IMG/VR virus record: IMGVR_UViG_3300024312_000003
Location: 96,001 to 160,000 of that record
Source of the DNA: a virus
Reading direction: 5' to 3' (one strand)
Length of the DNA: 64,000 nt
This document shows, one piece after another, positions 1 to 64,000 of the stretch (position 1 is the first letter of the stretch; every line of letters begins with the position of its first letter). The position numbers were made by a program, and so were the translations under genes. The notes beneath the pieces are model-generated. The model did no database searches and was not told the origin of the DNA. It saw nothing but the letters and a program-made list of their open reading frames with translations.

Positions 1-334
1 TACCTATTTGCCATTTGTCTTCTTTCTCCAGTCTTCGACCGTAGAAATACTTAGCATACCATTCCCACCAACCTAATGGAGAATCCTTCGTAGTCCAACC
101 ATTCTTCTCCCATTCTTTAAGGGACTGTCTTGATTTTACTCCGAAGTGATTTTTCTCAACATCAGGTTCTTTACTTCTAGGAAATACGTTAGGATGTTTA
201 TACCAAGAAGCAGGTAATCCTTTTATGGCTACGTTATAATGACAATCCATGAATACACCTAAATCCAACATTTCTTCAGGAGTATAGCATGGATAGAAAG
301 ATGTATTCCATGTATCTGAATTCTTTACCTTCAT
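1..334 (-). CDS. Conserved hypothetical protein, truncated by the window edge (not in the ORF track)
   Basis: Manual translation from ATG at 334: MKVKNSDTWNTSFYPCYTPEEMLDLGVFMD...NHFGVKSRQSLKEWEKNGW...PLGWWEWYAKYFYGRR..DKWQIG, open to base 1. The motifs resemble, from memory, a Trp-rich family seen in giant viruses and large phages. Confidence 0.75.
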   Translation of the reverse strand, partial: MKVKNSDTWNTSFYPCYTPEEMLDLGVFMDCHYNVAIKGLPASWYKHPNVFPRSKEPDVEKNHFGVKSRQSLKEWEKNGWTTKDSPLGWWEWYAKYFYGRRLEKEDKWQIG

Positions 335-379
335 GACTCTTTCCCATAAATGTTATTCATAAGAAAGATGTGTAGTTTC

Positions 380-464
380 TGGTGGCCGGGACGGGGGTCG
401 AACCCGTATACCCTAAAGCGGGGGATTTTAAGTCCCCTGTGTCTACCAATTTCACCACCCGGCC
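380..464 (-). tRNA. tRNA-Leu(TAA)
   Basis: GGCCGGG/CCCGGCC acceptor stem, anticodon arm GGGGA-CTTAAAA-TCCCC, long variable arm, GGTTCGA T-loop, encoded CCA. Confidence 0.95.
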
Positions 465-518
465 ATCTTCACTACATAAGTTAAATGACTTATGTAAATT
501 AATACCTAAGTCATTTTA

Positions 519-526
519 GTAATATA
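519..526 (-). promoter_or_regulatory. Putative phage early promoter motif TATATTAC
   Basis: YATATYAC with an A-rich upstream tract recurs before several transcription units (519, 15149, 27067, 30286, 36522, 41711, 43266) and resembles the phiKZ early TATTAC element. Confidence 0.5.
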
Positions 527-1240
527 TCATTGAATTTTGTTTAAAACATTATTCTTTACACAATGTTCGTAAAATTCTTCAGATATGAGTATCTCTCTGC
601 CGTCCTTTATAACTAATCCGTTTTGTTGAAATTTCTTGAAAACCCTAGAAGCCATTTCTCTTGAACAAGACGATAGTTCAGATATTTTACTAATCGTCAT
701 GTTTCCCATGGTAATTACTCCTATTTTTCTTTCAGAGTATCTACCTATCGAAACCATTATTCTTTCTTCAACATTTAATGCTGGTAAAATAGCCGATCTT
801 GTAATTATCTTATTATTTAAATTAGCCAGTTCAGAATAAATGGCGTTTCTGAATTGTCTATTAACATTCATCATGTCTGCTATAACTGATGATGGTATTT
901 TTACAACATCGGTATTTTGAATACATCTAATATCAGTAATTGATTTTGTTTGACCAATTACGCTTCTTAGATTTATAACTTCTAGCATTGAGTAGAAATC
1001 AATTACCGACTTTCTATTGTATTTAGGTTCTTTTCTGATCTCAGAATAAAGAACAGTCATACTGGCTTCTACTTTACCATTTAGTATAAAAAATAGATTT
1101 GAATTATCTTCATCTTTTTCAATGATTAATTCATTCCTAGCATATTTTGTCTTTATCAAATTTTTAGCAATTTGATCTAATTCCAATGCAGTTAGGTTTT
1201 GAAATAAATGATTTCTTTTAAGAACGTCTTGAATTTTCAT
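527..1240 (-). CDS. CRP/FNR-family transcriptional regulator
   Basis: N-terminal cNMP-binding-type domain (LFQNL...LIIEKDEDNSNLFFILNGKV) and C-terminal HTH with SRE recognition helix (ISELSSCSREMASRVFKKFQQNGLV). Confidence 0.85.
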   Translation of the reverse strand: MKIQDVLKRNHLFQNLTALELDQIAKNLIKTKYARNELIIEKDEDNSNLFFILNGKVEASMTVLYSEIRKEPKYNRKSVIDFYSMLEVINLRSVIGQTKSITDIRCIQNTDVVKIPSSVIADMMNVNRQFRNAIYSELANLNNKIITRSAILPALNVEERIMVSIGRYSERKIGVITMGNMTISKISELSSCSREMASRVFKKFQQNGLVIKDGREILISEEFYEHCVKNNVLNKIQ

Positions 1241-1347
1241 AATAGAATGTTTATATAGTTAGAGTATAAATACGGCATAATAAATCAATTATAGGTAATA
1301 AAAAAGTACAGGATTATATCCTGTACTTTTTTATTTATTTTAATGTT

Positions 1348-1782
1348 TTAACTTTTATTCAATTTAAGACCAAAAGAACCATACGGTCTCCATCCTGCGT
1401 AAAAGCTATATTTTCCCTTATAGCTTATAAGAGGTAGTGGAAATTTAATAGTAGGAGTGGGAGTAATATGGAATGTCCATTTATTTGGAGTACCCCATTC
1501 GGCTGTAGAATACACTGTTCTTGCGTGATCAGCAATACCGATTGTATAAAAGCAAAGATTGTGAGCGGGATTTCGAAGCCACCAAAGTATTGCTAACTTT
1601 AGAGTCTTATCCCGGCCTTTTCTCCAATTGTCATCACCATAATAGCCATCGTCATCATTTCCAAATATAGCCCAAAATGGATACAGTCGTTGGATGAAGT
1701 TTCTATCTATCTTTCTTCGCGCAGGTAATGTTTCTACATGAGGAAATATTTTAATAAAAATAGATTGGATTAATTTAAACAT
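1348..1782 (-). CDS. Hypothetical phage protein
   Basis: 144-aa ORF with FGNDDDG and WWLRNPAHN motifs, followed by and preceded by hairpins. Confidence 0.7.
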   Translation of the reverse strand: MFKLIQSIFIKIFPHVETLPARRKIDRNFIQRLYPFWAIFGNDDDGYYGDDNWRKGRDKTLKLAILWWLRNPAHNLCFYTIGIADHARTVYSTAEWGTPNKWTFHITPTPTIKFPLPLISYKGKYSFYAGWRPYGSFGLKLNKS

Positions 1783-1805
1783 GTTTATTCTTTCTTTTCA
1801 AAAAA

Positions 1806-1833
1806 CATAAAGAGGGGAATTCCCCTCTTTATG
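1806..1833. terminator. Palindromic terminator-family repeat CATAAAGAGGGGAATTCCCCTCTTTATG
   Basis: Perfect inverted repeat directly after the stop of the 1837 gene; near-identical copies occur elsewhere. Confidence 0.85.
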
Positions 1834-1836
1834 CCG

Positions 1837-4800
1837 TTATAACCAATATTCCCCGGAAGGATTATAAGTCCAATAATCAACTCTTGTCATTTCGTCAGAT
1901 CCTGAATTCATTGTAAAACCAGGGTGACCGCCGGACAGCGGAGTTGGATCAGTGTAAGTTGTAAACAGAACACCGTTTATATAAACCTCAAAGGTATCGT
2001 TAGCAGTAGGTACAACTTTAAGAATTGTATCGGCTGTTAAAGTATAAGGTATTGATGTTTGTTCAACCCAATTTCTGGTTATTCTTAAATTAGAAGAATT
2101 GAAGAAGAATCCATAAGCTTGAGTCATTGTTGCTCTGAGCACAGCACCAACTTCAAAATTGAATGTGGTTTGAAGCGGTTGTTTTATCCTCATTTCTACT
2201 TGGGACATCGGACCTGTTTCAGCATCTACAAACCAGCAGTATCCTCCGGCGTTTTTAGAAACATAACTGCCTCTAAGATATCCTTCTCCATCGCAATAGA
2301 AATAGTCTAAAGCTGGATAACTACCGAAGGCTAAAGAGCCAGCCCATCTAGAATCTAATGTTCTAACAGCAGTACCTGATGAAGCTGAGAAATTAAACTT
2401 TCTATAAGCGTCCGGATCAGCTGTGGCTGCCTTAACATAAACAGTTTCAGAGTACTCAGACCACGATTCTCCTATAGAGTTCGTCGCAGTAATTAAACAT
2501 CTTAGTCCAGCACCAACCATATCTAGCGTTGGGGTAGTCTCGTAAGTGTTTTGACCTATCAGTAAAGTATTACCAGCATACCACTGATAGGTGTAACCAA
2601 CAGGACTGTTCGTCCATGTACCAGTTGTTACTCTTACTGGGAATCCGGATTGTTTAGATCCAGATATTGTTGCCAAAGTAACAATTTGAGGAGTGGTAGC
2701 CGATACAATAACTATACCTGCTGATATGGCTGTAGTTAAGCCGGCATCGTTAACTGCTGTTTCTACGAAATAAACCTCATAACCTATATCGTCGTTGGTA
2801 CTAGTGTATGTATCGCTAGTTTCACCGACAATTAAAGAAGATATTCCGTTTAATTTTCGCATCCATTGAATTGTACTTGAATCAGCTTTAGGACTATATC
2901 TGGCCTTATTAGCTGTTAGTACATTTCCTATTACTCTGTTACCGGTGACATAAGCTTGCGAAATAGCTTTAGGGGGAGGCATCTCCATATAAGGATAATT
3001 GATGGGATCTCCTTGTGGAGTAAGTCCTCTTTCAGTTATCATTGGATGATACTGCGCGTTTAGATTGTAATAAACGCTTGTGGGTAGCAGACTTACATCA
3101 TCATCATCGTAAGATACAAAGCCGGGATCGACATCTTGATTAGTGATGTTTAGATCCACTAAAGATCCTTTATAAGAAATACCCTGTAGAACAGATATGC
3201 CATCTCTGTTTGCAGTAGCTGGATCATAAGCCGTAGGCACAACGTTTCTTGCAAAGTTCGTATCGCTAGCTTCTAATACCCCAGCGTACGCAAAGAAACC
3301 TAACTTGGGAAGTTTACCAGTTGGAGTTCTTTTACCAGAGTAAAGTATGTTATTCTTAGCATAGAACTTCATTGGTTCTCTGGTATTCCATGCGCTGAAT
3401 AATGAGGAATTAAAACTATCGTAATAAACGTTATTAAAGAAACCGGAAGATGAGTCGGCTCTTATTGCGACGACATTCTTATAAAAGAAAACAATGCCCC
3501 CGCCAGTTACTTGATTGTGCTCTGAATAGAACGGACCATCGCCGTGACCTATTACATTAGCAACATTGTCCATGAAGAATGTATTGCCGTAAATGTAAGG
3601 GAAATTAGCTAACTTAATTCCAAATACATCAGTAATAGTTAGAGCATCCACATACGTTGCTTGAGGCTCTCTTAAAGATATGCAGTTTTGTGGACCAGAG
3701 CGAATATGGTTGTATCTGAATATCTGACCAGTCGATCTATCTTTGATAGAGTCGCCTGCGTTACCGTTCTTATTTGCACCTATGTAGTTGAATTCATAAA
3801 TGGTGTTAGTTGATTCAGAATAACTATTGTGCGTACCGGTATCACCAACTTCACCATTATCATAGATGTAGTTAAAGAGTATATGTAAATTCTTTAGCTG
3901 AAATCTAGGACCGTTATTAGGATTAGAGTTAGCAAATATACCACAACTATTATCGTGAATTTCACAACCAGAAATGGTAATGTAATCCCCACCCATGACC
4001 TTAATGCCAGCGCTGAAATGACCCCAACGTGTTTGTTGGCCATACATGTTGATAAATTCATTATCCTTATAGGCGGCCGTAATCTTTAGTCCATGGATAT
4101 GGATGTATCCTGGCCGATAAGATGTACTAGCACCGATACCTAATGGTTGAATGATGTTAATTAAACCAGCCCCAGTGTGGGTATCGTTAAGTCTGGAATT
4201 AACCGGATCGTTTTCAGCTCCGATACCATTTAGTTCAGGTAATTGACCTTGTGGTCCTCTGACTCCAATGATTTCAATCCATCTGGTTATTTCACCCCTA
4301 ACATGTACTGGTAGTACGTGTCTGTAAGGTTGTGCTCTCCAATAAACAAATACTCTATCACCAGGTCTGAGGTTTAACCAAGGAACTTCGCTTAATTCAG
4401 CATATTCCATTCCTGGACCTACTCTGAAATCATAACTTGTTAAATCAACACCGATTCGGTTTGGAAGAACGTGATAGTACTTCCAATTTATGTCAGTTAT
4501 ATCGACTGCATTGAAAACAGGCTGATCTCTTAAATTAAAAGGATTAGGAGCTATCTGTCCTGGTGTAAATTCACCATTGCGATACTTCTTAAACCAAGTT
4601 ATGGTATCTTGTCTGGTTGGCACTGGTGGCAATATACTCATGATTAAGTTAGCGTTAGATTCACTAACTCCATCACTTATTCGATACGTCACCATTGGAA
4701 TAAGACCGTAATAACCATTGGTTGGACTTACAGACCAGGCGCCATTTGAATCTAATGAGAATAAACCGGCAGCTCCAAAATCAATAACATCCCCAGGCTG

Positions 4801-5463
4801 ATATGTGGTGGCATGACCTGAAACCGTAAGAGACACCACTGTCAGTGGAGATCCTTCGTAATCAAAGTCGTTAGTTAAGACATTGCCGGTAGAAGTTACA
4901 TTAGGTGGTAATGCAACAGAATCAGTCATACCGACAGGACCTTGATTGGTGCCTGTTATGTTAATTGTTAGCTTTTCTAATTTAGAACCAGTTGATCTAG
5001 CATCCAATACTCTGTAGTAAATTTCTTCACTTGCGACCTGTCCTTGAGTCAGAGCACTACCTGCAGATCCAATTGTAAAAATCCAAGCACCGTCGCTGTT
5101 TAGTCTGAAAGTTCCATAAACGGTATTGAAAGTAGTACCAACAGAACGATTTCCTCCAGAATAAACTATTTCATTAACGGATATGAAATCTCCCTCTGGA
5201 TCGCTATCGTTGGTTAAAACGTTGCCTGTTATTATTCTATTTGCATCAATAAGAGTTGCGGTATCCGGATTAGTAACCGGCATTTTATTAATGTTCTGTA
5301 ATTGCTGGAATACTGAGTTACCGGCAATTGGTTTTACTTCTCCGTTTGGATACTTTATGTATAAAGTTTCAGTAACAAAAGAATATCCTAATTCTTTCAA
5401 TAATAGATCTGACGGATCAGGCTGTGCCTTTGTCTCCGAAGATCTTATGGTAAATCTACTCAT
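1837..5463 (-). CDS. Large tail-fibre/depolymerase-like protein 1 (Ig-like repeats + right-handed beta-helix + C-terminal domain)
   Basis: Probable start MSRFTIR at 5463. GNVLTNDxDxEGD cadherin/VCBS-like repeats, beta-helix-type repeats (ISGCEIHDNSCGIF, FEFNYI, FRYNHI), Ig-like modules (GTWTNSPVGYTYQWY). Paralogous to the next two genes. Confidence 0.75.
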   Translation of the reverse strand: MSRFTIRSSETKAQPDPSDLLLKELGYSFVTETLYIKYPNGEVKPIAGNSVFQQLQNINKMPVTNPDTATLIDANRIITGNVLTNDSDPEGDFISVNEIVYSGGNRSVGTTFNTVYGTFRLNSDGAWIFTIGSAGSALTQGQVASEEIYYRVLDARSTGSKLEKLTINITGTNQGPVGMTDSVALPPNVTSTGNVLTNDFDYEGSPLTVVSLTVSGHATTYQPGDVIDFGAAGLFSLDSNGAWSVSPTNGYYGLIPMVTYRISDGVSESNANLIMSILPPVPTRQDTITWFKKYRNGEFTPGQIAPNPFNLRDQPVFNAVDITDINWKYYHVLPNRIGVDLTSYDFRVGPGMEYAELSEVPWLNLRPGDRVFVYWRAQPYRHVLPVHVRGEITRWIEIIGVRGPQGQLPELNGIGAENDPVNSRLNDTHTGAGLINIIQPLGIGASTSYRPGYIHIHGLKITAAYKDNEFINMYGQQTRWGHFSAGIKVMGGDYITISGCEIHDNSCGIFANSNPNNGPRFQLKNLHILFNYIYDNGEVGDTGTHNSYSESTNTIYEFNYIGANKNGNAGDSIKDRSTGQIFRYNHIRSGPQNCISLREPQATYVDALTITDVFGIKLANFPYIYGNTFFMDNVANVIGHGDGPFYSEHNQVTGGGIVFFYKNVVAIRADSSSGFFNNVYYDSFNSSLFSAWNTREPMKFYAKNNILYSGKRTPTGKLPKLGFFAYAGVLEASDTNFARNVVPTAYDPATANRDGISVLQGISYKGSLVDLNITNQDVDPGFVSYDDDDVSLLPTSVYYNLNAQYHPMITERGLTPQGDPINYPYMEMPPPKAISQAYVTGNRVIGNVLTANKARYSPKADSSTIQWMRKLNGISSLIVGETSDTYTSTNDDIGYEVYFVETAVNDAGLTTAISAGIVIVSATTPQIVTLATISGSKQSGFPVRVTTGTWTNSPVGYTYQWYAGNTLLIGQNTYETTPTLDMVGAGLRCLITATNSIGESWSEYSETVYVKAATADPDAYRKFNFSASSGTAVRTLDSRWAGSLAFGSYPALDYFYCDGEGYLRGSYVSKNAGGYCWFVDAETGPMSQVEMRIKQPLQTTFNFEVGAVLRATMTQAYGFFFNSSNLRITRNWVEQTSIPYTLTADTILKVVPTANDTFEVYINGVLFTTYTDPTPLSGGHPGFTMNSGSDEMTRVDYWTYNPSGEYWL

Positions 5464-5518
5464 GATCGTCCTTGTTTTTTGGGTTGACTGTATCACACAC
5501 GATACTTCAAAAAATACA

Positions 5519-5548
5519 GCATAAAGAGGGGAGATCCCCTCTTTATGC
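5519..5548. terminator. Terminator-family repeat
   Basis: GCATAAAGAGGGG-AGAT-CCCCTCTTTATGC inverted repeat between fibre genes. Confidence 0.85.
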
Positions 5549-5549
5549 T

Positions 5550-8500
5550 TTAGGCGTTATCAGTCCAGTATGTGAATTCATTAGGTAAGTCGTTATCGCC
5601 TATACCTATTGACAATCCAGGATACCCTCCAGACAATGGGGAAGGATCATCATAAGTACTGAGTAATGCATCATTTACATAAATGCTGATGACACTACCA
5701 GATCTAGTTGCTCTTAGCTTATTAAGAGTTGCTTGACCATGATTCCATGCATTGATATAAGTTCCATTGCGATGGAGAGTTACCTCAGTTGTACCGCAAT
5801 TTATTTCATATCCTTGCACAGCATCAAAGTTCAAGACTACTCCTAAATTACCGCCAGAGTTCCTGAAGTTCATTCCTATTTCAACAGACACATTATTGCC
5901 TTGAGAATTTTCATACCAAGCTACACCACCATTCCAAAGTGAAACGTATGAGGCAGTTAATGCTCCATTCCCAGTACAGAAACAGTAATCGTGAGGATAT
6001 TGTCCTGCAGTTTGTCTGCTGTTCCACTTGGAATTTAGAGTCTTAAGACTGGTTCCATTTAATGCGCTGAAATTAAACTTACCAGTGGCATCAGGGTCAG
6101 TTATGGCCGTTATAACCGTTATCAGATTAGAGTCAGCTTCACCAAATTCACCACCAGAATTAGTTGCTTTAATTCTAGCAAAAATACTCTTTCCAATATA
6201 AGAATTGTCTGGAGTAAATGAAGTTGAAGTCTGTCCTGCTATTAGTGTTGAACTACCGTTGGTCTCTCTAACATACCACTGAACAGCGTAACTAATTGGA
6301 GTATTGGTCCAGTTACCATTATTACTTACAGTAACAGCAGAACCACTCTGACCACTTCCAGTTATAGTCGGTGCTGTTGTATTTTGAGGAGTAGTGGTTG
6401 TGGCTATATGGAATAAATCCGATTCAGATACAATGGTAGTCGATCCATAATGGAAAGTACATCTGAATTTAAGATCCATACCTCCGTCATCACTCACAAC
6501 TGTGTAGCTTAATGATGTCTGTCCGGCAATAGGATTTGTTCCACGATACCATTGATAATCAACAGAATCAAACTGAGGGCCTATTATTGCAGGTATTGCG
6601 GTGAGTACTGATCCAATTCCATGCGAGCCAGTTATACTCGGAACAGCATGAACAACAGGTGTTCTTTTCTTACCATAGGGTGCTTGTACTGGTAATCCTA
6701 ATGGCGTTAGTGCTCTAAGAATGACTTCGTTTTTGTGCGCCCCGTTTAAAGTAAAATACGGGCTCGTATTCATTATGCTAAAGTCATTATTTTGAATACT
6801 AGCAAATCCTGGATCAGCATTACTTAACGTTACATTCAGATCAGTTAGAGTTCCAGTGTATGGATTACCTTGGTTAACACTACCCGCATTTGGAGTTGCA
6901 GCTGGGTTAATCTCAGTAGGTTTAAAACTGTTTGTGAAATTGGAATAGAAATCAGCAATACCCTGATATCGGAAAGCCGAGAAAGGAGGAACAGTTCCGC
7001 CTTGAGTAGCTGCCTTAGAGTAATACAAATTATTGTAAGAAACTCCGGTTTGTAATGTTCTGGTATTCCAGAAATCAAATGTCGGAACCCCACCAGCATC
7101 GGTGTGTGCGCCAGCATAATCATATCCCGCTGCATCAAAATTAGCAACGCAGATATTATTGTAGAAGAAACACTTACCGTTTCCTCTTACTTGATTTTCG
7201 AATCCACCATATACGAAAATACCATCGCCGTGAGCAACCATACTTGCTTCGTTTATGAACTCAAATTGATTTGCATAAACGTAACTATAGTTAGCACAAT
7301 TAACTCCTAAAGAGTCTACTTGAGTAAAGCCTATGCTAACAGTTGCTTGTGGATCACGCAAAGACATTGCATTTGCAGAGCCGCTCTTGAAATAATTGTA
7401 TCGGAAAATATGTCCAGTCGATCTATCTTTGATCGAATCACCGGCATTACCTGGTTTATTAGGTTCAAAGTAGTTAAATTCATAAATCATACTTATTGCT
7501 TCAGTGTATGAATTATGAGTACCATAAGCCTCCTGTCCAGTCGCACCGTTATTGCCAAAACGATTAAACAACATATGGCAGAATCTAGACACCAATCTTT
7601 CTCCGTTACCTGGAGTTGAATTGATGAATACTCCAATTCCGTTATCATGGAAATAACAACCGGAAACAATCAGATAATCAACTCCAGCGACCTTGATACC
7701 GGCTACAAACTCACCCCAATCTTTATTAGCACCGGTGTAGTCCGTTATTCTTGAAGGAGTCATTGTATTTCTAATTTCTAAACCATGGATATGGATATAA
7801 CCTGGTTTAAAGAAATTATTAGACCTACCGTCTAGTGGTGGTACGATAACTATCATACCTGAACTAGAGTGAGTGCTGTTCAAAGAACTTGTACTGGCTA
7901 CTTCAATAGCGTTTGTTGCGTCCAATATTGGTTTGTTACCGTTAGAATCTTTAACACCAATAATTTCAATCCACTTTGCAGACGTTCCTCTGTTTTGCAG
8001 AGTGATAACATGATTATACGGCGTGGCTCTATAGTAGACAAATACTCTATCACCAGGAAGCAATTTATCCCAAGGAATATCTCCGATTTCAGCATATTCC
8101 ATTCCTGGACCTACTCTGAAGTCAAGACAGCTGGAATCAGCAGCATTTCTATTTGGGAACCATGGTCTATAGTCCCAATCTGGATAGGTCCAATTTACAG
8201 CGTATGATGGATCGACTCTTACTTGAACTGGATTGGTAGCAATGTTTACCGGGGTAACGTCACCATTCTCATATTGATTAAACCAATTAACAGCTTGAGT
8301 ATATTCGTTACTAACGTTAGGCAAGACAGTAACAACAATGCTTCCAGAAGTAACTGTCGCATTTCCATCTGTTACCGAGTACTGTATTGTTGGGAAGTAA
8401 CCAGAATAATCAGGATCGGCAGTAATAGACCACGTTCCATTAGCATTTACTGTAACACTACCAACGTCAGTTAAATTAACTGTAGAACCCGGAGTTCTGT

Positions 8501-9221
8501 TAGTCGGATCACCACCAACTCTAAATGACGAAATAACCAATGAATCACCATCAGCATCAGTGTCATTGAGAAGAGCATTTCCTGAAACTGTACTGCCTGC
8601 AACAACCGTACCGGAATCAGCAACAACTATAGGTGATTCATTTCCACCCAGTATGTTTATTGTTAAAACTGACAGAGTCGATTGATTTGCATTTGAATCT
8701 ACGATTCCGTATTGGATGGTTTCTGTAACACTATCTCCAATCTTCATTGTTCTGGAAGCTTGATTCAGTGTGAAAGTCCACGAACCATTTGATTGAATCG
8801 TAAAAGTACCGTGGGTTGTTGTAAATGCTTGCCCGACTGTTCTTGATTGTAGTGCGTAACTTACACGATTAACAGTGCGAGTATCATTTTCCGCATCAGT
8901 GTCGTTGGTTAAAACGTTACCAGTAACTTGACCGTTATTTGATTCAGTTATACTGGCCGAATCCGGGTTAGCTACTGGGTTTTGATTAATTGGGCCGGCT
9001 CCTTCTAGTACACTTACTCTTCCTGTCAAATCAGCTATGGCTGTTTGATGTTGTTGAACTAATTGTGTAAAGTAATTACCGCCTATTTCTCTAACTACCC
9101 CGTCAGGATATCTCAAAAAAAGTTTATCTGATAGATACGAGTATCCTTGTTCGTTTCTTAACAAGTCAGTTGGAGCGGGCGCTGTTTTATTTGCTGTGGT
9201 TCTTAATAATGGTCTTGACAT
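5550..9221 (-). CDS. Large tail-fibre/depolymerase-like protein 2
   Basis: 1223 aa with the same architecture as protein 1; shares FRVGPGMEYAE, GDRVFVY, DSIKDRSTGxIFRYN. Confidence 0.75.
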   Translation of the reverse strand: MSRPLLRTTANKTAPAPTDLLRNEQGYSYLSDKLFLRYPDGVVREIGGNYFTQLVQQHQTAIADLTGRVSVLEGAGPINQNPVANPDSASITESNNGQVTGNVLTNDTDAENDTRTVNRVSYALQSRTVGQAFTTTHGTFTIQSNGSWTFTLNQASRTMKIGDSVTETIQYGIVDSNANQSTLSVLTINILGGNESPIVVADSGTVVAGSTVSGNALLNDTDADGDSLVISSFRVGGDPTNRTPGSTVNLTDVGSVTVNANGTWSITADPDYSGYFPTIQYSVTDGNATVTSGSIVVTVLPNVSNEYTQAVNWFNQYENGDVTPVNIATNPVQVRVDPSYAVNWTYPDWDYRPWFPNRNAADSSCLDFRVGPGMEYAEIGDIPWDKLLPGDRVFVYYRATPYNHVITLQNRGTSAKWIEIIGVKDSNGNKPILDATNAIEVASTSSLNSTHSSSGMIVIVPPLDGRSNNFFKPGYIHIHGLEIRNTMTPSRITDYTGANKDWGEFVAGIKVAGVDYLIVSGCYFHDNGIGVFINSTPGNGERLVSRFCHMLFNRFGNNGATGQEAYGTHNSYTEAISMIYEFNYFEPNKPGNAGDSIKDRSTGHIFRYNYFKSGSANAMSLRDPQATVSIGFTQVDSLGVNCANYSYVYANQFEFINEASMVAHGDGIFVYGGFENQVRGNGKCFFYNNICVANFDAAGYDYAGAHTDAGGVPTFDFWNTRTLQTGVSYNNLYYSKAATQGGTVPPFSAFRYQGIADFYSNFTNSFKPTEINPAATPNAGSVNQGNPYTGTLTDLNVTLSNADPGFASIQNNDFSIMNTSPYFTLNGAHKNEVILRALTPLGLPVQAPYGKKRTPVVHAVPSITGSHGIGSVLTAIPAIIGPQFDSVDYQWYRGTNPIAGQTSLSYTVVSDDGGMDLKFRCTFHYGSTTIVSESDLFHIATTTTPQNTTAPTITGSGQSGSAVTVSNNGNWTNTPISYAVQWYVRETNGSSTLIAGQTSTSFTPDNSYIGKSIFARIKATNSGGEFGEADSNLITVITAITDPDATGKFNFSALNGTSLKTLNSKWNSRQTAGQYPHDYCFCTGNGALTASYVSLWNGGVAWYENSQGNNVSVEIGMNFRNSGGNLGVVLNFDAVQGYEINCGTTEVTLHRNGTYINAWNHGQATLNKLRATRSGSVISIYVNDALLSTYDDPSPLSGGYPGLSIGIGDNDLPNEFTYWTDNA

Positions 9222-9248
9222 ATTTTCTCTCTATTTAAACTTTAAACT

Positions 9249-9275
9249 TAAGAGGAGGGAAATTCCCTCCTCTTA
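9249..9275. terminator. Terminator-family hairpin
   Basis: TAAGAGGAGGGAA-A-TTCCCTCCTCTTA inverted repeat. Confidence 0.8.
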
Positions 9276-9276
9276 C

Positions 9277-12200
9277 TTATAACGGATCCAATATAACGGC
9301 TATTTTAACAAGATATTGCTGTCCACCATATACTGCAGTTAATGTAGTATTACCAACATCTGGAGACACTCCGTGTGCTACCAAATGAGTTGGATCTACT
9401 TGACTTAACAGTAGTCTGGCCCCAACTATCCACGGACTGCTTATTGTCGGGGCTTCATTACCCCACGATCTACCTGCGGAGAATCCAGCAATTACTCTTT
9501 GATTTGCAGATGTTGCTGATATGGTTATTTCTCCATTCACACCCGATGCACCTTGTGAATCACCAACGCTGTTAACATAAGTACCAGCCACTTCATAAAC
9601 AACAACGCTACATGTATCTTGAACATTAGACGTTCCAGTTACTGTAAAGTTAGAGCCAGTATTTGTGACAACACAAGTATATAGTTGATAAAAAGCAGAA
9701 TTATATCCAATAGAAATATCTTGTCTCTTTACCCATGCATTACCAAAATTATCACCGATACTCTGCCCATTCATTACAAAAGCAACAAGAGTGTTACCTA
9801 CTACAGGCGCAATGCTCATGACAACTGCGGCAGTCATTGCTGGAGTCGGCCATGTGTCTGATCCAGATGCAATTTGAACAATTTCTGCTGCTGATGCATT
9901 TGTAACTGTCCTAACATCGGAATAAACAACGGTCGTACCTACAACATTAGTTGCATCATATCTGACTCTTATTTGTCCAAGATGTGATGCTGTCAGTAAC
10001 AATGTTGGACCGTTTTCACCAACAATATCGCTCCAGCCTGAACCAGTATTTACTTGCCACTGTCTGATTACTGTATCTGGATTATAAAGCCAAGACGGAT
10101 CAGTGACTGATACTGTTTCACCAGGGACGTATATATCTAAAGAATCTAAAGCCGGTTGTTGAGCAGCCACAGGAGCAACCCTAGGAGGAGCTGTAGGATC
10201 TCTTTCTAAAGCTCCTAAGTCAGTTGATCCAATATTAGTCGGTCTTAAAGATATACCATTTGTTCTTGGATTAGGTTGTCCTTGAACAGGGTGATCTGTA
10301 CCGACACTGGCAGGAATACCAGCAGGTAATGAACTATATATGTCTATTGCAGGTGATCCTGCTCCAAGTGACAAGTCGTGAAATTCTTTATTGATAAATA
10401 CTGGATCAGAAGCAATAATTGTTCCTAATCTATTAACAGCGTGGGATGATGAAGTAGCACCACGAGCAGCACTGGCATCTAGGATGGTGGTATATCCCTG
10501 TATTAGGTTTGTACCTCTCAAATTGAGAGTACCTGCCAAATACAGTAGATTCAATCTGGCGATAGAACCATCAAACAAAATCACATTACCCCATGCTTCA
10601 CACACTGTTTCAGGCCATGATAGCTGTATGAAGAATTGGTCGGCTTGATTGTAATTACTGTTATGGTAGTAAGTATTGCTAAAGAAATACAATTTCTTTC
10701 TGTGATTTACAGCAGCTGATCCACTGCCTTCCCACTCACCACCGCCTTCTGACCCATCTGATCCAAAGTGAATAGGTCTCCAAGCATTACCTGATAAATT
10801 CTCATCATTGATCAGAACATTACCATAAACGTAGTCAATGCCAAAATCAGGATATTCGACAAACGCATCTGTAAATTCAGGATGCACCATGTCAATCATT
10901 CTGGATGTAGACTCTATCCAATTATAACGAATGACTTCTTTACCGACTCTACTCTTATAGGTAGATCCACCAGCTCCATTGCGACCTCTGCCAAGGTAGT
11001 TACCTTCTATTAAAGCGTCGTAGCCTTGAATGTAACATCCGTGTTCATAACCGCTACCATTTACACCATTACCGTAAATGCGGTTATATTGTATTTTAAT
11101 TCTCTGACAAGATTCACCAATACCGCCTGGTTTTGACATGGTGAATATGCCTTGAGAATTATCGTATATGACGCAATTTCTAACAGTCACATCACTGGTA
11201 GGTTGTATCCAAATACCTGCGGAGAATCCATACTGTACAGTAGCACCTAGTGAATTGGTATAGGAAGCATCAGCAGCAGCTCCTCTTATTTCCAAATTCT
11301 GGATAATGATCCATTCTGGATTTTCACTAGTTGGAGTTCCAGGTCTTCTTTTTATCGTAATTAGACCAAAGCCTTGATTATCTGTAGTAAATATGTCGGT
11401 ATCATTACCAGGCATGCTTCCTACAGCAGTCGTCGCATTTCTACCATCGATGATTGGTCTATTACCATCCTCATCAGTTACACCGTTTATGATGAAAGGT
11501 GCACTAGCTGTCGCCTTAACGGCAAAAGCAAATTTCGTCTTGTAAGGTAAGGCTCTGTGGTGTATGTTAACAACATCACCAGCCATCATACTCGCCCAAG
11601 GTACAGTGTCTAATTCTTCATACGGAAAATCTGGACCAACATCGAATGTTCTTGTTCCAGTTATTCTGGTTGTAACTGGATTGCTATCGATGTTTATCAA
11701 ACCACCTTGCAATACAATTGTAAGTATTCCAGTTCTCGAATCCGTTCCATCGGTTACTAAATATCTGATAATTATGTTGCCAGACATTTCAGAACCAGTT
11801 CTGTTACGAATCCAAGTTCCATCTGCGTTAAGTCTGAAGTTACCATAATCAGGAACTATAACAGTGGTTCCCGGAGAATGAGTACCAGCAACGCCATCAA
11901 TTGTAAATGACACTATGGATAAAGTATCTGATTCATAATCTGAATCGTTACTCAAGACATTACCTTGCTGTGATGTTGCTCCTTGAGTAGATACTAAAGT
12001 ATCATTAGATACAACGGGAGAACTATTTGTGCCGATTATGTTTACTTCTAATTCGCTGAATTTTCTACCACCAGATGTGTCTTCAACAGCGCATAGGAAA
12101 AATTCACTTACAGACTCACCTATTTTTAAAGCACGAGCAGCATTGTTTGGCGTGAAAGAGAAACTACCGTTTCTATTAATAATCATACTACCATAAGCAG

Positions 12201-12564
12201 TACTAAAAGAAACTCCAACATTTCTCGTAATAGAGTTGTTTTCGACATACGTTACATACAGCTCATCTCCGACGTCCGCATCGCTGTCATTCATCAGAAT
12301 ATTACCGTTTATGGTGTTATCTGAATCATTACCGCTGAATAAATCATCAATTGCGTTTGGTAATTTGTTTATTTGAAGAAGAGCTTGTTCTAGCGATGAT
12401 ACTCTGCTAAGTAACTCCTCACCACCAATTTGTACAATACTTCCGTCTGGTTTCTTTATGACTAATTTACCAGATACAAAAGAATATCCCATCTCTCTGA
12501 TAAGCATGTCAGTAGGATCTATATTTGGTTTATTTTCTGTAGACCTTGTTAAAAATCTATTCAT
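9277..12564 (-). CDS. Large tail-fibre/depolymerase-like protein 3
   Basis: 1095 aa; shared N-terminal anchor (DPTDMLIREMGYSFVSGKL), GNVLSND repeats, beta-helix repeats (VRNCVIYDNSQGIF, IEGNYL, IRYNWI); divergent C-terminus. Confidence 0.75.
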   Translation of the reverse strand: MNRFLTRSTENKPNIDPTDMLIREMGYSFVSGKLVIKKPDGSIVQIGGEELLSRVSSLEQALLQINKLPNAIDDLFSGNDSDNTINGNILMNDSDADVGDELYVTYVENNSITRNVGVSFSTAYGSMIINRNGSFSFTPNNAARALKIGESVSEFFLCAVEDTSGGRKFSELEVNIIGTNSSPVVSNDTLVSTQGATSQQGNVLSNDSDYESDTLSIVSFTIDGVAGTHSPGTTVIVPDYGNFRLNADGTWIRNRTGSEMSGNIIIRYLVTDGTDSRTGILTIVLQGGLINIDSNPVTTRITGTRTFDVGPDFPYEELDTVPWASMMAGDVVNIHHRALPYKTKFAFAVKATASAPFIINGVTDEDGNRPIIDGRNATTAVGSMPGNDTDIFTTDNQGFGLITIKRRPGTPTSENPEWIIIQNLEIRGAAADASYTNSLGATVQYGFSAGIWIQPTSDVTVRNCVIYDNSQGIFTMSKPGGIGESCQRIKIQYNRIYGNGVNGSGYEHGCYIQGYDALIEGNYLGRGRNGAGGSTYKSRVGKEVIRYNWIESTSRMIDMVHPEFTDAFVEYPDFGIDYVYGNVLINDENLSGNAWRPIHFGSDGSEGGGEWEGSGSAAVNHRKKLYFFSNTYYHNSNYNQADQFFIQLSWPETVCEAWGNVILFDGSIARLNLLYLAGTLNLRGTNLIQGYTTILDASAARGATSSSHAVNRLGTIIASDPVFINKEFHDLSLGAGSPAIDIYSSLPAGIPASVGTDHPVQGQPNPRTNGISLRPTNIGSTDLGALERDPTAPPRVAPVAAQQPALDSLDIYVPGETVSVTDPSWLYNPDTVIRQWQVNTGSGWSDIVGENGPTLLLTASHLGQIRVRYDATNVVGTTVVYSDVRTVTNASAAEIVQIASGSDTWPTPAMTAAVVMSIAPVVGNTLVAFVMNGQSIGDNFGNAWVKRQDISIGYNSAFYQLYTCVVTNTGSNFTVTGTSNVQDTCSVVVYEVAGTYVNSVGDSQGASGVNGEITISATSANQRVIAGFSAGRSWGNEAPTISSPWIVGARLLLSQVDPTHLVAHGVSPDVGNTTLTAVYGGQQYLVKIAVILDPL

Positions 12565-12609
12565 GATTGTTCCACGGTTAATCTTAACACATTATAATTC
12601 AGCATAACA

Positions 12610-12639
12610 GCATAAAGAGGGGAATTCCCCTCTTTATGC
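12610..12639. terminator. Terminator-family repeat (perfect 30-bp palindrome)
   Basis: GCATAAAGAGGGGAATTCCCCTCTTTATGC. Confidence 0.85.
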
Positions 12640-12643
12640 TTTA

Positions 12644-13042
12644 CTATTTGTTCATATATGCGTTTAAAGTGCGCTTAAAGCAATCATATCTTTCCATCGG
12701 TGTTTTAAGATGATCTTTCTGATAACGCAAATAATCCAAAGTATTAGTTACGTGATCAAAATTGGAAGAAAGATAAACTCTGACTACGCAACTTTTACAC
12801 AGCCTGTTATATACAAAGCAATAACATTGTTCAAATAATTCATTTGTAGATTTAACTGATTTAAATCCTAGTAGTTCGAGATATTCTTTTACATTAAGAT
12901 TATCGTCAGCCACAAATGAGTAACCTTTATTTGACTCATTAGACTCAAAATCATCTAAATCAAAAATCTCAAAGAAATGAAAAGGATTACTATTTAGTCT
13001 TTGAATAACTTGAGGAAATAAACTATCAATGTGTCTAATCAT
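12644..13042 (-). CDS. Hypothetical protein
   Basis: 132-aa ORF with RBS-like GAGAG upstream, ending at a terminator. Confidence 0.65.
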   Translation of the reverse strand: MIRHIDSLFPQVIQRLNSNPFHFFEIFDLDDFESNESNKGYSFVADDNLNVKEYLELLGFKSVKSTNELFEQCYCFVYNRLCKSCVVRVYLSSNFDHVTNTLDYLRYQKDHLKTPMERYDCFKRTLNAYMNK

Positions 13043-13370
13043 TTTGTTTCTCTCATTTTAATAAAGGCTTGCTCTCTACAGTATTCAACAACTTGAGCGA
13101 CGGTATATCCGTCAGCATTGATGATTGATTGATTGATTGAGTAGTTCTGGTCAATCGATAAGTATTTTGTATTCTTTAAATTCACCACCGTTTAAACTTA
13201 AATATAGATTATCGCCTATTTCTAAATTATCGAATGATTTTATTTCTTTAAGACAAAATGAGTTGATGACATCGATGTTATCACTTTAGACAAAAAAAAA
13301 ATAAGATAGCAACATATTTAGCAATGATGGTTACAAACGCCATCATTGCTAAACTGCTTAATGAAAGATG

Positions 13371-13447
13371 TGGTGGGTCCGGAGGGACTCGAACCCCCGA
13401 CCTGCTGCTTAGAAGGCAGCTGCTCTATCCAGTTGAGCTACGGACCC
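13371..13447 (-). tRNA. tRNA-Arg(TCT)
   Basis: GGGTCCG/CGGACCC acceptor, GCTGC-CTTCTAA-GCAGC anticodon arm, CCA end, downstream hairpin at about 13316-13351. Confidence 0.95.
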
Positions 13448-13488
13448 ATTACCATTCTTTCTACATAACCTAGGTTGGTTGTGTAAAA

Positions 13489-14211
13489 TTATACAGCATC
13501 ATGTACTTTCAATCCAAATGTCTTTGGGAAATCATCCATTAACATTAGAAATTTATCTCTGATGAAATCCATATCCTCTTCAATTTCTTTCAATGTCTTT
13601 ACAACAAAAGGATCGTTTTTATCAATTTCACTCTTAGCTATTTCCTCTTCAACTTTATTTTTTCGATCAAGTAAATCTGATATTTTAATCTCGACTTGTT
13701 CGTTCAGAATGTCGATGACCTCAGTAACAGTTTGAATGTTACCAACATAAAAAGGAGGGTTCGAATGCCCGCATGCTTTAAAAGCTTCTTTATAGATCTT
13801 AGCCACATCATCGTAAATATGCAAACCAGCGTTTGCGGCGGATTCAAGATGATAACTTTTAGATCTAGAAAAACGAGCATCTAAACTCCAAAGAGATCGA
13901 GGAATATAAATCGATCCATTATCCTCACCTGAAACATTATATTCTGAAAATCCATAATTGCAGATGGAGTGTCCAATTACGCCAGTCAAGACATATTTTT
14001 TTGTACCGGCATCCTGGAGTTCAGAATCATCTGCATCTTTTACAATCAAATTAGAATTACAACTCATCGGAATGATGAATCGTTTATCTGCAATAGAAAA
14101 CATCTTTTGCAGAGGCAAAACCATATATGTTCCATTAGGCTTTGCTTGATAGTTAGAGAATGCAAAATGTTTTCCACTAACAACAATCAGATCTGCACGA
14201 AGATCAGTCAT
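13489..14211 (-). CDS. Hypothetical protein with C-terminal coiled coil
   Basis: 240-aa ORF overlapping (ATGA) with the upstream gene. Confidence 0.7.
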   Translation of the reverse strand: MTDLRADLIVVSGKHFAFSNYQAKPNGTYMVLPLQKMFSIADKRFIIPMSCNSNLIVKDADDSELQDAGTKKYVLTGVIGHSICNYGFSEYNVSGEDNGSIYIPRSLWSLDARFSRSKSYHLESAANAGLHIYDDVAKIYKEAFKACGHSNPPFYVGNIQTVTEVIDILNEQVEIKISDLLDRKNKVEEEIAKSEIDKNDPFVVKTLKEIEEDMDFIRDKFLMLMDDFPKTFGLKVHDAV

Positions 14212-14750
14212 TTCTTGTACCAGTGTGAATTAACGACATTCTTCAATTCAATCAGTTCAAAATCAGATGAAACGAGCCGATCCGACATGCTGACAATTTT
14301 GAAGAACCTTTCCTGATCAATTGGTTGTTCACTGTTGGCCAGAACTCTGGCTGCAAATTGACCAGTCCCAAAAAAGTAATGTGATTCAAAATCAACATCA
14401 TTAATGGTGACTGGATTTTCTTTATCAACTGGCTCAAAATCAATAATTAGATTTTGATCACCATAGATAACAATCACGGAACAATGGATTTTGATTCTTT
14501 CGAATAAAGCTCCCAAGTCTTTTTGAAGATCGCTGCCGATGCCATTTTTCATCACATGAACATCAATGATATTGCGAACATCATTCCAGTCTTTCTTGCT
14601 GAGAATGTGACCGCAACAAGCACCAGCGAACTTATTGTCTTCAGATAGATGGAGTTTCGAAAGTTTAGAATCAATCAAAACATGACCACGAAGATCACAT
14701 ACTTGCTTATCTGCTGCAAGACATGACCTATAAAGCATGACTAATGACAT
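14208..14750 (-). CDS. Hypothetical protein, possibly Ntn-hydrolase/HslV-like fold
   Basis: N-terminal beta-strand pattern MSLVMLY..CLAADKQ and FGTG motif recall HslV-like phage proteins; lacks the N-terminal Thr, so the fold call is weak. Confidence 0.4.
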   Translation of the reverse strand: MSLVMLYRSCLAADKQVCDLRGHVLIDSKLSKLHLSEDNKFAGACCGHILSKKDWNDVRNIIDVHVMKNGIGSDLQKDLGALFERIKIHCSVIVIYGDQNLIIDFEPVDKENPVTINDVDFESHYFFGTGQFAARVLANSEQPIDQERFFKIVSMSDRLVSSDFELIELKNVVNSHWYKK

Positions 14751-14792
14751 AATGGCATAAGGAGTGGGAATTACCCACTCCTGTTATGTTGT

Positions 14793-15107
14793 TTACATGT
14801 TGATGGGGGCGCGAGAACAGCCTTGACCAGAAACCTTAACAGTTTTGGCTGGCTTGGACGTTTGCTGCTCAACAGCCACGCCTTCTTCATTGAAAGTCAA
14901 AATGTCTCCAACGGAAAGTCCGGACTTGGAGATAAATTCAGCTTCAATCAAGGAACCATTGATTTGTTCAGACTTCGATTCATCCTTGATTCGAAGAATG
15001 ACAGTATCGTTCAGAGCAATTACTTCAGCTTTGACTGCGGATTGGAAATCAAAGGCGCCTGGCTTCTTAATGAGTTTGATTCGTTGCAGATTAGGTTTGC
15101 TCAACAT
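14793..15107 (-). CDS. Hypothetical protein (possible early gene)
   Basis: Strong RBS AAGGAA, upstream CATATCAC motif, downstream hairpin at 14756-14788. Confidence 0.7.
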   Translation of the reverse strand: MLSKPNLQRIKLIKKPGAFDFQSAVKAEVIALNDTVILRIKDESKSEQINGSLIEAEFISKSGLSVGDILTFNEEGVAVEQQTSKPAKTVKVSGQGCSRAPINM

Positions 15108-15170
15108 GGTAATTTCCTTTTTGAAAATATGTACGAGAGTACACTATTGTGATATGTGTTTAAAAAACTT

Positions 15171-15581
15171 TTACTTTTTAACTTCCATGTTTATTCCGCA
15201 TTTAGCTAACATGCTAAGAATTATTTTAGAATTAGAAGTAGCTTGATCGAAGAAAATATATCCAGTATCGTCGTTTTCTTCTATTTTATTCAAATCTCGA
15301 ACCGCGCATATGTGATATGTTGAGTTGGGAAGTGATAAAACTAAAAACGTCCTGATAGATTGTTGCCAGATATTTGGATTGTTTATCTGGATGGATTCCA
15401 AAGCTGCAGCGCTACCTGCGCAGTCATCCATTATTGGTAATGCTAAATCAATACCTAATACAATCCCATGTGGAATTTTTTGTCCATTTATATCGACACC
15501 ATATACATAATTCATTAATTCAATTTTTTTATCCTCGAGATCAGGATATGTGTATTGCGGATCTGCTGGAGTTCTAAACAT
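15171..15581 (-). CDS. Hypothetical protein
   Basis: 136-aa ORF tiled with neighbours. Confidence 0.65.
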   Translation of the reverse strand: MFRTPADPQYTYPDLEDKKIELMNYVYGVDINGQKIPHGIVLGIDLALPIMDDCAGSAAALESIQINNPNIWQQSIRTFLVLSLPNSTYHICAVRDLNKIEENDDTGYIFFDQATSNSKIILSMLAKCGINMEVKK

Positions 15582-15583
15582 TT

Positions 15584-16189
15584 TTAATCAAGTAAAGTTG
15601 TTGAAATCAAGCTAAGTACTTTATGTTTCTTAGTAAACTCACCATATTTTACAAGATGTTTAACATTAGACTTGTCGTTTGAAATGACTCCTTTATCCAA
15701 ATTATCATTCCAAGCAATGTATAGACTTTCGTTATCTAATTTCAAATCAAACATCTCGGTATTGGCGGATTTATCAACAATTAAACTTATTGTATCTGCC
15801 AACAGTTTAAGTCCTTCCGGTGTATCTACATGATAGAATCCACACCCTAATCCTTTATAAAACAAACGAGGATTAGGAGAAGTACAATCACCACCAACGC
15901 GAATAGATTTATCTGTATTCCACAATCTTTCGGCTGTCAGAGCATCAATACCTGGTCCTTTACAGATCCAGTAACTCCAGGCTCGTTTAAATTCCCATCC
16001 GTGATGAGTTCCGTAAACGCAAGTCTTTACTTCTCCTGACTGAGATTTGATTGCTTTACAAATAGTACTGTCAGGATCATAAACATAATCATTTCCTTGG
16101 TATATGTTTTTAATCCCAGCCGCTTTTAACTCAGCCATTATTTTTTGATCGTTATCGGGACGATCGCCGGCTAGATTTTCAAAGCTCAT
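15584..16189 (-). CDS. Hypothetical protein
   Basis: 201-aa ORF tiled with neighbours (GWEFKRAWSYW motif). Confidence 0.7.
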   Translation of the reverse strand: MSFENLAGDRPDNDQKIMAELKAAGIKNIYQGNDYVYDPDSTICKAIKSQSGEVKTCVYGTHHGWEFKRAWSYWICKGPGIDALTAERLWNTDKSIRVGGDCTSPNPRLFYKGLGCGFYHVDTPEGLKLLADTISLIVDKSANTEMFDLKLDNESLYIAWNDNLDKGVISNDKSNVKHLVKYGEFTKKHKVLSLISTTLLD

Positions 16190-16195
16190 ATTTAT

Positions 16196-16732
16196 TTAGC
16201 TCAAAATTTTACCAGTACCAGTACTAGCAATTTCCGGTAGACTAAGATTCTGTACGAGACTCATACTACAAATAGGACATCTAGGACGATTCATTGAATT
16301 TACTGGATGATTTTCCAGTTTCAGAAATGTATGACCGAGATCACACTTATCAATTACTGGATTTAAAGCCAATACTTGTTTCGAATGCTCGCTTAGTTCT
16401 TTGTATTCTGATTTAGATGCATTATCAGTCAAAGATAGAATTCGATAAGCTGTAGATCCCTTATATGTCAAAGCATAGTATCCTTCTTCAGCCTTAACGA
16501 CAATAGGACACATGTATCCAAGACTGATCAGTCTAGAATTACCTGATTTAGACGGTACATCGCCCGCACCAAGAGGACCATTCTTAAATGCGGCTCTGAT
16601 GACATCTCTTTCAGCAGACGTAAAGTCCTCTACTTCCTGAATGATTTTCAAGGCAGCATTAATTTCCTCTTGAGAAGATAGCTTTGTTGAGACATGAATG
16701 ATCTCGAATAGGTCTTTGAGTTTATAAGTCAT
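16196..16732 (-). CDS. Hypothetical protein, possible winged-helix domain
   Basis: FTSAERDVIRAAF...RLISLGYM...YALTYKG pattern. Confidence 0.55.
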   Translation of the reverse strand: MTYKLKDLFEIIHVSTKLSSQEEINAALKIIQEVEDFTSAERDVIRAAFKNGPLGAGDVPSKSGNSRLISLGYMCPIVVKAEEGYYALTYKGSTAYRILSLTDNASKSEYKELSEHSKQVLALNPVIDKCDLGHTFLKLENHPVNSMNRPRCPICSMSLVQNLSLPEIASTGTGKILS

Positions 16733-16938
16733 TTAGATTGCCTAACTGGAATTGAAATAATCTTACCACTACCTTGATCAATAATAGACCCGTCGACTTG
16801 TTTGATATGAACTGGGATGTCTTCCCAGTCAGTAGCTATTTCCATAGTAATGTTATTTTCATAAAGAGTTCTAAATTGAAGTTTATCAGGTTCTTCACTA
16901 TTTTCTACTCTCAAGTAACGCAGTTGACATTTAAGCAT
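16729..16938 (-). CDS. Hypothetical protein
   Basis: 69-aa ORF overlapping the next start by 4 nt. Confidence 0.6.
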   Translation of the reverse strand: MLKCQLRYLRVENSEEPDKLQFRTLYENNITMEIATDWEDIPVHIKQVDGSIIDQGSGKIISIPVRQSK

Positions 16939-17008
16939 TAGAAATAAATAAAGTTAGTTTACGACATATACAGTGGTAGGAATAACTTCCTACCACTGTA
17001 TGTTGTTT

Positions 17009-17099
17009 TGGCGGAGAGTGAGAGATTCGAACTCTCGATACACTTTTGGTGTATGCTCCCTTAGCAGGGGAGTACCATCGGCCACTCGGTCAACTCTCC
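17009..17099 (-). tRNA. tRNA-Ser(GCT)
   Basis: GGAGAGT/ACTCTCC acceptor, CTCCC-CTGCTAA-GGGAG anticodon arm, long variable arm, G73-CCA. Confidence 0.95.
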
Positions 17100-17102
17100 A
17101 AA

Positions 17103-17273
17103 TCAATGTTTGTAGAAAAGCTTTCTTGCTTTTCTAATTTTCACTTCAGTGAATTTCTTAGCGTGTTTATTCCAGCCAGAAGCTATCATCTCATCACTGA
17201 CTGTCTTTAAACAATTTTGCCATCTCCTAGGATCAATGTCACTTGGCTTAGCACACACTAGTAAAGTAGGCAT
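17103..17273 (-). CDS. Small basic hypothetical protein between the two tRNA-Ser genes
   Basis: Start re-assigned to MPTLLVC (RBS AGGAAAAAAAG); the tracked 17369 start lies inside the tRNA. Confidence 0.5.
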   Translation of the reverse strand: MPTLLVCAKPSDIDPRRWQNCLKTVSDEMIASGWNKHAKKFTEVKIRKARKLFYKH

Positions 17274-17293
17274 TTCTTTTTTTCCTAAAATGT

Positions 17294-17383
17294 TGGCGGA
17301 AGCGGTGAGATTCGAACTCACGGTAGGATCTCTCCTACACCGGTTTTCAAGACCGGGGCCATAAACCACTCGACCACGCTTCC
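17294..17383 (-). tRNA. tRNA-Ser(TGA)
   Basis: GGAAGCG/CGCTTCC acceptor, CCGGT-CTTGAAA-ACCGG anticodon arm, long variable arm, GCCA end. Confidence 0.95.
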
Positions 17384-17389
17384 TAATCT

Positions 17390-18240
17390 CTTCTATTTTA
17401 ACTCAGCAATCCGACGCCAAGTCTATGGTCAATTCCATACAGCAACCCAAGGGAGTGAGAAGCCTGTTAGTCGAGGAATGAGTACTTTTCTCAAATGAAG
17501 GTAATTAGCCTTCACGGTCCTGATATTTCTATCGTTCAATCCAAGAACTGTGTTGCAGAGGCTCCACTTTTGGAACTTACAGAGCACGTCAAACGCTTCC
17601 GAGCTTGACTGGTATAACATTCTCTTGATACTCGACTCATTCATTAAAATCGTAGGCAATTATTCTGCGTTACCCCATTGCCAGGTCTCTATCACACGCA
17701 GCCTTTGGCTAGTCATTAGTTTCGATAAGTATTCTTATCTAAGCATCATCCGTCAGACTATTATGGCGATCGATTATCCGATAACCCACAGCTATCGCTT
17801 TGGAATTACCATTTACGGATAGTATTTCTACAAAGAATATCCTTGTCCGTCGACTCGTTTATTCTCATCATCGAATTCAGTTACAGAACCGCTGCAACCT
17901 CAACGACACGCCTGCAATTGTTGATGACACTTATTCGCAATCTATAGAGGAATCTGTGGTGCCGGGCTTCATGCGAAGCCATTCCGTTGATTGATCCCAT
18001 CAGAGTCAAAACTCTTCCAATCTCTATAAATCACTACAATACACGCCTATACCAACGCTTTCCTGTTCCGGAACAGTTATACGTTGACAGAGTATTCTCT
18101 CTGTGACAGTATTGCTAGTTTATGCCCTTATTCTGGTATTCGGGCTCAATATGTTGTCTACCAGACTGACAAGAAGAAGTTGATAACGACTCGAGATGTT
18201 GTTAATCAGTTTCTCCAAAACATACATAGATTGTGTAAAA
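17390..18240 (-). ncRNA. Large structured ncRNA candidate, possibly ROOL-like
   Basis: About 850 nt without a convincing ORF; many hairpins, a pseudoknot at 17655-17701 and the motif GAATAAGGGCATAAACTAG at 18115-18133; immediately 5' of tRNA-Ser. Boundaries are approximate. Confidence 0.55.
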
Positions 18241-18247
18241 TATTACA

Positions 18248-18460
18248 TCAATCGCTCAATTTCTTTATTTCAACAGTATGGAATCGGTGAGGTTCATATT
18301 GTAAATTTACAGTATGAATTCGACCGTCATCACAAAGTATGATTACTGATGGAACTTGTAAATAAACTTCACCAAAACGTTCAACTGACGATGTCCATTT
18401 CAGAACTTCGCCAGAGACAGTTATACATGTTCTACCAATTAGATTAATTTGAATCTTCAC
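18248..18460 (-). CDS. Hypothetical protein
   Basis: 70-aa ORF tiled in an operon. Confidence 0.55.
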   Translation of the reverse strand: MKIQINLIGRTCITVSGEVLKWTSSVERFGEVYLQVPSVIILCDDGRIHTVNLQYEPHRFHTVEIKKLSD

Positions 18461-18466
18461 GATTAG

Positions 18467-18721
18467 TTACTGTTTAAAGATTTGATTAGACCAGTAATAA
18501 GGAAATGCTACTGCAGATACTAGTGCTAGAAATTCAATGGTTTCATTTTCACGTTGATGAGTCCAGCATTCTTTATTATTGATATTACATTCAATCGCTG
18601 TCTTATCAATGTTATTGATAGCGTGACCAAAAGTAATCACAGACATGAAGATATAAAGAAATACAGAAAATGATTTCCAGAACTTAAAAAATCCAGTATC
18701 TCGAAAACGGATTGACATCAT
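18467..18721 (-). CDS. Small two-TM membrane protein
   Basis: Two hydrophobic segments; RBS AAGGAA. Confidence 0.65.
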   Translation of the reverse strand: MMSIRFRDTGFFKFWKSFSVFLYIFMSVITFGHAINNIDKTAIECNINNKECWTHQRENETIEFLALVSAVAFPYYWSNQIFKQ

Positions 18722-18738
18722 GATTTCCTTTATGTAAT

Positions 18739-19098
18739 TTAAGTGTTCTTAAGACCACTATTCCGAACTTGTTTAATCGCCACTATTAGTTCTTTAGAAT
18801 TATCAATTGGAGGAATGCTACCAACTTGTTCAATAGGGATGGTTGTTTGTTGAACTGGAGTTTTTACATAAGCGGTATTATTAGCCATTTCATCCAACAC
18901 ACTATTAACCCAATCGTGCCTAGAAACAATTGCTACTTTTTTATTTTTTAACTGAGGTGATTGTAGTGAATAATAATCTTCTATTCGTTCGACATAGAGT
19001 ATCTCGTCTGGAACATCGCCAACATTCATGTTGTGTAATTCCGCTCTAACAGTTTTGGTCTGACCAAATAAAGTACAAGTTATGTTAGATTTTAACAT
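18739..19098 (-). CDS. Hypothetical protein
   Basis: RBS AGGAGA, 119 aa. Confidence 0.7.
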   Translation of the reverse strand: MLKSNITCTLFGQTKTVRAELHNMNVGDVPDEILYVERIEDYYSLQSPQLKNKKVAIVSRHDWVNSVLDEMANNTAYVKTPVQQTTIPIEQVGSIPPIDNSKELIVAIKQVRNSGLKNT

Positions 19099-19164
19099 TA
19101 TGTTCTCCTAGACTTTCACTAATCAATATAAAGAAAAAAAAAATATATTGATTAGTGAACAACA

Positions 19165-19470
19165 TATAGCCCGAAGGCTGGTGATTCGAGTCTCCACAAT
19201 GATTCATTAATCAGTACTAAATATGTTTACTTAGTATTTAGCACCGTATTACTGAATCATGAAAAGGGAAACCTCGAATCACCCATCATCGTTGCGAACA
19301 TTTACACAAATCCATCAGAGTTCTATACTCTGAATAATTTAGAATTGTGCATTCTCATTGTCGACTTGATGATGTATTGGTTGTTTTCATCAGACTTTCT
19401 TGAAACAACCCAATGATGGAGATGAATCTTAAAAGCTTTAGATCCGGTAACCAACCGGTTATATAGTACA
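19165..19470 (-). ncRNA. Structured ncRNA candidate bounded by two terminators
   Basis: About 105-nt rod hairpin 19180-19283, several further stems, terminal GCC-UUCG-GGC hairpin; flanked by hairpins at 19115-19158 and 19491-19514. Confidence 0.55.
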
Positions 19471-19550
19471 AAAGTAATTGTAAAGCGTAGTACGAGAGGA
19501 TTTCTCCTCTCGTAACCTTGACTCACACAAGGTCGTACCTAGCCAACTAC

Positions 19551-20345
19551 TTAAGCGCTGCGCTTGCGAGTGGTCGTTGTGGTTTTGGTCTCCGAAGAGT
19601 CCTTCTTGATTTGATCTTCCAGATCTTGCTCGATCTTCTTGATCTCATCAATGCTGAAACCGCTGGTGCCGTGAACCACCAACACCAGAGGTGCGAAGTT
19701 ACCTGAGTTGGCCAGTTGTTCAGCAGCATGAAAGCGCTTCACATTGGCGATGGCCGCATTCATTTGAGCCCGCGAAATACGGCTCATTTGGAGATGGTGT
19801 TTCTTTCGACCTTCCGCGAGATCGAGCAGCGTGATCAGTTGGTCAGCGATTTTCTCACTGGCTTCTTGCTGACGAGTAGCCATCTTGCGAGTCATCGCTT
19901 CCTTGATGTTTGCAGGCATCTGCTCGAAGCGAGAGAGTTCATCCTTTTGTTCAGTACCCGAGATGACACGGATGGCCTGAATGAGATCTTGAGACATGTT
20001 GGTTTCCTTTTTAGGTGTAAAAGAATAGTACAGAGCACGTATTCCAATATCGTGATATGTGTCTGAAATGTTTTTCAATCCAGATTTTCTAGCTTTTAGA
20101 ATAACGGTCTTTGTACAATTCGGTAGTGGGTCATTTCGAATGAGTACTAGACTGTCTAAATTGAAATCGTTTTGACGAGGAAATGGGAGCGTAGATTTAT
20201 ACGTCTTTTCAAATTCTCGACCATCGCTGAATGCTTTAGGTGTGATAAAGTTAACTTTAGTTTTTCTAGCTAAAGACATTAACTCTAAATCAGAGCGTAA
20301 GTTATCTAAATCTAATTCAGTAAACAGCACTCGATCAAAAGACAT
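19551..20345 (-). CDS. Hypothetical coiled-coil protein with a second in-frame start at 19997
   Basis: RBS before both 20345 (AGGAAA) and 19997 (AAGGAAACCAAC-ATG, MSQDLIQ). Confidence 0.65.
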   Translation of the reverse strand: MSFDRVLFTELDLDNLRSDLELMSLARKTKVNFITPKAFSDGREFEKTYKSTLPFPRQNDFNLDSLVLIRNDPLPNCTKTVILKARKSGLKNISDTYHDIGIRALYYSFTPKKETNMSQDLIQAIRVISGTEQKDELSRFEQMPANIKEAMTRKMATRQQEASEKIADQLITLLDLAEGRKKHHLQMSRISRAQMNAAIANVKRFHAAEQLANSGNFAPLVLVVHGTSGFSIDEIKKIEQDLEDQIKKDSSETKTTTTTRKRSA

Positions 20346-20386
20346 CTGTTATTTCCTACATTAATTATGTTGGTAGTAAAAAATGA

Positions 20387-20707
20387 TCAAGTAATAGACC
20401 TGATTTTAAAAGGATCAGAAGTTATTACTTTTGGATTATGTGGAAAACTAATCCACGACAATTCATCTACAGCAAAATGAGATTTGGTAAGTCCTCTACC
20501 GATTGAAATTGAATCTCCATCAAAATCACCAGCAAATTTCTTAATGAATGTTTGTCCATCCATCGACACTAGCTCACCAGCATTTTGAGGAATGATAACT
20601 CCTCCTGCTGATAGTTTCATGATATTGCTGGCTTTTACAATTGCTGGGGCGCAAGCAGCTCCCAAAAGAGCAGACATAAAACCGCGACGTGTAATGTGTT
20701 TAGTCAT
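20387..20707 (-). CDS. Twin-arginine-signal-like small protein
   Basis: Start re-assigned to MTKHITRRGFMSALLGAACAPAIVKA, which contains a TRRxF Tat-type motif and a hydrophobic core. Confidence 0.6.
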   Translation of the reverse strand: MTKHITRRGFMSALLGAACAPAIVKASNIMKLSAGGVIIPQNAGELVSMDGQTFIKKFAGDFDGDSISIGRGLTKSHFAVDELSWISFPHNPKVITSDPFKIRSIT

Positions 20708-20759
20708 GATATTTCTAATATAGTGTTCGTTATTTGAATTGAATAAATCGTTTACACAC

Positions 20760-21197
20760 TCAATTGGAATCAATACAATAATAATCGAATACTGAAATAT
20801 GAATTACTTTTGTCTGAGCTTTCTTTTCACTTCTTGTGGATTTCAATCCAAGTTTTTCCCAGAAATACGAATGTGGTAGACCAACATCAGAGCCTCCAGC
20901 TCTAACCACAAGAGCAGATAGATGGGGGCGAGAATGTTTAAATTCCCAATCTGTTATTCTAGCCACGCAATCATGCATCCATTCTTCAATGTCTTTCTTT
21001 TTACAAACATCAGAATAATGGATAAATGTTTGTTTATACTTATTTTCAATAAAAGATGAAATTTCAACCAAATCGGTTGTTAGACACATTACTGCCTTAG
21101 AAACCAAGTAACCAGTAATTTCAGAGATTACTTCGTCTTGAATTCTCAATTGCCAATCAATGAATGCTTTTTCCATTGAAACGAACTTAATAGTCAT
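20760..21197 (-). CDS. Hypothetical protein
   Basis: Probable start MTIKFV (RBS AAGGAAAG); the tracked start runs through a terminator hairpin at 21245-21270. Confidence 0.65.
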   Translation of the reverse strand: MTIKFVSMEKAFIDWQLRIQDEVISEITGYLVSKAVMCLTTDLVEISSFIENKYKQTFIHYSDVCKKKDIEEWMHDCVARITDWEFKHSRPHLSALVVRAGGSDVGLPHSYFWEKLGLKSTRSEKKAQTKVIHISVFDYYCIDSN

Positions 21198-21309
21198 TGG
21201 ACTTTCCTTATGTCGGTGGACACGAAATAATAAACAACATATAGAGGAGGGAGATTTCTCTCCCTCCTCGCATTCCTGCTCTTTCCTCAATCAAAGAATT
21301 TAACTGTCT

Positions 21310-21580
21310 TTTTCAAATCCATTACAGATTTGATACTCATCAATTAAATCGGCAGGAATATCAGATTCAATAGGTTCGGATCATTATCACCTACTTGTTA
21401 TTAAACCTGATAACTAGGTTTTGCTCAAGCGGCCAGGCGCTGAGCAAACGTGCTGTCGTTTGCGGCAGTTAAATTGAGATTTGTATGTTTCGATTGATTT
21501 CTCAATCTCTAACGGAGTTCTCATACTTACTCCGAGTAGTAATCTCCACTAGCTCACCCTGTCGAAACCAGATCTGGCCC
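21310..21580 (-). ncRNA. ssrA: tmRNA coding piece of a permuted two-piece gene; tag (A)NDSTFAQRLAA at 21425-21463
   Basis: Begins GGGCCAGATCTGGTTTCGACAGGG; pk1 (CGGAG/CTCCG + GTATG/CATAC); TTAACTGCC-GCA AAC GAC AGC ACG TTT GCT CAG CGC CTG GCC GCT TGA; helix over the tag end; three further pseudoknot-like elements. The 3' boundary is approximate. Confidence 0.9.
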
Positions 21581-21611
21581 ACCTAAACAAACACAATATT
21601 GAATCTGCTTA

Positions 21612-21695
21612 GGTGGACCAGGTGGGAATCGAACCCACGTCCAGAATGCATTTGCTTTGATTTTCAGTTTCGGTATTTCTACCTCTACACACTAC
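21612..21695 (-). ncRNA. ssrA: tmRNA acceptor piece of the permuted gene
   Basis: TTCTGGACGTGGGTTCGATTCCCACCTGGTCCACC (T-arm plus acceptor 3' strand) lies upstream of the 5' end; CTGGTCC pairs with GGGCCAG including G3.U70. The 5' boundary is approximate. Confidence 0.9.
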
Positions 21696-21698
21696 CAT

Positions 21699-22196
21699 TT
21701 ATACTTCAGTCCAAGTTCTGCCATTTCTAATATCAGAAACAGTTGATTTGGATATGTTGTATTTATCAACATAGTAACTGTATGGTTCTTTTCCGTATTT
21801 GATGTTACTAACCTGCTCTATTGTCAAATGCGAATTATTTCTAACATTAATACCTTTAGCAGATCGACCTTTATTTACCATATCATCCATATTGTCTTGA
21901 TGAGTGCCTGCAAATAAATGATCAGGAGCAACACATTTACGATTATCACAATGATGACAAATCATAATACTGGGGTCAAGAATCTGACCACCAATAAATA
22001 ATTGAAAAGCCCATCTATGAGCGCGTATTTTAGACTGTTCCTCTCTAGATCCAACTGATATCTGACCGTATCCATCTTGATTGAGTTTACCTGTCCACTC
22101 TATACAATCATTATTTGGATTAAGTTGAAGTTTGTCTATAAAACGTTTTAAGACTTTTTCATCAAATACGATATCTGGATCTAGAGAATTTGACAT
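21699..22196 (-). CDS. HNH homing endonuclease
   Basis: CIEWTG...GYGQI...RAHRWAF...ICHHCDNRKCVAPDHLFAGTHQDNMDDMVNKGR; probable start MSNSLD. Confidence 0.9.
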   Translation of the reverse strand: MSNSLDPDIVFDEKVLKRFIDKLQLNPNNDCIEWTGKLNQDGYGQISVGSREEQSKIRAHRWAFQLFIGGQILDPSIMICHHCDNRKCVAPDHLFAGTHQDNMDDMVNKGRSAKGINVRNNSHLTIEQVSNIKYGKEPYSYYVDKYNISKSTVSDIRNGRTWTEV

Positions 22197-22204
22197 GATG
22201 CGTC

Positions 22205-22392
22205 CAAGAATTATTGTACGGAATTGTGCCACCCCCGTACGGGAGGCGCAAGGAGATCGAGGGTTTCTAACTCAATCATCGGCGCCCGCTAAAGAGTCCT
22301 TTCGAGACTCTACCTACCACGACTTTACGACCAACTGCAACATCGACGTAAACTTGTTGATTTCTCTCTACAACAAGTAGTGATGTTGTAAT
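22205..22392 (-). ncRNA. GC-rich structured RNA candidate upstream of the HNH gene
   Basis: Nested stems including GAGTCTC-GAAA-GGACTC, GTACGG/CCGTAC, GGCGC/GCGCC, CAACATC/GATGTTG. Confidence 0.55.
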
Positions 22393-22395
22393 TTA

Positions 22396-22875
22396 TTACC
22401 AAAAAGGATGTTGATATCCTGGATGAAACGGCGTGTTATAGAAAGAATGTGGATTAGGAATGTTAAAAATACTACGACTACACAAATTCAAATAACGATA
22501 AAAACCATTTAGCAAATCACGAGATTGTGATGTAAATTGAGTATATGGGTTACCATTGGGTTCAAAAGGTTTATTTAAGAAATTAATAAACTCATTGAGA
22601 AGTTCAGCGAGTTTATCTTCATTCTCAGTTTTGACACCTACATGAAATCCATAAGTTACAAGTACATTCTGCAGCATATCGACATGTCTGTATACAATCG
22701 ATGGGTTTACCCTCATAACGCTGCATCGCTCCACAATACCGTTAATTGTCAATTCATTATCAAGAAGAGATTGATCAATACTTAAATATGGTCTTTCTCG
22801 CATGCTTTGTTCCATCAAGAACAAAACAGCATGAAAAATAGTATTATAGGTGGTTGCATTCTTTACATTAAACAT
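22396..22875 (-). CDS. Hypothetical protein
   Basis: RBS TAGGAAA, 159 aa. Confidence 0.7.
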   Translation of the reverse strand: MFNVKNATTYNTIFHAVLFLMEQSMRERPYLSIDQSLLDNELTINGIVERCSVMRVNPSIVYRHVDMLQNVLVTYGFHVGVKTENEDKLAELLNEFINFLNKPFEPNGNPYTQFTSQSRDLLNGFYRYLNLCSRSIFNIPNPHSFYNTPFHPGYQHPFW

Positions 22876-22934
22876 TTTAATTTCCTACGAATCATAAGAG
22901 ACAGGCTTAAGCCTGTCTCTTATATGTTGTTTAC

Positions 22935-24041
22935 TTAATTACCAGTAAAACCAAACGTACGATTGCGATTGTTATTCAACACATCGTCATCCTTACACAG
23001 TACATCAGCCAGAACTCCACTCTTATCAAAATCGATGAGAGGCAATCCAGAAGCTTTACGCGCAGTAATTGATTCTTCAATGGATAGTTCTCGGAACTCA
23101 ATGATGTCGTAGCAGCGACCTTTACGAAGTAGTGCAGGATCAACCTTATTCAGTGATGACAAGTTAGTGGAGATGATCACCTTCTTATCAGGATCGTTTA
23201 CAACACCATCGACGAAATTCAACAAACTAGCCAGATCTTTATTTCCTTCTTCACGGCGTGTCAGGAAAGCGTCAGCGTCTTCCAGAACCAAAAGATCGTG
23301 ACCAGAACTATAGAAATAATTCATGAGTTCAACCGATCGCATGGTTGGTTCATCGTAAACAGTACAGACTTCTTTACCTGAGTGAATAGCGAGGCTACGA
23401 ACAAAAGAAGACTTGCCAGTACCTGCTGGTCCAATCAAGAAAAGAATTCCAGATTTGCTTTTGATATAAGAATCAAAATACTCTTCAGGAGTTTTATTGA
23501 GGAATGGGTAATATTCTTTCTTTGCAACTTCTGCTGTTGATTTACGAATCGAGCGACGAGTGCTTTGAATACCTTGTTGAGTAATATTCAGAGTAAAAGC
23601 GGGATGTTGGTCGTCGTAAATGTGTTCAAGCAATACCTTTTCAATGGTTTCATGGTATTGCTGAATACAGGTAACCGTAGCTTTTGTCTTATCAGAAGAA
23701 ACAGTGACAAGGATAATCGCCACAGTATTGTCACCAGTTTTAACCAGTTTATCACTGATGAAGATATAACAATTAACATCATTCTTACTGCCAGTGACGT
23801 GTGTACGAATATGACACCAGTCACCTAGATTCTTGATGTCTTCAATCATCTTGCGATAATTAAAGTTATCTCGAAGACCGACTTGGGCTTCGATGAATCG
23901 AGTCTCCACACATTGATTCGAGTCAAGAGCTTTGATCTCAAAGATATCTGCAAGACCAATTTGAACATTGGCTTTCAAGTAGTGAGAAAACAATTCTTTG
24001 GTAGAAATACCGTGAGTTTCATTTTGTTCGATCAAAGACAT
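22935..24041 (-). CDS. AAA+ ATPase
   Basis: Walker A GPAGTGKS, Walker B LLVLEDAD, LLNFVDG, PALLRKGR; probable start MSLIEQ with RBS AAGGAAAC. Confidence 0.9.
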   Translation of the reverse strand: MSLIEQNETHGISTKELFSHYLKANVQIGLADIFEIKALDSNQCVETRFIEAQVGLRDNFNYRKMIEDIKNLGDWCHIRTHVTGSKNDVNCYIFISDKLVKTGDNTVAIILVTVSSDKTKATVTCIQQYHETIEKVLLEHIYDDQHPAFTLNITQQGIQSTRRSIRKSTAEVAKKEYYPFLNKTPEEYFDSYIKSKSGILFLIGPAGTGKSSFVRSLAIHSGKEVCTVYDEPTMRSVELMNYFYSSGHDLLVLEDADAFLTRREEGNKDLASLLNFVDGVVNDPDKKVIISTNLSSLNKVDPALLRKGRCYDIIEFRELSIEESITARKASGLPLIDFDKSGVLADVLCKDDDVLNNNRNRTFGFTGN

Positions 24042-24312
24042 TTCAGTTTCCTTATTGATGTTAATGTTACTACAAGTAGCAAGTAATTTAGAAAGAGTAT
24101 TATGAAATATGAATTCTGTATTAAAAGTTTTAATTCTTATTCTTGTATTTTTAGTTCCAAAATAAGACCTAATAAATTGTCTTTGTTTAATTGGTGGGTT
24201 TATGGTTTCAAATATATGATAAGCTGAACCTGAAGTATCGTAACATGTTAAAAGGGCAGTCCATTTATAAAGTACTATGGATATATTGTCTTCTTTTGGA
24301 ATACTAAACTTA

Positions 24313-24627
24313 TCAAGATTTCTGTAAAGATGCATCGTCCAGTTGATCCTTGTTAAGCATCGGGTATACTCTTACAAGATACGCCATATCGTAATTCATT
24401 GTTCTAAATTTATTAGGTTCTTCTATAAAACCGTGTCTTTTAGTTATTCGCTTTCCGTAACAATCACTCGGAATTGGTGCTAATTTAGTACAATTAGAAA
24501 CCACCCCAAACCTTGCATCCGCATAACGGGCATAGCTGTGTAGTTTATGAATGTTAACTTCCCTAATGGGGCGTCTGAATGATTTAAATATCGGAACTTC
24601 GTGTTTGTTACTGAATATCATTTTCAA
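24313..24627 (-). CDS. Hypothetical protein
   Basis: ORF tiled with overlapping neighbours. Confidence 0.5.
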   Translation of the reverse strand: MKMIFSNKHEVPIFKSFRRPIREVNIHKLHSYARYADARFGVVSNCTKLAPIPSDCYGKRITKRHGFIEEPNKFRTMNYDMAYLVRVYPMLNKDQLDDASLQKS

Positions 24628-24940
24628 TTTCTCTGATATGAGTAAAAACTCTGAGAGTTTGATGAGAATATATTGGCAATCTCTCTACCGGAGTTGGTCT
24701 TCTTAACAATTTGGCTTTAATAGATAATTCTCTAAACAACATCGGATCTGTTGTGAGTTTGTATCTGTGAAAGTCAGCATGCTTTATGTTGAATCTGAAT
24801 GATTCAGTACAATTCATATCCTCAATACCGTTGTAATAAATCATACTGAGTATACTGAACAAATGAATTTGACTAGCTCTATGATTAGGGTCCAGTAATG
24901 GATTTTCTGAAAACTTTCTCTCTGTTTTAAATAACGCCAT
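24608..24940 (-). CDS. Hypothetical protein
   Basis: 110-aa ORF tiled in an operon. Confidence 0.55.
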   Translation of the reverse strand: MALFKTERKFSENPLLDPNHRASQIHLFSILSMIYYNGIEDMNCTESFRFNIKHADFHRYKLTTDPMLFRELSIKAKLLRRPTPVERLPIYSHQTLRVFTHIREIENDIQ

Positions 24941-24942
24941 AT

Positions 24943-25128
24943 TTAATCATCATTCTTCAAAATTGATAAACATGTTTTATGTCTATCAGAATTAACTGAT
25001 ACTATTTCAATCTTACTACCTAAATCTAAGATAGTAAATGTTTTATCAGAATCAGGAATGGATATATCCAATCCCTTTGATTCTTTGAGTGGTTCAATTT
25101 TAAAACCATTAATGATAACATTATTCAT
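24943..25128 (-). CDS. Hypothetical protein
   Basis: 61-aa ORF tiled in an operon. Confidence 0.5.
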   Translation of the reverse strand: MNNVIINGFKIEPLKESKGLDISIPDSDKTFTILDLGSKIEIVSVNSDRHKTCLSILKNDD

Positions 25129-25130
25129 GA

Positions 25131-25487
25131 TTAATTATTAGGATATGGATTATCAAGAGGTTGGTTTGATTCATAGTACCATCTACCAGCAGCCACTTCT
25201 TGAGCACGTTCATCTAGCTCTGCATTTAATTTTTCAGCTAGTTTCTCAAGTAGTAATGGATGATATAGATGATCTACCCAAAGACATGGATTTTCTTTGG
25301 ATTGGTATTGTGAAGCTGTTTCAAAGATAACATCGCTATCAACTGTAGTAACGCCACCATCAGGCATTACCATGTAAACATCGTACCATTTTGTATAATT
25401 CTCCATTGTAATAATTGGTTTGTCTGACGGCTTACCAATATACAAAAGAGAAATATTACGCTTAGATAAATAAATTGTGTTATCCAT
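25131..25487 (-). CDS. Hypothetical protein
   Basis: 118-aa ORF. Confidence 0.6.
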   Translation of the reverse strand: MDNTIYLSKRNISLLYIGKPSDKPIITMENYTKWYDVYMVMPDGGVTTVDSDVIFETASQYQSKENPCLWVDHLYHPLLLEKLAEKLNAELDERAQEVAAGRWYYESNQPLDNPYPNN

Positions 25488-25506
25488 AACTAGAAAGGTG
25501 ATTTAA

Positions 25507-25909
25507 ATGAAAATAAAAAAGACTTAAAAGTGATCTTGTAGGCGGATACTCATTTTGGTGCCCGGCTTGCAATGAGCGACATGTCTATTATACTGAACGC
25601 TATGATGGGAAACAACATCCGATCTGGGGATTCAATAACAACGAAGAATGTCCCACATTCACGCCTAGTTTAAACATGACTTCTATCAGGCATAAAACAA
25701 TGACTGATGAAGATTGGATTGAATACGACAAATTAGTAGCTGAACAAGGTGAAAGAGCACCATTAAACCATCCTAAGTTCAGATATGTCTGCCATCTTTT
25801 CATTACTGATGGTAAAATCATTTATTGCGGAGATTGTACGCACGAATATGCTGGTAAAACAATAGACTTACCAGATATTCCTGAGCACACTCAAAAAATT
25901 AAATCGTGA
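25507..25909 (+). pseudogene. DUF6527-like Cys/His protein with a frameshift in an A-run near the start
   Basis: Frame of the tracked 25676 ORF is open from 25517: ..GGYSFWCPACNERH..WGFNNNEECPTFTPSL..VCHLFITDGKIIYCGDCTHEYAGKTIDLP. The only nearby ATG (25507) is out of frame by one A. Confidence 0.65.
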
Positions 25910-25956
25910 TATAAAATAATAAAAGAGGTAGGGATTTCTCCCTACCTCTTTTATGT

Positions 25957-26319
25957 TTACCACATCAACCATTCACGCCACTGACAGGGAAACTTAGCGA
26001 TGAAAACAGGATCGTATTCACCACCAGAGTTCACCAACTTCAAAGCTTCACGCACGTTGTGACTCTCGTTCTCACGATTCCACTTCTTGCGATAGAACTT
26101 GGCGGGAGACCAAGCGTTGTAGTGTTTGGACTCACCGTGAATGGTGTGGTACTTCTCATTCTTCTCGCGTTCAGTCATCGGACGATACACGCAGTATCCA
26201 GCGTGACCGTTACCGGTGTGGATGAACTTGTCGTATTCAGTGTAGAACCCGTTGACCTTCGAACCATACTTGTTCGGGTGTTCGAGTTCCCAGTTCTTGC
26301 GACGGAAAGTGCGACTCAT
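25957..26319 (-). CDS. Basic hypothetical phage protein (MSRTFRRK type)
   Basis: RBS AGGAGA, biased codon usage, terminator at about 25921-25952. Confidence 0.75.
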   Translation of the reverse strand: MSRTFRRKNWELEHPNKYGSKVNGFYTEYDKFIHTGNGHAGYCVYRPMTEREKNEKYHTIHGESKHYNAWSPAKFYRKKWNRENESHNVREALKLVNSGGEYDPVFIAKFPCQWREWLMW

Positions 26320-26392
26320 CTTTGATTCTCCTATGTGATCTACATAGGCGAGTCGTGACGTATTGTTTCATCAGAAATTTTTTCATACTGTT

Positions 26393-27064
26393 TTACTTCA
26401 CAACGATTTGATCTCCACAATAGGAGCGAATGATGTGGTTGCCTTTATCGCGTCCATACGAAATCCCAATTTGCTTGATCCAGTCTTTGTAAGACCCATC
26501 AAACTTTGTAAAGGTGTTATCACCTTTGTAATCTGGATCAGACCAAACAAAATTACCATGAGGAGTTTCAACAAAGAACTTTTGGCCAAAGTCCCATGAG
26601 AAATGACCGACGGAGTTCAAGAGTTGTTCGCGGTTGATTTCAGTTTGAGCTGTTTTGATTTCCATTTCTTTTCCTTCGATTGCTTTAACCATCTTAAGAG
26701 TGGTCTCGAATATGGGGTTTTCGTAAAGCTTGTCCTGCGCAAACTTTAGAAGAGATAGAACTGCTCTCAATGAACCAGTGGCGTGATCGAATGGAATATA
26801 TCCATCTGTTCGATGATCTAGTTCGCTTAGATTGGCTGGATTATGAAATTCATGATTTTGTGCAAGAACATTCCAACACAGAACCGCATCTTCCCATAAA
26901 TCGTAAGACTTAGGATCGGTTATATCAACACCTACCCCAGAAGCTTGGCTTGCTACGCAATCTGCAAGATATGGTAGTTTATGTCCTGTTGACAAAGCGA
27001 CGACTACCGTGTTATTCGTGATGTAAACTGAATATGGTTTGATTTCTTTCATCTTTAACTCCAA
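26393..27064 (-). CDS. Hypothetical protein
   Basis: 223-aa ORF behind a TATATTAC motif (27067-27074); true start may be the ATG at 27052. Confidence 0.65.
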   Translation of the reverse strand: MELKMKEIKPYSVYITNNTVVVALSTGHKLPYLADCVASQASGVGVDITDPKSYDLWEDAVLCWNVLAQNHEFHNPANLSELDHRTDGYIPFDHATGSLRAVLSLLKFAQDKLYENPIFETTLKMVKAIEGKEMEIKTAQTEINREQLLNSVGHFSWDFGQKFFVETPHGNFVWSDPDYKGDNTFTKFDGSYKDWIKQIGISYGRDKGNHIIRSYCGDQIVVK

Positions 27065-27083
27065 AAGTAATATACTATTATAA

Positions 27084-27404
27084 TTAAGATGTAAGATCAG
27101 ATTCAGAAATTGGTCTTTTTTGAATCATTATCAGTTTCATTGTTGCAGAATACTTTTCTACATCAAAAACATTTTGACGATAATTTGGATGACGGTGTGT
27201 TATGATGTTTATAACTGTTTGTCCGAACTCATCTATTTCAACATCCTGATCTTCGAGACTAATGTTCTCATCATTAGCCATTTGAAGAATCATTGTTTTA
27301 TCATCATTACTTGATATTTTACCACGAAATGATTCAACCTCTATATTGTCAATATAGATTTCGTCCGCAACATCGATTGCTTTAAAAAGAGTGGTTTTAA
27401 TCAT
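27084..27404 (-). CDS. Hypothetical protein
   Basis: 106-aa ORF overlapping the upstream stop. Confidence 0.6.
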   Translation of the reverse strand: MIKTTLFKAIDVADEIYIDNIEVESFRGKISSNDDKTMILQMANDENISLEDQDVEIDEFGQTVINIITHRHPNYRQNVFDVEKYSATMKLIMIQKRPISESDLTS

Positions 27405-27747
27405 TTTTAAAAATCATTGTTAATTTTAAACGTCTTCCACTATTAATCAGATTTAATACTTCATCATCTTTAGTGGAAAGATTATCAAGAATAAGCCAAC
27501 CCTTTGAACTCAATCTCAACGAATAGACACTAACTTCTTGCAATAGGTCGCTGGGATTAACTTTCAAACTTTGACATATTTTGATAAAATCAGAAAAGCT
27601 TAATGATGAGTTTCCATTTTCTATTTTGCAATACGCTGAAGTTTGTTTACCTAGAAACTCAGCAATGTATTTTTGACTTAGCTTTCTAGCTAACCGGTAT
27701 TCTCGGATAACTAAAAGAGTTATAGAAGTCATTGATGTTTTAAACAT
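27397..27747 (-). CDS. XRE-family HTH DNA-binding protein
   Basis: IREYRLARKLSQKYIAEFLGKQTSAYCKIENGNSSLSFSDFIKICQSL. Confidence 0.85.
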   Translation of the reverse strand: MFKTSMTSITLLVIREYRLARKLSQKYIAEFLGKQTSAYCKIENGNSSLSFSDFIKICQSLKVNPSDLLQEVSVYSLRLSSKGWLILDNLSTKDDEVLNLINSGRRLKLTMIFKND

Positions 27748-27750
27748 ATG

Positions 27751-27975
27751 TCAAATATTGGAGTCTGGATTGTTATTGCTTTTTACAGTGTCAGCTGTAT
27801 GGGTGATTAATTCTTTACCCAGAACAACTCGATACATTTGAATCTTCCGATTTGAATCTTCACTCATTCTATCATTAATAAATTGATTTGCTTGATCAAT
27901 TGTATCAAAATCTTTAAAATCAACACCGCCGTCTTCGTAATAACCGTCGTTGTGGAATACAAAAACTTTAGACAT
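27751..27975 (-). CDS. Hypothetical protein
   Basis: 74-aa ORF tiled in an operon. Confidence 0.6.
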   Translation of the reverse strand: MSKVFVFHNDGYYEDGGVDFKDFDTIDQANQFINDRMSEDSNRKIQMYRVVLGKELITHTADTVKSNNNPDSNI

Positions 27976-27987
27976 AGTGATTTCAAC

Positions 27988-28560
27988 TCATTTGTTTTTA
28001 ACAACATGTCCGTCATTTGAAATTACTTCACGACCAGACATGAATTGAATAATGTCGTCTTCGGTGAACAATTTGTATTCACCAAAAACATTAAGAGAGT
28101 TATCTAGACCAACATCAAGGATTCGACCTTGTCCTTGGTATGAACCGTGGCAATGCCCGTGCGCATGGTAACTACCATAATGTTGCCTATGCCAAACATG
28201 CATTGGAAAATGGAACATGCACAGATGTTGTCCATCTTTTAATTTCATTTCTTTATAGTCTTGAAATGAAATTACTTTATTCGTTTTTACTTTCTTCCAA
28301 GTAGTATTACTGTCATGATTGCCCTTAATGCAAACCACATGACAATTTATTCTTTCAATTATTTCTACAATTTCATTAGGGTCTTTGCAGAAAATAAAAT
28401 CACCCAATTCAAAAAGAAAGTCATTTCGTTTGACTGTTGAATTAATAAGATCAATGACCCAATCGGTATGATCTTCAAGAGTCGTGACTGTGCTTCTTTT
28501 TGTATAGTCGAGAATTCTTTTATGCTCGATGTGTAAATCTGATGTAAAGTAATTAGCCAT
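27988..28560 (-). CDS. Calcineurin-like metallophosphoesterase
   Basis: FTSDLH, LGDF, GNHD, HFP, GHCH motifs. Confidence 0.9.
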   Translation of the reverse strand: MANYFTSDLHIEHKRILDYTKRSTVTTLEDHTDWVIDLINSTVKRNDFLFELGDFIFCKDPNEIVEIIERINCHVVCIKGNHDSNTTWKKVKTNKVISFQDYKEMKLKDGQHLCMFHFPMHVWHRQHYGSYHAHGHCHGSYQGQGRILDVGLDNSLNVFGEYKLFTEDDIIQFMSGREVISNDGHVVKNK

Positions 28561-28644
28561 GATATTTCATTTATTATTTCTAAGACATAAAAGAGTGGAA
28601 TTACTCCACTCTTTTATACCCTATCTATCCTGATTTGAACTCAG

Positions 28645-29187
28645 TCATGTAACTGGATTCTCAGTACTAAAACTTCTTTCTTCAGCAATCTTTGTTTGTA
28701 TTGCAAAATTTGCATATAGCTTAAGATCTTGATGAATTTGTTCTTGAGTACTAATGCCTTGTTCTGACAACGCTAGCTCCCATGTCCAAGACTTATCAAT
28801 TGGTAGATCACTATATAGTTCATGATTCTTGGTAGTGACGTGCAGTCTACCAGACGGAGTTTGAATCATTAGACCAATCGTATCTCCATTTTGAAGACCG
28901 CTAAGTCTCGTAGCTCCATACTCAGCGACCAATAGTGAAATGTAAAAATTATTTAAGGTTTTTGCATCTTCTATTTCTTTATACAGTTTATTTCGCAAAT
29001 CTAAAACATGATTCAGTAAATCATTTTTACAACAAAGCTGTTCGAATAGTTTATGGTTTTCTTTTTCTAATCTTGCTTCTTTGTCTGATTGAGTCTTATT
29101 TTTATTTGAATTAATGATCAAATAATGACCCAGTAATCCAGCTAAGAACATCAAAAATGCAAAAATCAAAAAGCTGTCGGTATTCAT
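28645..29187 (-). CDS. Membrane-anchored coiled-coil hypothetical protein
   Basis: N-terminal hydrophobic helix then heptad-like region. Confidence 0.65.
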   Translation of the reverse strand: MNTDSFLIFAFLMFLAGLLGHYLIINSNKNKTQSDKEARLEKENHKLFEQLCCKNDLLNHVLDLRNKLYKEIEDAKTLNNFYISLLVAEYGATRLSGLQNGDTIGLMIQTPSGRLHVTTKNHELYSDLPIDKSWTWELALSEQGISTQEQIHQDLKLYANFAIQTKIAEERSFSTENPVT

Positions 29188-29251
29188 TTTATCTCCAATG
29201 CATATTTGCGCTAAGAACAGTCTGATAAATAGACCGTCTTAGCACAAATAA

Positions 29252-29755
29252 TCAGATAACAATAGCTTTGTTAATAACCACATCCTCGACAGGAACATCC
29301 ATATGCATTCCACGCCGACCTGTCTTGACTTTTTCAATTTGGTCAACAACTTCGAAACCGCTGATGACTTTACCGAAAACAGCGTAACCCCATCCTTGCT
29401 GTGTCTCAGACTTGAAGTTCAGAAAATCATTATTGGCTGTATTAATGAAAAACTGAGCCGAAGCAGAATGTGGGTCTGAAGTACGAGCCATTGAAATGGT
29501 GTACTTTTCATTTCCCAAACCATTGTTTGCTTCGTTCTTAATAGGTTCTTTAGATGGAAGTTTATCCTTCATTCCAGAAAGAAAACCACCTGCCTGAATC
29601 ATGAAACCTTTGATGACTCGATGAAAGGTGACTCCTTCATAGAATCCCTTTTCCACATAATCGATGAAATTAGAAACAGAACTAGGAGCTGCTTCTTCAT
29701 TCAGTTCAATTTGGATGTTACCAACATTGGTTTGCAATTCTACAATCTTTGTCAT
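29252..29755 (-). CDS. ppiB: Cyclophilin-type peptidyl-prolyl isomerase (PpiB-like)
   Basis: [49 protein letters not shown]. Confidence 0.95.
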
Positions 29756-29764
29756 TACTATCTT

Positions 29765-30282
29765 TCAGTGAAAAGGAAACGGTTCTCGGATTGACACCAC
29801 GAGGCCAATCTTGACATCAACCCGGCAACCGTCGACTGTTACTTCTATTTGCAAAGATAGGTGATAACTCACCTGTTGTATATAAGGTCACATCTCTTTA
29901 CTGATGCTTCTCCGCTACCTGCAGATAAAGGGCTATTCTAGCTTCTAAGGGAACTGGCATTATTCCCTCCACCGTCAACCAATCACAAGGTAAGTCAACC
30001 ACTAGGGTGTCTCAAAACCAAGCGACCAATTAACACGAATAATCGCATTGCTAATATAAATCAGTATAAGTCAAAATGCGACAAATGACTTTACTTTACA
30101 GGTCGTTTACCATACTAATGTTTCTTCAACATATTCTGGCCTGTGTGACTACGACTCCACTCATATCTCTTATTCCTTTCGTTCCTTATTATGTTGTATC
30201 AGGGAAAATCAGAGCACCAGGAGTAATGGTGGGCTTTTCAAATTAAACAGTTACCTTGTAAAAAGTAACTATCTTGTTCAAG
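29765..30282 (-). ncRNA. Large structured ncRNA candidate of unknown family
   Basis: About 520 nt with no ORF of 60 aa or more in the track; at least eight stems and a pseudoknot; CATATTAC promoter-like motif directly upstream (30286-30293). Confidence 0.6.
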
Positions 30283-30312
30283 TTAGTAATATGTTACTGT
30301 AATGTTTTTTAA

Positions 30313-30768
30313 TCAGCTCACTGTTGGTGAACCCGACATTTTGTTAGCAATAGATCGACACAAATCAAATTCTGAACGATCGTTCTTTGATTGAATAACA
30401 TGAATCATCCAATCTCGAATAATGTCGATTTCAGTTAGTTGAGTAATATGGATAATCGGAATATTCAAACGCTCACAAATCTGAATTTCTGCTTCAATTC
30501 CTTTTGATTCTTTCCAACCATCCATTTGATAGACAAGCATATACTTACAACTAGAAAGCATTGCTTCATCCAATCTACCCCAATTCTTCCAACCGCCTTC
30601 CATGGCATTTGGTGAGTGTTGAATTAGACCAACATTGTGTACAATTGGAGAGATGACGGGAATACCAGCATTAATTAGCTCAACTGCTTTTTCTGCAACT
30701 TGTTTAACTCTGGCTTCTTGAACAGACTTATCTGGATGAGAATATGGTGAAGCTAGATAACCCAACAT
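30313..30768 (-). CDS. DUF1937 / nucleoside 2-deoxyribosyltransferase-like protein
   Basis: YLASPYSHPD...ISPIVHN...GWKESKGIEAEI. Confidence 0.8.
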   Translation of the reverse strand: MLGYLASPYSHPDKSVQEARVKQVAEKAVELINAGIPVISPIVHNVGLIQHSPNAMEGGWKNWGRLDEAMLSSCKYMLVYQMDGWKESKGIEAEIQICERLNIPIIHITQLTEIDIIRDWMIHVIQSKNDRSEFDLCRSIANKMSGSPTVS

Positions 30769-30854
30769 TACAGTTTCCTTTTAAGTGGTTGTTAACTAAA
30801 AAATATAGATAGCGTGTAAAAAAGGATAGTCGAAAGACTATCCTTTTTTTGTTT

Positions 30855-31280
30855 TTAACAAGAAGCCATGGTTGCTTCGGTATTCCATTTCTCCTTTACC
30901 AGAGAATAAATATCGTCAATATTAACTTGCAGATATTCTACGTTATTCGGATTACCTTCTTTATAACGCATGGCCACTGCGTTTCCAGTACAATATCTAC
31001 GGGCTTGTCTCCCGGATTCTTGAAGAATCAAAACTTCACCATCTTCAAGGAATGGGATCAGTCCTTCGATCTTAATTGATTCATCAGTATCTGGATCCAT
31101 GTCTGAAAACAGATTATGACTTTTAGGAATAAGTGCGTACCTGGTATGATCGGGTTTATTTCCATCTGGAGGAGTTACTTCAACAACTTCAGCTTCTAGT
31201 TTTTCAGCATAAGCCATAAAACCATCAACATCTTTGACTTTGACAAAATTAGTTCGTTGAAATCCGTAATAGTCTGACAT
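30855..31280 (-). CDS. Conserved hypothetical protein
   Basis: MSDYYGFQRTNFVKVKD start, RBS AGGAAA. Confidence 0.7.
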   Translation of the reverse strand: MSDYYGFQRTNFVKVKDVDGFMAYAEKLEAEVVEVTPPDGNKPDHTRYALIPKSHNLFSDMDPDTDESIKIEGLIPFLEDGEVLILQESGRQARRYCTGNAVAMRYKEGNPNNVEYLQVNIDDIYSLVKEKWNTEATMASC

Positions 31281-31332
31281 TTTGATTTCCTAGGTCATAT
31301 ATAGGTAGCGATAATTATCGCTACCTATAGGT

Positions 31333-31638
31333 TTAGTATCTTTGTTTGATATCGTTAATCTGATTAATCAACTCTAGTCGATCACCAGAATTACTCAAAA
31401 GAAATTCATGGACTAAAGAACAAGCTTCTTTCAAATTAGAAGTCTGCTCATTGGTTCCTTGGATTGCGTCAAGTTCCAACTTAATCAACTCTATGATCTC
31501 TTGAATCAGATCTTGATTATCTTGTTCATCAAGTAATTCTATCTGATGAACAAAATTAAGAATAGTAAGAGTGATAGATCCAGCAATATGGATCTTGCCT
31601 AAATCCTCTATGAATTGTTTACATATGTCTTTAAACAT
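31333..31638 (-). CDS. Hypothetical protein
   Basis: RBS GAGGAAA, 101 aa. Confidence 0.6.
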   Translation of the reverse strand: MFKDICKQFIEDLGKIHIAGSITLTILNFVHQIELLDEQDNQDLIQEIIELIKLELDAIQGTNEQTSNLKEACSLVHEFLLSNSGDRLELINQINDIKQRY

Positions 31639-31662
31639 GATTTCCTCTAAAGGTTTAACATA

Positions 31663-31941
31663 TCATTTTACTTGATTCCTAATTGAATCAAGTAAAACCA
31701 TCTTGTCTTCGGGAATAAGAATACTCATTTCTAGATCCGCGTGAAAATTAATGTACGAGTAATTTATTCGATGATCCCATTCAACAATAATTAGCAATTC
31801 ATCGCCACGCATAAGAGATACGTCTCTTATGTAACCGGTTGCTTTTGTAATTGGAGCAATTGCTTTGCATCCAATCAACAACTTAGAAATATTATCTAAG
31901 TCATAAGGGTATTTTGCTTTAAGATTCTTAATCCAAGGCAT
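31663..31941 (-). CDS. Hypothetical protein
   Basis: Tiled ORF. Confidence 0.55.
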   Translation of the reverse strand: MPWIKNLKAKYPYDLDNISKLLIGCKAIAPITKATGYIRDVSLMRGDELLIIVEWDHRINYSYINFHADLEMSILIPEDKMVLLDSIRNQVK

Positions 31942-31947
31942 GATTCT

Positions 31948-32412
31948 TCACTTAATGCTAAATGTTTCATCACTAAAGGATGCATTTTCAGGAATTGTGT
32001 AATAAAACATTCCTGTATTCAGATATTGATTAAATAAATTTCCCTGCATGAAATCATTCACATCATCAATGTATGTTTTAAGACAATTCAATGATTCTGT
32101 ATAAATTGAATTCAAAGGGCATCCGGCTTTACTGATCTTAATCTGAACATCGGCAGGATAAACGGTATCTCCATGCATACTGATCTGCACGGTAATCACA
32201 TCATCAAAAATGTAAGTTGTGGAAAAGATTTTACGTTTTGAATGGTAATGAATGATTACTTTCGTATTTTTAAAAGTAATCACTCGCTTGAAAGTAGTCA
32301 TTCGATGAGACGGGTGAAATTCTACACCAACGTCTCCTTTATCATTCTCACTAAATGGCATTGTGAGAATATATTTACGAATAGCAAGCAAAGTCGAGTT
32401 AATTAATTGCAT
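31948..32412 (-). CDS. Hypothetical protein
   Basis: Tiled ORF. Confidence 0.55.
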   Translation of the reverse strand: MQLINSTLLAIRKYILTMPFSENDKGDVGVEFHPSHRMTTFKRVITFKNTKVIIHYHSKRKIFSTTYIFDDVITVQISMHGDTVYPADVQIKISKAGCPLNSIYTESLNCLKTYIDDVNDFMQGNLFNQYLNTGMFYYTIPENASFSDETFSIK

Positions 32413-32414
32413 TT

Positions 32415-32705
32415 TTAACCTTCAATTACGAGAATGCCATTACCATGATTAATCATGACTGCTTTTCCTGGTTGATCAAATTGAAAACCAATCTCTTCAA
32501 TCTTCAAAATTCTACTCTTAATAATCGAAGAGTTGTTTACTTTTTCTTTTATGACGTCAACCAAATTGTCATAAGAAGAACTAGAGTTGAAAACTCTAGA
32601 GTTAAATTTAGAAGCCAAACCAATAGAAATCGCATAACTACTAATCAATTGGGTTAGCTCATTAAACAATTCTGGACAATTAATTTGCTTGATGAATTGA
32701 TCCAT
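32415..32705 (-). CDS. Hypothetical protein
   Basis: Tiled ORF. Confidence 0.55.
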   Translation of the reverse strand: MDQFIKQINCPELFNELTQLISSYAISIGLASKFNSRVFNSSSSYDNLVDVIKEKVNNSSIIKSRILKIEEIGFQFDQPGKAVMINHGNGILVIEG

Positions 32706-32931
32706 GATCTTTAAAATGTTTGAGTTCGTTATATACTTTTTGAATCAAACTATCATGCTTCCTAGATAAAGAATTCTCTAAAGCATCGATGTGTTTAATA
32801 AGTTCTGAACGGATGTGATCTTCTGGAAAACCGGCTCTTAGAAGATGAATGAAGAGATCCACTGTTTTTCTTGTTTCAGTGTGATTTATATTTTCAAGTT
32901 CTAGCAGCAATGTATGTGGTTCAAGAGACAT
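32680..32931 (-). CDS. Small helical protein, paralogue of the next gene
   Basis: LLLE...LLRAGFPEDHIRSELIKHIDALE. Confidence 0.65.
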   Translation of the reverse strand: MSLEPHTLLLELENINHTETRKTVDLFIHLLRAGFPEDHIRSELIKHIDALENSLSRKHDSLIQKVYNELKHFKDHGSIHQAN

Positions 32932-33145
32932 AAGCTTTTAGATCAATTAGGCTTTCAAGAACACCCATTAATTCTTCATCTTTTGGTTTAGAATCAAGAA
33001 GAGATTCTAAACCAAGAATATGTTTTTTAATTTGATCTTTTATCTGCCACTCAGGAAACCCAGATTTTAGAAGACAAACGTATGGTGATAGACTTTGACG
33101 GGTTTGTAGATTGTCAATTTTTTTAATTTCTAACAGGAGGCTCAT
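32921..33145 (-). CDS. Small helical protein, paralogue of the previous gene
   Basis: MSLLLE...LLKSGFPEWQIKDQIKKHILGLE. Confidence 0.65.
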   Translation of the reverse strand: MSLLLEIKKIDNLQTRQSLSPYVCLLKSGFPEWQIKDQIKKHILGLESLLDSKPKDEELMGVLESLIDLKAYVS

Positions 33146-33758
33146 TGTCTTTCCTATTCTCTTCTTTTTCACGAATCAATCTACAGACAGTAGTTCTGAG
33201 TCCCGGATAACACTCATGAACACTACCCATCAGCTTAATTCGAGTTTTATTTCTCAATCCAGAATTTGGATCACTGTTACTGGGATCACTCAGATGCTCA
33301 AGATTTCTGTTCTGAGCATATTCGTAAATCTTTGATTTTGGAGTGCAAATCAGCGGGCGAATAACGTTGTTATTTTGATATTCCAGAATTTTAGGAGTAC
33401 CTTGGAAAGTACTCATGATGTACCATTCGACAGCATCATCAAGATGGTGACCTGTGAGTACCATCCTGTCCATGGCTTGAAAGATCTTGTATCTTTCACG
33501 ACTCCAATAAGCTTCCTTTGAACCCGGTCCTTTGAATGCTTCGATTTGTTTAACAAGCAATTCAATACCTAGTTCCTTAGAAAGATTTTCAGCAAACAAC
33601 TGTTCCTCATCGCAGAAATTGCCCCTGTGATGAATAAACAACAACTTAACGTCTACTTTTCTCTTTACTAGCAAATGAAGCAATACAGCAGAATCCACAC
33701 CTCCAGAGAAAGCCAGGTACACTGGTGTATTGATTCGCTTAAAGAAACTAATTTTCAT
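33123..33758 (-). CDS. tilS: tRNA(Ile)-lysidine synthetase-like PP-loop ATPase (catalytic domain only)
   Basis: LAFSGGVDSAVL, ERYKIF, LTGHHLDDAVE, IRPL, DPSN, RNKTR; about 211 aa, lacking the C-terminal domains of bacterial TilS. Confidence 0.85.
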   Translation of the reverse strand: MKISFFKRINTPVYLAFSGGVDSAVLLHLLVKRKVDVKLLFIHHRGNFCDEEQLFAENLSKELGIELLVKQIEAFKGPGSKEAYWSRERYKIFQAMDRMVLTGHHLDDAVEWYIMSTFQGTPKILEYQNNNVIRPLICTPKSKIYEYAQNRNLEHLSDPSNSDPNSGLRNKTRIKLMGSVHECYPGLRTTVCRLIREKEENRKDNEPPVRN

Positions 33759-33804
33759 TTTACAATTATTGTTTATCAATTAGAACAAACTCAAGTCTTT
33801 GAAA

Positions 33805-34152
33805 TTAAAGTAAATGAGTTCTGGGACCTAATTCGTAATGATATTTGTAATTACGACATTTGTATAACTTACCAATTTCTTTTTTCCTAACGCGGATAAC
33901 TTCTTTAACACTAACCCAACCAGTGTAATCAGGAATCTTTTTGATTCTGATATTTTTAACTTCTGTACAAACAGATTTTGCACTTTGGGAAATCGGCTCA
34001 ATAAATGCTGAGTACGGAATACCGTAGGTTTTATCTTTCTCAACAGTTATTTTAAATCCCTTGTGAATAACTGATTTGATTGTCTTAATTGTTCGCTTAT
34101 GTTTAAAGCGATATTTCCAATATCTTGCTATTTTGGTATTCTTCATTTTCAA
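33805..34152 (-). CDS. Basic hypothetical protein
   Basis: 115-aa Lys/Arg-rich ORF. Confidence 0.55.
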   Translation of the reverse strand: MKMKNTKIARYWKYRFKHKRTIKTIKSVIHKGFKITVEKDKTYGIPYSAFIEPISQSAKSVCTEVKNIRIKKIPDYTGWVSVKEVIRVRKKEIGKLYKCRNYKYHYELGPRTHLL

Positions 34153-34236
34153 TATATTGAGTTGGTTGATAAAAAATAAATTAAAGTTTAGGGCATATTT
34201 AGGTAGGTAGCTTATCGCTACCTACCTAAATTATGT

Positions 34237-34313
34237 TGGTCGGAGTGGAGAGATTTGAACTCCCGACCATCTGCTCCCAAAGCAGATGCGCTACCAGACT
34301 GCGCTACACTCCG
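34237..34313 (-). tRNA. tRNA-Pro(TGG)
   Basis: CGGAGTG/CACTCCG acceptor, TCTGC-TTTGGGA-GCAGA anticodon arm, CCA. Confidence 0.95.
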
Positions 34314-34526
34314 TCATTCTTCAAACAACTCTTTTTGATTTGCACCGATCTCTTTGAGAGACTTACCGTAAATCTTCCGAGCATTACCACACATCCAACA
34401 AGAACAAATCTTAGGAGTATCGATAACCATTCCGTTATGTTTATCGGAAAGATTACCACCCCAATACTTTTTACGATTCTTCTTCAAACGTTCACGATGA
34501 TGAATGCGAGTTGCACGTCTTGACAT
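34314..34526 (-). CDS. Small basic Cys-containing phage protein
   Basis: CSCWMCGNARK motif; RBS GGAG. Confidence 0.7.
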   Translation of the reverse strand: MSRRATRIHHRERLKKNRKKYWGGNLSDKHNGMVIDTPKICSCWMCGNARKIYGKSLKEIGANQKELFEE

Positions 34527-34598
34527 TTTGTTCTCCAGGAGGTCCTGACCCGGAACAGGTCAGTATCTTGGAGTAAAAATACCAATTAGTAGTTTTCT

Positions 34599-35192
34599 TC
34601 ATTTAAAATATCCATCTGCCATTTTGGCAATTGAATCGATGTGCGGAATCCAAATAGCTCGAAGAACTGGATCTGTCCAAACATTGGCAGTCAAATTCTG
34701 AGCAAGGAATTCATTGCTTTGAGATGTAGTCTTTGTAATTTGACCAGCCGCAACACCAGCTACAAAAGAACCAATTGTAGCAAGATTACATTTTGCAGGA
34801 GTACCAACCAAAAGTACTGGATAATCTTTATCCTGACAATACCAAGCAGCGATACAGCCAGTGGAGTCCTTCATGAAAAATCCCTTACTACCAGTACCGC
34901 CAGGTACCTGTGAGGGATAACATGCGAGTACGTCTTTAACTTCCTTGCAAGATTTAGAAACTCCGGGATTCGGATCAGTTCCAAAAGTGGTATTGTTACA
35001 AATGTATGTGCCTGGAGTAAAATCTTTACTAACCCACTTTGAACCAGCGCCATAAGTTACTCTGGTATCTTTCAGAATGGTCATGGTTTTACCACCAGAC
35101 ACATTAACAACTTGAGTTTGTGCTTGGACTGAACCCAACATTAGAAATGTTGAAAAAACAAAAAATAAAAAGCTTTTCAAAGAATATTTCAT
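34599..35192 (-). CDS. Secreted hypothetical protein
   Basis: Signal peptide (..LMLGSVQA), Cys-containing module YGAGSKW..CNNTTFGTDPNPGVSKSC. Confidence 0.7.
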   Translation of the reverse strand: MKYSLKSFLFFVFSTFLMLGSVQAQTQVVNVSGGKTMTILKDTRVTYGAGSKWVSKDFTPGTYICNNTTFGTDPNPGVSKSCKEVKDVLACYPSQVPGGTGSKGFFMKDSTGCIAAWYCQDKDYPVLLVGTPAKCNLATIGSFVAGVAAGQITKTTSQSNEFLAQNLTANVWTDPVLRAIWIPHIDSIAKMADGYFK

Positions 35193-35206
35193 GATTTTCT
35201 CATTGG

Positions 35207-35280
35207 TGGAGCGGGCGACGGGGATCGAACCCGCGTCATTAGCTTGGAAGGCTAAGGTTCTACCATTGAACTACACCCGC
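35207..35280 (-). tRNA. tRNA-Gly(TCC)
   Basis: GCGGGTG/CGCCCGC acceptor, TTAGC-CTTCCAA-GCTAA anticodon arm, T73-CCA. Confidence 0.95.
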
Positions 35281-35313
35281 AGATTAAGAAGAAGTTCTTC
35301 TTAAGATATTGCT

Positions 35314-35523
35314 TTATTTGGAAGAAATACAAGAGTACGGATTAGCATATCCATCATTCTTTTCAGGATCATAAATCAACGTACCCTTTTGAGCAATGCA
35401 AGAATTGATTGTTGCTCGGAATTTGTATTGTGTCGAATTAAAATACAAAATAGACACAATTGAAAGAGCCAAAATAATGGCTGCGACATAAATAGAAATC
35501 GGAGTATCTTTATACGAACTCAT
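35314..35523 (-). CDS. Small membrane protein
   Basis: One TM segment plus a Cys pair. Confidence 0.6.
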   Translation of the reverse strand: MSSYKDTPISIYVAAIILALSIVSILYFNSTQYKFRATINSCIAQKGTLIYDPEKNDGYANPYSCISSK

Positions 35524-35548
35524 GATTTATAGTAATTTAGTGGATGGA

Positions 35549-35581
35549 TGGTGCCGGTTGACAGTCTCGAACTGCCGACCT
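35549..35581 (-). pseudogene. 3' half of a disrupted tRNA (Thr-like)
   Basis: AGGTC-GGCAG-TTCGAGA-CTGTC-AACCGGC-A-CCA; pairs with the 5' half at 36277-36300. Confidence 0.85.
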
Positions 35582-36152
35582 ATTCAATAATTATTGGTTT
35601 CACCCAATAACCCCTTGGCGGTTTTTCTATTGAATATATTTTACACCATTTTTCAATTGTCTTATCGGAAACACCATAATCCTTAGAAATATGGGTAGTG
35701 GGTTTCGACCAGACTAACTTCTCAAGAGTCTCTTTAGAAGGTCTATCTTTAACTATCCGTGCTCCAATTTTTGAACAGTTTGCTGAGCAATATTTAAATT
35801 CAGGATAAATAGGGTATTCGCAAACGATACACCGTATACACCCCAATTTAATTCTTTCAGAAAATTCTTTGTTTGGTTCAAAAGAATATTTATTCATCCA
35901 ACCATGCAGTTTAGCATGCATTGGATTTGAAAGAATCAACAAATTGTCAGGAGAATTATTTTGTCTATTTTGATCCAGATGATGAACTACTTCTCCTTCT
36001 AGAAGCGATCTTCCCATCAGATTCTCAGCAACAACAATATGTTCGTAAACATATCCTTCGTAAGATCCCGAAGCTATAGCTCTCGGATGATATGGCATCT
36101 TGACCAAAACATATCCGTTGGTATCAATTGTTCGTCTAAAAAGTTTGTACAT
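35580..36152 (-). CDS. HNH homing endonuclease
   Basis: GYV..EHIVVAENLMGRSLLEGEVVHHLDQNRQNNSPDNLLIL..HAKLH, zinc-ribbon CIVC..YCS and C-terminal HTH; probable start MYKLF. Confidence 0.9.
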   Translation of the reverse strand: MYKLFRRTIDTNGYVLVKMPYHPRAIASGSYEGYVYEHIVVAENLMGRSLLEGEVVHHLDQNRQNNSPDNLLILSNPMHAKLHGWMNKYSFEPNKEFSERIKLGCIRCIVCEYPIYPEFKYCSANCSKIGARIVKDRPSKETLEKLVWSKPTTHISKDYGVSDKTIEKWCKIYSIEKPPRGYWVKPIIIE

Positions 36153-36165
36153 GATTTTGATTGGA

Positions 36166-36240
36166 TGGTGCCCTGTCTGTGAATCGAACACAGATCGCCG
36201 CCTTACAAGGGCGGTGCTAAGACCTTCCAGCTAACAGGGC
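36166..36240 (-). tRNA. tRNA-Thr(TGT), divergent
   Basis: GCCCTGT/ACAGGGC acceptor, CCGCC-CTTGTAA-GGCGG anticodon arm, CTGTG-TTCGATT-CACAG T-arm, CCA; atypical D-loop. Confidence 0.85.
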
Positions 36241-36276
36241 ACTATGAAACAGAAACAAATACAGATTTAGAAAGAA

Positions 36277-36300
36277 CTCTACCAACTGAGCTAAACCGGC
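36277..36300 (-). pseudogene. 5' half of the disrupted tRNA (Thr-like)
   Basis: GCCGGTTTAGCTCAGTTGGTAGAG (acceptor 5' strand plus D-arm); the anticodon arm is absent. Confidence 0.85.
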
Positions 36301-36352
36301 GACTTAGATAACAAACCAAGAGTCAGGAGATATTTCTATCTCCTGACTGAAA

Positions 36353-36429
<77 letters not shown>

Positions 36430-36547
36430 GTTATCTACTAAACCATGGAAGCGTGTGCTTCTTTCCAAATCATAGATGATTGTGGTAAAAAAGTATTTGT
36501 TTTTCCATATCTATCAATATTGTAATATGGTTCTGAAATACTTTTGA

Positions 36548-37036
36548 TTACAACTCTGTTTTAAATCCGTACTTAACAATGGACTCAATCAGATATTGAC
36601 TTGAGTCTGGTTCAAAATACATGTTCTTTCTATCAAAGATTAAACACTGATTAGAACCTCTATCGTGAGCGACTAAATCTAGAAACAAAAATACATCCTC
36701 ACCATTTGAGGTAAGAATCCATTTCATGTCATCATGTTTATTTGTCTTGTCGCGAATGAGTCCAGTAATGGGTCTTTCTCTTAGTTTCCTACAGTAATTC
36801 TTATAAATTACCAAACTGACACAATGATTTTCAAGATAATCAGATGCCACCTGACCAGCATTGTTATAAATCTTGTTGTAAGATATACTGTTTGCGTTTA
36901 ACTTATTCCAAATATGATTAAACGCAACTCTGCTCATTTCTTTCAAAAGTGTTCTGACTGAGTCAGTTCTCTCGATGCTTCTTAGAAAAAGAAGATATTG
37001 TCGAAGCGTAACGTCTTGGTAATTTTGAACAATCAT
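36548..37036 (-). CDS. Hypothetical protein
   Basis: 162-aa ORF. Confidence 0.6.
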   Translation of the reverse strand: MIVQNYQDVTLRQYLLFLRSIERTDSVRTLLKEMSRVAFNHIWNKLNANSISYNKIYNNAGQVASDYLENHCVSLVIYKNYCRKLRERPITGLIRDKTNKHDDMKWILTSNGEDVFLFLDLVAHDRGSNQCLIFDRKNMYFEPDSSQYLIESIVKYGFKTEL

Positions 37037-37037
37037 T

Positions 37038-37532
37038 TTATTTATGTTTAATTGTAATCTTTTTATCTTTAAGCCAATTTGGAATATTTATTTTCTCTAC
37101 AGTTAGATACTTTATTTTAGTTTTATCGGTTTTCCATTCAGTCTTGATGTTGTTTACATCATTGTTATTTTTAATCCACTTATCTGAATCATTAAAAACA
37201 ATTGTGTATACATATACTTCTAGTTTATGTAAATCTTCTAAACTAAAAGATGTATTACTTGTAAGTATATCTATCACATTCTCGTCTAAAGATATTTTAT
37301 CAAGAGTGTGCTTATGTTCTATAGAACTTGCAAATCCTAAGGATATTGCTTCTTGCCTACTGGAGGTGGCGTATAGAAACAAATTACTCTCACCATCATC
37401 CCACTCTACTAATTCTTTAGAACGATAATAACCCGGCATCAGTTCCTCATGATGAAATGATGATCCGTGAAATAAATACTTAGGATTGGTATTATCAATA
37501 CCGTTTGGGTGAGTTATGTTTAAATGTTTCAT
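37038..37532 (-). CDS. Hypothetical protein, possible ADP-ribosyltransferase-like fold
   Basis: YLFHGS...LYATSS pattern; probable start MKHLNIT. Confidence 0.45.
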   Translation of the reverse strand: MKHLNITHPNGIDNTNPKYLFHGSSFHHEELMPGYYRSKELVEWDDGESNLFLYATSSRQEAISLGFASSIEHKHTLDKISLDENVIDILTSNTSFSLEDLHKLEVYVYTIVFNDSDKWIKNNNDVNNIKTEWKTDKTKIKYLTVEKINIPNWLKDKKITIKHK

Positions 37533-37602
37533 AATTACAAAAAAAAAAATCCTATACACAACATAAGACAGAGGGACCATCCCTCTGTCTTATGTCTTTC
37601 AA

Positions 37603-38328
37603 TTATTTCTTATTGCTAGAAATGTCAGTACTATTAATCTCAATCTTAGCAGCACCAGCTCGTGCTTTGATGATGTTAATACCTTCCGATTCCAAACCCG
37701 CTGCTCGATAAACCTTCACAGCAGTAACAACATCTACCGCTTCTTGAGTTTGAGGCGAGGGATCAATCACCAAAGTAATGTCTTGTAGATTAATTCCTTT
37801 TTCCTTCAGTTTGTCGCGAGCTTCTTTAAAAAGGAAATCTTCAGAATCTTCCACAGTTACATCAGTGATATCCTTATCATCAGAGTATTCCGTATAAATA
37901 CCGCGAATAAGTTTATCGATGAGAAGGTTCTCCGCCATCTCATATTTACCTGCTACATCATCAGCGCTGATTTCAAGACTACCGCCAGCTTTACCAAGAT
38001 ACTTAGCGTATTTGATATATGCAATCGGGTTCTCAATTTCGTAAACATACGAAACTCGAATGATTGCTGTGACTTTGTCTTTGAAAGGAGATTTAAATGA
38101 AACATCGCCAGTCATTGCAAAAGCAGGTAGCGCGACATTGTACTTACAGACCTGTCCTTTTGCTGTTGAGACAGATTTACCTGTATCAATCTTAGTCCAA
38201 GTTGCACCACAGTCATTTGTAGTGATAACGTGGATGTTTGCCGGCGCATAAGAGCAAGCCTGAATTGCGATTGTAAAAATGCTCAGCAGCAGAAGCTTAA
38301 TGTAGTTTTTCACGTTAATTACTTTCAT
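37603..38328 (-). CDS. Lipoprotein, probably SPFH/band-7-like
   Basis: Lipobox AIQAC after a hydrophobic stretch; beta-rich then helical domain (EKGINLQDITLVIDPSPQTQEAVD). Start is 38328 or GTG at 38313. Confidence 0.55.
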   Translation of the reverse strand: MKVINVKNYIKLLLLSIFTIAIQACSYAPANIHVITTNDCGATWTKIDTGKSVSTAKGQVCKYNVALPAFAMTGDVSFKSPFKDKVTAIIRVSYVYEIENPIAYIKYAKYLGKAGGSLEISADDVAGKYEMAENLLIDKLIRGIYTEYSDDKDITDVTVEDSEDFLFKEARDKLKEKGINLQDITLVIDPSPQTQEAVDVVTAVKVYRAAGLESEGINIIKARAGAAKIEINSTDISSNKK

Positions 38329-38599
38329 TAGAAATTTGTTGTTGAATTTGTTGAATGTTTTTCTTAATAGAATTTCTATATTCTCTAAGTTTGAGGAAAA
38401 CAAACTTATAAACGATTAGAACAAATCCTTGAATACCGGTCATTAGAAAAATACCCATGACAGACATGCTTTCCCAAGCAGATGTCTTGAAAATATGCAT
38501 AACGCCATAAGCGTTTAACATAATGACCAATGCGAGTGATAAAAACATCCACTCATTCAGAGTCAAAACTAACTTTTCAATTTTTAATCGTTCATTCAT
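38315..38599 (-). CDS. Two-TM membrane protein
   Basis: Two hydrophobic helices; abuts the lipoprotein gene. Confidence 0.6.
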   Translation of the reverse strand: MNERLKIEKLVLTLNEWMFLSLALVIMLNAYGVMHIFKTSAWESMSVMGIFLMTGIQGFVLIVYKFVFLKLREYRNSIKKNIQQIQQQISNESN

Positions 38600-38647
38600 G
38601 ATTGTTGCGTGAGTTATTTGATTGGTTGATGATTTTAAAGATTTTGG

Positions 38648-38926
38648 TTAGTCTCTAAGTTTATATTCGCTTATGAGTTGTGATATTCTTCCAGCAGAAA
38701 GATTTAATTTTTTAGCAATATCGTTTTGCGATATTCCAAGAACTAAACATTTTCTTATAAAAAGATACTTTAATTGTCTTACTGATTCTTGCAATAATTT
38801 CAAGTTTTCAACAAAATGCTCATCGCTGTTATTTTGTTGTAATTCAATCAATGCTTCTTTCAACAACTCTATCGATTCCTGAAGGATGTCTTTAGAAACA
38901 TTGACTTCAACCTTATTTAATTGCAT
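38648..38926 (-). CDS. Small protein with C-terminal HTH
   Basis: GISQNDIAKKLNLSAGRISQLI. Confidence 0.7.
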   Translation of the reverse strand: MQLNKVEVNVSKDILQESIELLKEALIELQQNNSDEHFVENLKLLQESVRQLKYLFIRKCLVLGISQNDIAKKLNLSAGRISQLISEYKLRD

Positions 38927-38979
38927 AAAAGTTTCTCACAAAAAGAAAAGGGAGTTACCTCCCTTTTCTAGTCTAAGAA

Positions 38980-40011
38980 TTACTTCTTAGACTTTGGTGC
39001 GATTGTTGAGGTGTATCGAGTAAATCCAAAAGACTCAGTCGGGTTCTTGATTTCATTCCAACCGGGCTGAGGAGCAATCTTCCAATCCGAACCACCCTCT
39101 TGCAACTTATCTAGATTGCGAGTCATACATGCTTGAAGAGCACTGACCTTTTTACCCAATTCGCCAGTTTGTTTAAACGGACGAGTAACCAGCATGCTAG
39201 GGGCAGCCAGGAAAGGGTTATTGATCACACCCATGTTGCTGTAGTTCTTGCGAACCAAAACGTACGGCGCAGAGGGTTGCAGGTCATACGGAACCAAGGC
39301 AAAACCAGAGCGAGAATTGAACGACATGATCTTACCGTTCGGATAACCCGAGATAGTCATGTATGCGTCAACCTTGTTATCCTTGACCAACTGTTGAGCT
39401 TGTTCGTCTTTATCGACGTCAACAAACTTCATACCGTAGGCCAGAGACCGCTCTAGCATAGGACCGACAATCCGAGCAGAACCCACCAGTGCAATTGTTT
39501 TGCCTTTTAGTTCGGAGAACTTTGTGATTTGGCTACGAACAATTTGAGTCTTGGTGTCGCCTTTGACGAGCCCCATGAATTTGTCTTCACCCTTTACGGC
39601 CACGGATGTCTCACGACCACCTGCCTTGACCACAATGTGAACCAAGTTGTAATTCAGAGGAAACACCGACTGAAGATTCGCAATTGCATCGTCGGTGTTT
39701 CGAAGAGTCGTCAAGATGTCAACCGTAGCCATCCCGATGTCTGCTTGATTTTGAGCAAGCAGATTTACAGTGGTGAACGATCCATCAGTCTCAACTGGAC
39801 AAAGATTGACTTCATCAGAGCAGACTTGATTGATATCTCGCAGAAGATTTGAAAAGCCTTTACCCTTTTCACCAGCTGCAATTCGAAGATCGCACTTGCG
39901 AGCTTCTTGCAATTCATCTGAAGCTTGAGCGTAAGGCGTCGCGCAGACAACAACAGCCATGGCGAGGACCTTACCAAAGATCCAGCCGAAATAACGATTT
40001 TTCATTTTCAT
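38980..40011 (-). CDS. TAXI-family TRAP solute-binding-like periplasmic protein
   Basis: Signal peptide, LRIAAGEKGKG, ETDGS..VNLL..NQADIGMATVD, LVHIVV, LKGKTIALVGS, VDAYMTISGYP. Confidence 0.7.
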   Translation of the reverse strand: MKMKNRYFGWIFGKVLAMAVVVCATPYAQASDELQEARKCDLRIAAGEKGKGFSNLLRDINQVCSDEVNLCPVETDGSFTTVNLLAQNQADIGMATVDILTTLRNTDDAIANLQSVFPLNYNLVHIVVKAGGRETSVAVKGEDKFMGLVKGDTKTQIVRSQITKFSELKGKTIALVGSARIVGPMLERSLAYGMKFVDVDKDEQAQQLVKDNKVDAYMTISGYPNGKIMSFNSRSGFALVPYDLQPSAPYVLVRKNYSNMGVINNPFLAAPSMLVTRPFKQTGELGKKVSALQACMTRNLDKLQEGGSDWKIAPQPGWNEIKNPTESFGFTRYTSTIAPKSKK

Positions 40012-40032
40012 TTCCTTTTAAAGTTAAGTATG

Positions 40033-40254
40033 TTAAGGCAGATTGAGTTGTTTGTTGGGTTGACCAACCGCAGGATCTGCTTGCGTGGGAACTTCTACGT
40101 TATCCTGTTGTACTTCTTGAATGCCGCTTGGTTCGGATTTCTCACCCGAAGAAACAGCAAATGCAACAATGATACCGATGATGAAAAATGCGGTGACGAC
40201 CGCATTAACAATACTGATAAACTTAGAGTTTCCAGTTTGCTCTTTGTTTTCCAT
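40033..40254 (-). CDS. Small single-TM protein
   Basis: Abuts the upstream stop; one TM segment. Confidence 0.7.
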   Translation of the reverse strand: MENKEQTGNSKFISIVNAVVTAFFIIGIIVAFAVSSGEKSEPSGIQEVQQDNVEVPTQADPAVGQPNKQLNLP

Positions 40255-41043
40255 TTAAGACACCTTCGTTTTAGAAATGACAGATTGTCCGGAGATAGAG
40301 GAAGAAGGATTGTTTTCAAGACTAGGGGTTACTTCCTCTACCATACCCATGTCTAGATTTTTAACACCAAAATTTGTAGCTGTAAAAGCTGCTTCGAGTT
40401 CTGCAAAACTTTGATTATACTGAATCGAAATTTCATCAGAAGCGGTGTTGTCAAGGAGCATATCGGTGACTGCATCGCCTTGAGTTTTACGAATTGCTTC
40501 GCGAGTGGTTCGTGAAGCTTGAGCCCAGCTGTAGCGGAAACGCTCGTGTTCAATGTGTTTGAGATATTCTTCTTGCTTCTTTGCAAAATCAGCAAGTTGA
40601 ATTCGCTTCATCTCAATGCCGCGCTCCATGAGTTCGAGATCTTTGAAGAGATCAAGCAGATCTTCACCTGTCTTCTTCTTTCGATTCTCAAGCATCTCAC
40701 GCATGCGGCGAGTGCTGGCAATCAAATTAGTAAGTTCTTGATTGCGAAGCTCATAGATTTGTTCGCCTCGACGATACATGTTTTCTTTTTGAGCAATTGG
40801 ATTCTTTCGAGCTTCTGCTTTTTGAAGTTCCAATACTTCATTATCAAGTTTTTGCATGAACCATGGAATGAGTTTCCACATTCCAAACAATGCCGCAATT
40901 GCAACTGCCAGAACGTTCAATGCAATGACTCCGGATGCTGCGAGCCATAGAACTTTACTGAGAATTGCCAGTACTGCAATTGCGGCAGCGATTGTTCCAT
41001 ACTTAACACCCTGTGGTGTTTTTAGAAAGTCAAAGATTTTCAC
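40255..41043 (-). CDS. Membrane-anchored coiled-coil protein (PspA-like architecture)
   Basis: Two N-terminal TM helices then a long heptad region; GTG start with RBS AAGGAAAC. Confidence 0.65.
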   Translation of the reverse strand: MKIFDFLKTPQGVKYGTIAAAIAVLAILSKVLWLAASGVIALNVLAVAIAALFGMWKLIPWFMQKLDNEVLELQKAEARKNPIAQKENMYRRGEQIYELRNQELTNLIASTRRMREMLENRKKKTGEDLLDLFKDLELMERGIEMKRIQLADFAKKQEEYLKHIEHERFRYSWAQASRTTREAIRKTQGDAVTDMLLDNTASDEISIQYNQSFAELEAAFTATNFGVKNLDMGMVEEVTPSLENNPSSSISGQSVISKTKVS

Positions 41044-41082
41044 TTAGTTTCCTTTATTAAACTTAATACAACAAAATCAGAA

Positions 41083-41289
41083 TTAATGAACGATGGTTCC
41101 GCGTTCTTGAAGATATTCGTCGATTCTCTTTTTCAATTCATCAACTGTACACTCGCCATCCATTGGTTCAGAATAATGTTCCGAATATAGGACATTTGCC
41201 GTACAATTTACACTCAACGATATTTTCACATTTTCAAATTGAAAGATATCGTCTTCGATTTCTTTCTTAGAATATGTTTTATCACTCAT
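41083..41289 (-). CDS. Hypothetical protein
   Basis: Overlaps the upstream stop. Confidence 0.55.
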   Translation of the reverse strand: MSDKTYSKKEIEDDIFQFENVKISLSVNCTANVLYSEHYSEPMDGECTVDELKKRIDEYLQERGTIVH

Positions 41290-41659
41290 CTAACTCTCCA
41301 AGAAGTTTAGTAATGTATTGGGTTGTTGGAAGAACGCAATCTTCCATTATTTGTTCATATTGAGCAAATAGAGCTAAGTGATAACTCTTATCAATCTTGT
41401 TCATTCTGAGAAAACAGATGAACAACTCGGAGGCGTCATCCGTATAAATTGGTACTTCTCTCTGAAACACCATTACCGGAGGATCTTCATTGGTTGGAGC
41501 TTTAGCATACATTTCCGAACATTCAGTCATGCGATGAGAAAGCTTTACCAATTGCCAATTACAAAGGAATGTGAAGTGTCGACTAAGTTGGGATTTAAAA
41601 TAGTCCCTCATGAAGCTTTTGATTTTGATATCTGCTTCATTCATTTCTCTATTAGACAT
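41282..41659 (-). CDS. Hypothetical protein
   Basis: RBS AAGGG, behind a TATATCAC motif at 41711-41718. Confidence 0.6.
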   Translation of the reverse strand: MSNREMNEADIKIKSFMRDYFKSQLSRHFTFLCNWQLVKLSHRMTECSEMYAKAPTNEDPPVMVFQREVPIYTDDASELFICFLRMNKIDKSYHLALFAQYEQIMEDCVLPTTQYITKLLGELDE

Positions 41660-41726
41660 GATTGCCCTTATTTAAATAAATGAGAAACTGACGCCAGTCA
41701 TTACACTTCAGTGATATATGCTTAAA

Positions 41727-42074
41727 TTATTTTTGATTCAGTAAAATGTTTAAAGAATGTTTTACTGAATTAAGATATCTAGCCTTAGCTTCTTGATTTA
41801 ATTCATTACTCTTGGAGATATCTTTATACAACTGATCCAACACCAATACATGATCTTTTAATTCTTGAGGAAGTGAATTAAAGATGGTAACTTGATGATC
41901 TATCTCATTGATAAGGGTATCTATTGGATTTTCTGGACCTAACGGGAATCCTCTAGTAACTTGCAATTCTCTAATAAGATGCGATGGACCGTTTATAGCT
42001 GTTAATACCTGAATCAACGCTCCACGACTAACAACAATGTGTTTTCTAGAAAAATCAGATTCTGGATTATTCAC
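41727..42074 (-). CDS. Hypothetical protein
   Basis: GTG start with RBS AAGGA. Confidence 0.6.
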   Translation of the reverse strand: MNNPESDFSRKHIVVSRGALIQVLTAINGPSHLIRELQVTRGFPLGPENPIDTLINEIDHQVTIFNSLPQELKDHVLVLDQLYKDISKSNELNQEAKARYLNSVKHSLNILLNQK

Positions 42075-42245
42075 GATTCATCCTTATGTACTGCGTTTGA
42101 TGCAATTGGTATGATGCTCGCTTGTCTTTTTCAACGAATCAAAATAAGAAGAATAATGTATTGCTTCTTTAATAAGTTCTTTGGACATATTCATTCTGGT
42201 AGGTTAATCTATCTGATTTGGTAAACTAGTAAATAACAACTAATT

Positions 42246-42680
42246 ATGACAAATCCTAATCTTCAAAAAACAGAACTTGAAAACTTTATTGATTTAATCA
42301 ATCTTTGTTCACAAGTAACATTTACTCAACAACACATTCAATTAAGCATACCTCAAGGACTTGCCGTCATTGAGGGGCGTTTTGAGAATACATATATAAC
42401 TATAACCGCAACACCACAGTCTCCAATACAAGGAGATAAGTTGGTCAAATACAGAAGAATTGATTTATCTACTGATTTTGGATCTATTCAATCCACATTT
42501 ACATATCCGACAGGTACTCCAGCATCAACAATTGTTAACGATGTAAAGAATCTATACGGAATACTACCCGATTCAAATATTCTGTCTGAATCAATAACTC
42601 AAAATAGATTCAAGATCAAAGCCGATCCTCTGAGTCTCATTTATACTGGCGAAAAAGAACTATACATTAACTACGTCTAA
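42246..42680 (+). CDS. phiKZ-like virion structural protein family member
   Basis: NTYITITA.....G.K.VKYRRIDL....IKADPLSLIYTG pattern, related to 55316..55855; family recognised from memory only. Confidence 0.55.
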   Translation: MTNPNLQKTELENFIDLINLCSQVTFTQQHIQLSIPQGLAVIEGRFENTYITITATPQSPIQGDKLVKYRRIDLSTDFGSIQSTFTYPTGTPASTIVNDVKNLYGILPDSNILSESITQNRFKIKADPLSLIYTGEKELYINYV

Positions 42681-42730
42681 AGACAAAAAAAAATGTATTA
42701 GCAGAATAAGGGGGGCATAGCCCCCTCTTG

Positions 42731-43234
42731 TCAAAAGCCTAAAAGATGATCGTAAAAAGTTTCGATATTTTCGTGTTTTTCGAGAATGGCATCGCCGTTC
42801 CCAGTGAAGCTGTGGAATTGATATGGAAGGTAGCGGCCCACGAGTCTCATCCTGTATTGCTCTACTTTATCATAAATCATTAGGCATGCTGTTTCCAGTA
42901 TGATTCCTGATTCGATATTGTTGACTCTTCCGATATCATAAGACCATTGAAGTCTTGCAATCTCGTCCGAGGTTTGTTCGATCAATTTCTTTATCCTCTG
43001 TACTGCAATCAATCGATCAACAATGCAATCGAAAAATTGAGATACAAAAGGAGCCACATCGCTAATAGACCCTTTATCATAAGGTGTGTTTCTACTAGGA
43101 TTGGTTTCGTCTAACGAAAAGACAAACGATGTAATTATCTTATTGATTTCCTGACCGCAAGGAACAATGAAGTAACGAGGCATTTGATTGAACAAATGTA
43201 ATTCCTCAGTAGAAAGAAACTGATCGATGTACAT
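42731..43234 (-). CDS. Hypothetical protein
   Basis: 167 aa, convergent with the 42246 gene at a shared hairpin (42709-42728). Confidence 0.65.
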   Translation of the reverse strand: MYIDQFLSTEELHLFNQMPRYFIVPCGQEINKIITSFVFSLDETNPSRNTPYDKGSISDVAPFVSQFFDCIVDRLIAVQRIKKLIEQTSDEIARLQWSYDIGRVNNIESGIILETACLMIYDKVEQYRMRLVGRYLPYQFHSFTGNGDAILEKHENIETFYDHLLGF

Positions 43235-43325
43235 AAGACCTTAGTAGTCCTGTTATACTGATTATGTAATATGTATTTGTTATTTTTTTCATTACAGCAT
43301 AAAGAGGGGAATTCCCCTCTTTATG

Positions 43326-43982
43326 TCACAATGCTTCAGCTTCACGCCAGTCTACTTTGACAGATAACTGCCATGTACCAGCAGCATCCATTGCAACAGG
43401 GTTTCTTATTGTTAAGTATTGATCGGCATTCAAAACCAATTCAGAACATTCGGTTGCGCTGAATTCAAACACTTGTTCAAGATAGTTACCCGCTGTTCCA
43501 ACATGAGCTAAAGATATGGTTGCTACAGGCTCTGACTCAAGGACCGCACTAGTTAACGTCAGTGCACCAGTTGTTGCTAATCTAACATCACCACCATTTG
43601 ACGGATCACAAACTGAGTTTGCAGAAATAGAGGTGTCTTTCTTACTTACTGCACCAGACGCAACACCGGTACCGCCGGAGCTAGCCGTTATTGATGATCC
43701 TCTATGAATTGTCAGTCGTCTACCGGCAGTTAGTGCTGTGGTAAATGTAACTAAGCAAGTATACTGGATTCTAATTCTATCTATGTATACTTTTTTGGTA
43801 ACGCCAGTACCTGACCGCATTACAAATAGGTTTGATCCCACAGCCAAAGCTGCAGCTATAGTTCCTGTTGTTCCTGAGTAAACATATCCGTCACCTCTTG
43901 GAACTATAACTGATCTTAATGCTTTTAAAGAACTCTCTATTTTTAAAGGTGTCGATGTAAGTGCATCTTCTATTACAGCCAT
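43326..43982 (-). CDS. Putative virion structural protein (beta-sandwich, Thr/Ala/Gly-rich)
   Basis: Composition and position in the fibre cluster. Confidence 0.55.
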   Translation of the reverse strand: MAVIEDALTSTPLKIESSLKALRSVIVPRGDGYVYSGTTGTIAAALAVGSNLFVMRSGTGVTKKVYIDRIRIQYTCLVTFTTALTAGRRLTIHRGSSITASSGGTGVASGAVSKKDTSISANSVCDPSNGGDVRLATTGALTLTSAVLESEPVATISLAHVGTAGNYLEQVFEFSATECSELVLNADQYLTIRNPVAMDAAGTWQLSVKVDWREAEAL

Positions 43983-45026
43983 TTAACTTCCTTTCACGAT
44001 TAATGATATTCCTGATATTGCTGTACCGTCTGGACTGGTTATGTATGGATCGTAGTTTCCTATCGATGTAACTTGTTTACCAACAGCAATAATTTGATCC
44101 ACCTGACCATTACCGTCGTTGAAACCTTCAATCTTTGGCCACTCTGGATCAATAGTCATAATGACTGAACTACTGTACCATCCAAAGAAACCAATAACCA
44201 AAGCATTGGTCGTAGTGGTTGATGGATTATCGATTGTTTTCACACCAGCGCCACTGCTGGTCATTTCCGAATAGATGGAAGGATTATCAAAAGGAGTTAC
44301 TTGGTTGTGATTTTTAATCACAACAACTACCAATGATGAGAATCTGTCCTGATCAAATTTTATTCGTCTTGTAGCAGAATTTCTATTTGATATACTGTAA
44401 AAAGCATTAAACAGAAAATCATTACCCAAATTATGACTAGATGGCATAACTTTAGTAAAGGTTTGACCATCGGTATAACTACCATCATCGGAATCTCTTA
44501 CAGTCATTCCGCCTTCGCCATTGATGACGTTATATTTAGCAGCATACGCCAATATTAGATCACCAGAAGCGATGTCTGTCAATACTACCTCAGGATAAAC
44601 ATCCCAATCACCAGAAACACTAGATTTACCTGTTTTGTAAACAACAGGTAAAGAACCAGAAGGTTGAGTTGGTGCTTTAGTTACTTTATAACTTAAATTA
44701 AAGTAACCTTTTTGTAAATATGGAGAATTCCAATAAACATGAATCTCACCCGTCCTAGCAATTGCCGTAAAAGTAACAGGACCCATTAATTCATATTCAT
44801 CCGGATTTGTGCCTTTATCGGTATATGGTCCGGGCATTGGAACTATATCGATTCTATCACCGATTGCAACTGTGTTATCTGTTATTGTTATTTTTCCAGA
44901 TTTCCTAGCTGTTGAGCTAAGTATTACCTGCACATCGGTGTAGGTTGTTGAGGCACCCGAACCCCCACTACTATCGAAAGCTCCAATACTGTTTCTTACA
45001 ATATTACTAAGTGCCTCAATTGCCAT
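43983..45026 (-). CDS. Putative fibre/receptor-binding subunit
   Basis: C-terminal domain clearly homologous to that of 47499..49901 ([14 protein letters not shown]). Confidence 0.6.
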   Translation of the reverse strand: MAIEALSNIVRNSIGAFDSSGGSGASTTYTDVQVILSSTARKSGKITITDNTVAIGDRIDIVPMPGPYTDKGTNPDEYELMGPVTFTAIARTGEIHVYWNSPYLQKGYFNLSYKVTKAPTQPSGSLPVVYKTGKSSVSGDWDVYPEVVLTDIASGDLILAYAAKYNVINGEGGMTVRDSDDGSYTDGQTFTKVMPSSHNLGNDFLFNAFYSISNRNSATRRIKFDQDRFSSLVVVVIKNHNQVTPFDNPSIYSEMTSSGAGVKTIDNPSTTTTNALVIGFFGWYSSSVIMTIDPEWPKIEGFNDGNGQVDQIIAVGKQVTSIGNYDPYITSPDGTAISGISLIVKGS

Positions 45027-45036
45027 TTTTTAACCT

Positions 45037-45828
45037 TTAATCAGTGATCTTAACTCTCAATGCATTGTTTCCTGGAGCAGCATCCACAACAATGCGAATC
45101 ATGTTTACTGTAGGTCTTTGTATTTCTACCAGAACCTCATCATAATTACCAGAGTTTCTGTAAACAGTTACATCAACATCTCTTGTATTGAGATTATGAG
45201 TTATGTCGTAAGAAGTAGTTGTGGTATCTCCAAAAGTTTGAGTAAACTTTCGAGAAGCAAACTTAGAGGCAGATAAAGTAGACGGAGTGATTGCTTTGTT
45301 AGCGTTCGTGCCTGTATCTACTTCAGCCAGAGTGGCTAATTGAATCTTACCTTCAACAGAGGTCGATGCCGGAGGAACGCTTGATCCGAAAGAAGTCCAA
45401 GTAATGGGATCTGTTCCAACAACGGCAACTGTTGCTGACTGTCTGTAAGCGGTGCCTGCGCTTGTACCTAATTCAACAGGAACGACGGCTTGGGTCAAAT
45501 CATCTGCCGAATTAGCGTCTAGTGCTCTGGTCATTGCGGTCGAAGGACCGTTCCAGATATAAATGCCGTTTTCAGAAGTAGTTGTTTGATTAGGTAAGAG
45601 AACTCTATCGTTTACAGACATAGCTTGTCCGTCAATAGATGCTCCTGGACTGGAAATATTGATATTATTAGGTGCTGCTACCTTTACGGTATCTTTCCAA
45701 GCAAGACCCTCAATAGCTTGTCTTAACTGCGCAATGGTTGCTGGTTCTTGAGGATCAACACCGTCAGGCAGTCCTATAATTCTAGCAACATTATTAAAAT
45801 TAAGTGAACGTAAGACGTCTAAACTCAT
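45037..45828 (-). CDS. Putative fibre/decoration protein
   Basis: WKDTVKVAAPNNINIS..IDG..NDRVLLPNQTTTSENGIYIWNG module, GKIQLATLAEV repeat, ITHNLNTRDV C-terminal module typical of phage fibre proteins. Confidence 0.65.
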   Translation of the reverse strand: MSLDVLRSLNFNNVARIIGLPDGVDPQEPATIAQLRQAIEGLAWKDTVKVAAPNNINISSPGASIDGQAMSVNDRVLLPNQTTTSENGIYIWNGPSTAMTRALDANSADDLTQAVVPVELGTSAGTAYRQSATVAVVGTDPITWTSFGSSVPPASTSVEGKIQLATLAEVDTGTNANKAITPSTLSASKFASRKFTQTFGDTTTTSYDITHNLNTRDVDVTVYRNSGNYDEVLVEIQRPTVNMIRIVVDAAPGNNALRVKITD

Positions 45829-45843
45829 GATTATTCCTTGTGA

Positions 45844-46443
45844 TTATGAACATATAACTCTACCTTGCATTGGTGTATCGAAATATATAAAGAAATGATT
45901 AACAGTTGTGTTAACGATTTCCGCCATCATCTCTTTACCACCAACTGACAATATAGTTACGTTTGGATTTCGCCCTAAATTGTGATTTATGCTCCATGTA
46001 TCTGAAGCTGTATTTATGATGAACTCAATGGGTTGTGGAATTAATCCAGGCTCACCCTGAGGACCTGCAGGTCCGGTATCACCTTGATCACCTTTAGGTC
46101 CAATCGGACCCTGAATACCCTGAGGACCTGCAGGTCCCATTAAACCATCTGATCCCGCAGGTCCTCTTGTACCTTGTAAACCCTGAGGACCTTGTATGCC
46201 TTGCGGACCTTGGATACCCTGGGGTCCAGCGGGACCTTGTGGTCCTTGAGGACCTTTTAAAGATTCTAACCATTCATCCTCAGTACCTATGAATCCATTA
46301 ACCTTGGCTATCTCATAAGCATTAAGAACAAGAAATCTAAGTTGTTCAATGGTTAATTTTTTATTTGTACCACCTTGTACAATTTCCAGTAGCTCACTAC
46401 CAGATATACTAGTGGCTTGCTGCATTGTAGAAATCTTAGACAT
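45844..46443 (-). CDS. Collagen-like fibre protein A
   Basis: MSKISTM N-module, [23 protein letters not shown] repeat, Gly-X-Y run, W.I.HNLGRNP C-module. Confidence 0.85.
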
Positions 46444-46519
46444 AGCGGCAACTTTACTTTAATATAACATATGATTCATTATTAAACAGCATAAAGAGGA
46501 TGTTAATCCTCTTTATGCT

Positions 46520-47365
46520 TTAGAATGTACCGCCGTCAAATACCTGATCACCAGGGGTAGCTGTCCCTCTTGGTTCCCAAACAGATCCATTACAATCGTA
46601 GAATAGATATGGTGCAGCAGTACCAACTAAAGCGTAATTAGCTTTATTAGTGGCCGGGGGTCTGTTTTGAGTCAAATTTTCAACCGTAGTATATTCACCT
46701 ACATATTTGTTAGCAGCGGATACCAATTGATTCAAAACATAACCTTGTCTAGCTGATAGCGCTGAAGTTGTGCTCTGATCTGTTAGTGAGTCCGAAACTA
46801 TAGCACCAGGACCTGCAGGACCCTGTAAGCCCTGAATACCCTGAGGACCTGCAGGTCCTTGTGGTCCTTGAGGACCTGCTGGACCTGCAGGTCCTGTATT
46901 TCCAGTATCACCTTTTGGTCCCGCTGGACCAACATTACCAGCTGGACCAGCTGGACCTTGTAAACCCTGAGGGCCAGTTGCTCCAGTAAGTCCTTGAATA
47001 CCTTGAGGTCCTATTGGACCTGGATCTCCCTGAGGACCTACGGGTCCTCTGATTGATAATAGCCAGTCTGCTTGAGTTCCTACAAAACCACCTTCGACTG
47101 CTACCTGGTAAGCAGACTTACCAATAGATCCTGTAGGACCTGTAGGACCTTGTATGCCTTGCGGACCACGAATAGATTGTAACCACTGAGCTTCTGTGCC
47201 TACAAAACCATTCTGCACTGCTACTTCATAAGCAGATTTACCGTTTGGTCCCTGCGATTGTAAACTAGTTAATGGTATCTTTTTATTTGTACCATTTTGA
47301 ATAACCTCAACCACTTCAGTGCCGTTTAGCGCACCAGCGGAAGGCATTGTAGAAATCTTAGACAT
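46520..47365 (-). CDS. Collagen-like fibre protein B
   Basis: Same N-module, two SAY..A...GF.GT...WL repeats, Gly-X-Y runs, ends VFDGGTF. Confidence 0.85.
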
Positions 47366-47498
47366 AATTAACTCCTATTGGAGATTTGATAATTGATTTA
47401 GCACATTTAGCGCATGTCATACAATCTCGTATTTTCTATATCTTAGTCAGTAATTAGCTTAATAATTTGAATTATACATTTCTTGCCAAGGAGAAATA

Positions 47499-49901
47499 AT
47501 GAGTAAAATAAGTGAAATGGGTCTTGCTGGTCCATTATCAGGTAATGAATTATTAGAAATAATTCAGAATGGTCAAAACAAAAGAATTAGATTAAGTGAC
47601 TTAGATCTAACCGCAGCATCAGCATATGAGATTGCTGTTAATAACGGATTCGTAGGTACTGAGGCAGATTGGCTGCTATCTCTTAAAGGGGAGAATGGAC
47701 TAGATGGTGCTCCGGGCACACCTGGAGCAATAGGTCCTGTTGGTCCTCAAGGTCTGTCCGGTCCATCCGCTTATCAAATAGCTATTTTAGCTGGATTTAA
47801 TGGCACTCAAGCCGAATGGTTAAACAGTCTAAAAGGAGCCGATGGTGCACCCGGACCACAGGGACCACAAGGGGTCCCTGGATTAAATGGTGGTGCTGAC
47901 GGATTGTCAGCTTACGAAGTAGCTGTACAAGACGGATTCATTGGTACTCAGTCGGAATGGCTGCAATCATTAAGAGGACCTCAAGGTGAAGTCGGACCTC
48001 AAGGTATACCTGGTCCGACTGGTATTCAAGGACCTGCGGGTCCGCAGGGACCACAAGGTCCCGCAGGTCCAGTTGGTCCAGCCGGAGACGCTGGCCCCCA
48101 AGGACCAATTGGATTAGCTGGACCCCAGGGTCCACAAGGTCCTCAGGGTATCCAGGGTAAATCCAATTATGATTTAGCTGTAGATTCTGGTTTTCAAGGA
48201 ACACTCCAGGATTTTGTAGCCACGATGAATGGTGTCAAAGGCGACACTGGAGATTCTGCCTATCAACTAGCAGTCAACGCTGGATTTATAGGAACTGAAT
48301 TACAATGGCTACAATCGCTAACTGGTCCAATAGGACCACAAGGGTTACAAGGACCAGTAGGACCACAAGGACCTACTGGTCCTAAAGGTGATCAAGGTGA
48401 TACCGGACCACAAGGACCGGCTGGTCCTCAAGGTCCTCAAGGTATAAAAGGAGATGAAGGCATTCAGGGTCCTCAAGGACCTGCAGGTCCTCAAGGACTG
48501 CAAGGTATACAAGGTATACAAGGGGAAGTGGGTCCTCAAGGACCGGTTGGAACAACCGGTCCAGCTGGTCCTAAGGGTGATACAGGTAATCAAGGACCGA
48601 TAGGTAAATCGGCCTACCAGATAGCTCTGGATACTGGATACGTCGGTACGGAAAATCAATGGTTACAAACATTGATAGGTAGTCAAGGACCACAGGGTCC
48701 ACAAGGACCAGTGGGTCCTCAAGGAGCAGCTGGTAGTAACCTACTCGGAACTTTTGCAAATACAGCTACATTACAAACTTCACATCCGGCCGCGACCAAT
48801 ACAGGATCTGTTGCCGTAGTTGGTTCGTCAAGTCCTTTTAAAATAAGAATAGCAAATCAAAACGCATGGGTACCTGCTAGCTCGATAGTAAAGAATGTAT
48901 CGGCATCCAGAACTATAACCGAGCATGATGATGGCGATATTCTCAATATCACCAATCCAAACGTGACTTTGACAATAGCTGAATCCATATACAATCACAA
49001 AGATCTAAAAATAAAGATACTTGTAAATGACAATACTGTTTTTGCGCCAGAATCAGCAAATGTGAAAATTAACGGACAAAGTAGTTCAATTACTGTTAAT
49101 AAGTCTTCTGGTTTAATTGCTGAATTATTTGGAACTGGTAATTTAAATAATGAATTTACCATAGCTCATAGTGGTAGCGGTGGGTCTGGTGGAACTGGTT
49201 CTGGAGGTTTTGTCTCTACAGCTCCAACTATAGTTGATACTGATAAATTCTCTGCCAGATATGATTCAGCTTCAACAACTCTTGGGAATGCTCAAGCTGG
49301 AGACATGATTGTGGTCTTCTTATCAAAGTGGGCCAGTGATTCTGAAGCAGTAATGACAATCAGCGATAACCAAGGTAATGTATATACTAAAATAGATTCA
49401 AGCATTAACTTAGATGGTGCTGGTTTCCGTTATACTGCGTTCTATACTTTCTGCACTCAAGGAGCGGTTTCTACAACAATAACCACTCCTTTAGTCGACT
49501 ATAACAGCATGATATCTCTTCTCATAAGAGGAGTTGATTCTCAAAATCCATTTGATGACGGCGGTACAAGGAAAAGAGCCTACCTAGATGGAAGTGGTTC
49601 TCTTACCATAGATAATTCAGTTACCACATTCAGTGATGATTTGGTACTGGCTTTAATAGGTTGGTACAATAGTTCGATGGTTATGACTATTGATCCAGAG
49701 TGGCCGGTTATAGATGGGTTTAACGATGGATCGAGCCAAACCAATCAAATGGTTGCTATAGGTAAAAGAGTAGATGCTGTTGGTAATTATGACCCTACCA
49801 TAAGCACTGGGTCTAATTCGACTAGAATTAGTGGAATATCTTTGGTTCTTAAAGGTATGTCAGATTCATCACAATCTGTCATCGATCCTGGTACGTTCTA
49901 A
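47499..49901 (+). CDS. Collagen-like fibre protein C (800 aa, opposite strand)
   Basis: MSKISEM N-module, six SAY-type repeats with Gly-X-Y runs, C-terminal beta domain, ends VIDPGTF. Confidence 0.85.
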
Positions 49902-49902
49902 G

Positions 49903-49932
49903 GCATAAAGAGGGGAATTCCCCTCTTTATGC
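49903..49932. terminator. Bidirectional terminator-family palindrome between convergent genes
   Basis: GCATAAAGAGGGGAATTCCCCTCTTTATGC. Confidence 0.85.
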
Positions 49933-49938
49933 TGTTAT

Positions 49939-51531
49939 TTATTTTGTTATAAATATTTTATTATTTAAAGAGGTACCAACTGTTCTTGTAAATCTTAGAT
50001 TGGTTATTGCTGTTTCTGAGGGCAAGGGCGCCCATCTGAATGATCCATAATCCGTATATGTATCATAAACAGTATATGCACCACCATTATTGGTAGAATA
50101 TTCAACAAGAATTGTTACCGCTCCAGCAGTCAAATCCGGAACAATATCGACATCAAAAGGTACTGAATTATAGCTTGACGTATTAATAACAACAGGATTA
50201 TTACCCAACAGTGTAACTTCAGGTTTCTGAATAGAATTATCTGCTTTAGTACCCTGAGCAGCGGTAGCGAAGTCTGCAATATTTGAATACAGGACATCAC
50301 CTAAAGTAGCTTGATAATCGATGAAAAATTGTTCATCTAATTTTGAATCTACTTGCTGTTTTAATAATCTGCCTTGATTAGCTGATAAAGCTTCAGTGCT
50401 CGATGTACTGGATAGCGTATCATTGATTACTGATGGTCCTGCGGGGCCTTGTTCACCAGTATCGCCTTTAGGACCAGCAGGACCCTGTAAGCCTTGAATA
50501 CCCTGAGGACCTGCAGGTCCTTGTGGACCAATAGGTCCAGATATACCTTGTTCGCCTTGCGGACCTATTGGTCCAGCTGGTCCAGTTAATCCAGCTGGAC
50601 CCTGGGGTCCAGTGTCACCCTGATCACCCTTAAGAGTTAGTAACCATTGAGTTTCATCTCCTCCAAATCCAGCCAATACCGCTACTTCATAAGCTGACAA
50701 TCCATCGGTTCCGGCTGGACCCTGAATTCCCTGTGGACCTTGGATTCCCGCAGGTCCTTGAGGACCCTGTGGACCCGCTGGTCCTTGAGGACCAGTATTA
50801 CCAATACTACCTTGCGGACCTGCTGGCCCAACGGCGCCAGTATCTCCTTTGGGTCCTATTGGGCCTGGATCACCTTGATCACCTTTTAATCCTTGAGGAC
50901 CCGCTGGTCCTATTGGACCTTGTGGTCCTATTAAACTAGCTAACCACTGCGTTTCGGTACCAATAAATCCATTATCTAAAGCATGCTGATATGATGTTTT
51001 ACCAGGTGAACCTTGTGGACCTATAGACCCTTGTGGACCCTGGGGTCCGGAAGTTCCTTGAGGACCTTGTGGACCAATAGGACCAGCTAACGATTGTAAC
51101 CACTCGGCTTGAGTACCTGTAAATCCACTATCAACAGCGTGTTGGTAAGACGATTTTCCTGGGTTACCTTGTGGTCCTTGTGGACCAACGGGTCCTATAT
51201 CACCAGTGTCTCCCTTTAATCCTTTTAGACTGTTTAACCAATCATTCTGAGTTCCTACGAAACCAGACATTAGCGCTATTTCATAAGCAGACTGTCCAGT
51301 AGGTCCTTGTTGACCTTCTGGACCTCTCTGTCCAATTAGACTGGCTAACCATTGCGTCTCTGTACCAACGAAACCATTTTGAATCGCGACATCGTAAGCG
51401 GACTTACCGTTAGGAATAAGAGACAAAAGAGAAGATACCGTTATTCTCCTATTGTATCCTTCTTGTACTATTTCAATTAACTCTATACCTGATAATGGAC
51501 TAGCAAGGTCCATTGTAGAAATCTTAGACAT
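49939..51531 (-). CDS. Collagen-like fibre protein D
   Basis: Start re-assigned to MSKISTMDL (the tracked start crosses a terminator); SAY repeats and long Gly-X-Y runs. Confidence 0.85.
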
Positions 51532-51601
51532 ACTTGTTCTCCATTTAAAGACAGTACTGCATATAAATCCAGCATAAAGAGAGGGGAATCCCCTCTCTTT
51601 A

Positions 51602-52756
51602 TTACTTACCCAATATCCGACTATTGGAAGGTCTATCAAACTGATAAATTTTAGAAGATAGAACTTGATTAACAATGCCTACCTTATATTGGTTACTGTC
51701 TTGTTCTTGAGGAGAGCGCTGCGTATCAGAGATACGAATCCACTCGTTCATGAACGACAGGGGATTTTTCTGAACCAAAGTATGTTGACTTTGATTTTCC
51801 AAACCCAAAAGATAGTAAACAGGATAAGCTACAAAACGAGTCCAATTCTGGAACGTTTGCAGGGTACCACCAGGCAATTGCTTACCATCTGGTAGAATTG
51901 TTTCAAGCCAGGTTAGCTCGGATGTTACAATCTCATCAAGAAGACTGATGATTGTTGGTCTGAGATTTTCAAGAGCTTTCTTTCCGCGTTCGGTTGCCAA
52001 TTCTACTTTGAGAATTTCTTGACCAAACTTAGCATGGATCTCGTATTCATCCTGAGCAATCTTCTGGACAGCCATACCGATTGGTTGGAACAAACCAGTG
52101 TTGCAAATTGAGAAAGTTACTGCAAAAGATGCCATGAATTGGATTCTCTCCAAAGCATAGTTCGCAATCAATCCGAGGATCACATATTCGTAAAGTTCTT
52201 GAGAGTATGAAATCTGACCAAGTGCATATTTATGACTAAGCTCGTACAGCTTAGAAAAAATAGATCCCACTACACGCATGCGTTCGTGAGCTTCTTTGAC
52301 TTTTGTGATTTCTTTGAAAACATCACTGGGATCATCAAAGGAGAGTCGTACAATTTCTGAATAAGTCAGAGCATGTAGATTCTCATTATCCATGATTCGA
52401 CCATATCCAGTCCATACTTCACTAGAAGTAACAAACGGAGCCATGATAGGTACAAAACACCTGGATGCTACTGTGTCTGCTTCCCATTGCCACGCAATGG
52501 TTTTTATCATTGCATCGTAGATATCGCGACTACATGTCTTAAATTCAGTATTACAAGTACTGAAATCAAATTCAATTTCATCCCAATCAAGAGTCTTTAG
52601 AGTCTTATAGATTTTCCAAAGTTCTGGATGAACTCGATTGATGGAATCGTAAAACCCAGGTTGTTCTCCAAAGAAGATGGGTGTCTTCTCGTATGTCGAT
52701 TTTTCAGTATTGAAAATCTTATTAGATACTTCAGAATCAATAACGATGTCAGTCAT
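51602..52756 (-). CDS. nrdB: Ribonucleotide reductase class Ia beta subunit
   Basis: [37 protein letters not shown] diiron ligands; SPQEQD..QY tail. Confidence 0.92.
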
Positions 52757-52803
52757 TTTAGTTTCCTACAGGAGGGAGTTTTATCTCCCTCCTGCTAAAT
52801 TGT

Positions 52804-55110
52804 TTACAAACTACAAGCCCCACCAGCACATCCGCGTTCCTCTCCAGCATTTGCCAGATCTGAAGCAGACATATCTGACGAACCTCTTTGGACTGCGTCC
52901 AATTCGTCTCCGTCAGCAGTATAGCTATTAACGTAATAACGAGTCTTAAGACCTCTGCGAATACCGTGTAGATAGATATCCATGATTTCTTCTTCATCAA
53001 TCTTATTGTCTTTACTGATCTTCTTGTATAGGTCAGCACTGATCGATTGATCTGTAAACTTTTGGAATATTGAGTAAATGTCAATCAGACGTTTAGTCGG
53101 AATATCCCAGGCAATTTCGTAATCATGACCCATCGTATCGCCTTCAGGCGCTGCCCAGCGGATAACGATGTTATTGTCAGATTTGTTAATGGTTAATGCT
53201 CTGATAGGGTATAAGCTATTTGCCCCACCAAGAGCCTTAGAAGAGGCTTCTCCAGGCATGTAGGCCACCAGAGAGCTGTGCCCAATACCGCCATTTTCAA
53301 TGATCTGTTTCCTAAGGGTTTCCCAGTCATAGCGATATTCGAACTTACCTAATTCATCGACACCGCGATTATAAGTGTCAATAGGAAGCCAACCTTGAGG
53401 CCACTTCGTTTTATGTATCCAAGGAGCAAGACCGCGTTCCTTGGAATGTCTCAGAGATGCCTTGATGGCAAAATACATGTGACGCTCAGCCACCCGGTGA
53501 GCAAATCTCAGGCCAGTTTGATCTGAATATTTGACACCAGATCTAGCCATTAGAGTAGCCAGTCCCATGATACCGACTGCAGCATTGCGGCGACGCTTAG
53601 CAGTATATCCAACGTGAGGCAGAATGTAGTCAGCCATATCCGTTGTTCGGTCGATCATGTAGTAGGCATAGTACATTGCTTTTTCATATTCAGCGTCGTC
53701 TTTGACGTTGGATACTTCAATGGCTGCCAAGTTACAAGTAGAGACTTCACCTTGACCGTGATCTTCTTCCATGTAGAGATACTTAACGGAAGGGTAATCA
53801 ATGGTAGGTTGAGTGATCTCGACACAAAGATTAGATGACCAAATCGTCTCCAGATAAGGAGTGTGACGATTAATTTCATCCATGTTAGCTTGATACGAAA
53901 CTCCTGTTTCGAAAGCCTCGTTAAACGACGAGACAATCAACTTCTTGGCTGAGACGTATGTCTTTTTGAAACCAGGATCATTTTCATATTTTTCGTAGAG
54001 ATCGATGAAATTATCAATATCTCCACTATAGAAGGCACGATCAAGATCTGGAGCGTTAAAGCAATTGAATACAAAGATATCTTCGTTTCTAGCTGCCTTG
54101 TAAGCAAGCCATGCATTACCCATCATGGTGTAATGTAGATCTCGATTCTTTTTATCTTCTGTCGAGCGCGGATTACTTAGCTTTGAGATAACCAATGCTT
54201 CAGGATCAAATGCACTGAAGAAAATATTACCAGCACCGCCTCGACCATTTTGCAAATTGGCTCTAGTTGCCTTACCAACCGAGTTCAGATAAGGAAGACG
54301 TCCTTGGTGCTGAATCAAACCACCTCTGACAGGATCACCAATTGAGCGAGTACGAATATTACCACCAATACCAGCAGACGCAACTGTCTGCATGTAGGCA
54401 ATGTGGTCACCGGCAGCTAAAGAGCCAGCGCTATCAGAAGAAGTGAACAGACAGCAAGATGCATAGCTATTCAGATAAGTGCCTAGATTCACGTAATTGG
54501 GAGTAGGCGCAGATAGAATCTTTCTAGAAAACAAATCGTAAAGATCTTTAACCTTTACCATTCGCACTTCTTTGTCTGTTTCTGCTTCAGCCAAAGCCAT
54601 GGCCATTCGCATGTAAACAAATTGTTGAGATTCGTATTCTTTCTTCGTCACTCGATTGCGAAGAGAATACTTGTATCGAATATGATGAAGTGCGAAATGA
54701 GGACACTCAAGATCACGATTGTGATTAATTACTTTTTCTAGCTCTGCATATTCTTCATCAGAATACTTAAGAGTCCGCATGAGTCCAGCGTCTGCTAGTG
54801 CTCTTTGAACAGACTTAATCGAGGGAGGTACATCACTTCCAAAGATATCCTTGTAGATCATTGAAGTGTAGAGACGCCCAGCCATCAAATAGTGGGACCA
54901 GGATCGACCTTCTAGTGTCGATTCAATCAAGTTATTCTGGAAGTCTCTAGATGTAATTTCCTTTGGACTTTTGTAAATTGCCTTTAGCAAAACTGAAGGC
55001 CAATCGATTCTATCACCAACAAGTTCGGCAGCCCATTGTGCCCAGCGATTTGGTTTTTCAGCAATGAATGGCTCACGCTGACCATTTCTCTTGATTATGG
55101 TTTCGATCAT
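52804..55110 (-). CDS. nrdA: Ribonucleotide reductase class Ia alpha subunit
   Basis: ATP-cone start IIKRNG, ESQQFVYMRMA, SAPTP, ASCCL, SSNLCVEI, MPGEASS, GLKTRYY, C-terminal GCAGGACSL; uninterrupted. Confidence 0.95.
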   Translation of the reverse strand: MIETIIKRNGQREPFIAEKPNRWAQWAAELVGDRIDWPSVLLKAIYKSPKEITSRDFQNNLIESTLEGRSWSHYLMAGRLYTSMIYKDIFGSDVPPSIKSVQRALADAGLMRTLKYSDEEYAELEKVINHNRDLECPHFALHHIRYKYSLRNRVTKKEYESQQFVYMRMAMALAEAETDKEVRMVKVKDLYDLFSRKILSAPTPNYVNLGTYLNSYASCCLFTSSDSAGSLAAGDHIAYMQTVASAGIGGNIRTRSIGDPVRGGLIQHQGRLPYLNSVGKATRANLQNGRGGAGNIFFSAFDPEALVISKLSNPRSTEDKKNRDLHYTMMGNAWLAYKAARNEDIFVFNCFNAPDLDRAFYSGDIDNFIDLYEKYENDPGFKKTYVSAKKLIVSSFNEAFETGVSYQANMDEINRHTPYLETIWSSNLCVEITQPTIDYPSVKYLYMEEDHGQGEVSTCNLAAIEVSNVKDDAEYEKAMYYAYYMIDRTTDMADYILPHVGYTAKRRRNAAVGIMGLATLMARSGVKYSDQTGLRFAHRVAERHMYFAIKASLRHSKERGLAPWIHKTKWPQGWLPIDTYNRGVDELGKFEYRYDWETLRKQIIENGGIGHSSLVAYMPGEASSKALGGANSLYPIRALTINKSDNNIVIRWAAPEGDTMGHDYEIAWDIPTKRLIDIYSIFQKFTDQSISADLYKKISKDNKIDEEEIMDIYLHGIRRGLKTRYYVNSYTADGDELDAVQRGSSDMSASDLANAGEERGCAGGACSL

Positions 55111-55315
55111 TTCCTAGTCTTTCGCAACTGCTTTGAAAATGGTTTTTGATTGTTAATTTAGCAGACGACTGAGTTACAATTATACATTCTCACCCTTACG
55201 TCAACATATTAAAACAGGCAAAAAAATAAACTTTTATTCACGCAATATCATATTACAATTTATGCTTTTTTAGATAAATTAGGGGCAAATAAAAGGAGGG
55301 AATTCCCTCCTTTTA

Positions 55316-55855
55316 TTATCCTAGTAAACTCTCCATTAATCTTGGAGAACCGTCTTCCATGAGACGAACTGAACCATCTTCCATCAAACGCACATTCTGA
55401 TGTTGTGCTTGGAAATAGAATTCACTTTCAAGCCAAGCAAATGATGCAGAGTTATCTCTTATCTTTATTCGATAAGAGTCAACCATCGATGTATGTAGCT
55501 CATTGAGTATTTCTGAAGGATCAAGATTTAAACCCAAAGCTTCATTGATTTCAGGAAGAACTTCATGGGTAAAAAATGGAACTCTTTGAATTACTACTTT
55601 CTGAATTTCTTCAGCAGGTAATGTGTTCAAAACAGCGAGGCTTAATCGCTTGTATTGGATGTTTTGATTATTGTAGAATTGAAATTGTCTGGGTGTGAAT
55701 GTTAGTTGTGTATTTCTACCATTCGTTCCTACGACAGGGGTTAAATTTGTTAATGTGAAATCTGTGTTGTAATTTAAATTAAGCCCGTTATTCAGGTTAA
55801 TAAGGCTAACTAATCTATCCAGACTTCTTCCGGAATAAGGTTTGGTTCTGGCCAT
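55316..55855 (-). CDS. phiKZ-like virion structural protein
   Basis: SLDRLVSLIN..N...GRNTQLTF...IQYKRLSL...LPEINEALGLNL pattern; C-terminal RLMEDGS tandem repeat. Confidence 0.6.
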   Translation of the reverse strand: MARTKPYSGRSLDRLVSLINLNNGLNLNYNTDFTLTNLTPVVGTNGRNTQLTFTPRQFQFYNNQNIQYKRLSLAVLNTLPAEEIQKVVIQRVPFFTHEVLPEINEALGLNLDPSEILNELHTSMVDSYRIKIRDNSASFAWLESEFYFQAQHQNVRLMEDGSVRLMEDGSPRLMESLLG

Positions 55856-55869
55856 TTCTTTATCCTATC

Positions 55870-57981
55870 TTACCAATCGAGCCAACCGGGTCGATTTTCG
55901 TTTTTAATGTTGGGAATGAGTTCGCTAGTATCACAAACATCAGAGATGCTCTCCAAAGCAGCAACATCAGATACTTCCATATTCATAATTGCTGCAACTT
56001 GTTCTCTACTCCACTTAATAATGTCGTTAGAACGAGTAGAGATATTAGATTCTTTACCTGTGTCGAGAAAGACATTGACAACCCTAACTATCTCTGTTTG
56101 TCCCAATCGATCTACTCTTGATACTGTTTGATCATATTCGTGCGCTCTAAATGGCGAATTCATGAGTATAACAGTATTAGCCATTATTAATGGTACTGCT
56201 GTTGATAATGAGTCAAACGTAGCAATTAAGGGATTTATATCCTCGTCTTTTTCAAACGATTTAATTATTTCTGATAAGTTCTTATTTGTATCGGCATAAA
56301 CTTTCATTGGTTTATATCCGTTTTCTTCTAGGAAAGAGAACATCTCATCAACCACAGCGACATAGCTTGTAAATATGATTGTTTTCTTCTCGGAAGAGTC
56401 AATTAAATCAAATATACTAACTTCGTCTTCAGTTTCTTTATTAGATCCTGATCCCCAAGACAATTTCATCTTCGTGGTATTTCTAACGATATCTACATTA
56501 CACTGTTCTCTTTGTTTTCCTAATATTCTACCCAATGCTTCGCCTTGTACTTTTAAATAATAATACTTATAAACAGACTTACTGTTTCTAAAATCTTTAA
56601 CCATGTTAGATGGTAGATTTGGTATTATTACTTTATTTTCGTAATTATTACAAAAGGCTACTTCTTCTTTATTATTCATCGGGTCTAAACCGCCGTGTAG
56701 AGCGTTTGCGTATTTTTCATAGCGCAGATATTCATCATGCTCTTCTCGCGTCTTTATCGTCTTTTTAAAAGCTTCTAGGCATGTTTTATAAATGGAAACA
56801 TAATGACCCATGTTGTTTTTATAGTATCGAAGTCTCTCATCTATAAACTTCGACATTTTAACTCTTATCTCGGCCAAAGTATATTCTTGCCCATTAGACA
56901 TCCTTACGTCAGCTCTTTTTACTTCAACAACATTACCGACAACTTTGGCTTTTTCAATTTTGAAACTCATAAAGCCAATTCGGTTTGCTAGTATATCGAG
57001 ACCTCTTGCAACACTTACACCAAAGATCTTTTTGAATCTATCGGCAACATCTTTATTAAAGAATGAGTCTATGGTTGTCATTAAAGATATTACTTCGGAA
57101 CCCATTGCTTTAACGGGAGTTCCAGACATCCAAAGTACGTGATTGCAATTAAGTATAGAACAAAGTTGTATAAAGTATTGTGTTCTGGCTGAACTCATGT
57201 CGTTGAAATTATGACATTCATCCAATACCACAAATGGTTTCTTATAAAGCTGTTTTACTTTGTCAAAGAAAATAACAGCTTTTTCCAAAGATTCGTAGTG
57301 GAAAACATAATGAGTGTAACCATACTCAAGAGGATCATTCGATCTAGAATCCCAAACTTTAAATCCCGGTCTTAAACAATCGTTAAGAGTAGTTCTCCAA
57401 ACTCTATCAATTGAATTAGGCGGAACAACAGCCACAAATACATCAGCTTCTAAGGAATGTGATAGGAATATGGATGTTAGAGTCTTACCGCTTCCAGGAG
57501 CTGCGGCTAAAAGATAACCTTTTAGCTTAAATTTCTGGACCATTTGATCGTAAGTCTTTATAAATTCTTCCTGATGATCCAACGGACTGAAAAGGATATC
57601 TGATAACTTACCCTTATTCATCATTGAATTATACTCAGTCTGAGTCGACTTAAGCCAAGTGTCAGTATATATTCTGTCTATTATTTTAGTTATTATTCTC
57701 GGACCGACTCTGTATGCTTTTTTATGACTTAATAAAGTTCTAAGAACATAAACAAAATCAGGTAAAAAGAAGGAATGCATAATAAGATGATTTCTACCAA
57801 CTTCGTTGAAGAAATTCAATCCTATCCTACTGGTTCCCCAGACTTTTTCCATGTCCCTTAATAATTTCTCTCCAGGTATACCTTTTATCTTAACAATGTT
57901 ATTAGATTCCTCCACACTGATGGAGCTTAGTAGTCTCATTATCTTTTCTAACATAACTATCTCGTAAGTTATTTTAATCAA
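55870..57981 (-). CDS. SNF2/SF2 DEAD-like helicase
   Basis: AAAPGSGKT, LDECHN, MSGTP, IIFTSY, LSTAVPL, QTVSRVDRLGQ; start may be 57954. Confidence 0.9.
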   Translation of the reverse strand: MIKITYEIVMLEKIMRLLSSISVEESNNIVKIKGIPGEKLLRDMEKVWGTSRIGLNFFNEVGRNHLIMHSFFLPDFVYVLRTLLSHKKAYRVGPRIITKIIDRIYTDTWLKSTQTEYNSMMNKGKLSDILFSPLDHQEEFIKTYDQMVQKFKLKGYLLAAAPGSGKTLTSIFLSHSLEADVFVAVVPPNSIDRVWRTTLNDCLRPGFKVWDSRSNDPLEYGYTHYVFHYESLEKAVIFFDKVKQLYKKPFVVLDECHNFNDMSSARTQYFIQLCSILNCNHVLWMSGTPVKAMGSEVISLMTTIDSFFNKDVADRFKKIFGVSVARGLDILANRIGFMSFKIEKAKVVGNVVEVKRADVRMSNGQEYTLAEIRVKMSKFIDERLRYYKNNMGHYVSIYKTCLEAFKKTIKTREEHDEYLRYEKYANALHGGLDPMNNKEEVAFCNNYENKVIIPNLPSNMVKDFRNSKSVYKYYYLKVQGEALGRILGKQREQCNVDIVRNTTKMKLSWGSGSNKETEDEVSIFDLIDSSEKKTIIFTSYVAVVDEMFSFLEENGYKPMKVYADTNKNLSEIIKSFEKDEDINPLIATFDSLSTAVPLIMANTVILMNSPFRAHEYDQTVSRVDRLGQTEIVRVVNVFLDTGKESNISTRSNDIIKWSREQVAAIMNMEVSDVAALESISDVCDTSELIPNIKNENRPGWLDW

Positions 57982-58039
57982 ATGATTTCGATAAATAACA
58001 GCATAAAAGAGAAGGATTTCATACCTTCTCTTTTATGCC

Positions 58040-58546
58040 TTATTCATTTAACCTATAAACATAAGTTCTAACTTTATTACCTTCCGGTAATTGTCCCAGT
58101 TCATGGATTTGTTCTACTCGGTACTTATGCAGATGCGAGAAGTTAAAGAAAGCATCTCCTTCGTATGCTTTTTCCACAATGGTGATGTGGATCTCTTCAA
58201 CTCTGTGATTCTTAAGAACTTCTTCATAAATAGAAGCTCCTCCAATTACCCAAACAACTCCAGGATTGGAAAAGTTAATTGCTTGTTCAATTGATTGACA
58301 AACAAGAGCGCCTTTTGCATCGTAATTGTGATGTCGACTGATAACAGTATTTACTCTATTTGGAAGTGGTTTAAATTTCTCAGGAATGGATTCCCAAGTC
58401 TTTCTTCCCATTATAACTGAGTGACCTTCTGTTACCTGTTTAAAGTAACGCATGTCTTCAGGAATTCTCCATGGTAAAGTATTGTCTTTACCTATCACTC
58501 CGTTTATGGAGCACGCTAAAATTAGCTTTAGTTTTTTATCGTACAT
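58040..58546 (-). CDS. folA: Dihydrofolate reductase
   Basis: NGVIGKDNTLPWRIPEDMRYFK, VIMGRKTWESI, PLPNRVN, VIGGASIY, EGDAFF. Confidence 0.97.
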   Translation of the reverse strand: MYDKKLKLILACSINGVIGKDNTLPWRIPEDMRYFKQVTEGHSVIMGRKTWESIPEKFKPLPNRVNTVISRHHNYDAKGALVCQSIEQAINFSNPGVVWVIGGASIYEEVLKNHRVEEIHITIVEKAYEGDAFFNFSHLHKYRVEQIHELGQLPEGNKVRTYVYRLNE

Positions 58547-58608
58547 AATTTAAAAAAAAAGATGTGGATAAATAGATAGGGGGTGATCCCCCTATCTATG
58601 TTTAGTTA

Positions 58609-58908
58609 TCAAACCGCCGCAGCCGGAAACTTAATCGCTGGATGAGATTCGTAATTTTCAATCTTGATATCTTCGATTTTAAAATCTTCGATATTTTTGA
58701 TATCCGGGTTAAGAACCAATGTTGGCAGAGGCTTAGGCTCTCTCTCAACTTGTTCGACAATAAGATCAATTTGATTTTTGTAGATGTGGGTATTTCCACC
58801 CGTCCAAATAAAATCACCAACTTTCGTATTAGTGACCTGAGCAACCATATGCGTGAGAATAGCATAACTTGCAATGTTAAAAGGAACGCCCAAAGGAACG
58901 TCGGCTGA
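58609..58908 (-). CDS. thyA: Thymidylate synthase exon 2
   Basis: SADVPLGVPFNIASY...GGNTHIYKNQ...YESHPAIKFPAAAV. Confidence 0.92.
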   Translation of the reverse strand, partial: SADVPLGVPFNIASYAILTHMVAQVTNTKVGDFIWTGGNTHIYKNQIDLIVEQVEREPKPLPTLVLNPDIKNIEDFKIEDIKIENYESHPAIKFPAAAV

Positions 58909-59245
58909 TGTTGAGTTCAATATGGTTCGTTAATCCATACCCGCACCATGACGTGCAGCTGCATGTTTCCATGCATGACCAGACTATATCATCTTTCCTA
59001 TTTGGAAAGCTTTCTGTTTCGAACCACTTGGTTCTACTCTACTTACTTCCAGCGTTTGCTGTGTTTTCGATAGTCGTTGAACGTGCCTCCAATCATTGGA
59101 GGATTCGCTGCTGGTTGTCCAATCCATCTCGTTTTCAAACCATGGCTTTGCTTTGCAGCTCGCAGTGGTGAAATGGCTCTAAGGAGTTTCTAGCAATTAA
59201 GAAAGTTTTCTAATGAGATTACTCTCAAAAGGCGCTCAGTAATTA
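58909..59245 (-). mobile_element. Group I intron (337 nt, no ORF) in thyA
   Basis: Splits YQR|SADV; starts UAAUU after exon U; P AAUUGCUAGAAA, Q CCAGCAGCGAA, R GUUCAACGACUAU, S AAGAUGAUAUAGUC; P9 UGCAUG-GAAA-CAUGCA; P10 CUGA/UCAG. Confidence 0.92.
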
Positions 59246-60196
59246 ACGCTGATACAGAAGGCATGAAAGTCTACCACTAGGAATTCCAATTTCCTTAGCA
59301 ATCTTAGCAGCGATTTTGAAACCACTCTCTCCAGATTCTACAGCTTGAGTAATTTCGATTATTCGAGACTCATGACCAGCAGTAATGATATCTGCGGTGA
59401 TTTCTTCCAAAGGAATTGGTTCCACGTCAAACTGGAACAAGCAATGACATGCTGCCAAAGCCATTTTACCTTGAATAACATTATCTTGAGGACTAATGGT
59501 TTCGTCAGGCAGATCGGCAGGATTCCAGGCAGTAACAATGATGCGTCTAGAATAAGGACGATTCTTAATCGTATCAATTGCTTCTTGAAGCTGATCGATA
59601 ACTAGACCTGATGGAGTTTTCCAATTGCGCCATTGTGCACCATATACTGGACCGAGATCACCGGATTTAGCAATCGTATATTCAACAAATGGATTAACAC
59701 CACCGTCAAGTAGAAACTTCATGGTTCCTTTAGTAAAACCATTCTTAAGTCCATCTTGCATGTATTCGTTTACTTTGGTACGAATAACATCTAGTGGTTC
59801 TCCGATATTGTAAATACCAGATTCGATATCTGCTTTTTTCAGATAACCAATTACCTGTTCCTCATGCAGATTATGAGCTTTAGAATATTCTGAGATCAAT
59901 TCATTAAAAGGACGAATTCTTTTAATGACAGCGTCTTCTTTAAGAGCCCAGCTGTCCCAGATGTGTACGTCTTTTTCAAGAAGATAATTGATGTTGGTAT
60001 CACCTTTGATGAACCAAATCAGCTCTTCAATGATTCCTCTGGTAAATACCTTCTTAGTCGTCAAAAGAGGAAAACCTTCTCGGAGATTAAAACGCATCAT
60101 TGCACCAAAAATAGCAATCGTTCCAGTGTTGGTTCGATCGTCTCTCTCAGTGCCGTTTTCCAAAATATTCTTAACAAGATCTGTGTATTGTTTCAT
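59246..60196 (-). CDS. thyA: Thymidylate synthase exon 1
   Basis: DRTNTGT, GFPLLTTKKV, ELIWFIKG, LGPVYGAQWR, SRRIIVTAWNP, LAACHCLFQF, LYQR. Confidence 0.95.
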
Positions 60197-60207
60197 TTTA
60201 GTTTCCT

Positions 60208-60873
60208 TTAAAAATTGTTGATTTTCTGAAGAGCTTGAATAATCTTTAGACTTGTTTCTAAAGCCAGCAAATCTGATTCCTCAAATGTCACCTCATTGTT
60301 AATTTCTTCAATAACCAAATCAAATTCAGTCATATTCTCAAGATGATGGTTTCTACATTCTTGAAATTGATTAGCTACTAGGTGATGGTGTGCCTCAGGT
60401 TTATGATCAAAAAAATCAAACTTACCACGAGATTCCAGTCTCTGTAGGGAAACCCCTACAGAGACTGTGATGTAATAACGCATTTTGTAGAATTGCTCAC
60501 CATTCAAGATGTAGTCTTGAATGTGATTTACCAATTTCTTATCGAAGTCAGTTTTACCCTGAATAGCGTATGCTGAATCCATATATCGATCCAACAAAAT
60601 TACTTTTCCAGTTTTTAACTGAGGTACTAGAATTTTCTTGGTAAATTCAGCGTGGGATGATAACATACCCAATAGCATTGCCTCATTGCTTGGTTCCTCA
60701 CCGCTTTGAAACAACGCTGTTCTTGCCATTTCGCCGTAAGGAGTACCTCCAGGCGCCCGATATGACTCACAATCCACGCCCGCCTTTATCAGACACTCTT
60801 TAACTTTTTTGACAAATGTGGTTTTGCCACTTCCGTCAATACCTTCAAAAATGACAGCAATTCCTTTACTCAT
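60208..60873 (-). CDS. tmk: Thymidylate kinase
   Basis: FEGIDGSGKTT, RAPGGT, LLDRYMDSAYAIQG. Confidence 0.92.
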   Translation of the reverse strand: MSKGIAVIFEGIDGSGKTTFVKKVKECLIKAGVDCESYRAPGGTPYGEMARTALFQSGEEPSNEAMLLGMLSSHAEFTKKILVPQLKTGKVILLDRYMDSAYAIQGKTDFDKKLVNHIQDYILNGEQFYKMRYYITVSVGVSLQRLESRGKFDFFDHKPEAHHHLVANQFQECRNHHLENMTEFDLVIEEINNEVTFEESDLLALETSLKIIQALQKINNF

Positions 60874-61232
60874 TGCGCTTCCATATTCTCAAGAGTAGAT
60901 CGATAAGTATCGGGTTGGAATACCCGATACCCGTTCTTGGTTTTGATCTTCAGAGAAACAGGAACCATACCTTCACCGATCTTTGCGATTTGTCGAAATA
61001 CGCGACGGTGGGTAAACCAGTTCATACCTTTTTCGATAAGGAAGGGTTTGTTGATCCAAACATTTCGATTGACAGTGGCTGTCAACTTTCCTTCTGAATC
61101 CAAGACTTGAAAACTAACGACTCCGTCGGGAGGTTTGTTACTGTTTCGGACATCAGGTCGATCACTGATATTTACTGGACGTTCTTGAATATGCATGGTT
61201 ATATATCCTTGCTTTTCTTGAAGACGCTCCAA
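60870..61232 (-). CDS. Hypothetical protein
   Basis: Overlaps the tmk start by 4 nt; biased codon usage. Confidence 0.55.
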   Translation of the reverse strand: MERLQEKQGYITMHIQERPVNISDRPDVRNSNKPPDGVVSFQVLDSEGKLTATVNRNVWINKPFLIEKGMNWFTHRRVFRQIAKIGEGMVPVSLKIKTKNGYRVFQPDTYRSTLENMEAQ

Positions 61233-61423
61233 TAAGTTGGGTATCTGAATAAAAATAAACAGATACCCAACTTATCACAGGTCTTCCAAACAAATGTTCT
61301 GTCATTTGCTTGTTGAAATTAAAATGGTTTAAAAAAGATAGAGCATAAATGGAGAGATTTCTCTCTCCATTTAAAACTCAGTTAGTGAGTAGAATTCCTG
61401 TTGATCCTCCGTAAGGAATGATT

Positions 61424-62494
61424 TTAAATCCGGTAATGTTTGTCGATGAAACCCAAATCGACGTTGCCGACCAGCATCCAGTTGATCCAAATCTTCTTAT
61501 CAGCATCAATAACGCGCCAATGCCCTCGCCTCCAATGCAGTCTGGGTGACTTGCGTTCACCAGAAGCAATGGCTTCGGAATTACTCTTCTTATCCTTGAA
61601 CTGTTGGGCCAAGTCAACGATGTGGTAATTCTTCAAGGGAGTTTTACCTGCCTTGATTCGCTTCTTGTTGATCTGAGAACCAGCGGTGATCTTGACGGAT
61701 TCGGCAATCTTTGCATCCAGAGCAATACAGATAGCCAAAGCCTGACGTTCGGCCAATGCGATCGCCTTTTGCATCATCTCGTCTCGATTGTTCAGTCTGA
61801 ACCATTTGTCTTTCTCAAACTCAACAAAATGCGTGAATTCGATTTCATGACAAACACCTTCTTCCTGTTCTTGGCTGGCGAGTGTTGTAACGCTTTTGCC
61901 ATGCATGCGGAATTCAAAAACAGTGATCGGGTACGGAAGACGAACATCGCTTGTGAGATACTGGAGCATGTTACCCAAGGCATTGTACCAATCGTGTTTG
62001 ACGACAATGGTATTGCTGTGCCTGATCATCCTTTCCAAAAGATCCAGATTGGAGTATCGATCAGCGTCGCTAACTTTGGAGAAATCCGGAGCAAGGGGAT
62101 AAAGCCCCTTGTGAATGATTCGAGATTCCTTTTGATTGATCACGACTTCAGAAAGCTTGTGACTGCGAGTGTGCTCGTTCGATTCGATTTGCTCAAACGC
62201 ATTTGCTTTCATCCAATTGTCCAGAATTTGCACAGATCGTGCATCTTCCATACGACACTCCAGAATCATCTTGTGGTACTGAAGCAAAACAAAGAACTGA
62301 CGAGAATATTCATCCCCCAATTGCGTCTTGACTTCATTGACGACCTTAGACTGATACTTCTTAAAGTCTTGACCTTTCTCGTAGTACTTACCAAACAGCT
62401 GAGCGAGCTTTGCAGTCAGAATGGGGTTCGTGCCGACATTGATGCATTCGTCAACAGTTGTTTTAATTTCTAGAATTTCTTGTTGAGTAAACAT
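61424..62494 (-). CDS. Hypothetical phage protein with RKSPRLHWRRGHWR C-terminal motif
   Basis: 356 aa; motif recurs in phage proteins of unknown function. Confidence 0.75.
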   Translation of the reverse strand: MFTQQEILEIKTTVDECINVGTNPILTAKLAQLFGKYYEKGQDFKKYQSKVVNEVKTQLGDEYSRQFFVLLQYHKMILECRMEDARSVQILDNWMKANAFEQIESNEHTRSHKLSEVVINQKESRIIHKGLYPLAPDFSKVSDADRYSNLDLLERMIRHSNTIVVKHDWYNALGNMLQYLTSDVRLPYPITVFEFRMHGKSVTTLASQEQEEGVCHEIEFTHFVEFEKDKWFRLNNRDEMMQKAIALAERQALAICIALDAKIAESVKITAGSQINKKRIKAGKTPLKNYHIVDLAQQFKDKKSNSEAIASGERKSPRLHWRRGHWRVIDADKKIWINWMLVGNVDLGFIDKHYRI

Positions 62495-62573
62495 GATTGC
62501 GAGCTTGAAAGAAAAAAATGAGTAGTGAACATAAATGAGAGGGTTTAAACCCTCTCATTTATAATCGAATTGA

Positions 62574-62858
62574 TCACGATTGAAGGCGCTTGAGTCCGAA
62601 TTGGACAGGCTTGTACAGAAGGACAAGCGATGTTGCAAAAGACAGAACCCCGGCGATGCCGCCGAGCTTGTCCATGGTGAAAACGCTCACGTTGGCCGCC
62701 ACGATGAATGCAGCAATGATGACTGTCCAACCGGAAAAGAACTTGAAGAGTTCCATGTTAGTGTTGTCATTCATGATTTTCTTGCATTGGAGGTTGGAGT
62801 TTACTGCATTCGGGTTGTAATGCGAACGGCCAATTTGATTAGACACAGACTTCTTCAT
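62574..62858 (-). CDS. Small two-TM protein
   Basis: Hydrophobic segments; start could be the ATG at 62774. Confidence 0.6.
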   Translation of the reverse strand: MKKSVSNQIGRSHYNPNAVNSNLQCKKIMNDNTNMELFKFFSGWTVIIAAFIVAANVSVFTMDKLGGIAGVLSFATSLVLLYKPVQFGLKRLQS

Positions 62859-62859
62859 T

Positions 62860-63087
62860 TTAAAAGCTCCTAAGGTCGAGTTCTTCGGAAAAGCACTGAA
62901 TCAACTTATAGAGACAGTACATGAAAAGGACAACCGCGAAACCAAGCAATGCCAACGTGGCCAGCGCACCAATGGCAAGCATGATTTCATAAATTATCAA
63001 CAGGATGAAACCGACAATCATCTTGACAACTGGCCAGATGATGATTGCAAGGATACCCAGGGCAATGAGTGTTGTGATTTCTTCCAT
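62860..63087 (-). CDS. Small membrane protein
   Basis: Highly hydrophobic 75 aa. Confidence 0.6.
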   Translation of the reverse strand: MEEITTLIALGILAIIIWPVVKMIVGFILLIIYEIMLAIGALATLALLGFAVVLFMYCLYKLIQCFSEELDLRSF

Positions 63088-63088
63088 A

Positions 63089-63364
63089 TTAAAAAATGGA
63101 GATGAGGTCAGAGATCAAATTCTTGATCTTCTTTTGAACAGGAACAATCCAATTCCTGTTCATGTGGTCGTAACCATTGTAAACGCAGATGCCGTAAATG
63201 GAGGCGACTACGGTGGTGACTTCAGAGCCGAGATTGGTCTGACTCACTCCCTCGATCACAACAGGGACTGAAGTCAGGTAGAGGCTGTAAAAGAAACCAT
63301 AGGCGAGGACCTTCGAAACGATTTCCGAGGTCGATTGATTCTGAATGCTGAAAGCGGTGTTCAT
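63089..63364 (-). CDS. Small membrane protein
   Basis: RBS GAGGA, hydrophobic segments. Confidence 0.65.
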   Translation of the reverse strand: MNTAFSIQNQSTSEIVSKVLAYGFFYSLYLTSVPVVIEGVSQTNLGSEVTTVVASIYGICVYNGYDHMNRNWIVPVQKKIKNLISDLISIF

Positions 63365-63496
63365 GATTGTTTATCCTCTGTGATTTGTTAGATGGTGAAC
63401 CTTCTTCATACTGAAAGGTCCGTTATAAATTATTATTTTAACGATTAGAAAAAAGGGGGAGTGGCGACCACTCCCCCTCGACGCCTAATTTATTGC

Positions 63497-64000
63497 TTAG
63501 GCGGCAGCACCTGCAGCGTCACCCAGGTCAGGACCAGTAGTGGGTTGTTGCTGTTCAGCAGATTGTTGTTCTGCTGCGGTTTGAGTCTCACCGGCCTTTT
63601 CTTCGAACTTGTTCTTGCGATTCATCAGAACGTAGAAGAAGTTGTTCACACCAGCCATGCCCTTGAGGACCTTGTTGGTCAGCCAGCCCGTGAAGCGCAT
63701 CAGTTGGGGGACGATCCACTTCATGAAAGCAAACATGAAGCCTGCAAGCATGAGAATCATAGCGATGGCTGCCAGGATCGGGTAGCCGGCGGCGACGATC
63801 AAATTGGCGATCAGACCAATCAGATAACCGACGGCGAAACCGGTCGAGAAAGCCAGCAGGAAAAGCAGTGCGTAGAAAACTCCTTCTGCCAAGTTGGCGA
63901 CAGTCTTCTCGCCACGACCGTAGAAAATGGCTGCCTTAGTTTCAGCACCCATCTCATTCATGGCAATCAGATGCTCGCGATCAGTGATGATTTCTTCACC
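63497..64000 (-). CDS. Membrane protein, 5' end beyond the window
   Basis: The frame stays open to base 64000 (GEEIITDREHLIA precedes the tracked M); two TM segments; terminator at about 63455-63480. Confidence 0.7.
   Translation of the reverse strand, partial: GEEIITDREHLIAMNEMGAETKAAIFYGRGEKTVANLAEGVFYALLFLLAFSTGFAVGYLIGLIANLIVAAGYPILAAIAMILMLAGFMFAFMKWIVPQLMRFTGWLTNKVLKGMAGVNNFFYVLMNRKNKFEEKAGETQTAAEQQSAEQQQPTTGPDLGDAAGAAA

What the first reader, a model, noticed from the sequence alone, without database searches (positions are those of the whole stretch)
17390..18240. About 850-nt ornate RNA candidate, possibly ROOL-like, feeding into tRNA-Ser
Seen: no credible gene; stems ACAGAG/CTCTGT (18087-18104), CTGTTCCGGAACAG (18063-18076), GGCTTC/GAAGCC (17965-17980), GATAAG/CTTATC (17724-17739), GTCAA/TTGAC (17588-17609), GAAGG/CCTTC (17497-17513); a long-range GTCGAG/CTCGAC pairing; and an H-type pseudoknot (GGCAAT/ATTGCC crossing CTGCGT/ACGCAG, 17655-17701). 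From memory, the motif GAATAAGGGCATAAACTAG (18115-18133) resembles a conserved 5' segment of ROOL RNAs, which are tRNA-linked, phage-associated and form RNA-only cages. It is longer than typical ROOL (about 600 nt), in the GOLLD size range, and sits in a probable proteobacterial phage, so it may be a new subclass.
Basis: partly seen in the sequence, partly recalled or inferred. Interest (0 to 1): 0.78.

Follow-up and report, generated by a model that had tools for sequence, protein, structure and literature searches.

The report
New giant structured RNA in jumbo phage
An ~840-base gene-free stretch next to a serine tRNA in a river jumbo phage is very probably a large folded non-coding RNA of a class not yet catalogued, sitting in the same niche as the cage-forming phage RNAs GOLLD and ROOL but matching neither family's model.

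Summary
The stretch (window 17384-18247, minus strand) is real and is not coding. All six frames carry TAA, TAG and TGA, and the longest sense ORF is lost in a relative.

Three lines of evidence point to a structured RNA:
- Conservation. Two related metagenomic phage contigs keep it far better than the flanking genes: 98.0% against 86-87% identity in L009, and 95.6% (first 620 nt) against 81-86% in L027.
- Structure. Ten base pairs show two-sided compensatory changes. In the 67%-identical variable domain, independent folds of the two sequences share 38 of 49 pairs, against 2.4 expected. G-U-type changes, fold energy and pair sharing all favour the minus strand.
- Expression. Contigs from three RNA libraries of three studies lie wholly inside the stretch.

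Rfam 15 finds no family. The idea of a giant RNA feeding into tRNA-Ser is supported.

A covariance model of the core finds nothing in the distant relatives RP12, FLC4-3B and FLC9. RP12 and FLC4-3B do carry a different, unannotated ~790-nt structured RNA candidate near their own tRNA cluster.

Function is unknown. My best reading is a stable RNA released from a shared transcript by RNase P cutting at the tRNA. The same stretch was noted once before in this scan, on this same genome only.

The parts
17384..18247 (-). Whole conserved non-coding element, the large RNA candidate (864 nt at most; about 840 nt if transcription starts at the TATG motif).
   Evidence: ORF-free in all frames. Identity to L009 is 98.0%, against 86.4% and 87.1% in the flanking ORFs. 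Identity to L027 is 90.3% overall and 95.6% in the first 620 nt, against 81.2% and 85.6% in the flanking ORFs. No Rfam family matches.
18229..18247 (-). 19-nt box TGTAWWATTTTACACAAYC at the head of the element. It can form a small hairpin. Candidate promoter or processing signal for stable-RNA genes.
   Evidence: Occurs exactly twice in the window, both on the minus strand: here, and about 30 nt upstream of tRNA-Arg at 13477-13495. Expected count is 0.27 even when 3 mismatches are allowed. Its role is inferred.
18221..18228 (-). Tandem TATG TATG, a candidate transcription start.
   Evidence: phiKZ late promoters consist of T(-3)ATG(+1) (PMC7598289). L027 keeps only the second TATG. Inference only: the start site is not mapped.
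17643..18226 (-). Conserved 5' core (about 580 nt). Predicted multi-domain fold with domains at about 18115-18036, 18034-17937 and 17933-17740.
   Evidence: 98.5% identical to L009. L027 has 27 changes in the first 620 nt, with no 3-base periodicity. In helices predicted with probability above 0.9, 9 of 9 changes in close variants keep the pair on the minus strand.
18053..18086 (-). Hairpin domain CAACGU...GCGUUG, enclosing the CUGUU-CCGG-AACAG hairpin.
   Evidence: C-G to U-A change on both sides in L027 (A3 columns 165/192). A-U to G-U in L009 and X20. G-C to G-U in L009.
18124..18145 (-). Hairpin GCCC-(GAAUACCAGAAUAA)-GGGC with a 14-nt invariant loop.
   Evidence: Predicted. Invariant in all homologues. 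In one frame it reads IEPEYQNKGIN*, a look-alike of GNAT motif A.
17724..17739 (-). Hairpin GAUAAG-AAUA-CUUAUC with a variable tip.
   Evidence: L027 and X20 carry a 4-nt insertion and changes at the tip. The stem appears kept by inspection of the alignment.
17655..17701 (-). Candidate H-type pseudoknot (CUGCGU/ACGCAG crossing GGCAAU/AUUGCC), inside an 88-nt block that is invariant in all homologues.
   Evidence: The sequences are present. There is no variation, so the pairing could not be tested.
17476..17642 (-). Hypervariable but structurally conserved domain (167 nt here, 181 nt in L027).
   Evidence: 67% identity to L027, with indels. Independent minimum-energy folds share 38 of 49 pairs. 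With the same number of random substitutions the expectation is 2.4 +/- 3.5, and 0 of 300 trials reach the observed value. The antisense strand shares only 19.
17588..17609 (-). Hairpin GUCAAGC...GUUUGAC in the variable domain.
   Evidence: G-C to A-U on both sides, A-U to G-U, and G-U to A-U in L027 (columns 646-667).
17561..17576 (-). Hairpin GUUCC-AAAAG-UGGAGC in the variable domain.
   Evidence: U-A to C-G on both sides, and U-G to U-A, in L027 (columns 682-697).
17495..17515 (-). Hairpin GUGAAGG-CUAAUUA-CCUUCAU.
   Evidence: Three pairs changed on both sides and one G-U to A-U in L027 (columns 752-772).
17400..17475 (-). Conserved 3' block with two predicted hairpins, followed by a 16-nt spacer to the tRNA.
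   Evidence: 97.4% identical to L009. About 60 nt are invariant in L027.
17294..17383 (-). tRNA-Ser(UGA), directly abutting the RNA's 3' end.
   Evidence: ARAGORN and Rfam. 100% identical in L009 and, by eye, over the whole tRNA in L027. No terminator-like site lies between the RNA and the tRNA.
18248..18460 (-). Upstream 70-aa ORF. Its stop codon touches the element.
   Evidence: Evolves like a coding gene: 40 of 213 nt differ from L027, and 25 of those are at third codon positions.

Best explanation
This is the gene for a large (about 840 nt), highly structured non-coding RNA of a class not yet catalogued. It is encoded on the minus strand of a jumbo phage related to the phiKZ-like Ralstonia phages RP12 and RP31.

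Shown:
- The stretch cannot code for protein.
- It is held under much stronger nucleotide-level constraint than the neighbouring genes.
- Its helices tolerate only pair-preserving changes. One domain has diverged to 67% identity while keeping its fold.
- Contigs from RNA libraries cover it.

Inferred:
- Transcription starts just after the stop codon of the 70-aa ORF. There a 19-nt box shared with the tRNA-Arg gene is followed by a TATG motif.
- The transcript runs without a terminator into tRNA-Ser(UGA).
- RNase P cutting at the 5' end of the tRNA releases the RNA with a defined 3' end.
- The RNA then accumulates as a stable molecule and acts through its shape, alone or with a protein partner.

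Architecture: a roughly 580-nt conserved core and a conserved 3' block flank an inserted variable arm. It occupies the same genomic niche as GOLLD and ROOL (a phage tRNA/tmRNA island), but it matches neither family's model.
For: 1. Non-coding. All three stop codon types occur in all six frames, with 19-20 stops per sense frame. The longest sense ORF (76 aa) is not kept in L027. The small ORFs have no Pfam or PHROG match.
2. Constraint.
   - Against L009: RNA 98.0%, 70-aa ORF 86.4%, 56-aa ORF 87.1%, tRNAs 100%.
   - Against L027: first 620 nt 95.6%, against 81.2% and 85.6% in the upstream ORFs. The RNA's substitutions show no codon periodicity (9/6/12), whereas the ORF's are 9/6/25.
3. Structure.
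   - RNAalifold on three sequences gives 270 pairs, 10 of them changed on both sides.
   - On a structure predicted from the window sequence alone, L027's substitutions keep 8 double-changed pairs against 2.8 expected (P=0.003) and break 21 against 29.6 expected (P=0.006).
   - In the variable domain, independent folds share 38 of 49 pairs against 2.4 expected.
4. Strand.
   - In close variants, 9 of 9 changes in high-confidence helices give G-U or A-U on the minus strand.
   - Minimum free energy is -239 on the minus strand against -210 to -215 kcal/mol on the plus strand, in both homologues.
   - The antisense strand shares only 19 pairs.
   - The orientation matches that of the adjoining tRNAs.
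5. RNA libraries. Contigs from three RNA libraries of three studies lie wholly inside the element:
   - X3: 17418-17599 and 17797-18204, with no differences from the window.
   - X19: 17655-18133.
   - X20: 17684-18186.
6. Start and end. The 19-nt box is shared with the tRNA-Arg upstream region. TATG resembles phiKZ late promoters. No terminator-like site lies before the tRNA.
Against: - Only three full-length and two partial homologues are known, and all are at least 90% identical overall.
- Changes on both sides are few (10 pairs) and lie mostly in the variable domain.
- The fold of the conserved core, the pseudoknot and any long-range helix remain predictions.
- Four changes in helices of moderate confidence break pairs.
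- Fold-energy z-scores are modest (-3.0).
- The RNA-library data are assembled contigs. They show neither strand, nor ends, nor that the molecules were RNA rather than carried-over DNA.
- The transcription start, RNase P release, stability and any function are all inferred.
- No homologue was found in the nearest cultured phages.
- An 8-residue GNAT-like coding motif sits in one hairpin and is unexplained.
Confidence: 0.82

Rival explanations
1. It is only a long, structured 5' leader of the tRNA-Ser transcript. It would act in cis, controlling processing, stability or timing of the phage tRNAs, and would be degraded after RNase P cleavage rather than acting as an RNA in its own right.
For: It abuts tRNA-Ser(UGA) with no terminator between them. 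It shares an upstream box with another tRNA gene.
Against: - About 840 nt of near-invariant, multi-domain sequence is far more than tRNA leaders need. The neighbouring tRNA-Arg has about 30 nt after the same box.
- RNA-library contigs cover the body of the element at 400-500 nt length.
- Conservation approaches that of the tRNAs themselves (98.0% against 100%).
Confidence: 0.1
2. It is a divergent member of the ROOL or GOLLD family.
For: Its size is in the GOLLD range. It is phage-encoded and lies next to tRNAs and a tmRNA, which is typical of both families (PMC12286853). It contains a variable internal region.
Against: - No hit to RF03087 or RF02032 at E<=10, either in the 1.5-kb region or in the whole phage record.
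- The layout is opposite to GOLLD's: here the 5' two-thirds are the most conserved, whereas GOLLD has a conserved 3' region and a variable 5' region.
- It is about 270 nt longer than the ROOL model (574 positions).
Confidence: 0.03
3. It is a large catalytic or mobile RNA, such as an unrecognised intron-like ribozyme or a relic of one, lodged in the tRNA island.
For: The phage has a group I intron elsewhere (58959-59255), and HNH endonuclease genes in its RNA island are noted by other first-stage readers (unchecked). The element's size and conservation are ribozyme-like.
Against: - No group I or group II model matches at E<=10.
- No interrupted host gene is visible: the flanking 70-aa ORF ends with its own stop codon and the tRNA is intact.
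- There is no endonuclease or reverse-transcriptase ORF inside it.
Confidence: 0.04
4. It is a decayed protein gene (for example a GNAT acetyltransferase pseudogene), or a DNA-level element such as a replication origin or packaging site.
For: One frame reads IEPEYQNKGIN*, which matches GNAT motif A. The same 24-nt pattern finds almost only GNAT genes in public genomes.
Against: - No other GNAT segment aligns in any frame.
- A pseudogene would drift faster than its neighbours, not 4-6 times slower.
- Compensatory base-pair changes, and a fold kept at 67% identity, are RNA signatures.
- There are no direct repeats or iterons, and only one palindrome.
Confidence: 0.02

Closest known systems
GOLLD RNA (Rfam RF02032)
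   Same: A giant (>800 nt) phage or prophage RNA, often next to tRNA islands, with a variable internal region and unknown function (PMC12286853).
   Different: - No covariance-model match at E<=10.
[quoted passage not shown] Here the 5' core is the most conserved and the variable arm lies in the 3' third.
- Oligomerisation is untested here.
ROOL RNA (Rfam RF03087)
   Same: A phage-encoded, tRNA-linked, abundant, multi-domain RNA with an internal linker that varies between homologues.
   Different: - No covariance-model match at E<=10.
- About 840 nt, against a model of 574 positions.
- The variable region here keeps a defined fold, whereas ROOL's linker is disordered and unconserved.
- The quoted 'ROOL 5' motif' was not verified.
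Unannotated ~790-nt RNA candidate of Ralstonia jumbo phages RP12 and FLC4-3B
   Same: - Found in the closest cultured relatives.
- ORF-free.
- Lies near the tRNA cluster and next to the homologue of the window's 201-aa gene.
- Preceded by a TATG-containing box.
- The fold is conserved at 70% identity: 69 shared pairs against 9 expected.
   Different: - No sequence or covariance-model similarity to the window RNA in either direction.
- It has its own terminator instead of running into a tRNA.
- It lies downstream of the tRNAs rather than upstream.
Stable RNAs whose 3' end is made by RNase P cutting at a downstream tRNA or tRNA-like element
   Same: A non-coding RNA placed directly 5' of a tRNA with no terminator between them.
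   Different: Processing here is inferred from gene layout only. No read ends were available.

Membership tests
ROOL (RF03087) | Match to the family covariance model at or near its gathering score (99.1 bits). | tested here: not met
   No match at E<=10 in window 17100-18600 or in the whole 180-kb record.
ROOL (RF03087) | Length of about 570-600 nt. | tested here: not met
   The element is 840-864 nt, and all of it is conserved. The model has 574 positions.
ROOL (RF03087) | Encoded in phages or prophages, often near tRNA islands. | tested here: met
   Jumbo-phage contig. The element abuts tRNA-Ser, with further tRNAs and a tmRNA nearby.
ROOL (RF03087) | Self-assembles into an RNA-only multimeric nanocage. 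| not testable with these tools
   Needs in-vitro transcription and cryo-EM or SEC-MALS. Palindromic 6-mers are not enriched.
GOLLD (RF02032) | Match to the family covariance model (gathering score 150 bits). | tested here: not met
   No match at E<=10.
GOLLD (RF02032) | Conserved 3' region with a less conserved 5' region. | tested here: not met
   Here the 5' ~580 nt are 95.6-98.5% conserved and the variable domain is at 17476-17642, in the 3' third.
GOLLD (RF02032) | Size of about 800 nt or more, phage-borne, next to tRNAs. | tested here: met
   840-864 nt, directly 5' of tRNA-Ser(UGA).
Structured non-coding RNA (generic criteria) | No conserved reading frame. | tested here: met
   Stops in all frames. 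The longest ORF is not kept in L027, and its indels are not multiples of three.
Structured non-coding RNA (generic criteria) | Base pairs kept through compensatory change. | tested here: met
   10 pairs changed on both sides. 8 against 2.8 expected on a structure predicted independently. 38 of 49 pairs shared at 67% identity. The sample is small: 3 full-length sequences.
Structured non-coding RNA (generic criteria) | Transcribed as a discrete RNA. | tested here: inconclusive
   RNA-library contigs of three studies lie inside the element. Contigs show neither strand nor ends, and they cannot exclude carried-over DNA.
Group I / group II introns | Match to the intron covariance models. | tested here: not met
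   No intron model matches at E<=10 in the region. Group-II-D1D4-1 is absent from the whole record. The phage's real group I intron, at 58959-59255, is detected.

The most novel reading that the evidence does not exclude
This may be a third, independent class of giant RNA linked to phage tRNA islands that, like GOLLD and ROOL, self-assembles into an RNA-only higher-order particle. It would be the first such class in phiKZ-like jumbo phages of Proteobacteria. The conserved core would build the shell, and the fast-evolving but fold-preserving arm would act as a strain-specific cargo or recognition module. With the unrelated RP12/FLC4-3B RNA, it would suggest that large architectural RNAs are a recurrent, repeatedly invented component of jumbo-phage RNA islands.
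Probability: 0.12. Interest if true: 0.9.

Novelty: new variant of a known kind. Interest (0 to 1): 0.7.

Why it matters
Very large, highly conserved bacterial and phage RNAs are rare. GOLLD and ROOL were recently shown to form RNA-only nanocages of unknown purpose (PMC12286853).

A new, unrelated ~840-nt RNA in the same genomic niche would help in three ways:
- It gives an independent case for asking what tRNA-island giant RNAs do.
- It extends the phenomenon to jumbo phages of the phiKZ type and their presumably proteobacterial hosts.
- It is a ready candidate for in-vitro folding and cryo-EM.

Its layout, an invariant core plus a fold-preserving hypervariable arm, also offers a natural handle for separating the scaffold from a possible specificity module. 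The second candidate, found in cultured Ralstonia phages RP12 and FLC4-3B, makes the question testable at the bench.

Tried and rejected
Searches for homologues that found nothing useful:
- blastn of the stretch against GenBank phages: no match.
- Close-relative searches in IMG/VR with three neighbouring or conserved proteins: none.
- The 201-aa family alignment gave 11 IMG/VR loci at about 50% identity. None has the RNA by blastn, nhmmer or covariance model.
- DNA pattern scans: the 19-mer of the 'ROOL-like' motif and a purine/pyrimidine pattern of the pseudoknot found nothing in viral or metagenome contigs.
- The hairpin-loop pattern found 20 loci. All that I could place are protein-coding look-alikes, 16 or so being GNAT genes (..PEYQNKGIG..), with no similarity beyond the 24 nt.
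- Covariance model R1 of the core (17936-18115) found only itself. RP12, FLC4-3B, FLC9 and two IMG/VR relatives were negative.
- Model R2 of the RP12/FLC4-3B RNA found only RP12 among the records searched (FLC4-3B, from which it was also built, was not included). Nothing in this phage.
- Contigs found through proteins P0059, P0098 and P0099 are not syntenic, have no DNA available, or are too short.

Other checks that led nowhere:
- Palindromic 6-, 8- and 10-mers, as possible kissing loops, are not enriched.
- A sigma-70 promoter and terminator scan gave nothing above chance near the element.
- The ORF-poor stretch at 62495-63460 turned out to hold three tandem small ORFs and is not an RNA candidate.

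Sequencing runs:
- In the three RNA libraries laid, the flanking genes (16700-16940, 17105-17266, 18240-19100) had no cover, while the DNA run X14 covered 18841-19100.
- The RNA contigs end at different places (18204, 18186, 18133), so they do not define a 5' end.
I do not use them for habitat or expression claims.

My recalled accession for GOLLD (RF01998) was wrong: that accession is group-II-D1D4-1. The correct accession is RF02032.

Full report
**Setting.** The window is part of a 180-kb IMG/VR virus record, estimated 65% complete. Its SNF2-type helicase is closest, at 45% amino-acid identity, to those of Ralstonia jumbo phages RP12, RP31 and FLC, followed by other phiKZ-like phages. The finding lies in an island of RNA genes that all read on the minus strand:
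- tRNA-Arg (13371-13447);
- tRNA-Ser(GCU) (17009-17099);
- tRNA-Ser(UGA) (17294-17383);
- a permuted tmRNA (21334-21703);
- four more tRNAs at 34-36 kb.

The stretch in question fills the gap between the stop codon of a 70-aa ORF (18248-18460) and tRNA-Ser(UGA).

- The stretch has 19-20 stop codons in each sense frame, and all three stop types occur in all six frames. Neither an ordinary gene nor a recoded one fits.
- The small ORFs have no Pfam or PHROG match.
- Fold energy alone is only moderately unusual: z = -3.0 on the minus strand and -2.4 on the plus strand.
- GC content is 41-46%, against 32-37% in the surrounding windows of the same profile.

**Homologues.** GenBank phages and IMG/VR gave none. 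A search of the large protein collection with the neighbouring 201-aa and 70-aa proteins led to metagenomic contigs with the same gene order:
- L009, a 265-kb ENA contig (also recovered as L029 and L030);
- L027, a 12.5-kb Logan contig.

Laying public runs on the region added two partial variants from RNA libraries, X19 and X20. I rebuilt these from the listed differences.

**Conservation.**

| Region | vs L009 | vs L027 |
|---|---|---|
| RNA element, whole | 98.0% | 90.3% |
| RNA element, first 620 nt | not computed | 95.6% |
| 70-aa ORF | 86.4% | 81.2% |
| 119-aa ORF | not compared | 85.6% |
| 56-aa ORF between the tRNAs | 87.1% | not in contig |
| tRNAs | 100% | not computed |

Differences in the ORFs pile up at third codon positions (9/6/25). 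Differences in the element do not (9/6/12). The pattern along the element is a mosaic:
- a roughly 580-nt 5' core and a roughly 75-nt 3' block are almost invariant;
- 17476-17642 is hypervariable and carries indels.

**Structure.**
- Alifold consensus. RNAalifold on the three full sequences predicts 270 pairs. Ten changed on both sides with the pair kept, about 22 changed on one side with the pair kept, and eight are broken or gapped.
  - The GAAGG/CCTTC hairpin carries three such double changes.
  - GTCAA/TTGAC, the GUUCC/GGAGC hairpin and the CAACGU/GCGUUG helix carry one each.
- Independent test on the window-only fold. Alifold uses covariation to choose its structure, so I also scored L027's substitutions on a structure predicted from the window sequence alone. 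The result was 8 kept double changes against 2.8 expected (P=0.003), and 21 broken pairs against 29.6 expected (P=0.006).
- Variable domain, the clearest result. At 67% identity, independent minimum-energy folds of the two versions share 38 of 49 pairs in alignment coordinates. Introducing the same number of random substitutions leaves 2.4 +/- 3.5, and none of 300 trials reached 38.
- Close variants. In helices predicted with probability above 0.9, 9 of 9 changes keep the pair, mostly as G-U.

**Strand.** Four things point to the minus strand:
- Those G-U changes would be C.A mismatches on the plus strand.
- The antisense of the variable domain shares only 19 pairs.
- The minus strand folds 24-29 kcal/mol better in both homologues.
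- The adjoining tRNAs read the same way.

**What was not confirmed.**
- The long-range GTCGAG/CTCGAC pairing is broken in L027 without compensation.
- The H-type pseudoknot lies in an 88-nt block with no variation, so it cannot be judged.
- The claimed likeness to ROOL fails:
  - cmscan of the region against all of Rfam 15 at E<=10 finds only the tRNA and noise;
  - ROOL (RF03087) and GOLLD (RF02032) find nothing at E<=10 in the whole record.

**Expression.** The word index lists 20 runs from 15 studies that hold part of the stretch, six of them on record as RNA. I laid four runs. In the three RNA libraries (riverine, 'outdoor' and rhizosphere; three studies) contigs of 182-507 nt lie wholly inside the element:
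- X3: 17418-17599 and 17797-18204;
- X19: 17655-18133;
- X20: 17684-18186.

This shows that the sequence is present in RNA libraries from several places. As contigs, they give no strand, no ends and no proof against carried-over DNA. I rate this as supporting, not decisive.

**Ends.** All of the following is inference from layout.
- The first 19 nt after the ORF's stop codon (18229-18247, TGTAATATTTTACACAATC) recur, with the degenerate form TGTAWWATTTTACACAAYC, exactly once more in the window: on the same strand, about 30 nt upstream of tRNA-Arg.
- Both copies are followed by TATG(T).
- In phiKZ, late promoters are defined by T(-3)ATG(+1), and early promoters by a phage-specific AT-rich box (PMC7598289).
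- L027 keeps the box and the second TATG, but varies the three bases between them.
- I therefore place the start at about 18221-18230.
- At the other end there is no terminator-like site before tRNA-Ser, so RNase P cleavage of a co-transcript would set the 3' end at 17384.

**Comparison with known families.** GOLLD and ROOL are phage or prophage RNAs that often lie near tRNA islands. They are abundant, have an internal variable linker, and form RNA-only nanocages (PMC12286853).
- Shared with this element: the niche, the size class and the presence of a variable insert.
- Different:
  - it matches neither model;
  - it is conserved 5' rather than 3', unlike GOLLD;
  - it is about 270 nt longer than the ROOL model;
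  - its variable part keeps a defined fold, rather than being disordered.

It is thus an analogue at most, and by membership tests a new class. Literature searches for large non-coding RNAs in phiKZ-like phages found nothing comparable.

**Breadth.** A covariance model of the core (R1) finds nothing in RP12, FLC4-3B, FLC9 or the IMG/VR relatives. As far as I can see, the class is confined to a narrow clade of uncultured phages.

**A second, different candidate.** RP12 and FLC4-3B share an unannotated ~790-nt ORF-free stretch just downstream of their tRNA cluster and of the homologue of the window's 201-aa gene.
- It is bounded by a terminator, a TATG-containing box and a second terminator.
- It is 70% identical between the two phages.
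- Independent folds share 69 pairs against 9.1 +/- 6.6 expected, with 21 kept double changes.
- It has no Rfam match.
- It has no similarity to the window RNA by nhmmer or by covariance model, in either direction.

This suggests that large structured RNAs may be a recurrent, independently filled slot in the RNA islands of these jumbo phages.

**An oddity.** The invariant 14-nt loop hairpin at 18124-18145 reads IEPEYQNKGIN* in one frame. The corresponding 24-nt pattern finds almost only GNAT acetyltransferase genes (motif A) in public genomes and metagenomes. No other GNAT segment aligns in any frame. I regard it as coincidence or a very old remnant. It does not change the reading, because a decaying gene would not be 4-6 times better conserved than its intact neighbours.

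**Verdict.** This is a real, conserved, structured non-coding RNA gene, and most probably a new class of giant phage RNA linked to a tRNA.
- Confidence that it is a functional structured RNA on the minus strand: about 0.82.
- That it is released at the tRNA by RNase P: about even odds.
- That it assembles like GOLLD or ROOL: about 0.12.

The function is unknown.

Noticed in passing
L008:6991-7907 (RP12, AP017924.1 about 129650-130560) and L033:2209-3254 minus strand (FLC4-3B, LC819007.1 126208-127253): An unannotated ~790-nt ORF-free stretch shared by two cultured Ralstonia jumbo phages at 70% identity. It has an upstream terminator, a TATG-containing box and a downstream terminator. Independent folds share 69 pairs against 9 expected, with 21 compensatory double changes. 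It has no Rfam hit and no similarity to the window RNA. This is a second, different large phage RNA candidate.
   Followed up: partly
window 18115-18150 (minus strand): One frame reads IEPEYQNKGIN*, a 9-of-10 match to GNAT acetyltransferase motif A. A 24-nt pattern taken from this site finds 20 public loci, about 16 of them GNAT genes. No other GNAT similarity exists in any frame. Unexplained: coincidence or an ancient remnant.
   Followed up: yes
window 13477-13495 and 18229-18247 (minus strand): The same 19-nt box TGTAWWATTTTACACAAYC, followed by TATG(T), precedes both tRNA-Arg and the large RNA, and occurs nowhere else in the window. It may be a promoter or processing signal for the phage's stable-RNA genes.
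   Followed up: partly
window 17103-17273 (minus strand): A 56-aa ORF (MPTLLVCAKPSD...) lies between the two tRNA-Ser genes, preceded by an AGGA-type ribosome-binding site. It is 87.1% identical to L009, in the same range as the 70-aa coding ORF (86.4%). It is probably a real small gene embedded in the tRNA operon.
   Followed up: partly
window 17384-18247 (minus strand): The pentamer GAAUA occurs 7 times against 1.8 expected (P about 0.003, not corrected for testing many words). Two occurrences fall in predicted hairpin loops and the rest mostly at stem-loop or junction boundaries.
   Followed up: partly
L017 (IMGVR_UViG_3300044504_000033): 1098-1911, 4328-5218, 6740-7666: A 74-kb complete viral contig carrying a homologue of the 201-aa gene has three ORF-free gaps of 800-930 nt. 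One lies directly downstream of that gene, as in RP12. None is similar to the other RNAs by blastn.
   Followed up: no
L010, L011, L027, L029, L030: Several independent metagenome assemblies of this phage group break at tRNA-Ser(UGA). The likely cause is that tRNA-like words are shared with other organisms. This limits recovery of the RNA and its downstream genes on a single contig.
   Followed up: no

What the first reader, a model, noticed from the sequence alone, without database searches (positions are those of the whole stretch)
21310..21695. Circularly permuted (two-piece) tmRNA in a phage, apparently keeping all four pseudoknots
Seen: on the minus strand the tmRNA 3' end (T-arm, CTGGTCC-ACC, 21612) comes before the 5' end (GGGCCAG, 21580). 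The 31-nt intervening segment extends the acceptor stem into an 18-bp hairpin (CTGGTCCACCTAAGCAGA/TTTGTTTAGGTGGGCCAG). The G3.U70 alanine determinant is present. The coding piece has pk1 with an inserted hairpin, tag ANDSTFAQRLAA*, then pk2 (21397-21419), pk3 (21363-21395) and pk4 (21327-21363), and no T-arm follows before the terminator at 21245-21270. Known: permuted ssrA occurs in alphaproteobacteria, some cyanobacteria and some betaproteobacteria, with reduced pseudoknot number. Inference: an independent, possibly recent permutation with the break after pk4. The unusual QRLAA tag may redirect proteolysis, and the two-piece form could evade host anti-tRNA/tmRNA nucleases or replace a cleaved host tmRNA.
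Basis: partly seen in the sequence, partly recalled or inferred. Interest (0 to 1): 0.92.

Follow-up and report, generated by a model that had tools for sequence, protein, structure and literature searches.

The report
Two-piece tmRNA gene of a jumbo phage
This large uncultured phage carries a genuine split ("two-piece") gene for tmRNA, the RNA that rescues stalled ribosomes. That kind of gene is already known in phages, and the claimed four pseudoknots are not there: comparison with related phages shows ordinary nested stem-loops.

Summary
The core observation holds. ARAGORN and two Rfam models call a circularly permuted tmRNA at 21236-21698 (minus strand). The order is acceptor piece, 31-nt spacer closing a long hairpin, then coding piece. 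G3.U70 and A73 are present, the tag is (A)ANDSTFAQRLAA, and a terminator follows.

I found eight related copies in other metagenomes. Five close copies give 27 compensatory base-pair changes over 115 pairs, so the RNA is under selection for structure.

- **Permutation:** it is not independent or recent. The tRNA-like domain and spacer are of the betaproteobacterial type and are shared with at least 95 other IMG/VR phage-contig genes.
- **Novelty of kind:** phage two-piece tmRNAs are published (Buchholz 2022), and this scan has met them before on other DNA.
- **Tag:** it is conventional. It ends in LAA, and RLAA endings are common in phage copies.
- **Pseudoknots:** pk1 with an inserted hairpin is supported. 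The proposed pk2 and pk4 helices break in relatives, and pk3 has one non-varying stem.

What is there instead is a 150-nt 3' domain of nested, covarying helices with a conserved 14-nt loop. That domain defines a small subfamily of large-phage tmRNAs and is the only modestly new feature. No SmpB gene was found, so the phage presumably uses the host's.

The parts
21612..21698 (-). Acceptor piece. It holds the 5' strand of the distal P2 helix (21696-21691), a small GNRA-loop hairpin (21683-21672), the P2a strand (21648-21643), the T-arm (21638-21622), the acceptor 3' strand (21621-21615), discriminator A (21614) and CC (21613-21612). The final A of CCA is not encoded.
   Evidence: RF04321 and RF01850 alignments. 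Covariation in P2a (2 pairs), T stem (2 pairs) and acceptor stem. The 5' end is inferred only: sequence upstream of about 21667 varies among relatives.
21581..21611 (-). Intervening segment, removed on maturation. It extends the acceptor stem into a long hairpin and holds no ORF.
   Evidence: Fold of 21570-21625: 19 continuous pairs, -33 kcal/mol, z = -8. The helix is 97% paired in 5 relatives with 4 compensatory pairs. L112 carries a wholly different acceptor stem yet keeps G3.U70. Removal by RNase P and 3' trimming is inferred from Caulobacter.
21236..21580 (-). Coding piece. It runs from the acceptor 5' strand (21580-21574) through the D-loop analogue, the P2 strands (21560-21555 and 21543-21535), pk1, the tag and the 3' domain to the terminator.
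   Evidence: The 3' end was not determined. It is the terminator if the RNA is untrimmed (about 345 nt), or about 308 nt if it is trimmed to helix H2.
21483..21534 (-). Pseudoknot 1. Stem 1 is 21534-21529 with 21518-21513. Stem 2 is 21526-21522 with 21487-21483. A hairpin with a GAAA loop (21507-21502 with 21497-21492) is inserted in loop 3.
   Evidence: Stem 1 is 100% paired with 3 compensatory pairs, and the inserted hairpin is 100% paired with 1. Stem 2 can be drawn in both sequence variants of this module but shifts by about 2 nt in the MAFFT alignment, so it is tentative. The distance from the D-loop analogue to the resume codon is 102 nt here against 72-74 nt in most phage copies.
21425..21463 (-). 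Tag reading frame: GCA resume codon, ANDSTFAQRLAA, then TGA. Its last part forms helix 5 (21448-21440 with 21428-21420).
   Evidence: ARAGORN. The same peptide, with synonymous codon differences, occurs in L102-L105. L114 has LVA instead of LAA. GCA rather than the preceding GCC is taken as the resume codon, because L102 and L103 have no Ala codon in front.
21359..21412 (-). 3' domain, helix H1: 14 bp (21412-21399 with 21372-21359). It encloses a conserved 14-nt loop motif (21391-21378) that is closed by GGU/ACC.
   Evidence: H1 is 98.6% paired in 5 relatives with 5 compensatory pairs. The equivalent helix is present in L105 and L103 with 2 compensatory pairs. The motif is identical in win, L104, L105, L103 and L110, with one A-to-G change in L112 and L114.
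21273..21358 (-). 3' domain, compound stem-loop. H2 (21358-21352 with 21279-21273) encloses H3 (21350-21341 with 21306-21297), and H3 encloses hairpin H4 (21333-21327 with 21319-21313).
   Evidence: H2 is perfectly Watson-Crick in four different sequence versions across eight relatives. H3 and H4 each have 2 compensatory pairs. The minimum-energy fold reproduces H1-H4, z = -5.8.
21244..21269 (-). Intrinsic terminator: an 11-bp G+C-rich stem, a GAAA loop and a T-rich tail.
   Evidence: It is conserved in relatives with 1 compensatory pair. The next gene starts at ATG 21197, as shown by 80% identity to the L104 protein from residue 1.

Best explanation
This is a working-type, circularly permuted tmRNA (ssrA) gene of the betaproteobacterial two-piece kind. 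It is carried by an uncultured jumbo phage distantly related to Ralstonia and Burkholderia jumbo phages.

How it most likely works (inferred):
1. One precursor is transcribed: acceptor piece, 31-nt spacer, coding piece, terminator.
2. The acceptor stem and spacer fold into a long hairpin next to the T-arm.
3. Host RNase P cuts 5' of G21580. 3' trimming and CCA addition finish the acceptor piece after 21612.
4. The two RNAs stay together through the 7-bp acceptor stem and the P2 helices.
5. Host AlaRS charges the RNA through G3.U70 and A73, and host SmpB binds it, since no phage SmpB was found.
6. On stalled ribosomes the RNA adds (A)ANDSTFAQRLAA. The LAA end sends the product to ClpXP-type proteases.
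7. The likely benefit is that ribosome rescue keeps running while the phage takes over translation. The phage also brings 9 tRNAs.

Downstream of the tag the RNA carries two compound stem-loop domains (H1, and H2-H3-H4), not pseudoknots 2-4. Together they are about as long as the pk2-pk4 arc of one-piece tmRNAs.

Shown: gene order, helices and their covariation, tag conservation, synteny in related phages.
Inferred: processing, charging, tagging and the benefit to the phage.
For: - **Detection:** ARAGORN tmRNA*. RF04321 at 76.3 bits over its full length and RF01850 at 91.4 bits over the tRNA-like domain plus spacer.
- **Relatives:** L102, L103, L104 and L105 all pass RF04321's cut-off. Closer ones (L110, L112, L114) were reached through the neighbouring gene.
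- **Covariation:** the full model on five relatives gives 115 pairs, 96% of cells paired and 27 pairs with changes on both sides. No shuffle of 500 reached this, and slid controls gave at most 4.
- **Charging determinants under selection:** L112 has four changed acceptor-stem pairs but keeps G3.U70.
- **Tag:** the peptide is kept across relatives whose aligned RNA columns average only about 51% identity, with synonymous codon changes.
- **Synteny:** the flanking genes in L104 are 63% and 80% identical to those here.
- **Phage context:**
- **Published precedent:** two-piece tmRNAs in phages (PMC9004378), tmRNAs in huge phages (PMC7162821), processing and function of two-piece tmRNA (reviewed in PMC3985003).
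Against: - There are no expression, processing or tagging data.
- No sigma-70-type promoter was found. This says little for a phiKZ/RP12-like phage, which probably uses its own RNA polymerase.
- The host is unknown, so host SmpB/AlaRS compatibility is assumed.
- The record is only about 65% complete, so a phage SmpB cannot be excluded.
- RF01850 matches only positions 75-172 of 331, so the flanks are not typical of bacterial beta-type genes.
- My nested model was derived from the same sequences it was tested on. The five closest relatives are near kin, and some differences look like swapped modules rather than independent substitutions.
- Tag conservation is partly an ascertainment effect, because L102-L105 were found by a pattern for that peptide.
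Confidence: 0.85

Rival explanations
1. One reading: an independent, recent permutation of a one-piece tmRNA, broken after pk4, that still has pk1 to pk4.
For: The coding piece is long, with about 150 nt between the stop codon and the terminator. That is roughly the size of a pk2-pk4 region. Small crossing helices can be drawn in this A+T-rich sequence.
Against: - The helices drawn for pk2 and pk4 break in relatives and show 1 compensatory change in 31 pairs, no better than shuffles.
- The same bases form nested helices, with 12 compensatory pairs between just two sequences.
- The tRNA-like domain and spacer match the beta-type permuted model and at least 95 other phage-contig genes. The permuted layout is therefore old and shared.
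- No Rfam family reached significance in the 3' region at E up to 10.
Confidence: 0.03
2. A decoy rather than a rescuer. The phage RNA would soak up host SmpB or compete with host tmRNA, inhibiting or rewiring host trans-translation, and tagging would not be its purpose.
For: No SmpB gene is present in this record or in the related 205-kb phage record. A tRNA-like-domain-only tmRNA of mycobacteriophage DS6A resembles molecules that inhibit tmRNA (PMC4131195).
Against: The whole mRNA-like part is kept: pk1, a resume codon, a conserved 12-codon tag ending in LAA or LVA, helix 5 and a stop codon. A decoy would not need a conserved tag peptide.
Confidence: 0.07
3. The 3' domain (H1 to H4, 21412-21273) is not part of the mature tmRNA. 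It would be a separate element on the same transcript, either a processed small RNA or a stabilising or regulatory 3' structure.
For: - Other phage and bacterial beta-type genes end soon after one pseudoknot.
- The domain has its own conserved loop motif and no Rfam match.
- Some other phage two-piece tmRNA genes are linked to regulatory RNA, for example the glutamine riboswitch in phage Melnitz (PMC9004378).
Against: In all eight relatives the domain follows the stop codon directly, at a fixed distance, with no terminator or promoter-like break between. In L102 a tRNA gene follows it rather than a protein gene, so it is not a leader for the downstream gene.
Confidence: 0.12
4. An artefact: misassembly at the spacer, host DNA in a phage bin, or a tmRNA fragment left at a prophage integration site.
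For: tmRNA genes are common integration sites. The record is a metagenome assembly.
Against: The same permuted gene lies between the same phage genes in independent assemblies from other samples. The gene is complete. It sits 20 kb or more inside a 180-kb contig that carries phage replication and tail genes.
Confidence: 0.01

Closest known systems
Betaproteobacterial two-piece tmRNA (Rfam RF01850; Sharkady and Williams 2004, cited in PMC3985003)
   Same: Permuted gene order, the sequence of the tRNA-like domain, a spacer that prolongs the acceptor stem (ACC-UAAG pairing with UUAGGU), pk1 before the tag, and a tag of the ANDxxFAxxLAA type.
   Different: - Only model positions 75-172 of 331 match.
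- pk1 carries an extra hairpin.
- A 150-nt domain of nested helices follows the tag, where bacterial and most phage copies have a single pk2.
- The gene is in a phage. No bacterial genome among 185,579 species representatives has this tag or this acceptor stem.
Published phage-encoded two-piece tmRNAs: OM43 phage Melnitz, pelagimyophages and cyanophages (Buchholz 2022, PMC9004378)
   Same: A phage-borne, ARAGORN-called permuted ssrA with a complete tag, in large tailed phages that also carry tRNAs.
   Different: Melnitz's gene groups with alphaproteobacterial (SAR11) ssrA, and 50 of the 53 two-piece structures counted come from marine or aquatic phages. Melnitz has a glutamine riboswitch next to its gene. 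This one is beta-type, sits in a phage whose helicase is closest to Ralstonia and Burkholderia jumbo phages, and has no BLAST match in 50,697 deposited phage records.
Beta-type permuted tmRNAs on IMG/VR phage contigs
   Same: The tRNA-like domain is 74-85% identical, with spacer motifs in common. Tags often end in RLAA.
   Different: Those genes have a 72-74-nt pk1 region and one classical pk2 after the tag. None matches this gene's pk1 or 3' domain. Their spacers range from 32 to 224 nt.
Caulobacter crescentus two-piece tmRNA (Keiler 2000, cited in PMC3985003 and PMC3968760)
   Same: The only kind for which processing into two RNAs and tagging have been shown. It is the basis for the mechanism inferred here.
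   Different: It belongs to the alphaproteobacterial lineage, a separate permutation event, and is bacterial.

Membership tests
tmRNA, permuted (two-piece) form | Gene order: T-arm and acceptor 3' strand lie upstream of the acceptor 5' strand, with a spacer between. | tested here: met
   ARAGORN tmRNA*. RF04321 at 76.3 bits against a cut-off of 47, full length. Sequence read.
tmRNA, permuted (two-piece) form | Alanine identity: G3.U70 in a 7-bp acceptor stem, discriminator A. | tested here: met
   Read. G3.U70 is kept in all five relatives even where four other acceptor pairs change (pair 91-130).
tmRNA, permuted (two-piece) form | A helix P2 joins the two pieces. | tested here: met
   P2a (21648-21643 with 21560-21555) is 100% paired with 2 compensatory pairs. 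The distal helix is 80% paired; the alignment is poor at the 5' end.
tmRNA, permuted (two-piece) form | pk1 lies upstream of an Ala resume codon, followed by a short tag ORF with a hydrophobic end and a stop codon. | tested here: met
   pk1 stem 1 has 3 compensatory pairs; stem 2 is tentative. The tag ANDSTFAQRLAA plus stop is conserved in relatives.
tmRNA, permuted (two-piece) form | Processing into two RNAs, alanylation, SmpB binding and tagging. | not testable with these tools
   No transcript or protein data are available. No SmpB gene was found in the 180-kb record.
Betaproteobacterial tmRNA family RF01850 | A match to the whole family model, including the lineage-specific 5' and 3' parts. 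| tested here: inconclusive
   The score passes the cut-off (91.4 against 84), but only model positions 75-172 of 331 align. The tRNA-like domain is of this type and the flanks are not recognisably so.
Four-pseudoknot tmRNA architecture (pk1 to pk4) | Three further H-type pseudoknots lie between the tag and the 3' end of the coding part. | tested here: not met
Nested helices H1-H4 on the same bases are 97-100% paired with 10 compensatory pairs. No conserved crossing helix was found. A weak 4-bp candidate is untested.

The most novel reading that the evidence does not exclude
The 150-nt 3' domain is a phage-specific functional module added to a two-piece tmRNA. Its conserved loop, two tandem (G/A)UGAU units at 21391-21378, would be a docking site for a host or phage factor, or for the 3' end of 16S rRNA. 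From memory, the loop is complementary to that 3' end in two registers. Such docking would change when or where trans-translation acts in infected cells. The near-repeat strands of H1 and H4, which both stay complementary to one partner strand, could make it a two-state switch.
Probability: 0.12. Interest if true: 0.6.

Novelty: new variant of a known kind. Interest (0 to 1): 0.3.

Why it matters
Phage-borne tmRNAs are known but none has been tested, so what they do for a phage is an open question. This copy adds three modest points.

1. The betaproteobacterial two-piece type is widespread on phage contigs, not only in bacteria.
2. A small group of large phages has replaced the usual single downstream pseudoknot by a large nested-helix domain with a conserved loop. 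That gives a defined element to delete or mutate.
3. Close relatives differ by whole modules: the tRNA-like domain in L112 and the pk1 module in L110, L114 and L104. This points to recombination inside the gene.

It does not show a new origin of permuted tmRNA, and it does not show a two-piece tmRNA with four pseudoknots.

Tried and rejected
- BLAST of the gene against 50,697 deposited phage records found no match.
- Pattern scans for the exact acceptor stem found nothing in viral, metagenome or genome collections.
- A search for relatives with the neighbouring AAA ATPase in IMG/VR found none.
- A scan for the 3'-domain motif in IMG/VR returned only L106, the record already found as L103.
- The 100 IMG/VR tmRNA loci do not match pk1 or the 3' domain.
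- RNAalifold on a MAFFT alignment of the five distant tails was uninformative, because helix interiors differ in length.
- An automatic longest-helix search picked competing helices and failed. I replaced it with explicit checks.
- Records behind L102 to L105 are not held for whole-record searches.
Their content is cited through reviews.
- I considered a classical pk2 formed by bases just upstream of H1 pairing into the H1 loop (ACCUA with UAGGU). It is possible in win and L104 but has no counterpart in L105 or L103.
- I considered pairing of the first bases after the stop codon with a UUUG inside H2. It is only 4 bp, and the same bases belong to helix 5.
- Ralstonia phage RP12, the nearest cultured relative by helicase, has no permuted tmRNA.

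Full report
**What is there**

On the minus strand, ARAGORN calls a permuted tmRNA at 21334-21703 with tag AANDSTFAQRLAA. Rfam gives two matches above the curated cut-offs:
- RF04321 (tmRNA_permuted): 76.3 bits against a cut-off of 47, over the full model length, at 21683-21425.
- RF01850 (beta_tmRNA): 91.4 bits against 84, but only for model positions 75-172 of 331. That stretch is the tRNA-like domain plus the spacer.

- T-arm at 21638-21622.
- Acceptor 3' strand at 21621-21615, discriminator A at 21614, CC at 21613-21612.
- A 31-nt spacer at 21611-21581.
- Acceptor 5' strand from G21580, with G3 opposite U70.

Acceptor stem and spacer fold into one hairpin of 19 continuous pairs (-33 kcal/mol, z = -8.0). 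The tag frame is 21463-21425. A terminator lies at 21269-21244, and the next gene starts at ATG 21197.

**Context**

The window is part of a 180,490-bp IMG/VR virus record, about 65% complete, 38.5% G+C, with 9 tRNA genes. Its genes are phage genes: ribonucleotide reductase, helicase and collagen-like tail fibres. The helicase is closest to Ralstonia phages RP12 and RP31 (45% identity) and Burkholderia phage FLC9, and then to phiKZ-like jumbo phages. No SmpB gene is present.

**Is the kind new? No.**

- Buchholz et al. 2022 (PMC9004378) described a two-piece ssrA in phage Melnitz. They counted 53 ARAGORN-called two-piece tmRNA structures among 18,146 phage genomes.
- Al-Shayeb et al. 2020 (PMC7162821) list tmRNAs in huge phages.
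- The 2025 tmRNA database holds 79 phage sequences (PMC11915505).
- A strict pattern for the permuted tRNA-like domain found 26 IMG/VR contigs, all but one called tmRNA* by ARAGORN. A second pattern reached the limit of 80 contigs. Together they give 95 ARAGORN calls.
- This scan's own notebook holds many earlier notes on phage permuted tmRNAs from other genomes.
- These genes share this gene's tRNA-like domain at 74-85% identity, and also spacer motifs. The permuted layout is therefore inherited, not a recent independent event.
- Tags ending in RLAA are common among them, and the tag here ends in the canonical LAA.

**Relatives of this particular gene**

None of the 100 IMG/VR loci matches its pk1 or its 3' region. 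A degenerate pattern for ANDxxFAQRLAA found four relatives, all above the RF04321 cut-off:
- L104, a 3.2-kb contig.
- L105.
- L102, on a 227-kb contig inside a cluster of 18 tRNA genes.
- L103, the same record as L106, on a 205-kb phage record.

No bacterial species genome has this tag or this acceptor stem. L104 is syntenic: the upstream HNH endonuclease is 63% identical and the downstream protein 80% identical. Homologues of that downstream protein led to three closer copies, L110, L112 and L114.

**Structure by comparison**

I tested a full model on win, L110, L112, L114 and L104 (alignment A5). It has 115 pairs. 96.2% of cells are paired and 27 pairs changed on both sides. No shuffle of 500 reached this, and slid controls gave at most 4.

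| Helix | Cells paired | Compensatory pairs |
|---|---|---|
| P2a | 100% | 2 |
| T stem | 100% | 2 |
| Acceptor stem plus spacer | 97% | 4 |
| pk1 stem 1 | 100% | 3 |
| Hairpin inserted in pk1 | 100% | 1 |
| H1 | 98.6% | 5 |
| H2 | 100% | 1 |
| H3 | 100% | 2 |
| H4 | 97% | 2 |
| Terminator | 98% | 1 |

- L112 has a different acceptor stem and spacer but keeps G3.U70.
- pk1 stem 2 can be drawn in both variants of the pk1 module (5 bp each), but at a shifted register in the alignment. I call it tentative.
- H1 and H2 are also present in the distant relatives. H2 is perfectly paired in four different sequence versions. H1 and an inner hairpin covary between L105 and L103.
- The minimum-energy fold of the tail alone gives the same H1-H4 (z = -5.8).

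**The four-pseudoknot claim**

- On two sequences they lose 10 of 62 cells and show 1 compensatory change, a result reached by 255 of 500 shuffles.
- On five sequences they again show 1 compensatory change, and one pk2 pair is broken in 3 of 5.
- The bases of 'pk2' belong to the 5' strand of H1. The 3' strand of 'pk4' stem 2 belongs to hairpin H4.
- The first stem of 'pk3' is compatible with the data but never varies, and it has no convincing second stem.

The RNA therefore has one supported pseudoknot (pk1) and a nested 3' domain. This fits the literature: two-piece tmRNAs have fewer pseudoknots than one-piece ones (PMC3968760, PMC3985003).

The 3' domain is unusual in size. Bacterial beta-type and most phage copies have one compact pk2 and then end.

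**Limits**

- The nested model was derived from the sequences used to test it.
- The five close relatives are kin, and some differences are module swaps rather than independent substitutions.
- I cannot exclude tertiary or short crossing contacts.
- The conserved loop at 21391-21378 has no identified partner.
- There are no expression data.

**Verdict**

The identification as a phage two-piece tmRNA is right. The features that made it look exceptional are not supported. It is a member of a known kind with a lineage-specific 3' domain.

Noticed in passing
window 21699-22232 (-): An HNH endonuclease gene (PF13392, phrog_59) ends 1-2 nt before the tmRNA gene. L104 has it too (63% identity). L110 and L112 have unrelated small genes there, and L114 has no called gene. 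The 5' flank of the tmRNA gene is therefore a variable insertion spot and the HNH looks mobile.
   Followed up: partly
window 21378-21391 (-): The conserved loop in the tmRNA 3' domain is made of two tandem (G/A)UGAU units. It is identical in five relatives, with one A-to-G change in L112 and L114, and is divergent in L102. From memory it is complementary in two registers to the 16S rRNA 3' end. It also reads like a Shine-Dalgarno sequence plus AUG opening a 4-5 codon ORF. No partner was found.
   Followed up: partly
window 21362-21370, 21325-21333 and 21313-21321 (-): The 3' strand of H1 and the 5' strand of H4 are near-repeats. Both stay complementary to the 3' strand of H4 in win and L104 (9 bp, 2 compensatory and 2 one-sided changes). 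This could be an alternative pairing or just shared ancestry.
   Followed up: no
alignment A5; L112:2498-2865, L110:2498-2867, L114:2571-2940: The tmRNA genes of close relatives are mosaic. L112 has a different tRNA-like domain and spacer, resembling the common IMG/VR type, joined to this gene's pk1 and 3' domain. L110, L114 and L104 share a second variant of the whole pk1 module. L114 and L115 encode LVA instead of LAA at the tag end.
   Followed up: partly
L105:1827-2216 (-) and IMG/VR loci such as L075, L064, L083: Spacer lengths in phage permuted tmRNA genes range from about 31 nt to more than 220 nt. L105 has about 190 nt. The long ones were not examined for nested genes, which earlier notes of this scan report for other phages.
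   Followed up: no
window 58959-59255 (-): A group I intron (RF00028, 94 bits) interrupts the thymidylate synthase gene. The upstream exon ORF 59243-60196 covers Pfam positions 1-155 of 266. Dihydrofolate reductase and thymidylate kinase genes lie on either side. L104 also has a group I intron about 700 nt upstream of its tmRNA.
   Followed up: partly
window 1837-12564 (-): Three tandem genes encode 1,095-1,223-residue proteins with bacterial cadherin-like and Ig-like domains. One also has a NosD-type beta-helix. They are probably fibre or adhesin proteins.
   Followed up: no
window 47499-49901 (+) and 49939-51675 (-): Two convergent genes encode collagen-like repeat proteins that hit many tail-fibre PHROGs.
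   Followed up: no
L102:2096-7699: The distant relative L102 (227-kb contig) has its tmRNA inside a cluster of 18 tRNA genes. One of them has an odd anticodon loop that ARAGORN could not assign.
   Followed up: no

Follow-up and report, generated by a model that had tools for sequence, protein, structure and literature searches.

A gap between two genes of an uncultured phage very probably contains a stand-alone gene for a noncoding RNA of about 470–510 nt that belongs to a family outside Rfam. The gene occupies positions 29766–30280, minus strand, of the window, by which we mean the whole 64,000-nt stretch of DNA that was analysed (bases 96001–160000 of a 180.5-kb phage contig). An initial annotation of this DNA had proposed a new class of large phage noncoding RNA here, and the proposal is borne out by the lack of a match in Rfam, by compensatory changes in about seven lineages, by contigs from RNA libraries that cover only the gap, and by a recurrent promoter-like motif. 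To our knowledge, ornate conserved bacterial or phage RNAs that exceed 400 nt and have no known function are very few (OLE, GOLLD, ROOL and HEARO). Each of these has given unexpected biology, for example RNA-only cages and guide RNAs.

An intergenic region with no conserved open reading frame

The gap (29756–30312) lies between the gene for a 151-aa DUF1937 protein (30313–30768), which is the upstream neighbour of the RNA, and the gene for a 167-aa cyclophilin-type prolyl isomerase (29252–29755), its downstream neighbour; both are on the minus strand, as are all nearby genes. The region had been described as free of open reading frames, and this holds: many stops fall in each of the three minus-strand frames, and the largest antisense frame (30076–30246, 56 aa) is disrupted or frame-shifted in relatives. 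The corresponding gaps of the relatives contain 6–13 stops per sense frame, and a search of both strands of the gap against those relatives found no conserved open reading frame. The G+C content of the gap is 0.40–0.42, compared with ~0.30–0.35 in the surroundings, and there is one copy of the RNA per genome.

The initial annotation had also suggested comparing the folding energy with that of shuffled sequences. The minimum-energy fold gave z = −2.0 on the minus strand and z = −0.8 on the plus strand; thus, the minus strand does fold better than its shuffles, but the effect is modest. Folding energy by itself is weak evidence, and the case for an RNA gene stands on covariation.

Distribution among phage lineages

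The family comprises 12 distinct sequences in about seven lineages, carried by giant phages of rivers and wastewater. Homologues of the DUF1937 protein and the cyclophilin led us to a gap of nearly equal length at the same place in L002, L003/L004, L005, L006/L007/L009, L013 and L014. Across these relatives the flanking proteins are 60–85% (DUF1937) and 74–96% (cyclophilin) identical, and the gap alignment of close relatives has a mean column identity of 77%, with long invariant blocks. Remoter cyclophilin homologues led to the lineage L011/L012/L020 and to a separate lineage, L037. A second carrier, G001, is a different phage (261 kb, 95% complete) that was located by an invariant 20-mer. Between the main groups, identity of the RNA falls to 39–53% overall; the 3′ 200 nt are common to all lineages, the 5′ part varies, and the 5′ half of the G001 version cannot be aligned with the others. 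Relatives of the protein encoded downstream of the RNA in G001 came from the same phage only, with a nearly identical RNA in six samples, and these samples therefore add nothing to the covariation.

Other searches delimit this distribution. No match to the window, L012 or G001 version emerged from a BLASTN comparison with 50,697 phage records in GenBank, and scanning viral contigs with either flanking protein singly returned nothing. Exact patterns of the invariant blocks had no match in viral contigs or in 185,579 prokaryote genomes; in JGI metagenomes they matched L009, whose sequence is identical to that of L006, and otherwise only L010, which lies inside a coding region and was dismissed as chance. 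Four loci that matched a looser two-block pattern (L033–L036) were likewise set aside as chance matches, as a model of the 3′ domain does not recognize them.

The cyclophilin is 70–75% identical to PpiB of Aquabacterium and other Burkholderiales, and the window encodes a tmRNA of the beta-proteobacterial type. Because of these two features, the hosts of the phages are probably Burkholderiales. DNA of the phage group is present in river and wastewater samples.

Compensatory changes support a conserved secondary structure

Of the 136 pairs in an RNAalifold consensus of five sequences, 29 have compensatory double changes. We then counted pairs of the consensus fold, together with a pseudoknot proposed in the initial annotation, in a seven-sequence MAFFT alignment made from sequence only (A9). 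Standard pairs form in 98.4% of the alignment cells and 26 of 115 pairs have changed on both sides, although the family is small and includes several close relatives, so that independent compensatory events are fewer than such cell counts imply. When the partner was slid by 1–3 columns, only 1–4 pairs appeared double-changed, and none of 500 shuffles reached the observed value.

The 3′ domain allows the comparison to be carried to the most distant members. For this we built a covariance model (R1) on the 3′ 200 nt, with seven sequences from the closest four lineages; its score is ~125 bits for the L012 type and for L037, and 61.8 bits (E = 2e-17) for G001. Over the 12 distinct sequences, with the distant rows fitted to R1 (alignments A8 and A10), 96.4% of the cells of this domain pair and 23 of its 46 pairs are double-changed, versus 2–5 with slid partners. 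Two low-scoring hits of the 3′ domain model were dismissed as noise: one in the window (55288–55484, plus strand, 15.6 bits), antisense within a coding frame, and one in G000 (165267–165354, 14.9 bits). Many of the G•U pairs in the fold exist on the minus strand only, as the other strand would give C•A; this indicates that the RNA is read from the minus strand. The secondary structure is conserved in about seven lineages.

A universal 3′ domain with an invariant junction

The conserved core spans ~470 nt (29774–30243; alignments A1, A2 and A9), beginning with the 5′ strand of the closing helix P1 and ending with the terminal hairpin. In the consensus fold, P1 is formed by AUUUGAAAAG (30234–30243) and CUUUGCAAAU (29847–29856). 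P1 also forms when the window, L002, L003 and L006 versions are each folded separately by minimum energy; its A•G mismatch becomes U•G in L003 and L006, and L020 has an 8-bp equivalent (CUUAUUGC:GCGAUGAG). The helix is invariant among the close lineages, so that its support as the helix closing the body of the RNA is moderate.

The 3′ domain, found in every lineage, begins with the hairpin GAGGGAAU/GUUCCCUU with loop AAUGCCA (29947–29969), in which three of eight pairs are double-changed and which reads AGCGGG:CUCGUU in G001. It continues with the hairpins CUGC/GCGG, with a 5-nt loop (29911–29925; 4/5 pairs double-changed and 100% of cells paired), GCAUC/GAUGU, with loop AGUAAAGA (29890–29907; 3/5), and AGGUGA/UCACCU, with a 4-nt loop (29859–29874; 5/6). 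The 3′-terminal hairpin of ~22 pairs (29778–29833) has eight double-changed pairs, 98% of its cells pair, and in G001 it carries a 29-nt insertion at its tip. Three of these hairpins had been recognized in the initial annotation from the complementary sequences AGGGAA/TTCCCT, AGGTGA/TCACCT and ACGGTT/AACCGT, and the double changes support each of them. Indeed, every pair of sequences quoted there is present where it had been placed, including those, discussed below, whose pairing is less secure.

Conservation peaks in an unpaired junction, AGAAGUAACAGUC (29834–29846), which consists of GAAGU, one A/G position and ACAGUC, and whose invariant run extends into the terminal hairpin as GACGGUUGCC. 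The junction is invariant in 12 of the 12 distinct sequences (A8 and A10), including that of G001, whose 3′ domain is ~57% identical to that of L037 (A10). Such conservation marks it as a candidate functional site. In addition, the loop of the first 3′ hairpin (29955–29961) and that of the terminal hairpin (29803–29808) are complementary in every lineage over 4–6 bp. The two loops might form an intramolecular or intermolecular kissing contact, but the complementarity is short and has no clean double change, so that the contact is at present no more than an idea.

Beyond the terminal hairpin comes a U-rich tail (29766–29777), probably the 3′ end of the RNA, with the cyclophilin ribosome-binding site and ATG just after it. 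The T content of this tail is high in the window, L002 and L005 and lower in other relatives. In G001 there is a separate strong terminator ~15 nt beyond the RNA.

The 5′ part and the centre of the RNA

The 5′ domain (30098–30231) includes two well-backed elements. The hairpin P6/P7 (30109–30140) has double changes in three of four pairs of P6 and two of five of P7, and the helix ACAG:CUGU (30141–30144 with 30098–30101) is replaced by GCAG:CUGC and, in the L012 lineage, by UCUAG:CUAGA. The remainder of the domain has rival pairings. One of these, CCUGGUG:CACaCAGG, becomes CGGGACU:AGUCCCG in L012; two folds of the 5′ domain both fit the close lineages and the L012 lineage, and the choice between them is ambiguous. 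The annotated pairing CACCA/TGGTG (30215–30231) stands as part of one of the rival folds, but it faces a competing pairing and is weakened in two lineages. The long-range pairing CAACATA/TATGTTG (30127–30196) did not survive comparison: its 5′ arm varies uncompensated, and a local ATGTT/AACAT hairpin (30118–30132) covaries instead.

Between the 5′ domain and the 3′ domain lies a hairpin with a pseudoknot. The stem AGUCA/UGACU (30069–30090), another of the annotated hairpins, is upheld by two covarying pairs of five (variants AGUCA:UGACU, AACCA:UGGUU and AGCCA:UGGUU). Its loop, GUCGCAUU (30075–30082), pairs with AAUGCGAU (30042–30049), as had been predicted; this pseudoknot can form with 7–8 bp in every lineage examined, and its pairs change from G•U to A-U in L003 and from A-U to U-A in the L012 lineage and L037. 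A local hairpin that competes with the pseudoknot (partner 30032–30038) is less well kept in the L012 lineage. The variable centre (29970–30041), with small helices at 29996–30009 and 29970–29992, is the least conserved stretch of A9, and the changes in its 7-pair helix are one-sided only, by way of G•U.

A further hairpin, AGUUAC/GUAACU (30249–30270), lies between the promoter-like motif and the core and is lineage-specific. The window, L002, L005, L013 and L014 have it, so the annotated pairing does exist in the close lineage of the window, but not outside it: L003 and L006 cannot form the hairpin, and the L012 and G001 types lack it.

The RNA is present in RNA libraries without its neighbouring genes

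Three metatranscriptomes from three studies, two of rivers and one of wastewater, each contain one contig that lies wholly inside the gap. The contigs cover 29822–30220 (399 nt, 0 differences), 29815–30069 (255 nt, 0 differences) and 29822–30183 (372 nt, 7 differences) and are thus 98–100% identical to the window. In the same three metatranscriptomes, the flanking genes of the phage gave no contigs; the searches returned only 32–77-nt fragments of cyclophilins of other organisms. Carried-over DNA would cover the flanks equally, and the RNA therefore appears to be far more abundant than the mRNAs of its neighbours. Assembled contigs give no strand, true ends or level, and some DNA may be present in an RNA library. 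Gaps in the coverage of the flanks were considered only jointly with the contig boundaries. Within these bounds, the RNA is present in RNA libraries as a discrete species without the neighbouring genes, which is the discrete transcript that the initial annotation had called for, as seen in assembled contigs.

These data bear on two other explanations of the region. A decayed gene or neutral spacer, structured by chance, would be in keeping with the low single-sequence folding score (z only −2.0). However, the gap keeps its long invariant blocks while the flanking proteins diverge to the extent given above, its compensatory changes are far above the slid and shuffle controls, and the RNA libraries cover it selectively. 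Because of the covariation and the selective coverage, this explanation is effectively refuted.

The region might instead regulate the cyclophilin gene in cis, as a very long 5′ leader of the riboswitch, attenuator or thermosensor kind. Only ~20 nt separate the end of the RNA from the start codon of cyclophilin, which is encoded next in the window, L002, L003, L005, L012, L013, L014, L020 and L037, and the RNA itself contains, at 30215–30231, a hairpin with a U run that resembles a terminator. But the gene downstream is a different one in L006 (104 aa) and in G001 (200 aa, of unknown family), a 95-aa open reading frame intervenes in L011, and the strong terminator of G001 stands between the RNA and the next gene. 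The change of downstream gene and the G001 terminator both argue against a cyclophilin leader. The contigs from the RNA libraries also end short of the cyclophilin gene, and ~500 nt with more than 15 helices would be outsize for a leader; we know of none that approaches this. Control of the cyclophilin gene in cis is thus highly improbable, and a stand-alone RNA gene is the explanation that we favour.

A promoter-like motif and linkage to tRNA genes

Immediately upstream of the RNA is a promoter-like motif (30286–30315, minus strand) that overlaps the stop codon of the DUF1937 gene and consists of an A-rich block, TTACAG, and then CATATTAC (30286–30293). Within it, AACATATTACTA is invariant in the four closest lineages. 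A recurrent form of the motif (A-rich, TTTCAGA, CATAT-N-AC) recurs about 15 times across the 180-kb genome, each time in minus-strand orientation, and 14 of 15 copies are intergenic. Copies lie 24–156 nt before the next open reading frame, compared with 538 nt for the copy at the RNA, and one of them precedes a tRNA cluster (window position 36529). A scan for the sigma-70 consensus upstream of the RNA on the minus strand found no convincing promoter, and the motif does not conform to that consensus. From its recurrence and placement we infer, on good grounds, that the CATATTAC motif acts as a phage promoter. An outer helix UUACU:AGUAA that would use CATATTACT was rejected, since recurrence as a promoter-like element explains the conservation of the motif. 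That the RNA has a promoter-like motif of its own, as the initial annotation had noted, is therefore supported in the window by the recurrence of CATATTAC between genes, but it does not extend to the L012/L011/L020 lineage, which has tRNAs in that place.

The L012/L011/L020 lineage lacks the motif, and its tRNA genes lead directly into the RNA: a single tRNA-Gly in L012, three tandem tRNAs in L020, and in L011 a tRNA remnant at the end of the contig, in which the sequence starts. The linkage is looser elsewhere. The tRNAs of the window are 4–6 kb upstream of the RNA, and G001 has a five-tRNA cluster 5 kb upstream on the same strand. A translation-supply region with tRNAs, tmRNA and a TilS-like gene lies near the RNA in the unrelated carriers L002 and G001.

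This setting raises the question of whether the RNA acts on RNA, either by cleaving itself or by maturing the adjacent phage tRNAs. It directly adjoins tRNA genes in one lineage, its invariant unpaired junction is what one would expect of an active site, and it contains a pseudoknot. We nevertheless consider a catalytic or RNA-processing role very unlikely. The RNA matches neither RNase P nor group I or group II introns nor any ribozyme family, most lineages have no adjacent tRNA, and the contigs of 255–399 nt cover most of the RNA unbroken, which weighs weakly against self-cleavage.

Phage tRNA sets are thought to counter defences that cut tRNA. The RNA might complement them as a decoy, titrating a host nuclease or an RNA-binding defence protein. 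Its position among tRNA, tmRNA and TilS genes and its abundance relative to its neighbours, as judged from the contigs confined to the gap, would fit such a role, and tRNA arrays are discussed as anti-defence units in one report (PMC12803027). However, the RNA has no resemblance to tRNA, rRNA or antitoxin RNA, and the idea derives purely from genomic context. A decoy for RNA-directed defences of the host is unlikely, although it is the main alternative to the scaffold function considered below.

Relation to known RNA families

The initial annotation had found no signatures of group I introns, RNase P, tRNA or tmRNA and recognized no known family. Scans of three diverged versions of the RNA with all of Rfam agree with this. 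At the gathering threshold, Rfam 15 recovered only tRNAs, the tmRNA and a group I intron, all elsewhere, and nothing in the region of the RNA. At E ≤ 10, the window version had zero matches, and the L012 and G001 versions gave only noise of 10–20 bits. The models of RNase P, tmRNA, group I and group II introns, OLE, HEARO, raiA, 6S and riboswitches did not match the RNA. The GOLLD model (RF02032) at E ≤ 10 found nothing in G000 or G001 and gave weak matches in five control genomes, and a dedicated search with the ROOL model (RF03087) found no match in the phages and was silent in the control genomes too. A literature search for a description of such an RNA found none.

A highly diverged member of GOLLD or ROOL, beyond the reach of the Rfam models, could in principle escape these searches. 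Both the setting (phage-encoded, near tRNA islands, several hundred nucleotides long and abundant) and the combination of a universal 3′ part with a variable 5′ part, as in GOLLD (PMC12286853), would be consistent with membership. Against it, none of the three diverged versions matches any Rfam model at E ≤ 10 beyond noise, and RF02032 is silent in both phage genomes while giving weak matches in the controls. We regard membership as quite improbable; by the model searches, the RNA appears to belong to a family outside Rfam and to neither GOLLD nor ROOL, with the test for ROOL the weaker of the two.

Discussion

These results describe a family of large ornate RNAs with covariation support, expression evidence, a defined invariant site and what is probably a different host group from those of known families. 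They can be combined into a model of how the RNA is made. In the lineage of the window, transcription would start a few bases after the promoter-like motif CATATTAC, whereas in the L012/L011/L020 lineage the RNA would be co-transcribed with the tRNA array and freed by tRNA processing. The terminal hairpin and U-rich tail would end and protect the transcript. The invariant junction may then be the working surface of the RNA, and the loops at 29955–29961 and 29803–29808 may form a tertiary or intermolecular kissing contact.

As to what the stand-alone RNA does, one possibility that we raise tentatively, by analogy with GOLLD and ROOL, is that of a trans-acting, abundant structural or scaffold RNA that is tied to the translation-supply region of tRNAs, tmRNA and TilS. 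Extending this, it is conceivable, and we put it forward as speculation, that the family stands beside GOLLD and ROOL as a third class of large ornate phage RNA, independent of both and encoded in the tRNA/tmRNA/TilS region of giant phages of freshwater Betaproteobacteria. Its 3′ domain, with the junction, the terminal hairpin and the loop–loop contact, might assemble into a multimer of RNA only, or into a ribonucleoprotein, with the translation or RNA-defence machinery of the host as its target. Because the new family shares the link to phage tRNA islands, it provides an independent case for examining why giant phages pair large RNAs with sets of tRNAs. At ~470 nt, the RNA is also a compact candidate for cryo-EM.

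The closest analogues are GOLLD and ROOL. GOLLD occurs in phages and prophages, often beside or within tRNA islands, and has many helices and pseudoknots; it was first found in lake metagenomes, its function is unknown, and its 3′ part is conserved while its 5′ part is variable (PMC12286853). The present RNA is likewise phage-borne and associated with tRNA genes, which abut it in L012 and L020 and lie 4–6 kb away in the window and G001, and in it, too, the 3′ 200 nt are conserved while the 5′ part varies. However, it does not match the RF02032 covariance model, it measures about 470–590 nt across the family whereas many GOLLD members exceed 800 nt, and its likely hosts are Betaproteobacteria. 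GOLLD assembles as a 14-mer cage.

ROOL is also found in phages and prophages near tRNA islands, is very abundant, contains multiple pseudoknots and has an unknown function (PMC12286853). It resembles the present RNA in size (its model has 574 positions) and in this location, but the search with all of Rfam gave no match, and neither the order of helices nor the conserved motifs show a visible relation to those of ROOL. Both ROOL and GOLLD form RNA-only homo-oligomeric cages; the feature seen here that could point in that direction is the loop complementarity of 4–6 bp.

The tRNA arrays of T4-like and giant phages offer a different kind of parallel. The same promoter-like motif precedes both the RNA and a tRNA cluster of the window, and a tRNA array of one lineage has the RNA as its final member. 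Nevertheless, the RNA is neither a tRNA nor tRNA-like; its length is ~7 times that of a tRNA, and it has its own multi-domain fold.

Promoter-like motif and the 5′ domain of the RNA

Just 5′ of the RNA lies one copy (window position 30293) of a recurrent promoter-like motif, which consists of an A-rich ATGAAAAA, a spacer of ~6 nt, TTTCAGA, a further 1-2 nt and CATAT-N-AC. About 15 copies occur in the phage genome; every one is on the minus strand, and almost all fall between genes. The others in the window are at 15156, 20059, 36529 and 43273, and further copies lie at genome positions 12411, 46840, 63863, 71577, 79469, 80842, 82544, 160973, 163032 and 163328. Because the motif does not fit the sigma-70 consensus, we propose that it may be part of a phage-specific transcription programme. 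Within a few bases downstream of several copies (genome positions 71577, 160973 and 163032; window position 20059) is a conserved hairpin, TTGGAATAAG-loop-CTTATTCCAA, which may be a common 5′ leader or operator element.

Inside the RNA, the hairpin CACCA/TGGTG (window 30215-30231) followed by CUCUGAUUUU scores as terminator-like. Of the two competing folds of the 5′ domain, one includes this hairpin, and a conformational switch there is therefore conceivable. In the second giant phage (G001), the 5′ 360 nt of the RNA (L016:1504-1870) could not be aligned with the other lineages and, as in those lineages, contain no ORF; the 7 variable positions across six samples are too few for a structure test.

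Neighboring genes

In one lineage, represented by contigs L020 and L012, a tRNA array has the RNA as its final member, with three tandem tRNAs upstream in L020 (125-369) and tRNA-Gly(CCC) upstream in L012 (230-304). An 8-bp hairpin separates the tRNA from the RNA in L012 and in L011, of the same lineage, and is absent from L020. A short TilS-like gene (PF01171) lies a few kb or less from the RNA both in another relative, L002 (1211-1846), and in G001 (L025:2100-2735); window ORF 33123-33779 is likely its counterpart. That this gene stays near the RNA even though the other nearby genes differ in G001 hints at a conserved translation-related neighborhood.

Directly downstream of the RNA in the window, the phage cyclophilin (29252-29755) shares 70-75% identity with PpiB from Aquabacterium and other Burkholderiales, which suggests that the hosts belong to the Burkholderiales and that the phage acquired this gene from a host fairly recently.

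Follow-up and report, generated by a model that had tools for sequence, protein, structure and literature searches.

A tRNA-Thr gene of a giant phage broken around an HNH endonuclease gene and a second tRNA-Thr: a probable homing cassette with a replacement for its target

Homing endonucleases enter useful genes within self-splicing introns or inteins, settle in intergenic positions, or divide a gene into parts that remain functional. In tRNA genes, group I introns with endonuclease genes are found in anticodon loops, as in the cyanobacterial tRNA-fMet intron with I-Ssp6803I. MobE of Aeromonas phage Aeh1 is reportedly a free-standing endonuclease gene inserted in nrdA, which it splits. Synthetic "cleave-and-rescue" and "home-and-rescue" drives, engineered with Cas9 in insects, combine a nuclease that destroys the resident copy of a gene with a linked, recoded copy that rescues it. 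Free-standing homing endonucleases are also present in phage tRNA gene clusters, namely SegB of T4 (GIY-YIG) and F-TflI/II/IV of T5 (HNH); SegB cuts inside the tRNA-Asn gene of T2L, recognises a motif of the T-psi-C stem-loop, and the recipient tRNA region is replaced by gene conversion (PMC2330249; PMC13096335).

The locus considered here belongs to an uncultured giant phage represented by a 180 kb record, of which a stretch of 64,000 nt (the window) was analysed. The cassette is read on the minus strand of the window, and its parts and immediate neighbours are as follows.

36353..36429, minus strand: flanking tRNA-Met(CAU), upstream; the same tRNA directly precedes the intact tRNA-Thr of the closest relative, L138
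36321..36348, minus strand: flanking terminator-like hairpin of 12 bp, located after tRNA-Met and before the outer 5' piece
36277..36300, minus strand: outer 5' piece of the broken tRNA-Thr(UGU), with acceptor strand GCCGGTT, U8, A9 and the D-arm to position 24; read directly
36241..36276, minus strand: AT-rich spacer of 36 nt, from the outer 5' piece to the inner tRNA, with no tRNA or ribozyme signal (no Rfam match up to E 10)
36166..36240, minus strand: inner intact tRNA-Thr(UGU); ARAGORN, Rfam tRNA
35580..36152, minus strand: HNH_3 homing-endonuclease gene, 190 aa, ATG at 36152, TAG at 35582-35580; Pfam HNH_3
35549..35581, minus strand: outer 3' piece of the broken tRNA-Thr(UGU), with AGGTC, T-arm GGCAG/TTCGAGA/CTGTC, AACCGGC and ACCA; read directly
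35207..35280, minus strand: tRNA-Gly(UCC), intact in the window; in L138, the homologous gene is the one that the HNH breaks

The preliminary description of this DNA had claimed that two tRNA halves with complementary acceptor strands lie about 695 nt apart with the anticodon arm deleted, that the TAG stop of the HNH gene overlaps the AGGTC of the old tRNA, and that the gap holds a sequence-divergent intact tRNA-Thr(TGT). All of this agrees with our reading of the minus strand: the acceptor strands pair at 7/7 positions, 695 nt separate the two pieces, tRNA positions 25-43 are lacking, the overlap is seen, and ARAGORN and Rfam concur on the inner tRNA, the D-loop and variable loop of which are atypical. 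The HNH ATG starts 13 nt past the inner tRNA, and the insert contains only 36 + 13 nt of non-coding sequence. Neither outer piece has a second copy in the window or elsewhere in the 180 kb record when up to 3 mismatches are allowed (0 expected in shuffles). The window has 8 tRNA genes and a tmRNA gene, the whole record 9 tRNA genes, and the cassette is placed as a free-standing nuclease gene in the phage tRNA cluster with tRNA-Met on one side and tRNA-Gly on the other.

The likeness to SegB and the F-Tfl enzymes is that the nuclease gene of the window is intron-free and lies inside a phage tRNA cluster. Unlike SegB, it encodes an HNH_3 and not a GIY-YIG domain; SegB lies between genes, whereas the HNH of the window, a predicted nuclease, lies between the end pieces of a broken tRNA-Thr; and SegB is not described as bringing an isoacceptor copy of the targeted gene, whereas the cassette has the inner tRNA-Thr. 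With the group I introns of tRNA genes the locus shares a selfish nuclease at the middle of a tRNA gene, and two HNH relatives (L003 and L174) reside in such introns; the exons of the window, however, cannot rebuild a tRNA, positions 25-43 being missing, and a second gene rather than splicing would supply the function. MobE in nrdA is likewise a free-standing HNH gene inside a useful gene without an intron, but the nrdA pieces still make a working protein, whereas the tRNA pieces of the window are dead and a replacement gene is supplied. The logic of the synthetic drives is the same, with the difference that this would be a natural, protein-guided phage element with presumed drive behaviour. 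Split or permuted functional tRNAs of the archaeal or algal type are ruled out, given that the anticodon arm is missing and that relatives lack different amounts of the tRNA; an integrase-borne island in a tRNA gene is also ruled out, the 695-nt insert consisting of a tRNA and an HNH gene only, with neither piece repeated. Our literature search led to SegB, the T5 enzymes and huge-phage tRNA introns, but to no account of a nuclease and a replacement tRNA enclosed by a broken tRNA gene.

The inner tRNA scores 58.5 bits against the Rfam tRNA model (E 1.2e-11), has G1-C72 and C2-G71 in its acceptor, and is the sole tRNA-Thr that ARAGORN finds in the 180 kb record. A reading as tRNA-Tyr(GUA) was rejected, as the loop C-U-U-G-U-A-A places UGU in the anticodon. 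The variable loop is 4 nt long (CGAT, vs AGGTC in the broken gene), and the D-loop is odd, with G at 14 and U at 21. Because the near-universal A14 and A21 are thereby replaced, the function of the inner tRNA is not certain. Among 11 tRNAs that share its acceptor, none has the same D-loop, and an HNH homologue is absent from all 11 loci. It should be noted that a phage tRNA is probably an advantage to its carrier but not indispensable.

The identity of the broken gene is indicated by its 5' piece, the exact 24 nt of which are present in 118 viral-contig loci; nearly all of these are complete tRNA-Thr(UGU) genes, and most end in AACCGGCACCA or AATCGGCACCA. Exact-pattern scans of the viral contigs with the whole old tRNA and with its 3' piece gave no match; the 5' half alone is widely shared among these contigs. 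Compared with the intact tRNA-Thr of L138, 23/24 nt of the 5' piece and 28/33 nt of the 3' piece are identical, and at pair 6-67 the outer 3' piece of the window and the L138 gene are related by a compensatory change. Together with the acceptor pairing, these features speak for the single origin of the halves that the preliminary description had assumed, as against derivation from two different tRNAs; judging from pairing and sequence comparison, both pieces come from the two ends of a single former tRNA-Thr(UGU).

A chimeric assembly, or a chance juxtaposition of halves of two different tRNA genes, has next to no probability in our opinion. The source is a metagenome assembly, in which repeat-like tRNA genes can be mis-joined, but two independent assemblies from other studies cross all junctions: the whole arrangement is spanned by X3, a contig of 866 nt from a wastewater run (35546-36411, 1 difference), and by X6, a contig of 833 nt from a river run of 2024 (35579-36411, 7 differences). 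Since these contigs come from two other studies, an assembly artefact, raised as a concern at the outset, is excluded; the pairing of the halves and their match to one L138 tRNA-Thr, compensatory pair included, argue in the same direction. The sequencing-run contigs matched to the locus include no insert-free form of the window phage. Candidate "joints" with 18-21 letters between the pieces, picked up at 85% likeness, were rejected as empty sites: they belong to tRNA genes of other organisms, and the two that were decoded have the anticodon UAC (Val). In an RNA library, a 258-nt contig (X15, 36020-36277) reaches from the spacer across the inner tRNA into the beginning of the HNH gene; at a depth of 3 and with DNA carry-over possible, it was rejected as evidence of transcription. 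A blastn search of the locus against deposited phages matched single tRNAs and a short HNH stretch and nothing more, and the flanking 162-aa and 197-aa proteins have no relatives in the viral contigs.

The product of the nuclease gene matches Pfam HNH_3 (E 1.2e-9, 38.1 bits, cut-off 24.8) and PHROG 15471 (E 3.5e-34), and 124 homologues were found. It keeps all 22 family-invariant residues (H57, H58, N70, H79, H83 and others, defined over 38 homologues), including the HH..N..H core and the Cys4 motif. N-terminal β-strands are followed by the HNH core, a Cys4 zinc knuckle and a C-terminal helix-turn-helix-like module. The best fold match of the AF2 model (pLDDT 91) is I-HmuI of Bacillus phage SPO1 (PDB 1u3e; probability 0.99, but E 0.035 and TM 0.32, a weak match overall), which is a modular extended HNH enzyme with a C-terminal helix-turn-helix, encoded by an intron in a DNA polymerase gene. 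The C-terminus of the model has weak matches to HTH domains, and a sequence search of the PDB with the window HNH detected no match to any chain. Full length, with its invariant residues kept and a predicted fold that weakly resembles I-HmuI, the nuclease looks active. Its last 59 aa share 71% identity with the tail of a cyanobacterial PD-(D/E)XK endonuclease (PF11645) the gene of which lies 78 nt from a tRNA gene; relatives in PF11645 are named "group I intron-associated". Pfam searches with the L010 protein that shares this tail, and with a second nuclease-like ORF of L136, gave nothing.

The window phage and L138 share neighbouring genes, including one for a TilS-like protein that is 79% identical, and L138 is a relative with an intact tRNA-Thr of the kind that the preliminary description proposed to look for, the gene being in the syntenic place, directly after tRNA-Met. 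To judge from this synteny, an empty target site for the cassette exists in the closest relative. The HNH homologue of L138, 63% identical to that of the window, sits inside a broken tRNA-Gly, while the same tRNA-Gly is intact in the window. The state of the two loci is thus reciprocal, with Thr broken and Gly intact in the one and Thr intact and Gly broken in the other. Movement of "tRNA plus HNH" as one unit is not traceable, because the nearest HNH relative is only 63% identical.

The broken tRNA-Gly of L138 contains the HNH without a spare copy in the available sequence. Analogously, L136 has an HNH-only split of a tRNA-Thr, without a spare tRNA in the available sequence; its outer 5' piece is retained up to U34, and the break therefore falls inside the anticodon loop. 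For this reason, the spare tRNA may be a secondary addition. The outer T-stems of the window and of L136 differ by compensatory changes, which suggests that the outer pieces evolved as working tRNAs until recently. Separate, recent invasions in the two phages would fit this pattern.

The preliminary description further suggested that the same tRNA-HNH design be sought in other phages, and the design does recur in several clades of the HNH family. A broken tRNA around a spare tRNA and an HNH gene is present in L143, L140 and L002, where the inner tRNA is Thr (UGU), and in L155, L156, L157 and L165, where it has the anticodon CAU; these nested cases belong to three or more clades of the HNH tree. 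The outer anticodon can still be read in L155, as CAU, and inner and outer identities match securely only in the window, L155 and the tRNA-Leu locus of L136. The acceptor GCCCCCG/CGGGGGC, which belongs to the outer tRNA of L002 and L140, is mostly that of Arg and sometimes that of Thr. As L136 and L138 lack the spare tRNA in the available sequence, and as the order in L002 is HNH-tRNA, the spare tRNA is not a fixed part of the element. An enclosing acceptor pair was found at 19/53 unique loci vs 6 in the reversed-strand control, in a survey that required intact acceptor pairing and is thus biased towards fresh-looking cases; many members of the HNH family have no enclosing tRNA pieces.

These data bear on the possibility that the HNH is a passenger, in which case the tRNA-Thr would have been broken by illegitimate recombination among similar tRNAs of the cluster, the HNH and the second tRNA-Thr would be there by coincidence, and the target of the nuclease would be elsewhere. 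tRNA clusters are prone to recombination, and SegB-driven rearrangements of tRNA regions are documented (PMC13096335). We nevertheless regard this account as very improbable: enclosure of the HNH by tRNA end pieces recurs, above the control rate, in many unrelated phages and with different tRNAs; the window and L138 are reciprocal; relatives are borne by introns in tRNA genes; and the DNA-binding tail is common to an endonuclease beside a tRNA gene.

Positions 39-43 are within the missing part of every broken outer tRNA, while the extent of the pieces otherwise varies, the 5' piece ending at position 11 to 38 and the 3' piece starting at 44 to 66. In L143, the outer 3' remnant is reduced to the acceptor 3' strand plus ACCA, and in most broken loci the HNH gene has its stop codon right against the outer variable loop or T-stem. 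One could suppose that the end pieces are functional: the paired acceptors and the T-arm would form a tRNA-like clamp, a substrate for RNase P, RNase Z or CCA tagging, which determines the termini of the HNH mRNA, its stability or its translation. The abutting stop codon would suit a clamp, as would acceptor pairing that is perfect despite very different internal deletions, including that of L143, and the good preservation of outer pieces between phages with proteins only about 50-60% identical. We consider such a role improbable even so. The survey was able to find intact-pairing cases only, the piece extents vary widely, the 5' piece is closely preceded by a terminator-like hairpin, maturation of the inner tRNA would sever any such clamp, and many family members have no enclosing pieces.

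True group I introns with HNH relatives are present in the anticodon loop of tRNA(CAU) in L003 and L174 (Rfam, 76 bits), their homologues being about 40% identical to the window HNH. They raise the possibility that the locus is a decayed mobile intron, that is, that a self-splicing group I intron with this HNH gene, in the anticodon loop of the old tRNA-Thr, lost its ribozyme along with adjacent exon bases, at the cost of the tRNA, and that a second tRNA-Thr was acquired later; the cassette would then never have homed in its present form. In L156, L157 and L140, group-I-like sequence separates the outer 5' piece from the inner tRNA; this, together with the break of L136 inside the anticodon loop, the usual site of such introns, is in line with this origin. 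At the locus itself, however, no Intron_gpI match was obtained up to E 10 in 35000-36700, where relatives give 62-82 bits, and the window has no ribozyme remnant; the non-coding sequence is confined to the two short stretches of 36 and 13 nt, and the ORF runs into the 3' piece. Several separate events would be needed, namely loss of the core, loss of positions 25-43, and insertion of a tRNA exactly inside. Moreover, decay leaves unexplained why an inner tRNA lies inside a broken gene in several clades, with the same anticodon wherever the outer one is readable. Descent from an intron in this manner therefore appears rather unlikely to us; it concerns origin more than present mechanism, and is in part compatible with the explanation that we prefer.

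According to this preferred explanation, the locus is probably a homing cassette with a free-standing HNH endonuclease, which would break the targeted tRNA gene and bring a resistant copy along; cleavage, immunity and homing are presumed. During co-infection, the HNH would cut or nick the intact canonical tRNA-Thr(UGU) gene of a cassette-less relative, probably in the region of the anticodon-stem 3' strand and variable loop. Recombinational repair would then copy the cassette from the donor, with the retained tRNA end pieces and the neighbouring genes as homology. The recipient tRNA would be reduced to two dead end pieces without the recognition region, and the new carrier would not be re-cut. 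The tRNA-Thr(UGU) of the cassette, which differs exactly at the break of the old gene (4-nt variable loop) and in its odd D-loop, is presumed to be resistant and would restore decoding of ACA codons. The selfish nuclease-plus-rescue-tRNA element of the preliminary description is partly supported: the broken Thr gene, the intact allele of L138, the complete HNH and the recurrence agree with it, and cutting of the intact allele, immunity of the inner tRNA and joint movement of tRNA and HNH are presumed.

If this explanation is correct, carrying a resistant replacement for the destroyed gene would be a fourth natural route into useful genes, with the same logic as engineered cleave-and-rescue drives. 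It would help to explain the tRNA fragments, nuclease genes and oddly shaped tRNAs that litter the tRNA clusters of giant phages, the split or "nested" tRNAs reported there by tRNA finders, and the exchange of tRNA repertoires between phages. The HNH family consists of compact modular nucleases with a DNA-binding tail common to another nuclease class, and its putative targets are conserved tRNA genes that should be predictable from flanking remnants. A broader joint reading, which we offer as tentative and somewhat doubtful, is that the family acts as a natural "home-and-rescue" drive recognising the anticodon-stem 3' strand and variable loop, the pressure of which generates and spreads aberrant phage tRNAs beside it; if so, the tRNA architecture of giant phages would be shaped by nuclease conflict, not by translation.

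Abnormal variable arms are commoner in tRNAs beside HNH genes of this family (8/39 vs 3/74, Fisher p 0.008). The aberrant tRNAs beside them include class-I identities with variable arms of 13-16 nt, shortened variable loops and odd D-loops.

The window covers bases 96001-160000 of an IMG/VR virus record, which, at 180,490 bp and an estimated completeness of 65%, indicates a giant phage. The sequence statements of the preliminary description on its split tRNA-Thr were all correct when read on the minus strand, along which the elements follow one another in this order:

36429-36353 (-): tRNA-Met(CAU), the first element of the locus
36348-36321 (-): terminator-like hairpin of 12 bp
36300-36277 (-): outer 5' piece of the broken tRNA-Thr, 24 nt, with acceptor strand GCCGGTT, U8, A9 and the complete D-arm to position 24
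between outer 5' piece and inner tRNA (-): AT-rich spacer, 36 nt
36240-36166 (-): inner tRNA-Thr, complete, anticodon loop CUUGUAA (ARAGORN; Rfam 58.5 bits)
ATG 36152 to TAG 35582-35580 (-): HNH_3 endonuclease ORF, 190 codons, starting 13 nt past the inner tRNA
35581-35549 (-): outer 3' piece, 33 nt (AGGTC, T-arm, AACCGGC, ACCA), overlapping the HNH stop codon

The acceptor strands of the outer pieces pair at 7 of 7 positions, tRNA positions 25-43 are absent from the pieces, and neither piece recurs elsewhere in the window or the whole record. The proposal that these end pieces form a functional tRNA-like clamp is poorly supported. The stretch was found, whole or in part, in runs from 13 studies, with samples from rivers, wastewater and groundwater; no insert-free form of the phage was seen in the runs containing it. 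A wastewater run of a different study yielded an 866-nt contig that spans 35546-36411 with one difference, and a river run of 2024 yielded one of 833 nt that spans 35579-36411. Since both independent contigs cross every junction, the objection of an assembly artefact, raised in the preliminary description, fails, and an artefactual origin of the arrangement is unlikely.

The exact 24-nt 5' piece occurs at no fewer than 118 loci (at least 118) on viral contigs, nearly all of which continue into a normal tRNA-Thr(UGU), most ending in AACCGGCACCA or AATCGGCACCA; the broken outer gene is thus a canonical, host-like tRNA-Thr(UGU). The inner tRNA shares the anticodon UGU with it, and otherwise only the general tRNA frame. 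In E. coli, the identity elements of threonyl-tRNA synthetase are G1-C72, C2-G71, G35 and U36, all of which are present in the inner tRNA. It also carries G14 and U21, where A is near-universal, and its variable loop is a 4-nt CGAT as against AGGTC in the outer gene. It is the only tRNA-Thr gene in the 180 kb record.

The closest relative found, contig L138, supplies the empty site. It shares with the window a TilS-like protein (79% identity) and matching small neighbouring genes, and its tRNA-Met(CAU) is followed, after a 16 nt gap, by an intact tRNA-Thr(UGU) that is identical to the window pieces at 23/24 (5') and 28/33 (3') positions, with a compensatory change in acceptor pair 6-67 (A-T against T-A). 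The HNH homologue of L138 (63% identity) sits instead between 5' and 3' pieces of tRNA-Gly(UCC), a gene that is unbroken in the window (35280-35207). Thus, in the same gene order, each phage keeps unbroken the tRNA that the other lost to a nuclease. That the HNH gene is a passenger at a broken tRNA is unlikely. The TilS-like assignment comes from precomputed ATP_bind_3 matches of the L138 and L136 homologues; the window gene (33123-33758 (-), 211 aa, about 51% identity in L136 and L152) is only a few genes away from the tRNA(CAU) at 36353-36429 (-).

The nuclease matches PHROG 15471 (E 3.5e-34). Of its 124 homologues, the nearest share 55-63% identity with it, and several of those come from contigs of 190-270 kb. 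The nuclease retains all 22 columns that are invariant across 38 aligned sequences, including the HH..N..H core and four cysteines. Its AlphaFold model (pLDDT 91) finds its best solved-structure match in the phage homing endonuclease I-HmuI (probability 0.99, E 0.035), with weak matches to helix-turn-helix domains at the C-terminus. Over its final 59 residues, the protein shares 71% identity with the tail of a cyanobacterial PD-(D/E)XK endonuclease (PF11645), named "group I intron-associated" by NCBI; one gene with this tail is found 78 nt beyond a tRNA gene. The comparison concerns these entries:

window 35580-35758 (-): C-terminal tail of the HNH protein
P0112: entry with the shared tail
L225:1051-1848: entry with the shared tail

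Tail identity and tRNA adjacency together point to two distinct nuclease cores with one DNA-binding module, both at tRNA genes, a module apparently exchanged between two nuclease classes. This tail also occurs in 252-aa proteins adjoining tRNA-Glu in L010-L016, which have no Pfam domain.

The tRNA-HNH cassette recurs in other phages. Outer remnants enclose tRNA-Thr(UGU) and HNH in L143 and L140 (only the 3' remnant located in the latter), in reversed order, HNH first, in L002, and tRNA(CAU) and HNH in L155, L156, L157 and L165; the outer anticodon loop, still present in L155, is also CAU. In L136, an HNH 59% identical to that of the window is by itself the insert that splits a tRNA-Thr; here the 5' piece extends as far as U34 in the anticodon loop, and the 3' piece begins in the variable loop. 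Compensatory T-stem changes between L136 and the window indicate that both broken genes were until recently evolving as functional tRNAs, and so favour separate, recent invasions. A second L136 locus (1344-2320) has old tRNA-Leu end pieces around an HNH-like ORF (1374-1871; no match in a Pfam search) and an intact tRNA-Leu(UAA) with its own group I intron (1911-2159, Rfam 62 bits). Immediately behind the broken tRNA-Thr comes a tRNA-like gene whose loop reads CAU (L136:3120-3193, Rfam 47.5 bits, not called by ARAGORN).

An enclosing acceptor-type 7-bp pair, which detects only remnants with intact acceptor pairing, was present at 19 of 53 unique full-length HNH family loci, the reversed-strand control giving 6; of the 19, about eleven are plainly tRNA end pieces. 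The maximum-likelihood HNH tree groups the window protein, the Thr cases and the Gly case into one clade of 15 members (support 93/95), and places the CAU nested cases and intron cases outside it. This spread of nested cases over the tree marks the design as recurrent.

Homing without an intron, into a tRNA gene and together with a linked rescue copy, is the best-supported reading, and a probable one; outer-piece pairing, the L138 empty site and recurrence support the anatomical and evolutionary part of the reading first offered, a putatively active nuclease plus a presumed rescue tRNA. A decayed group I intron is a plausible origin of some cassette lineages, as intron-like sequence lies inside the L156, L157 and L140 cassettes, but the window has neither a ribozyme remnant nor room for one. 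True introns with HNH occur in L003-L006 and L174, within a tRNA(CAU) with a complete anticodon arm. Group I introns (Rfam 75-82 bits), some small (about 210 nt) and others larger, also lie within tRNA genes of the same clusters, and ARAGORN did not call these tRNAs:

L010-L016, about 2035-2312: group I intron in tRNA gene
L165:915-1182: group I intron in tRNA gene
L143:686-1140: group I intron in tRNA gene

For homing with a rescue copy, a site of action may be proposed. Inner boundaries differ among broken loci, the outer 5' piece ending anywhere from position 11 to 38; positions 39-43 are missing from every broken tRNA, and in most of the broken loci the HNH ORF terminates right at the outer variable loop or T-stem. 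Among class-I-identity tRNAs, variable arms of 13-16 nt were found in 8 of 39 HNH-adjacent and 3 of 74 non-adjacent genes (Fisher p 0.008, the counts being phylogenetically non-independent), with anticodons that usually go with a short variable arm (Thr UGU, Met/Ile CAU, Asn GUU, Ile UAU, Lys UUU, Cys GCA):

L002:3583-3667: long-armed tRNA
L140:1288-1377: long-armed tRNA
L143:2407-2494: long-armed tRNA
L155:826-913: long-armed tRNA
L141:2405-2489 and 3093-3174: long-armed tRNAs
L154, L177, L142: long-armed tRNAs

In the window, the variable loop of the inner tRNA is shortened. Taken together, the missing positions, the stop codon position and the abnormal variable regions suggest a three-part model: the HNH recognition or cleavage site would span the 3' strand of the anticodon stem and the variable loop, the carrier would be protected by its deletion, and the spare tRNAs by their altered variable regions.

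The closest described systems are the T4 SegB and T5 F-Tfl nucleases, both encoded as free-standing endonucleases within tRNA clusters; for SegB, the motif recognised is T-psi-C and the gene cut is T2L tRNA-Asn (PMC2330249; PMC13096335). Unlike SegB, the window nuclease belongs to another family and lies inside its own presumed target, with a replacement gene. The other close comparison is with group I introns that carry an endonuclease gene inside a tRNA gene; unlike these, the window locus has no ribozyme, and its exons are incomplete. In the literature search, no paper found described a broken tRNA around a nuclease and a replacement tRNA. A second HNH gene in the window (21699-22232 (-); PHROG 59, E 3.8e-30), unrelated to that of the cassette, ends 4 nt inside a tmRNA gene (21334-21703 (-)), which ARAGORN reports as permuted (two-piece).
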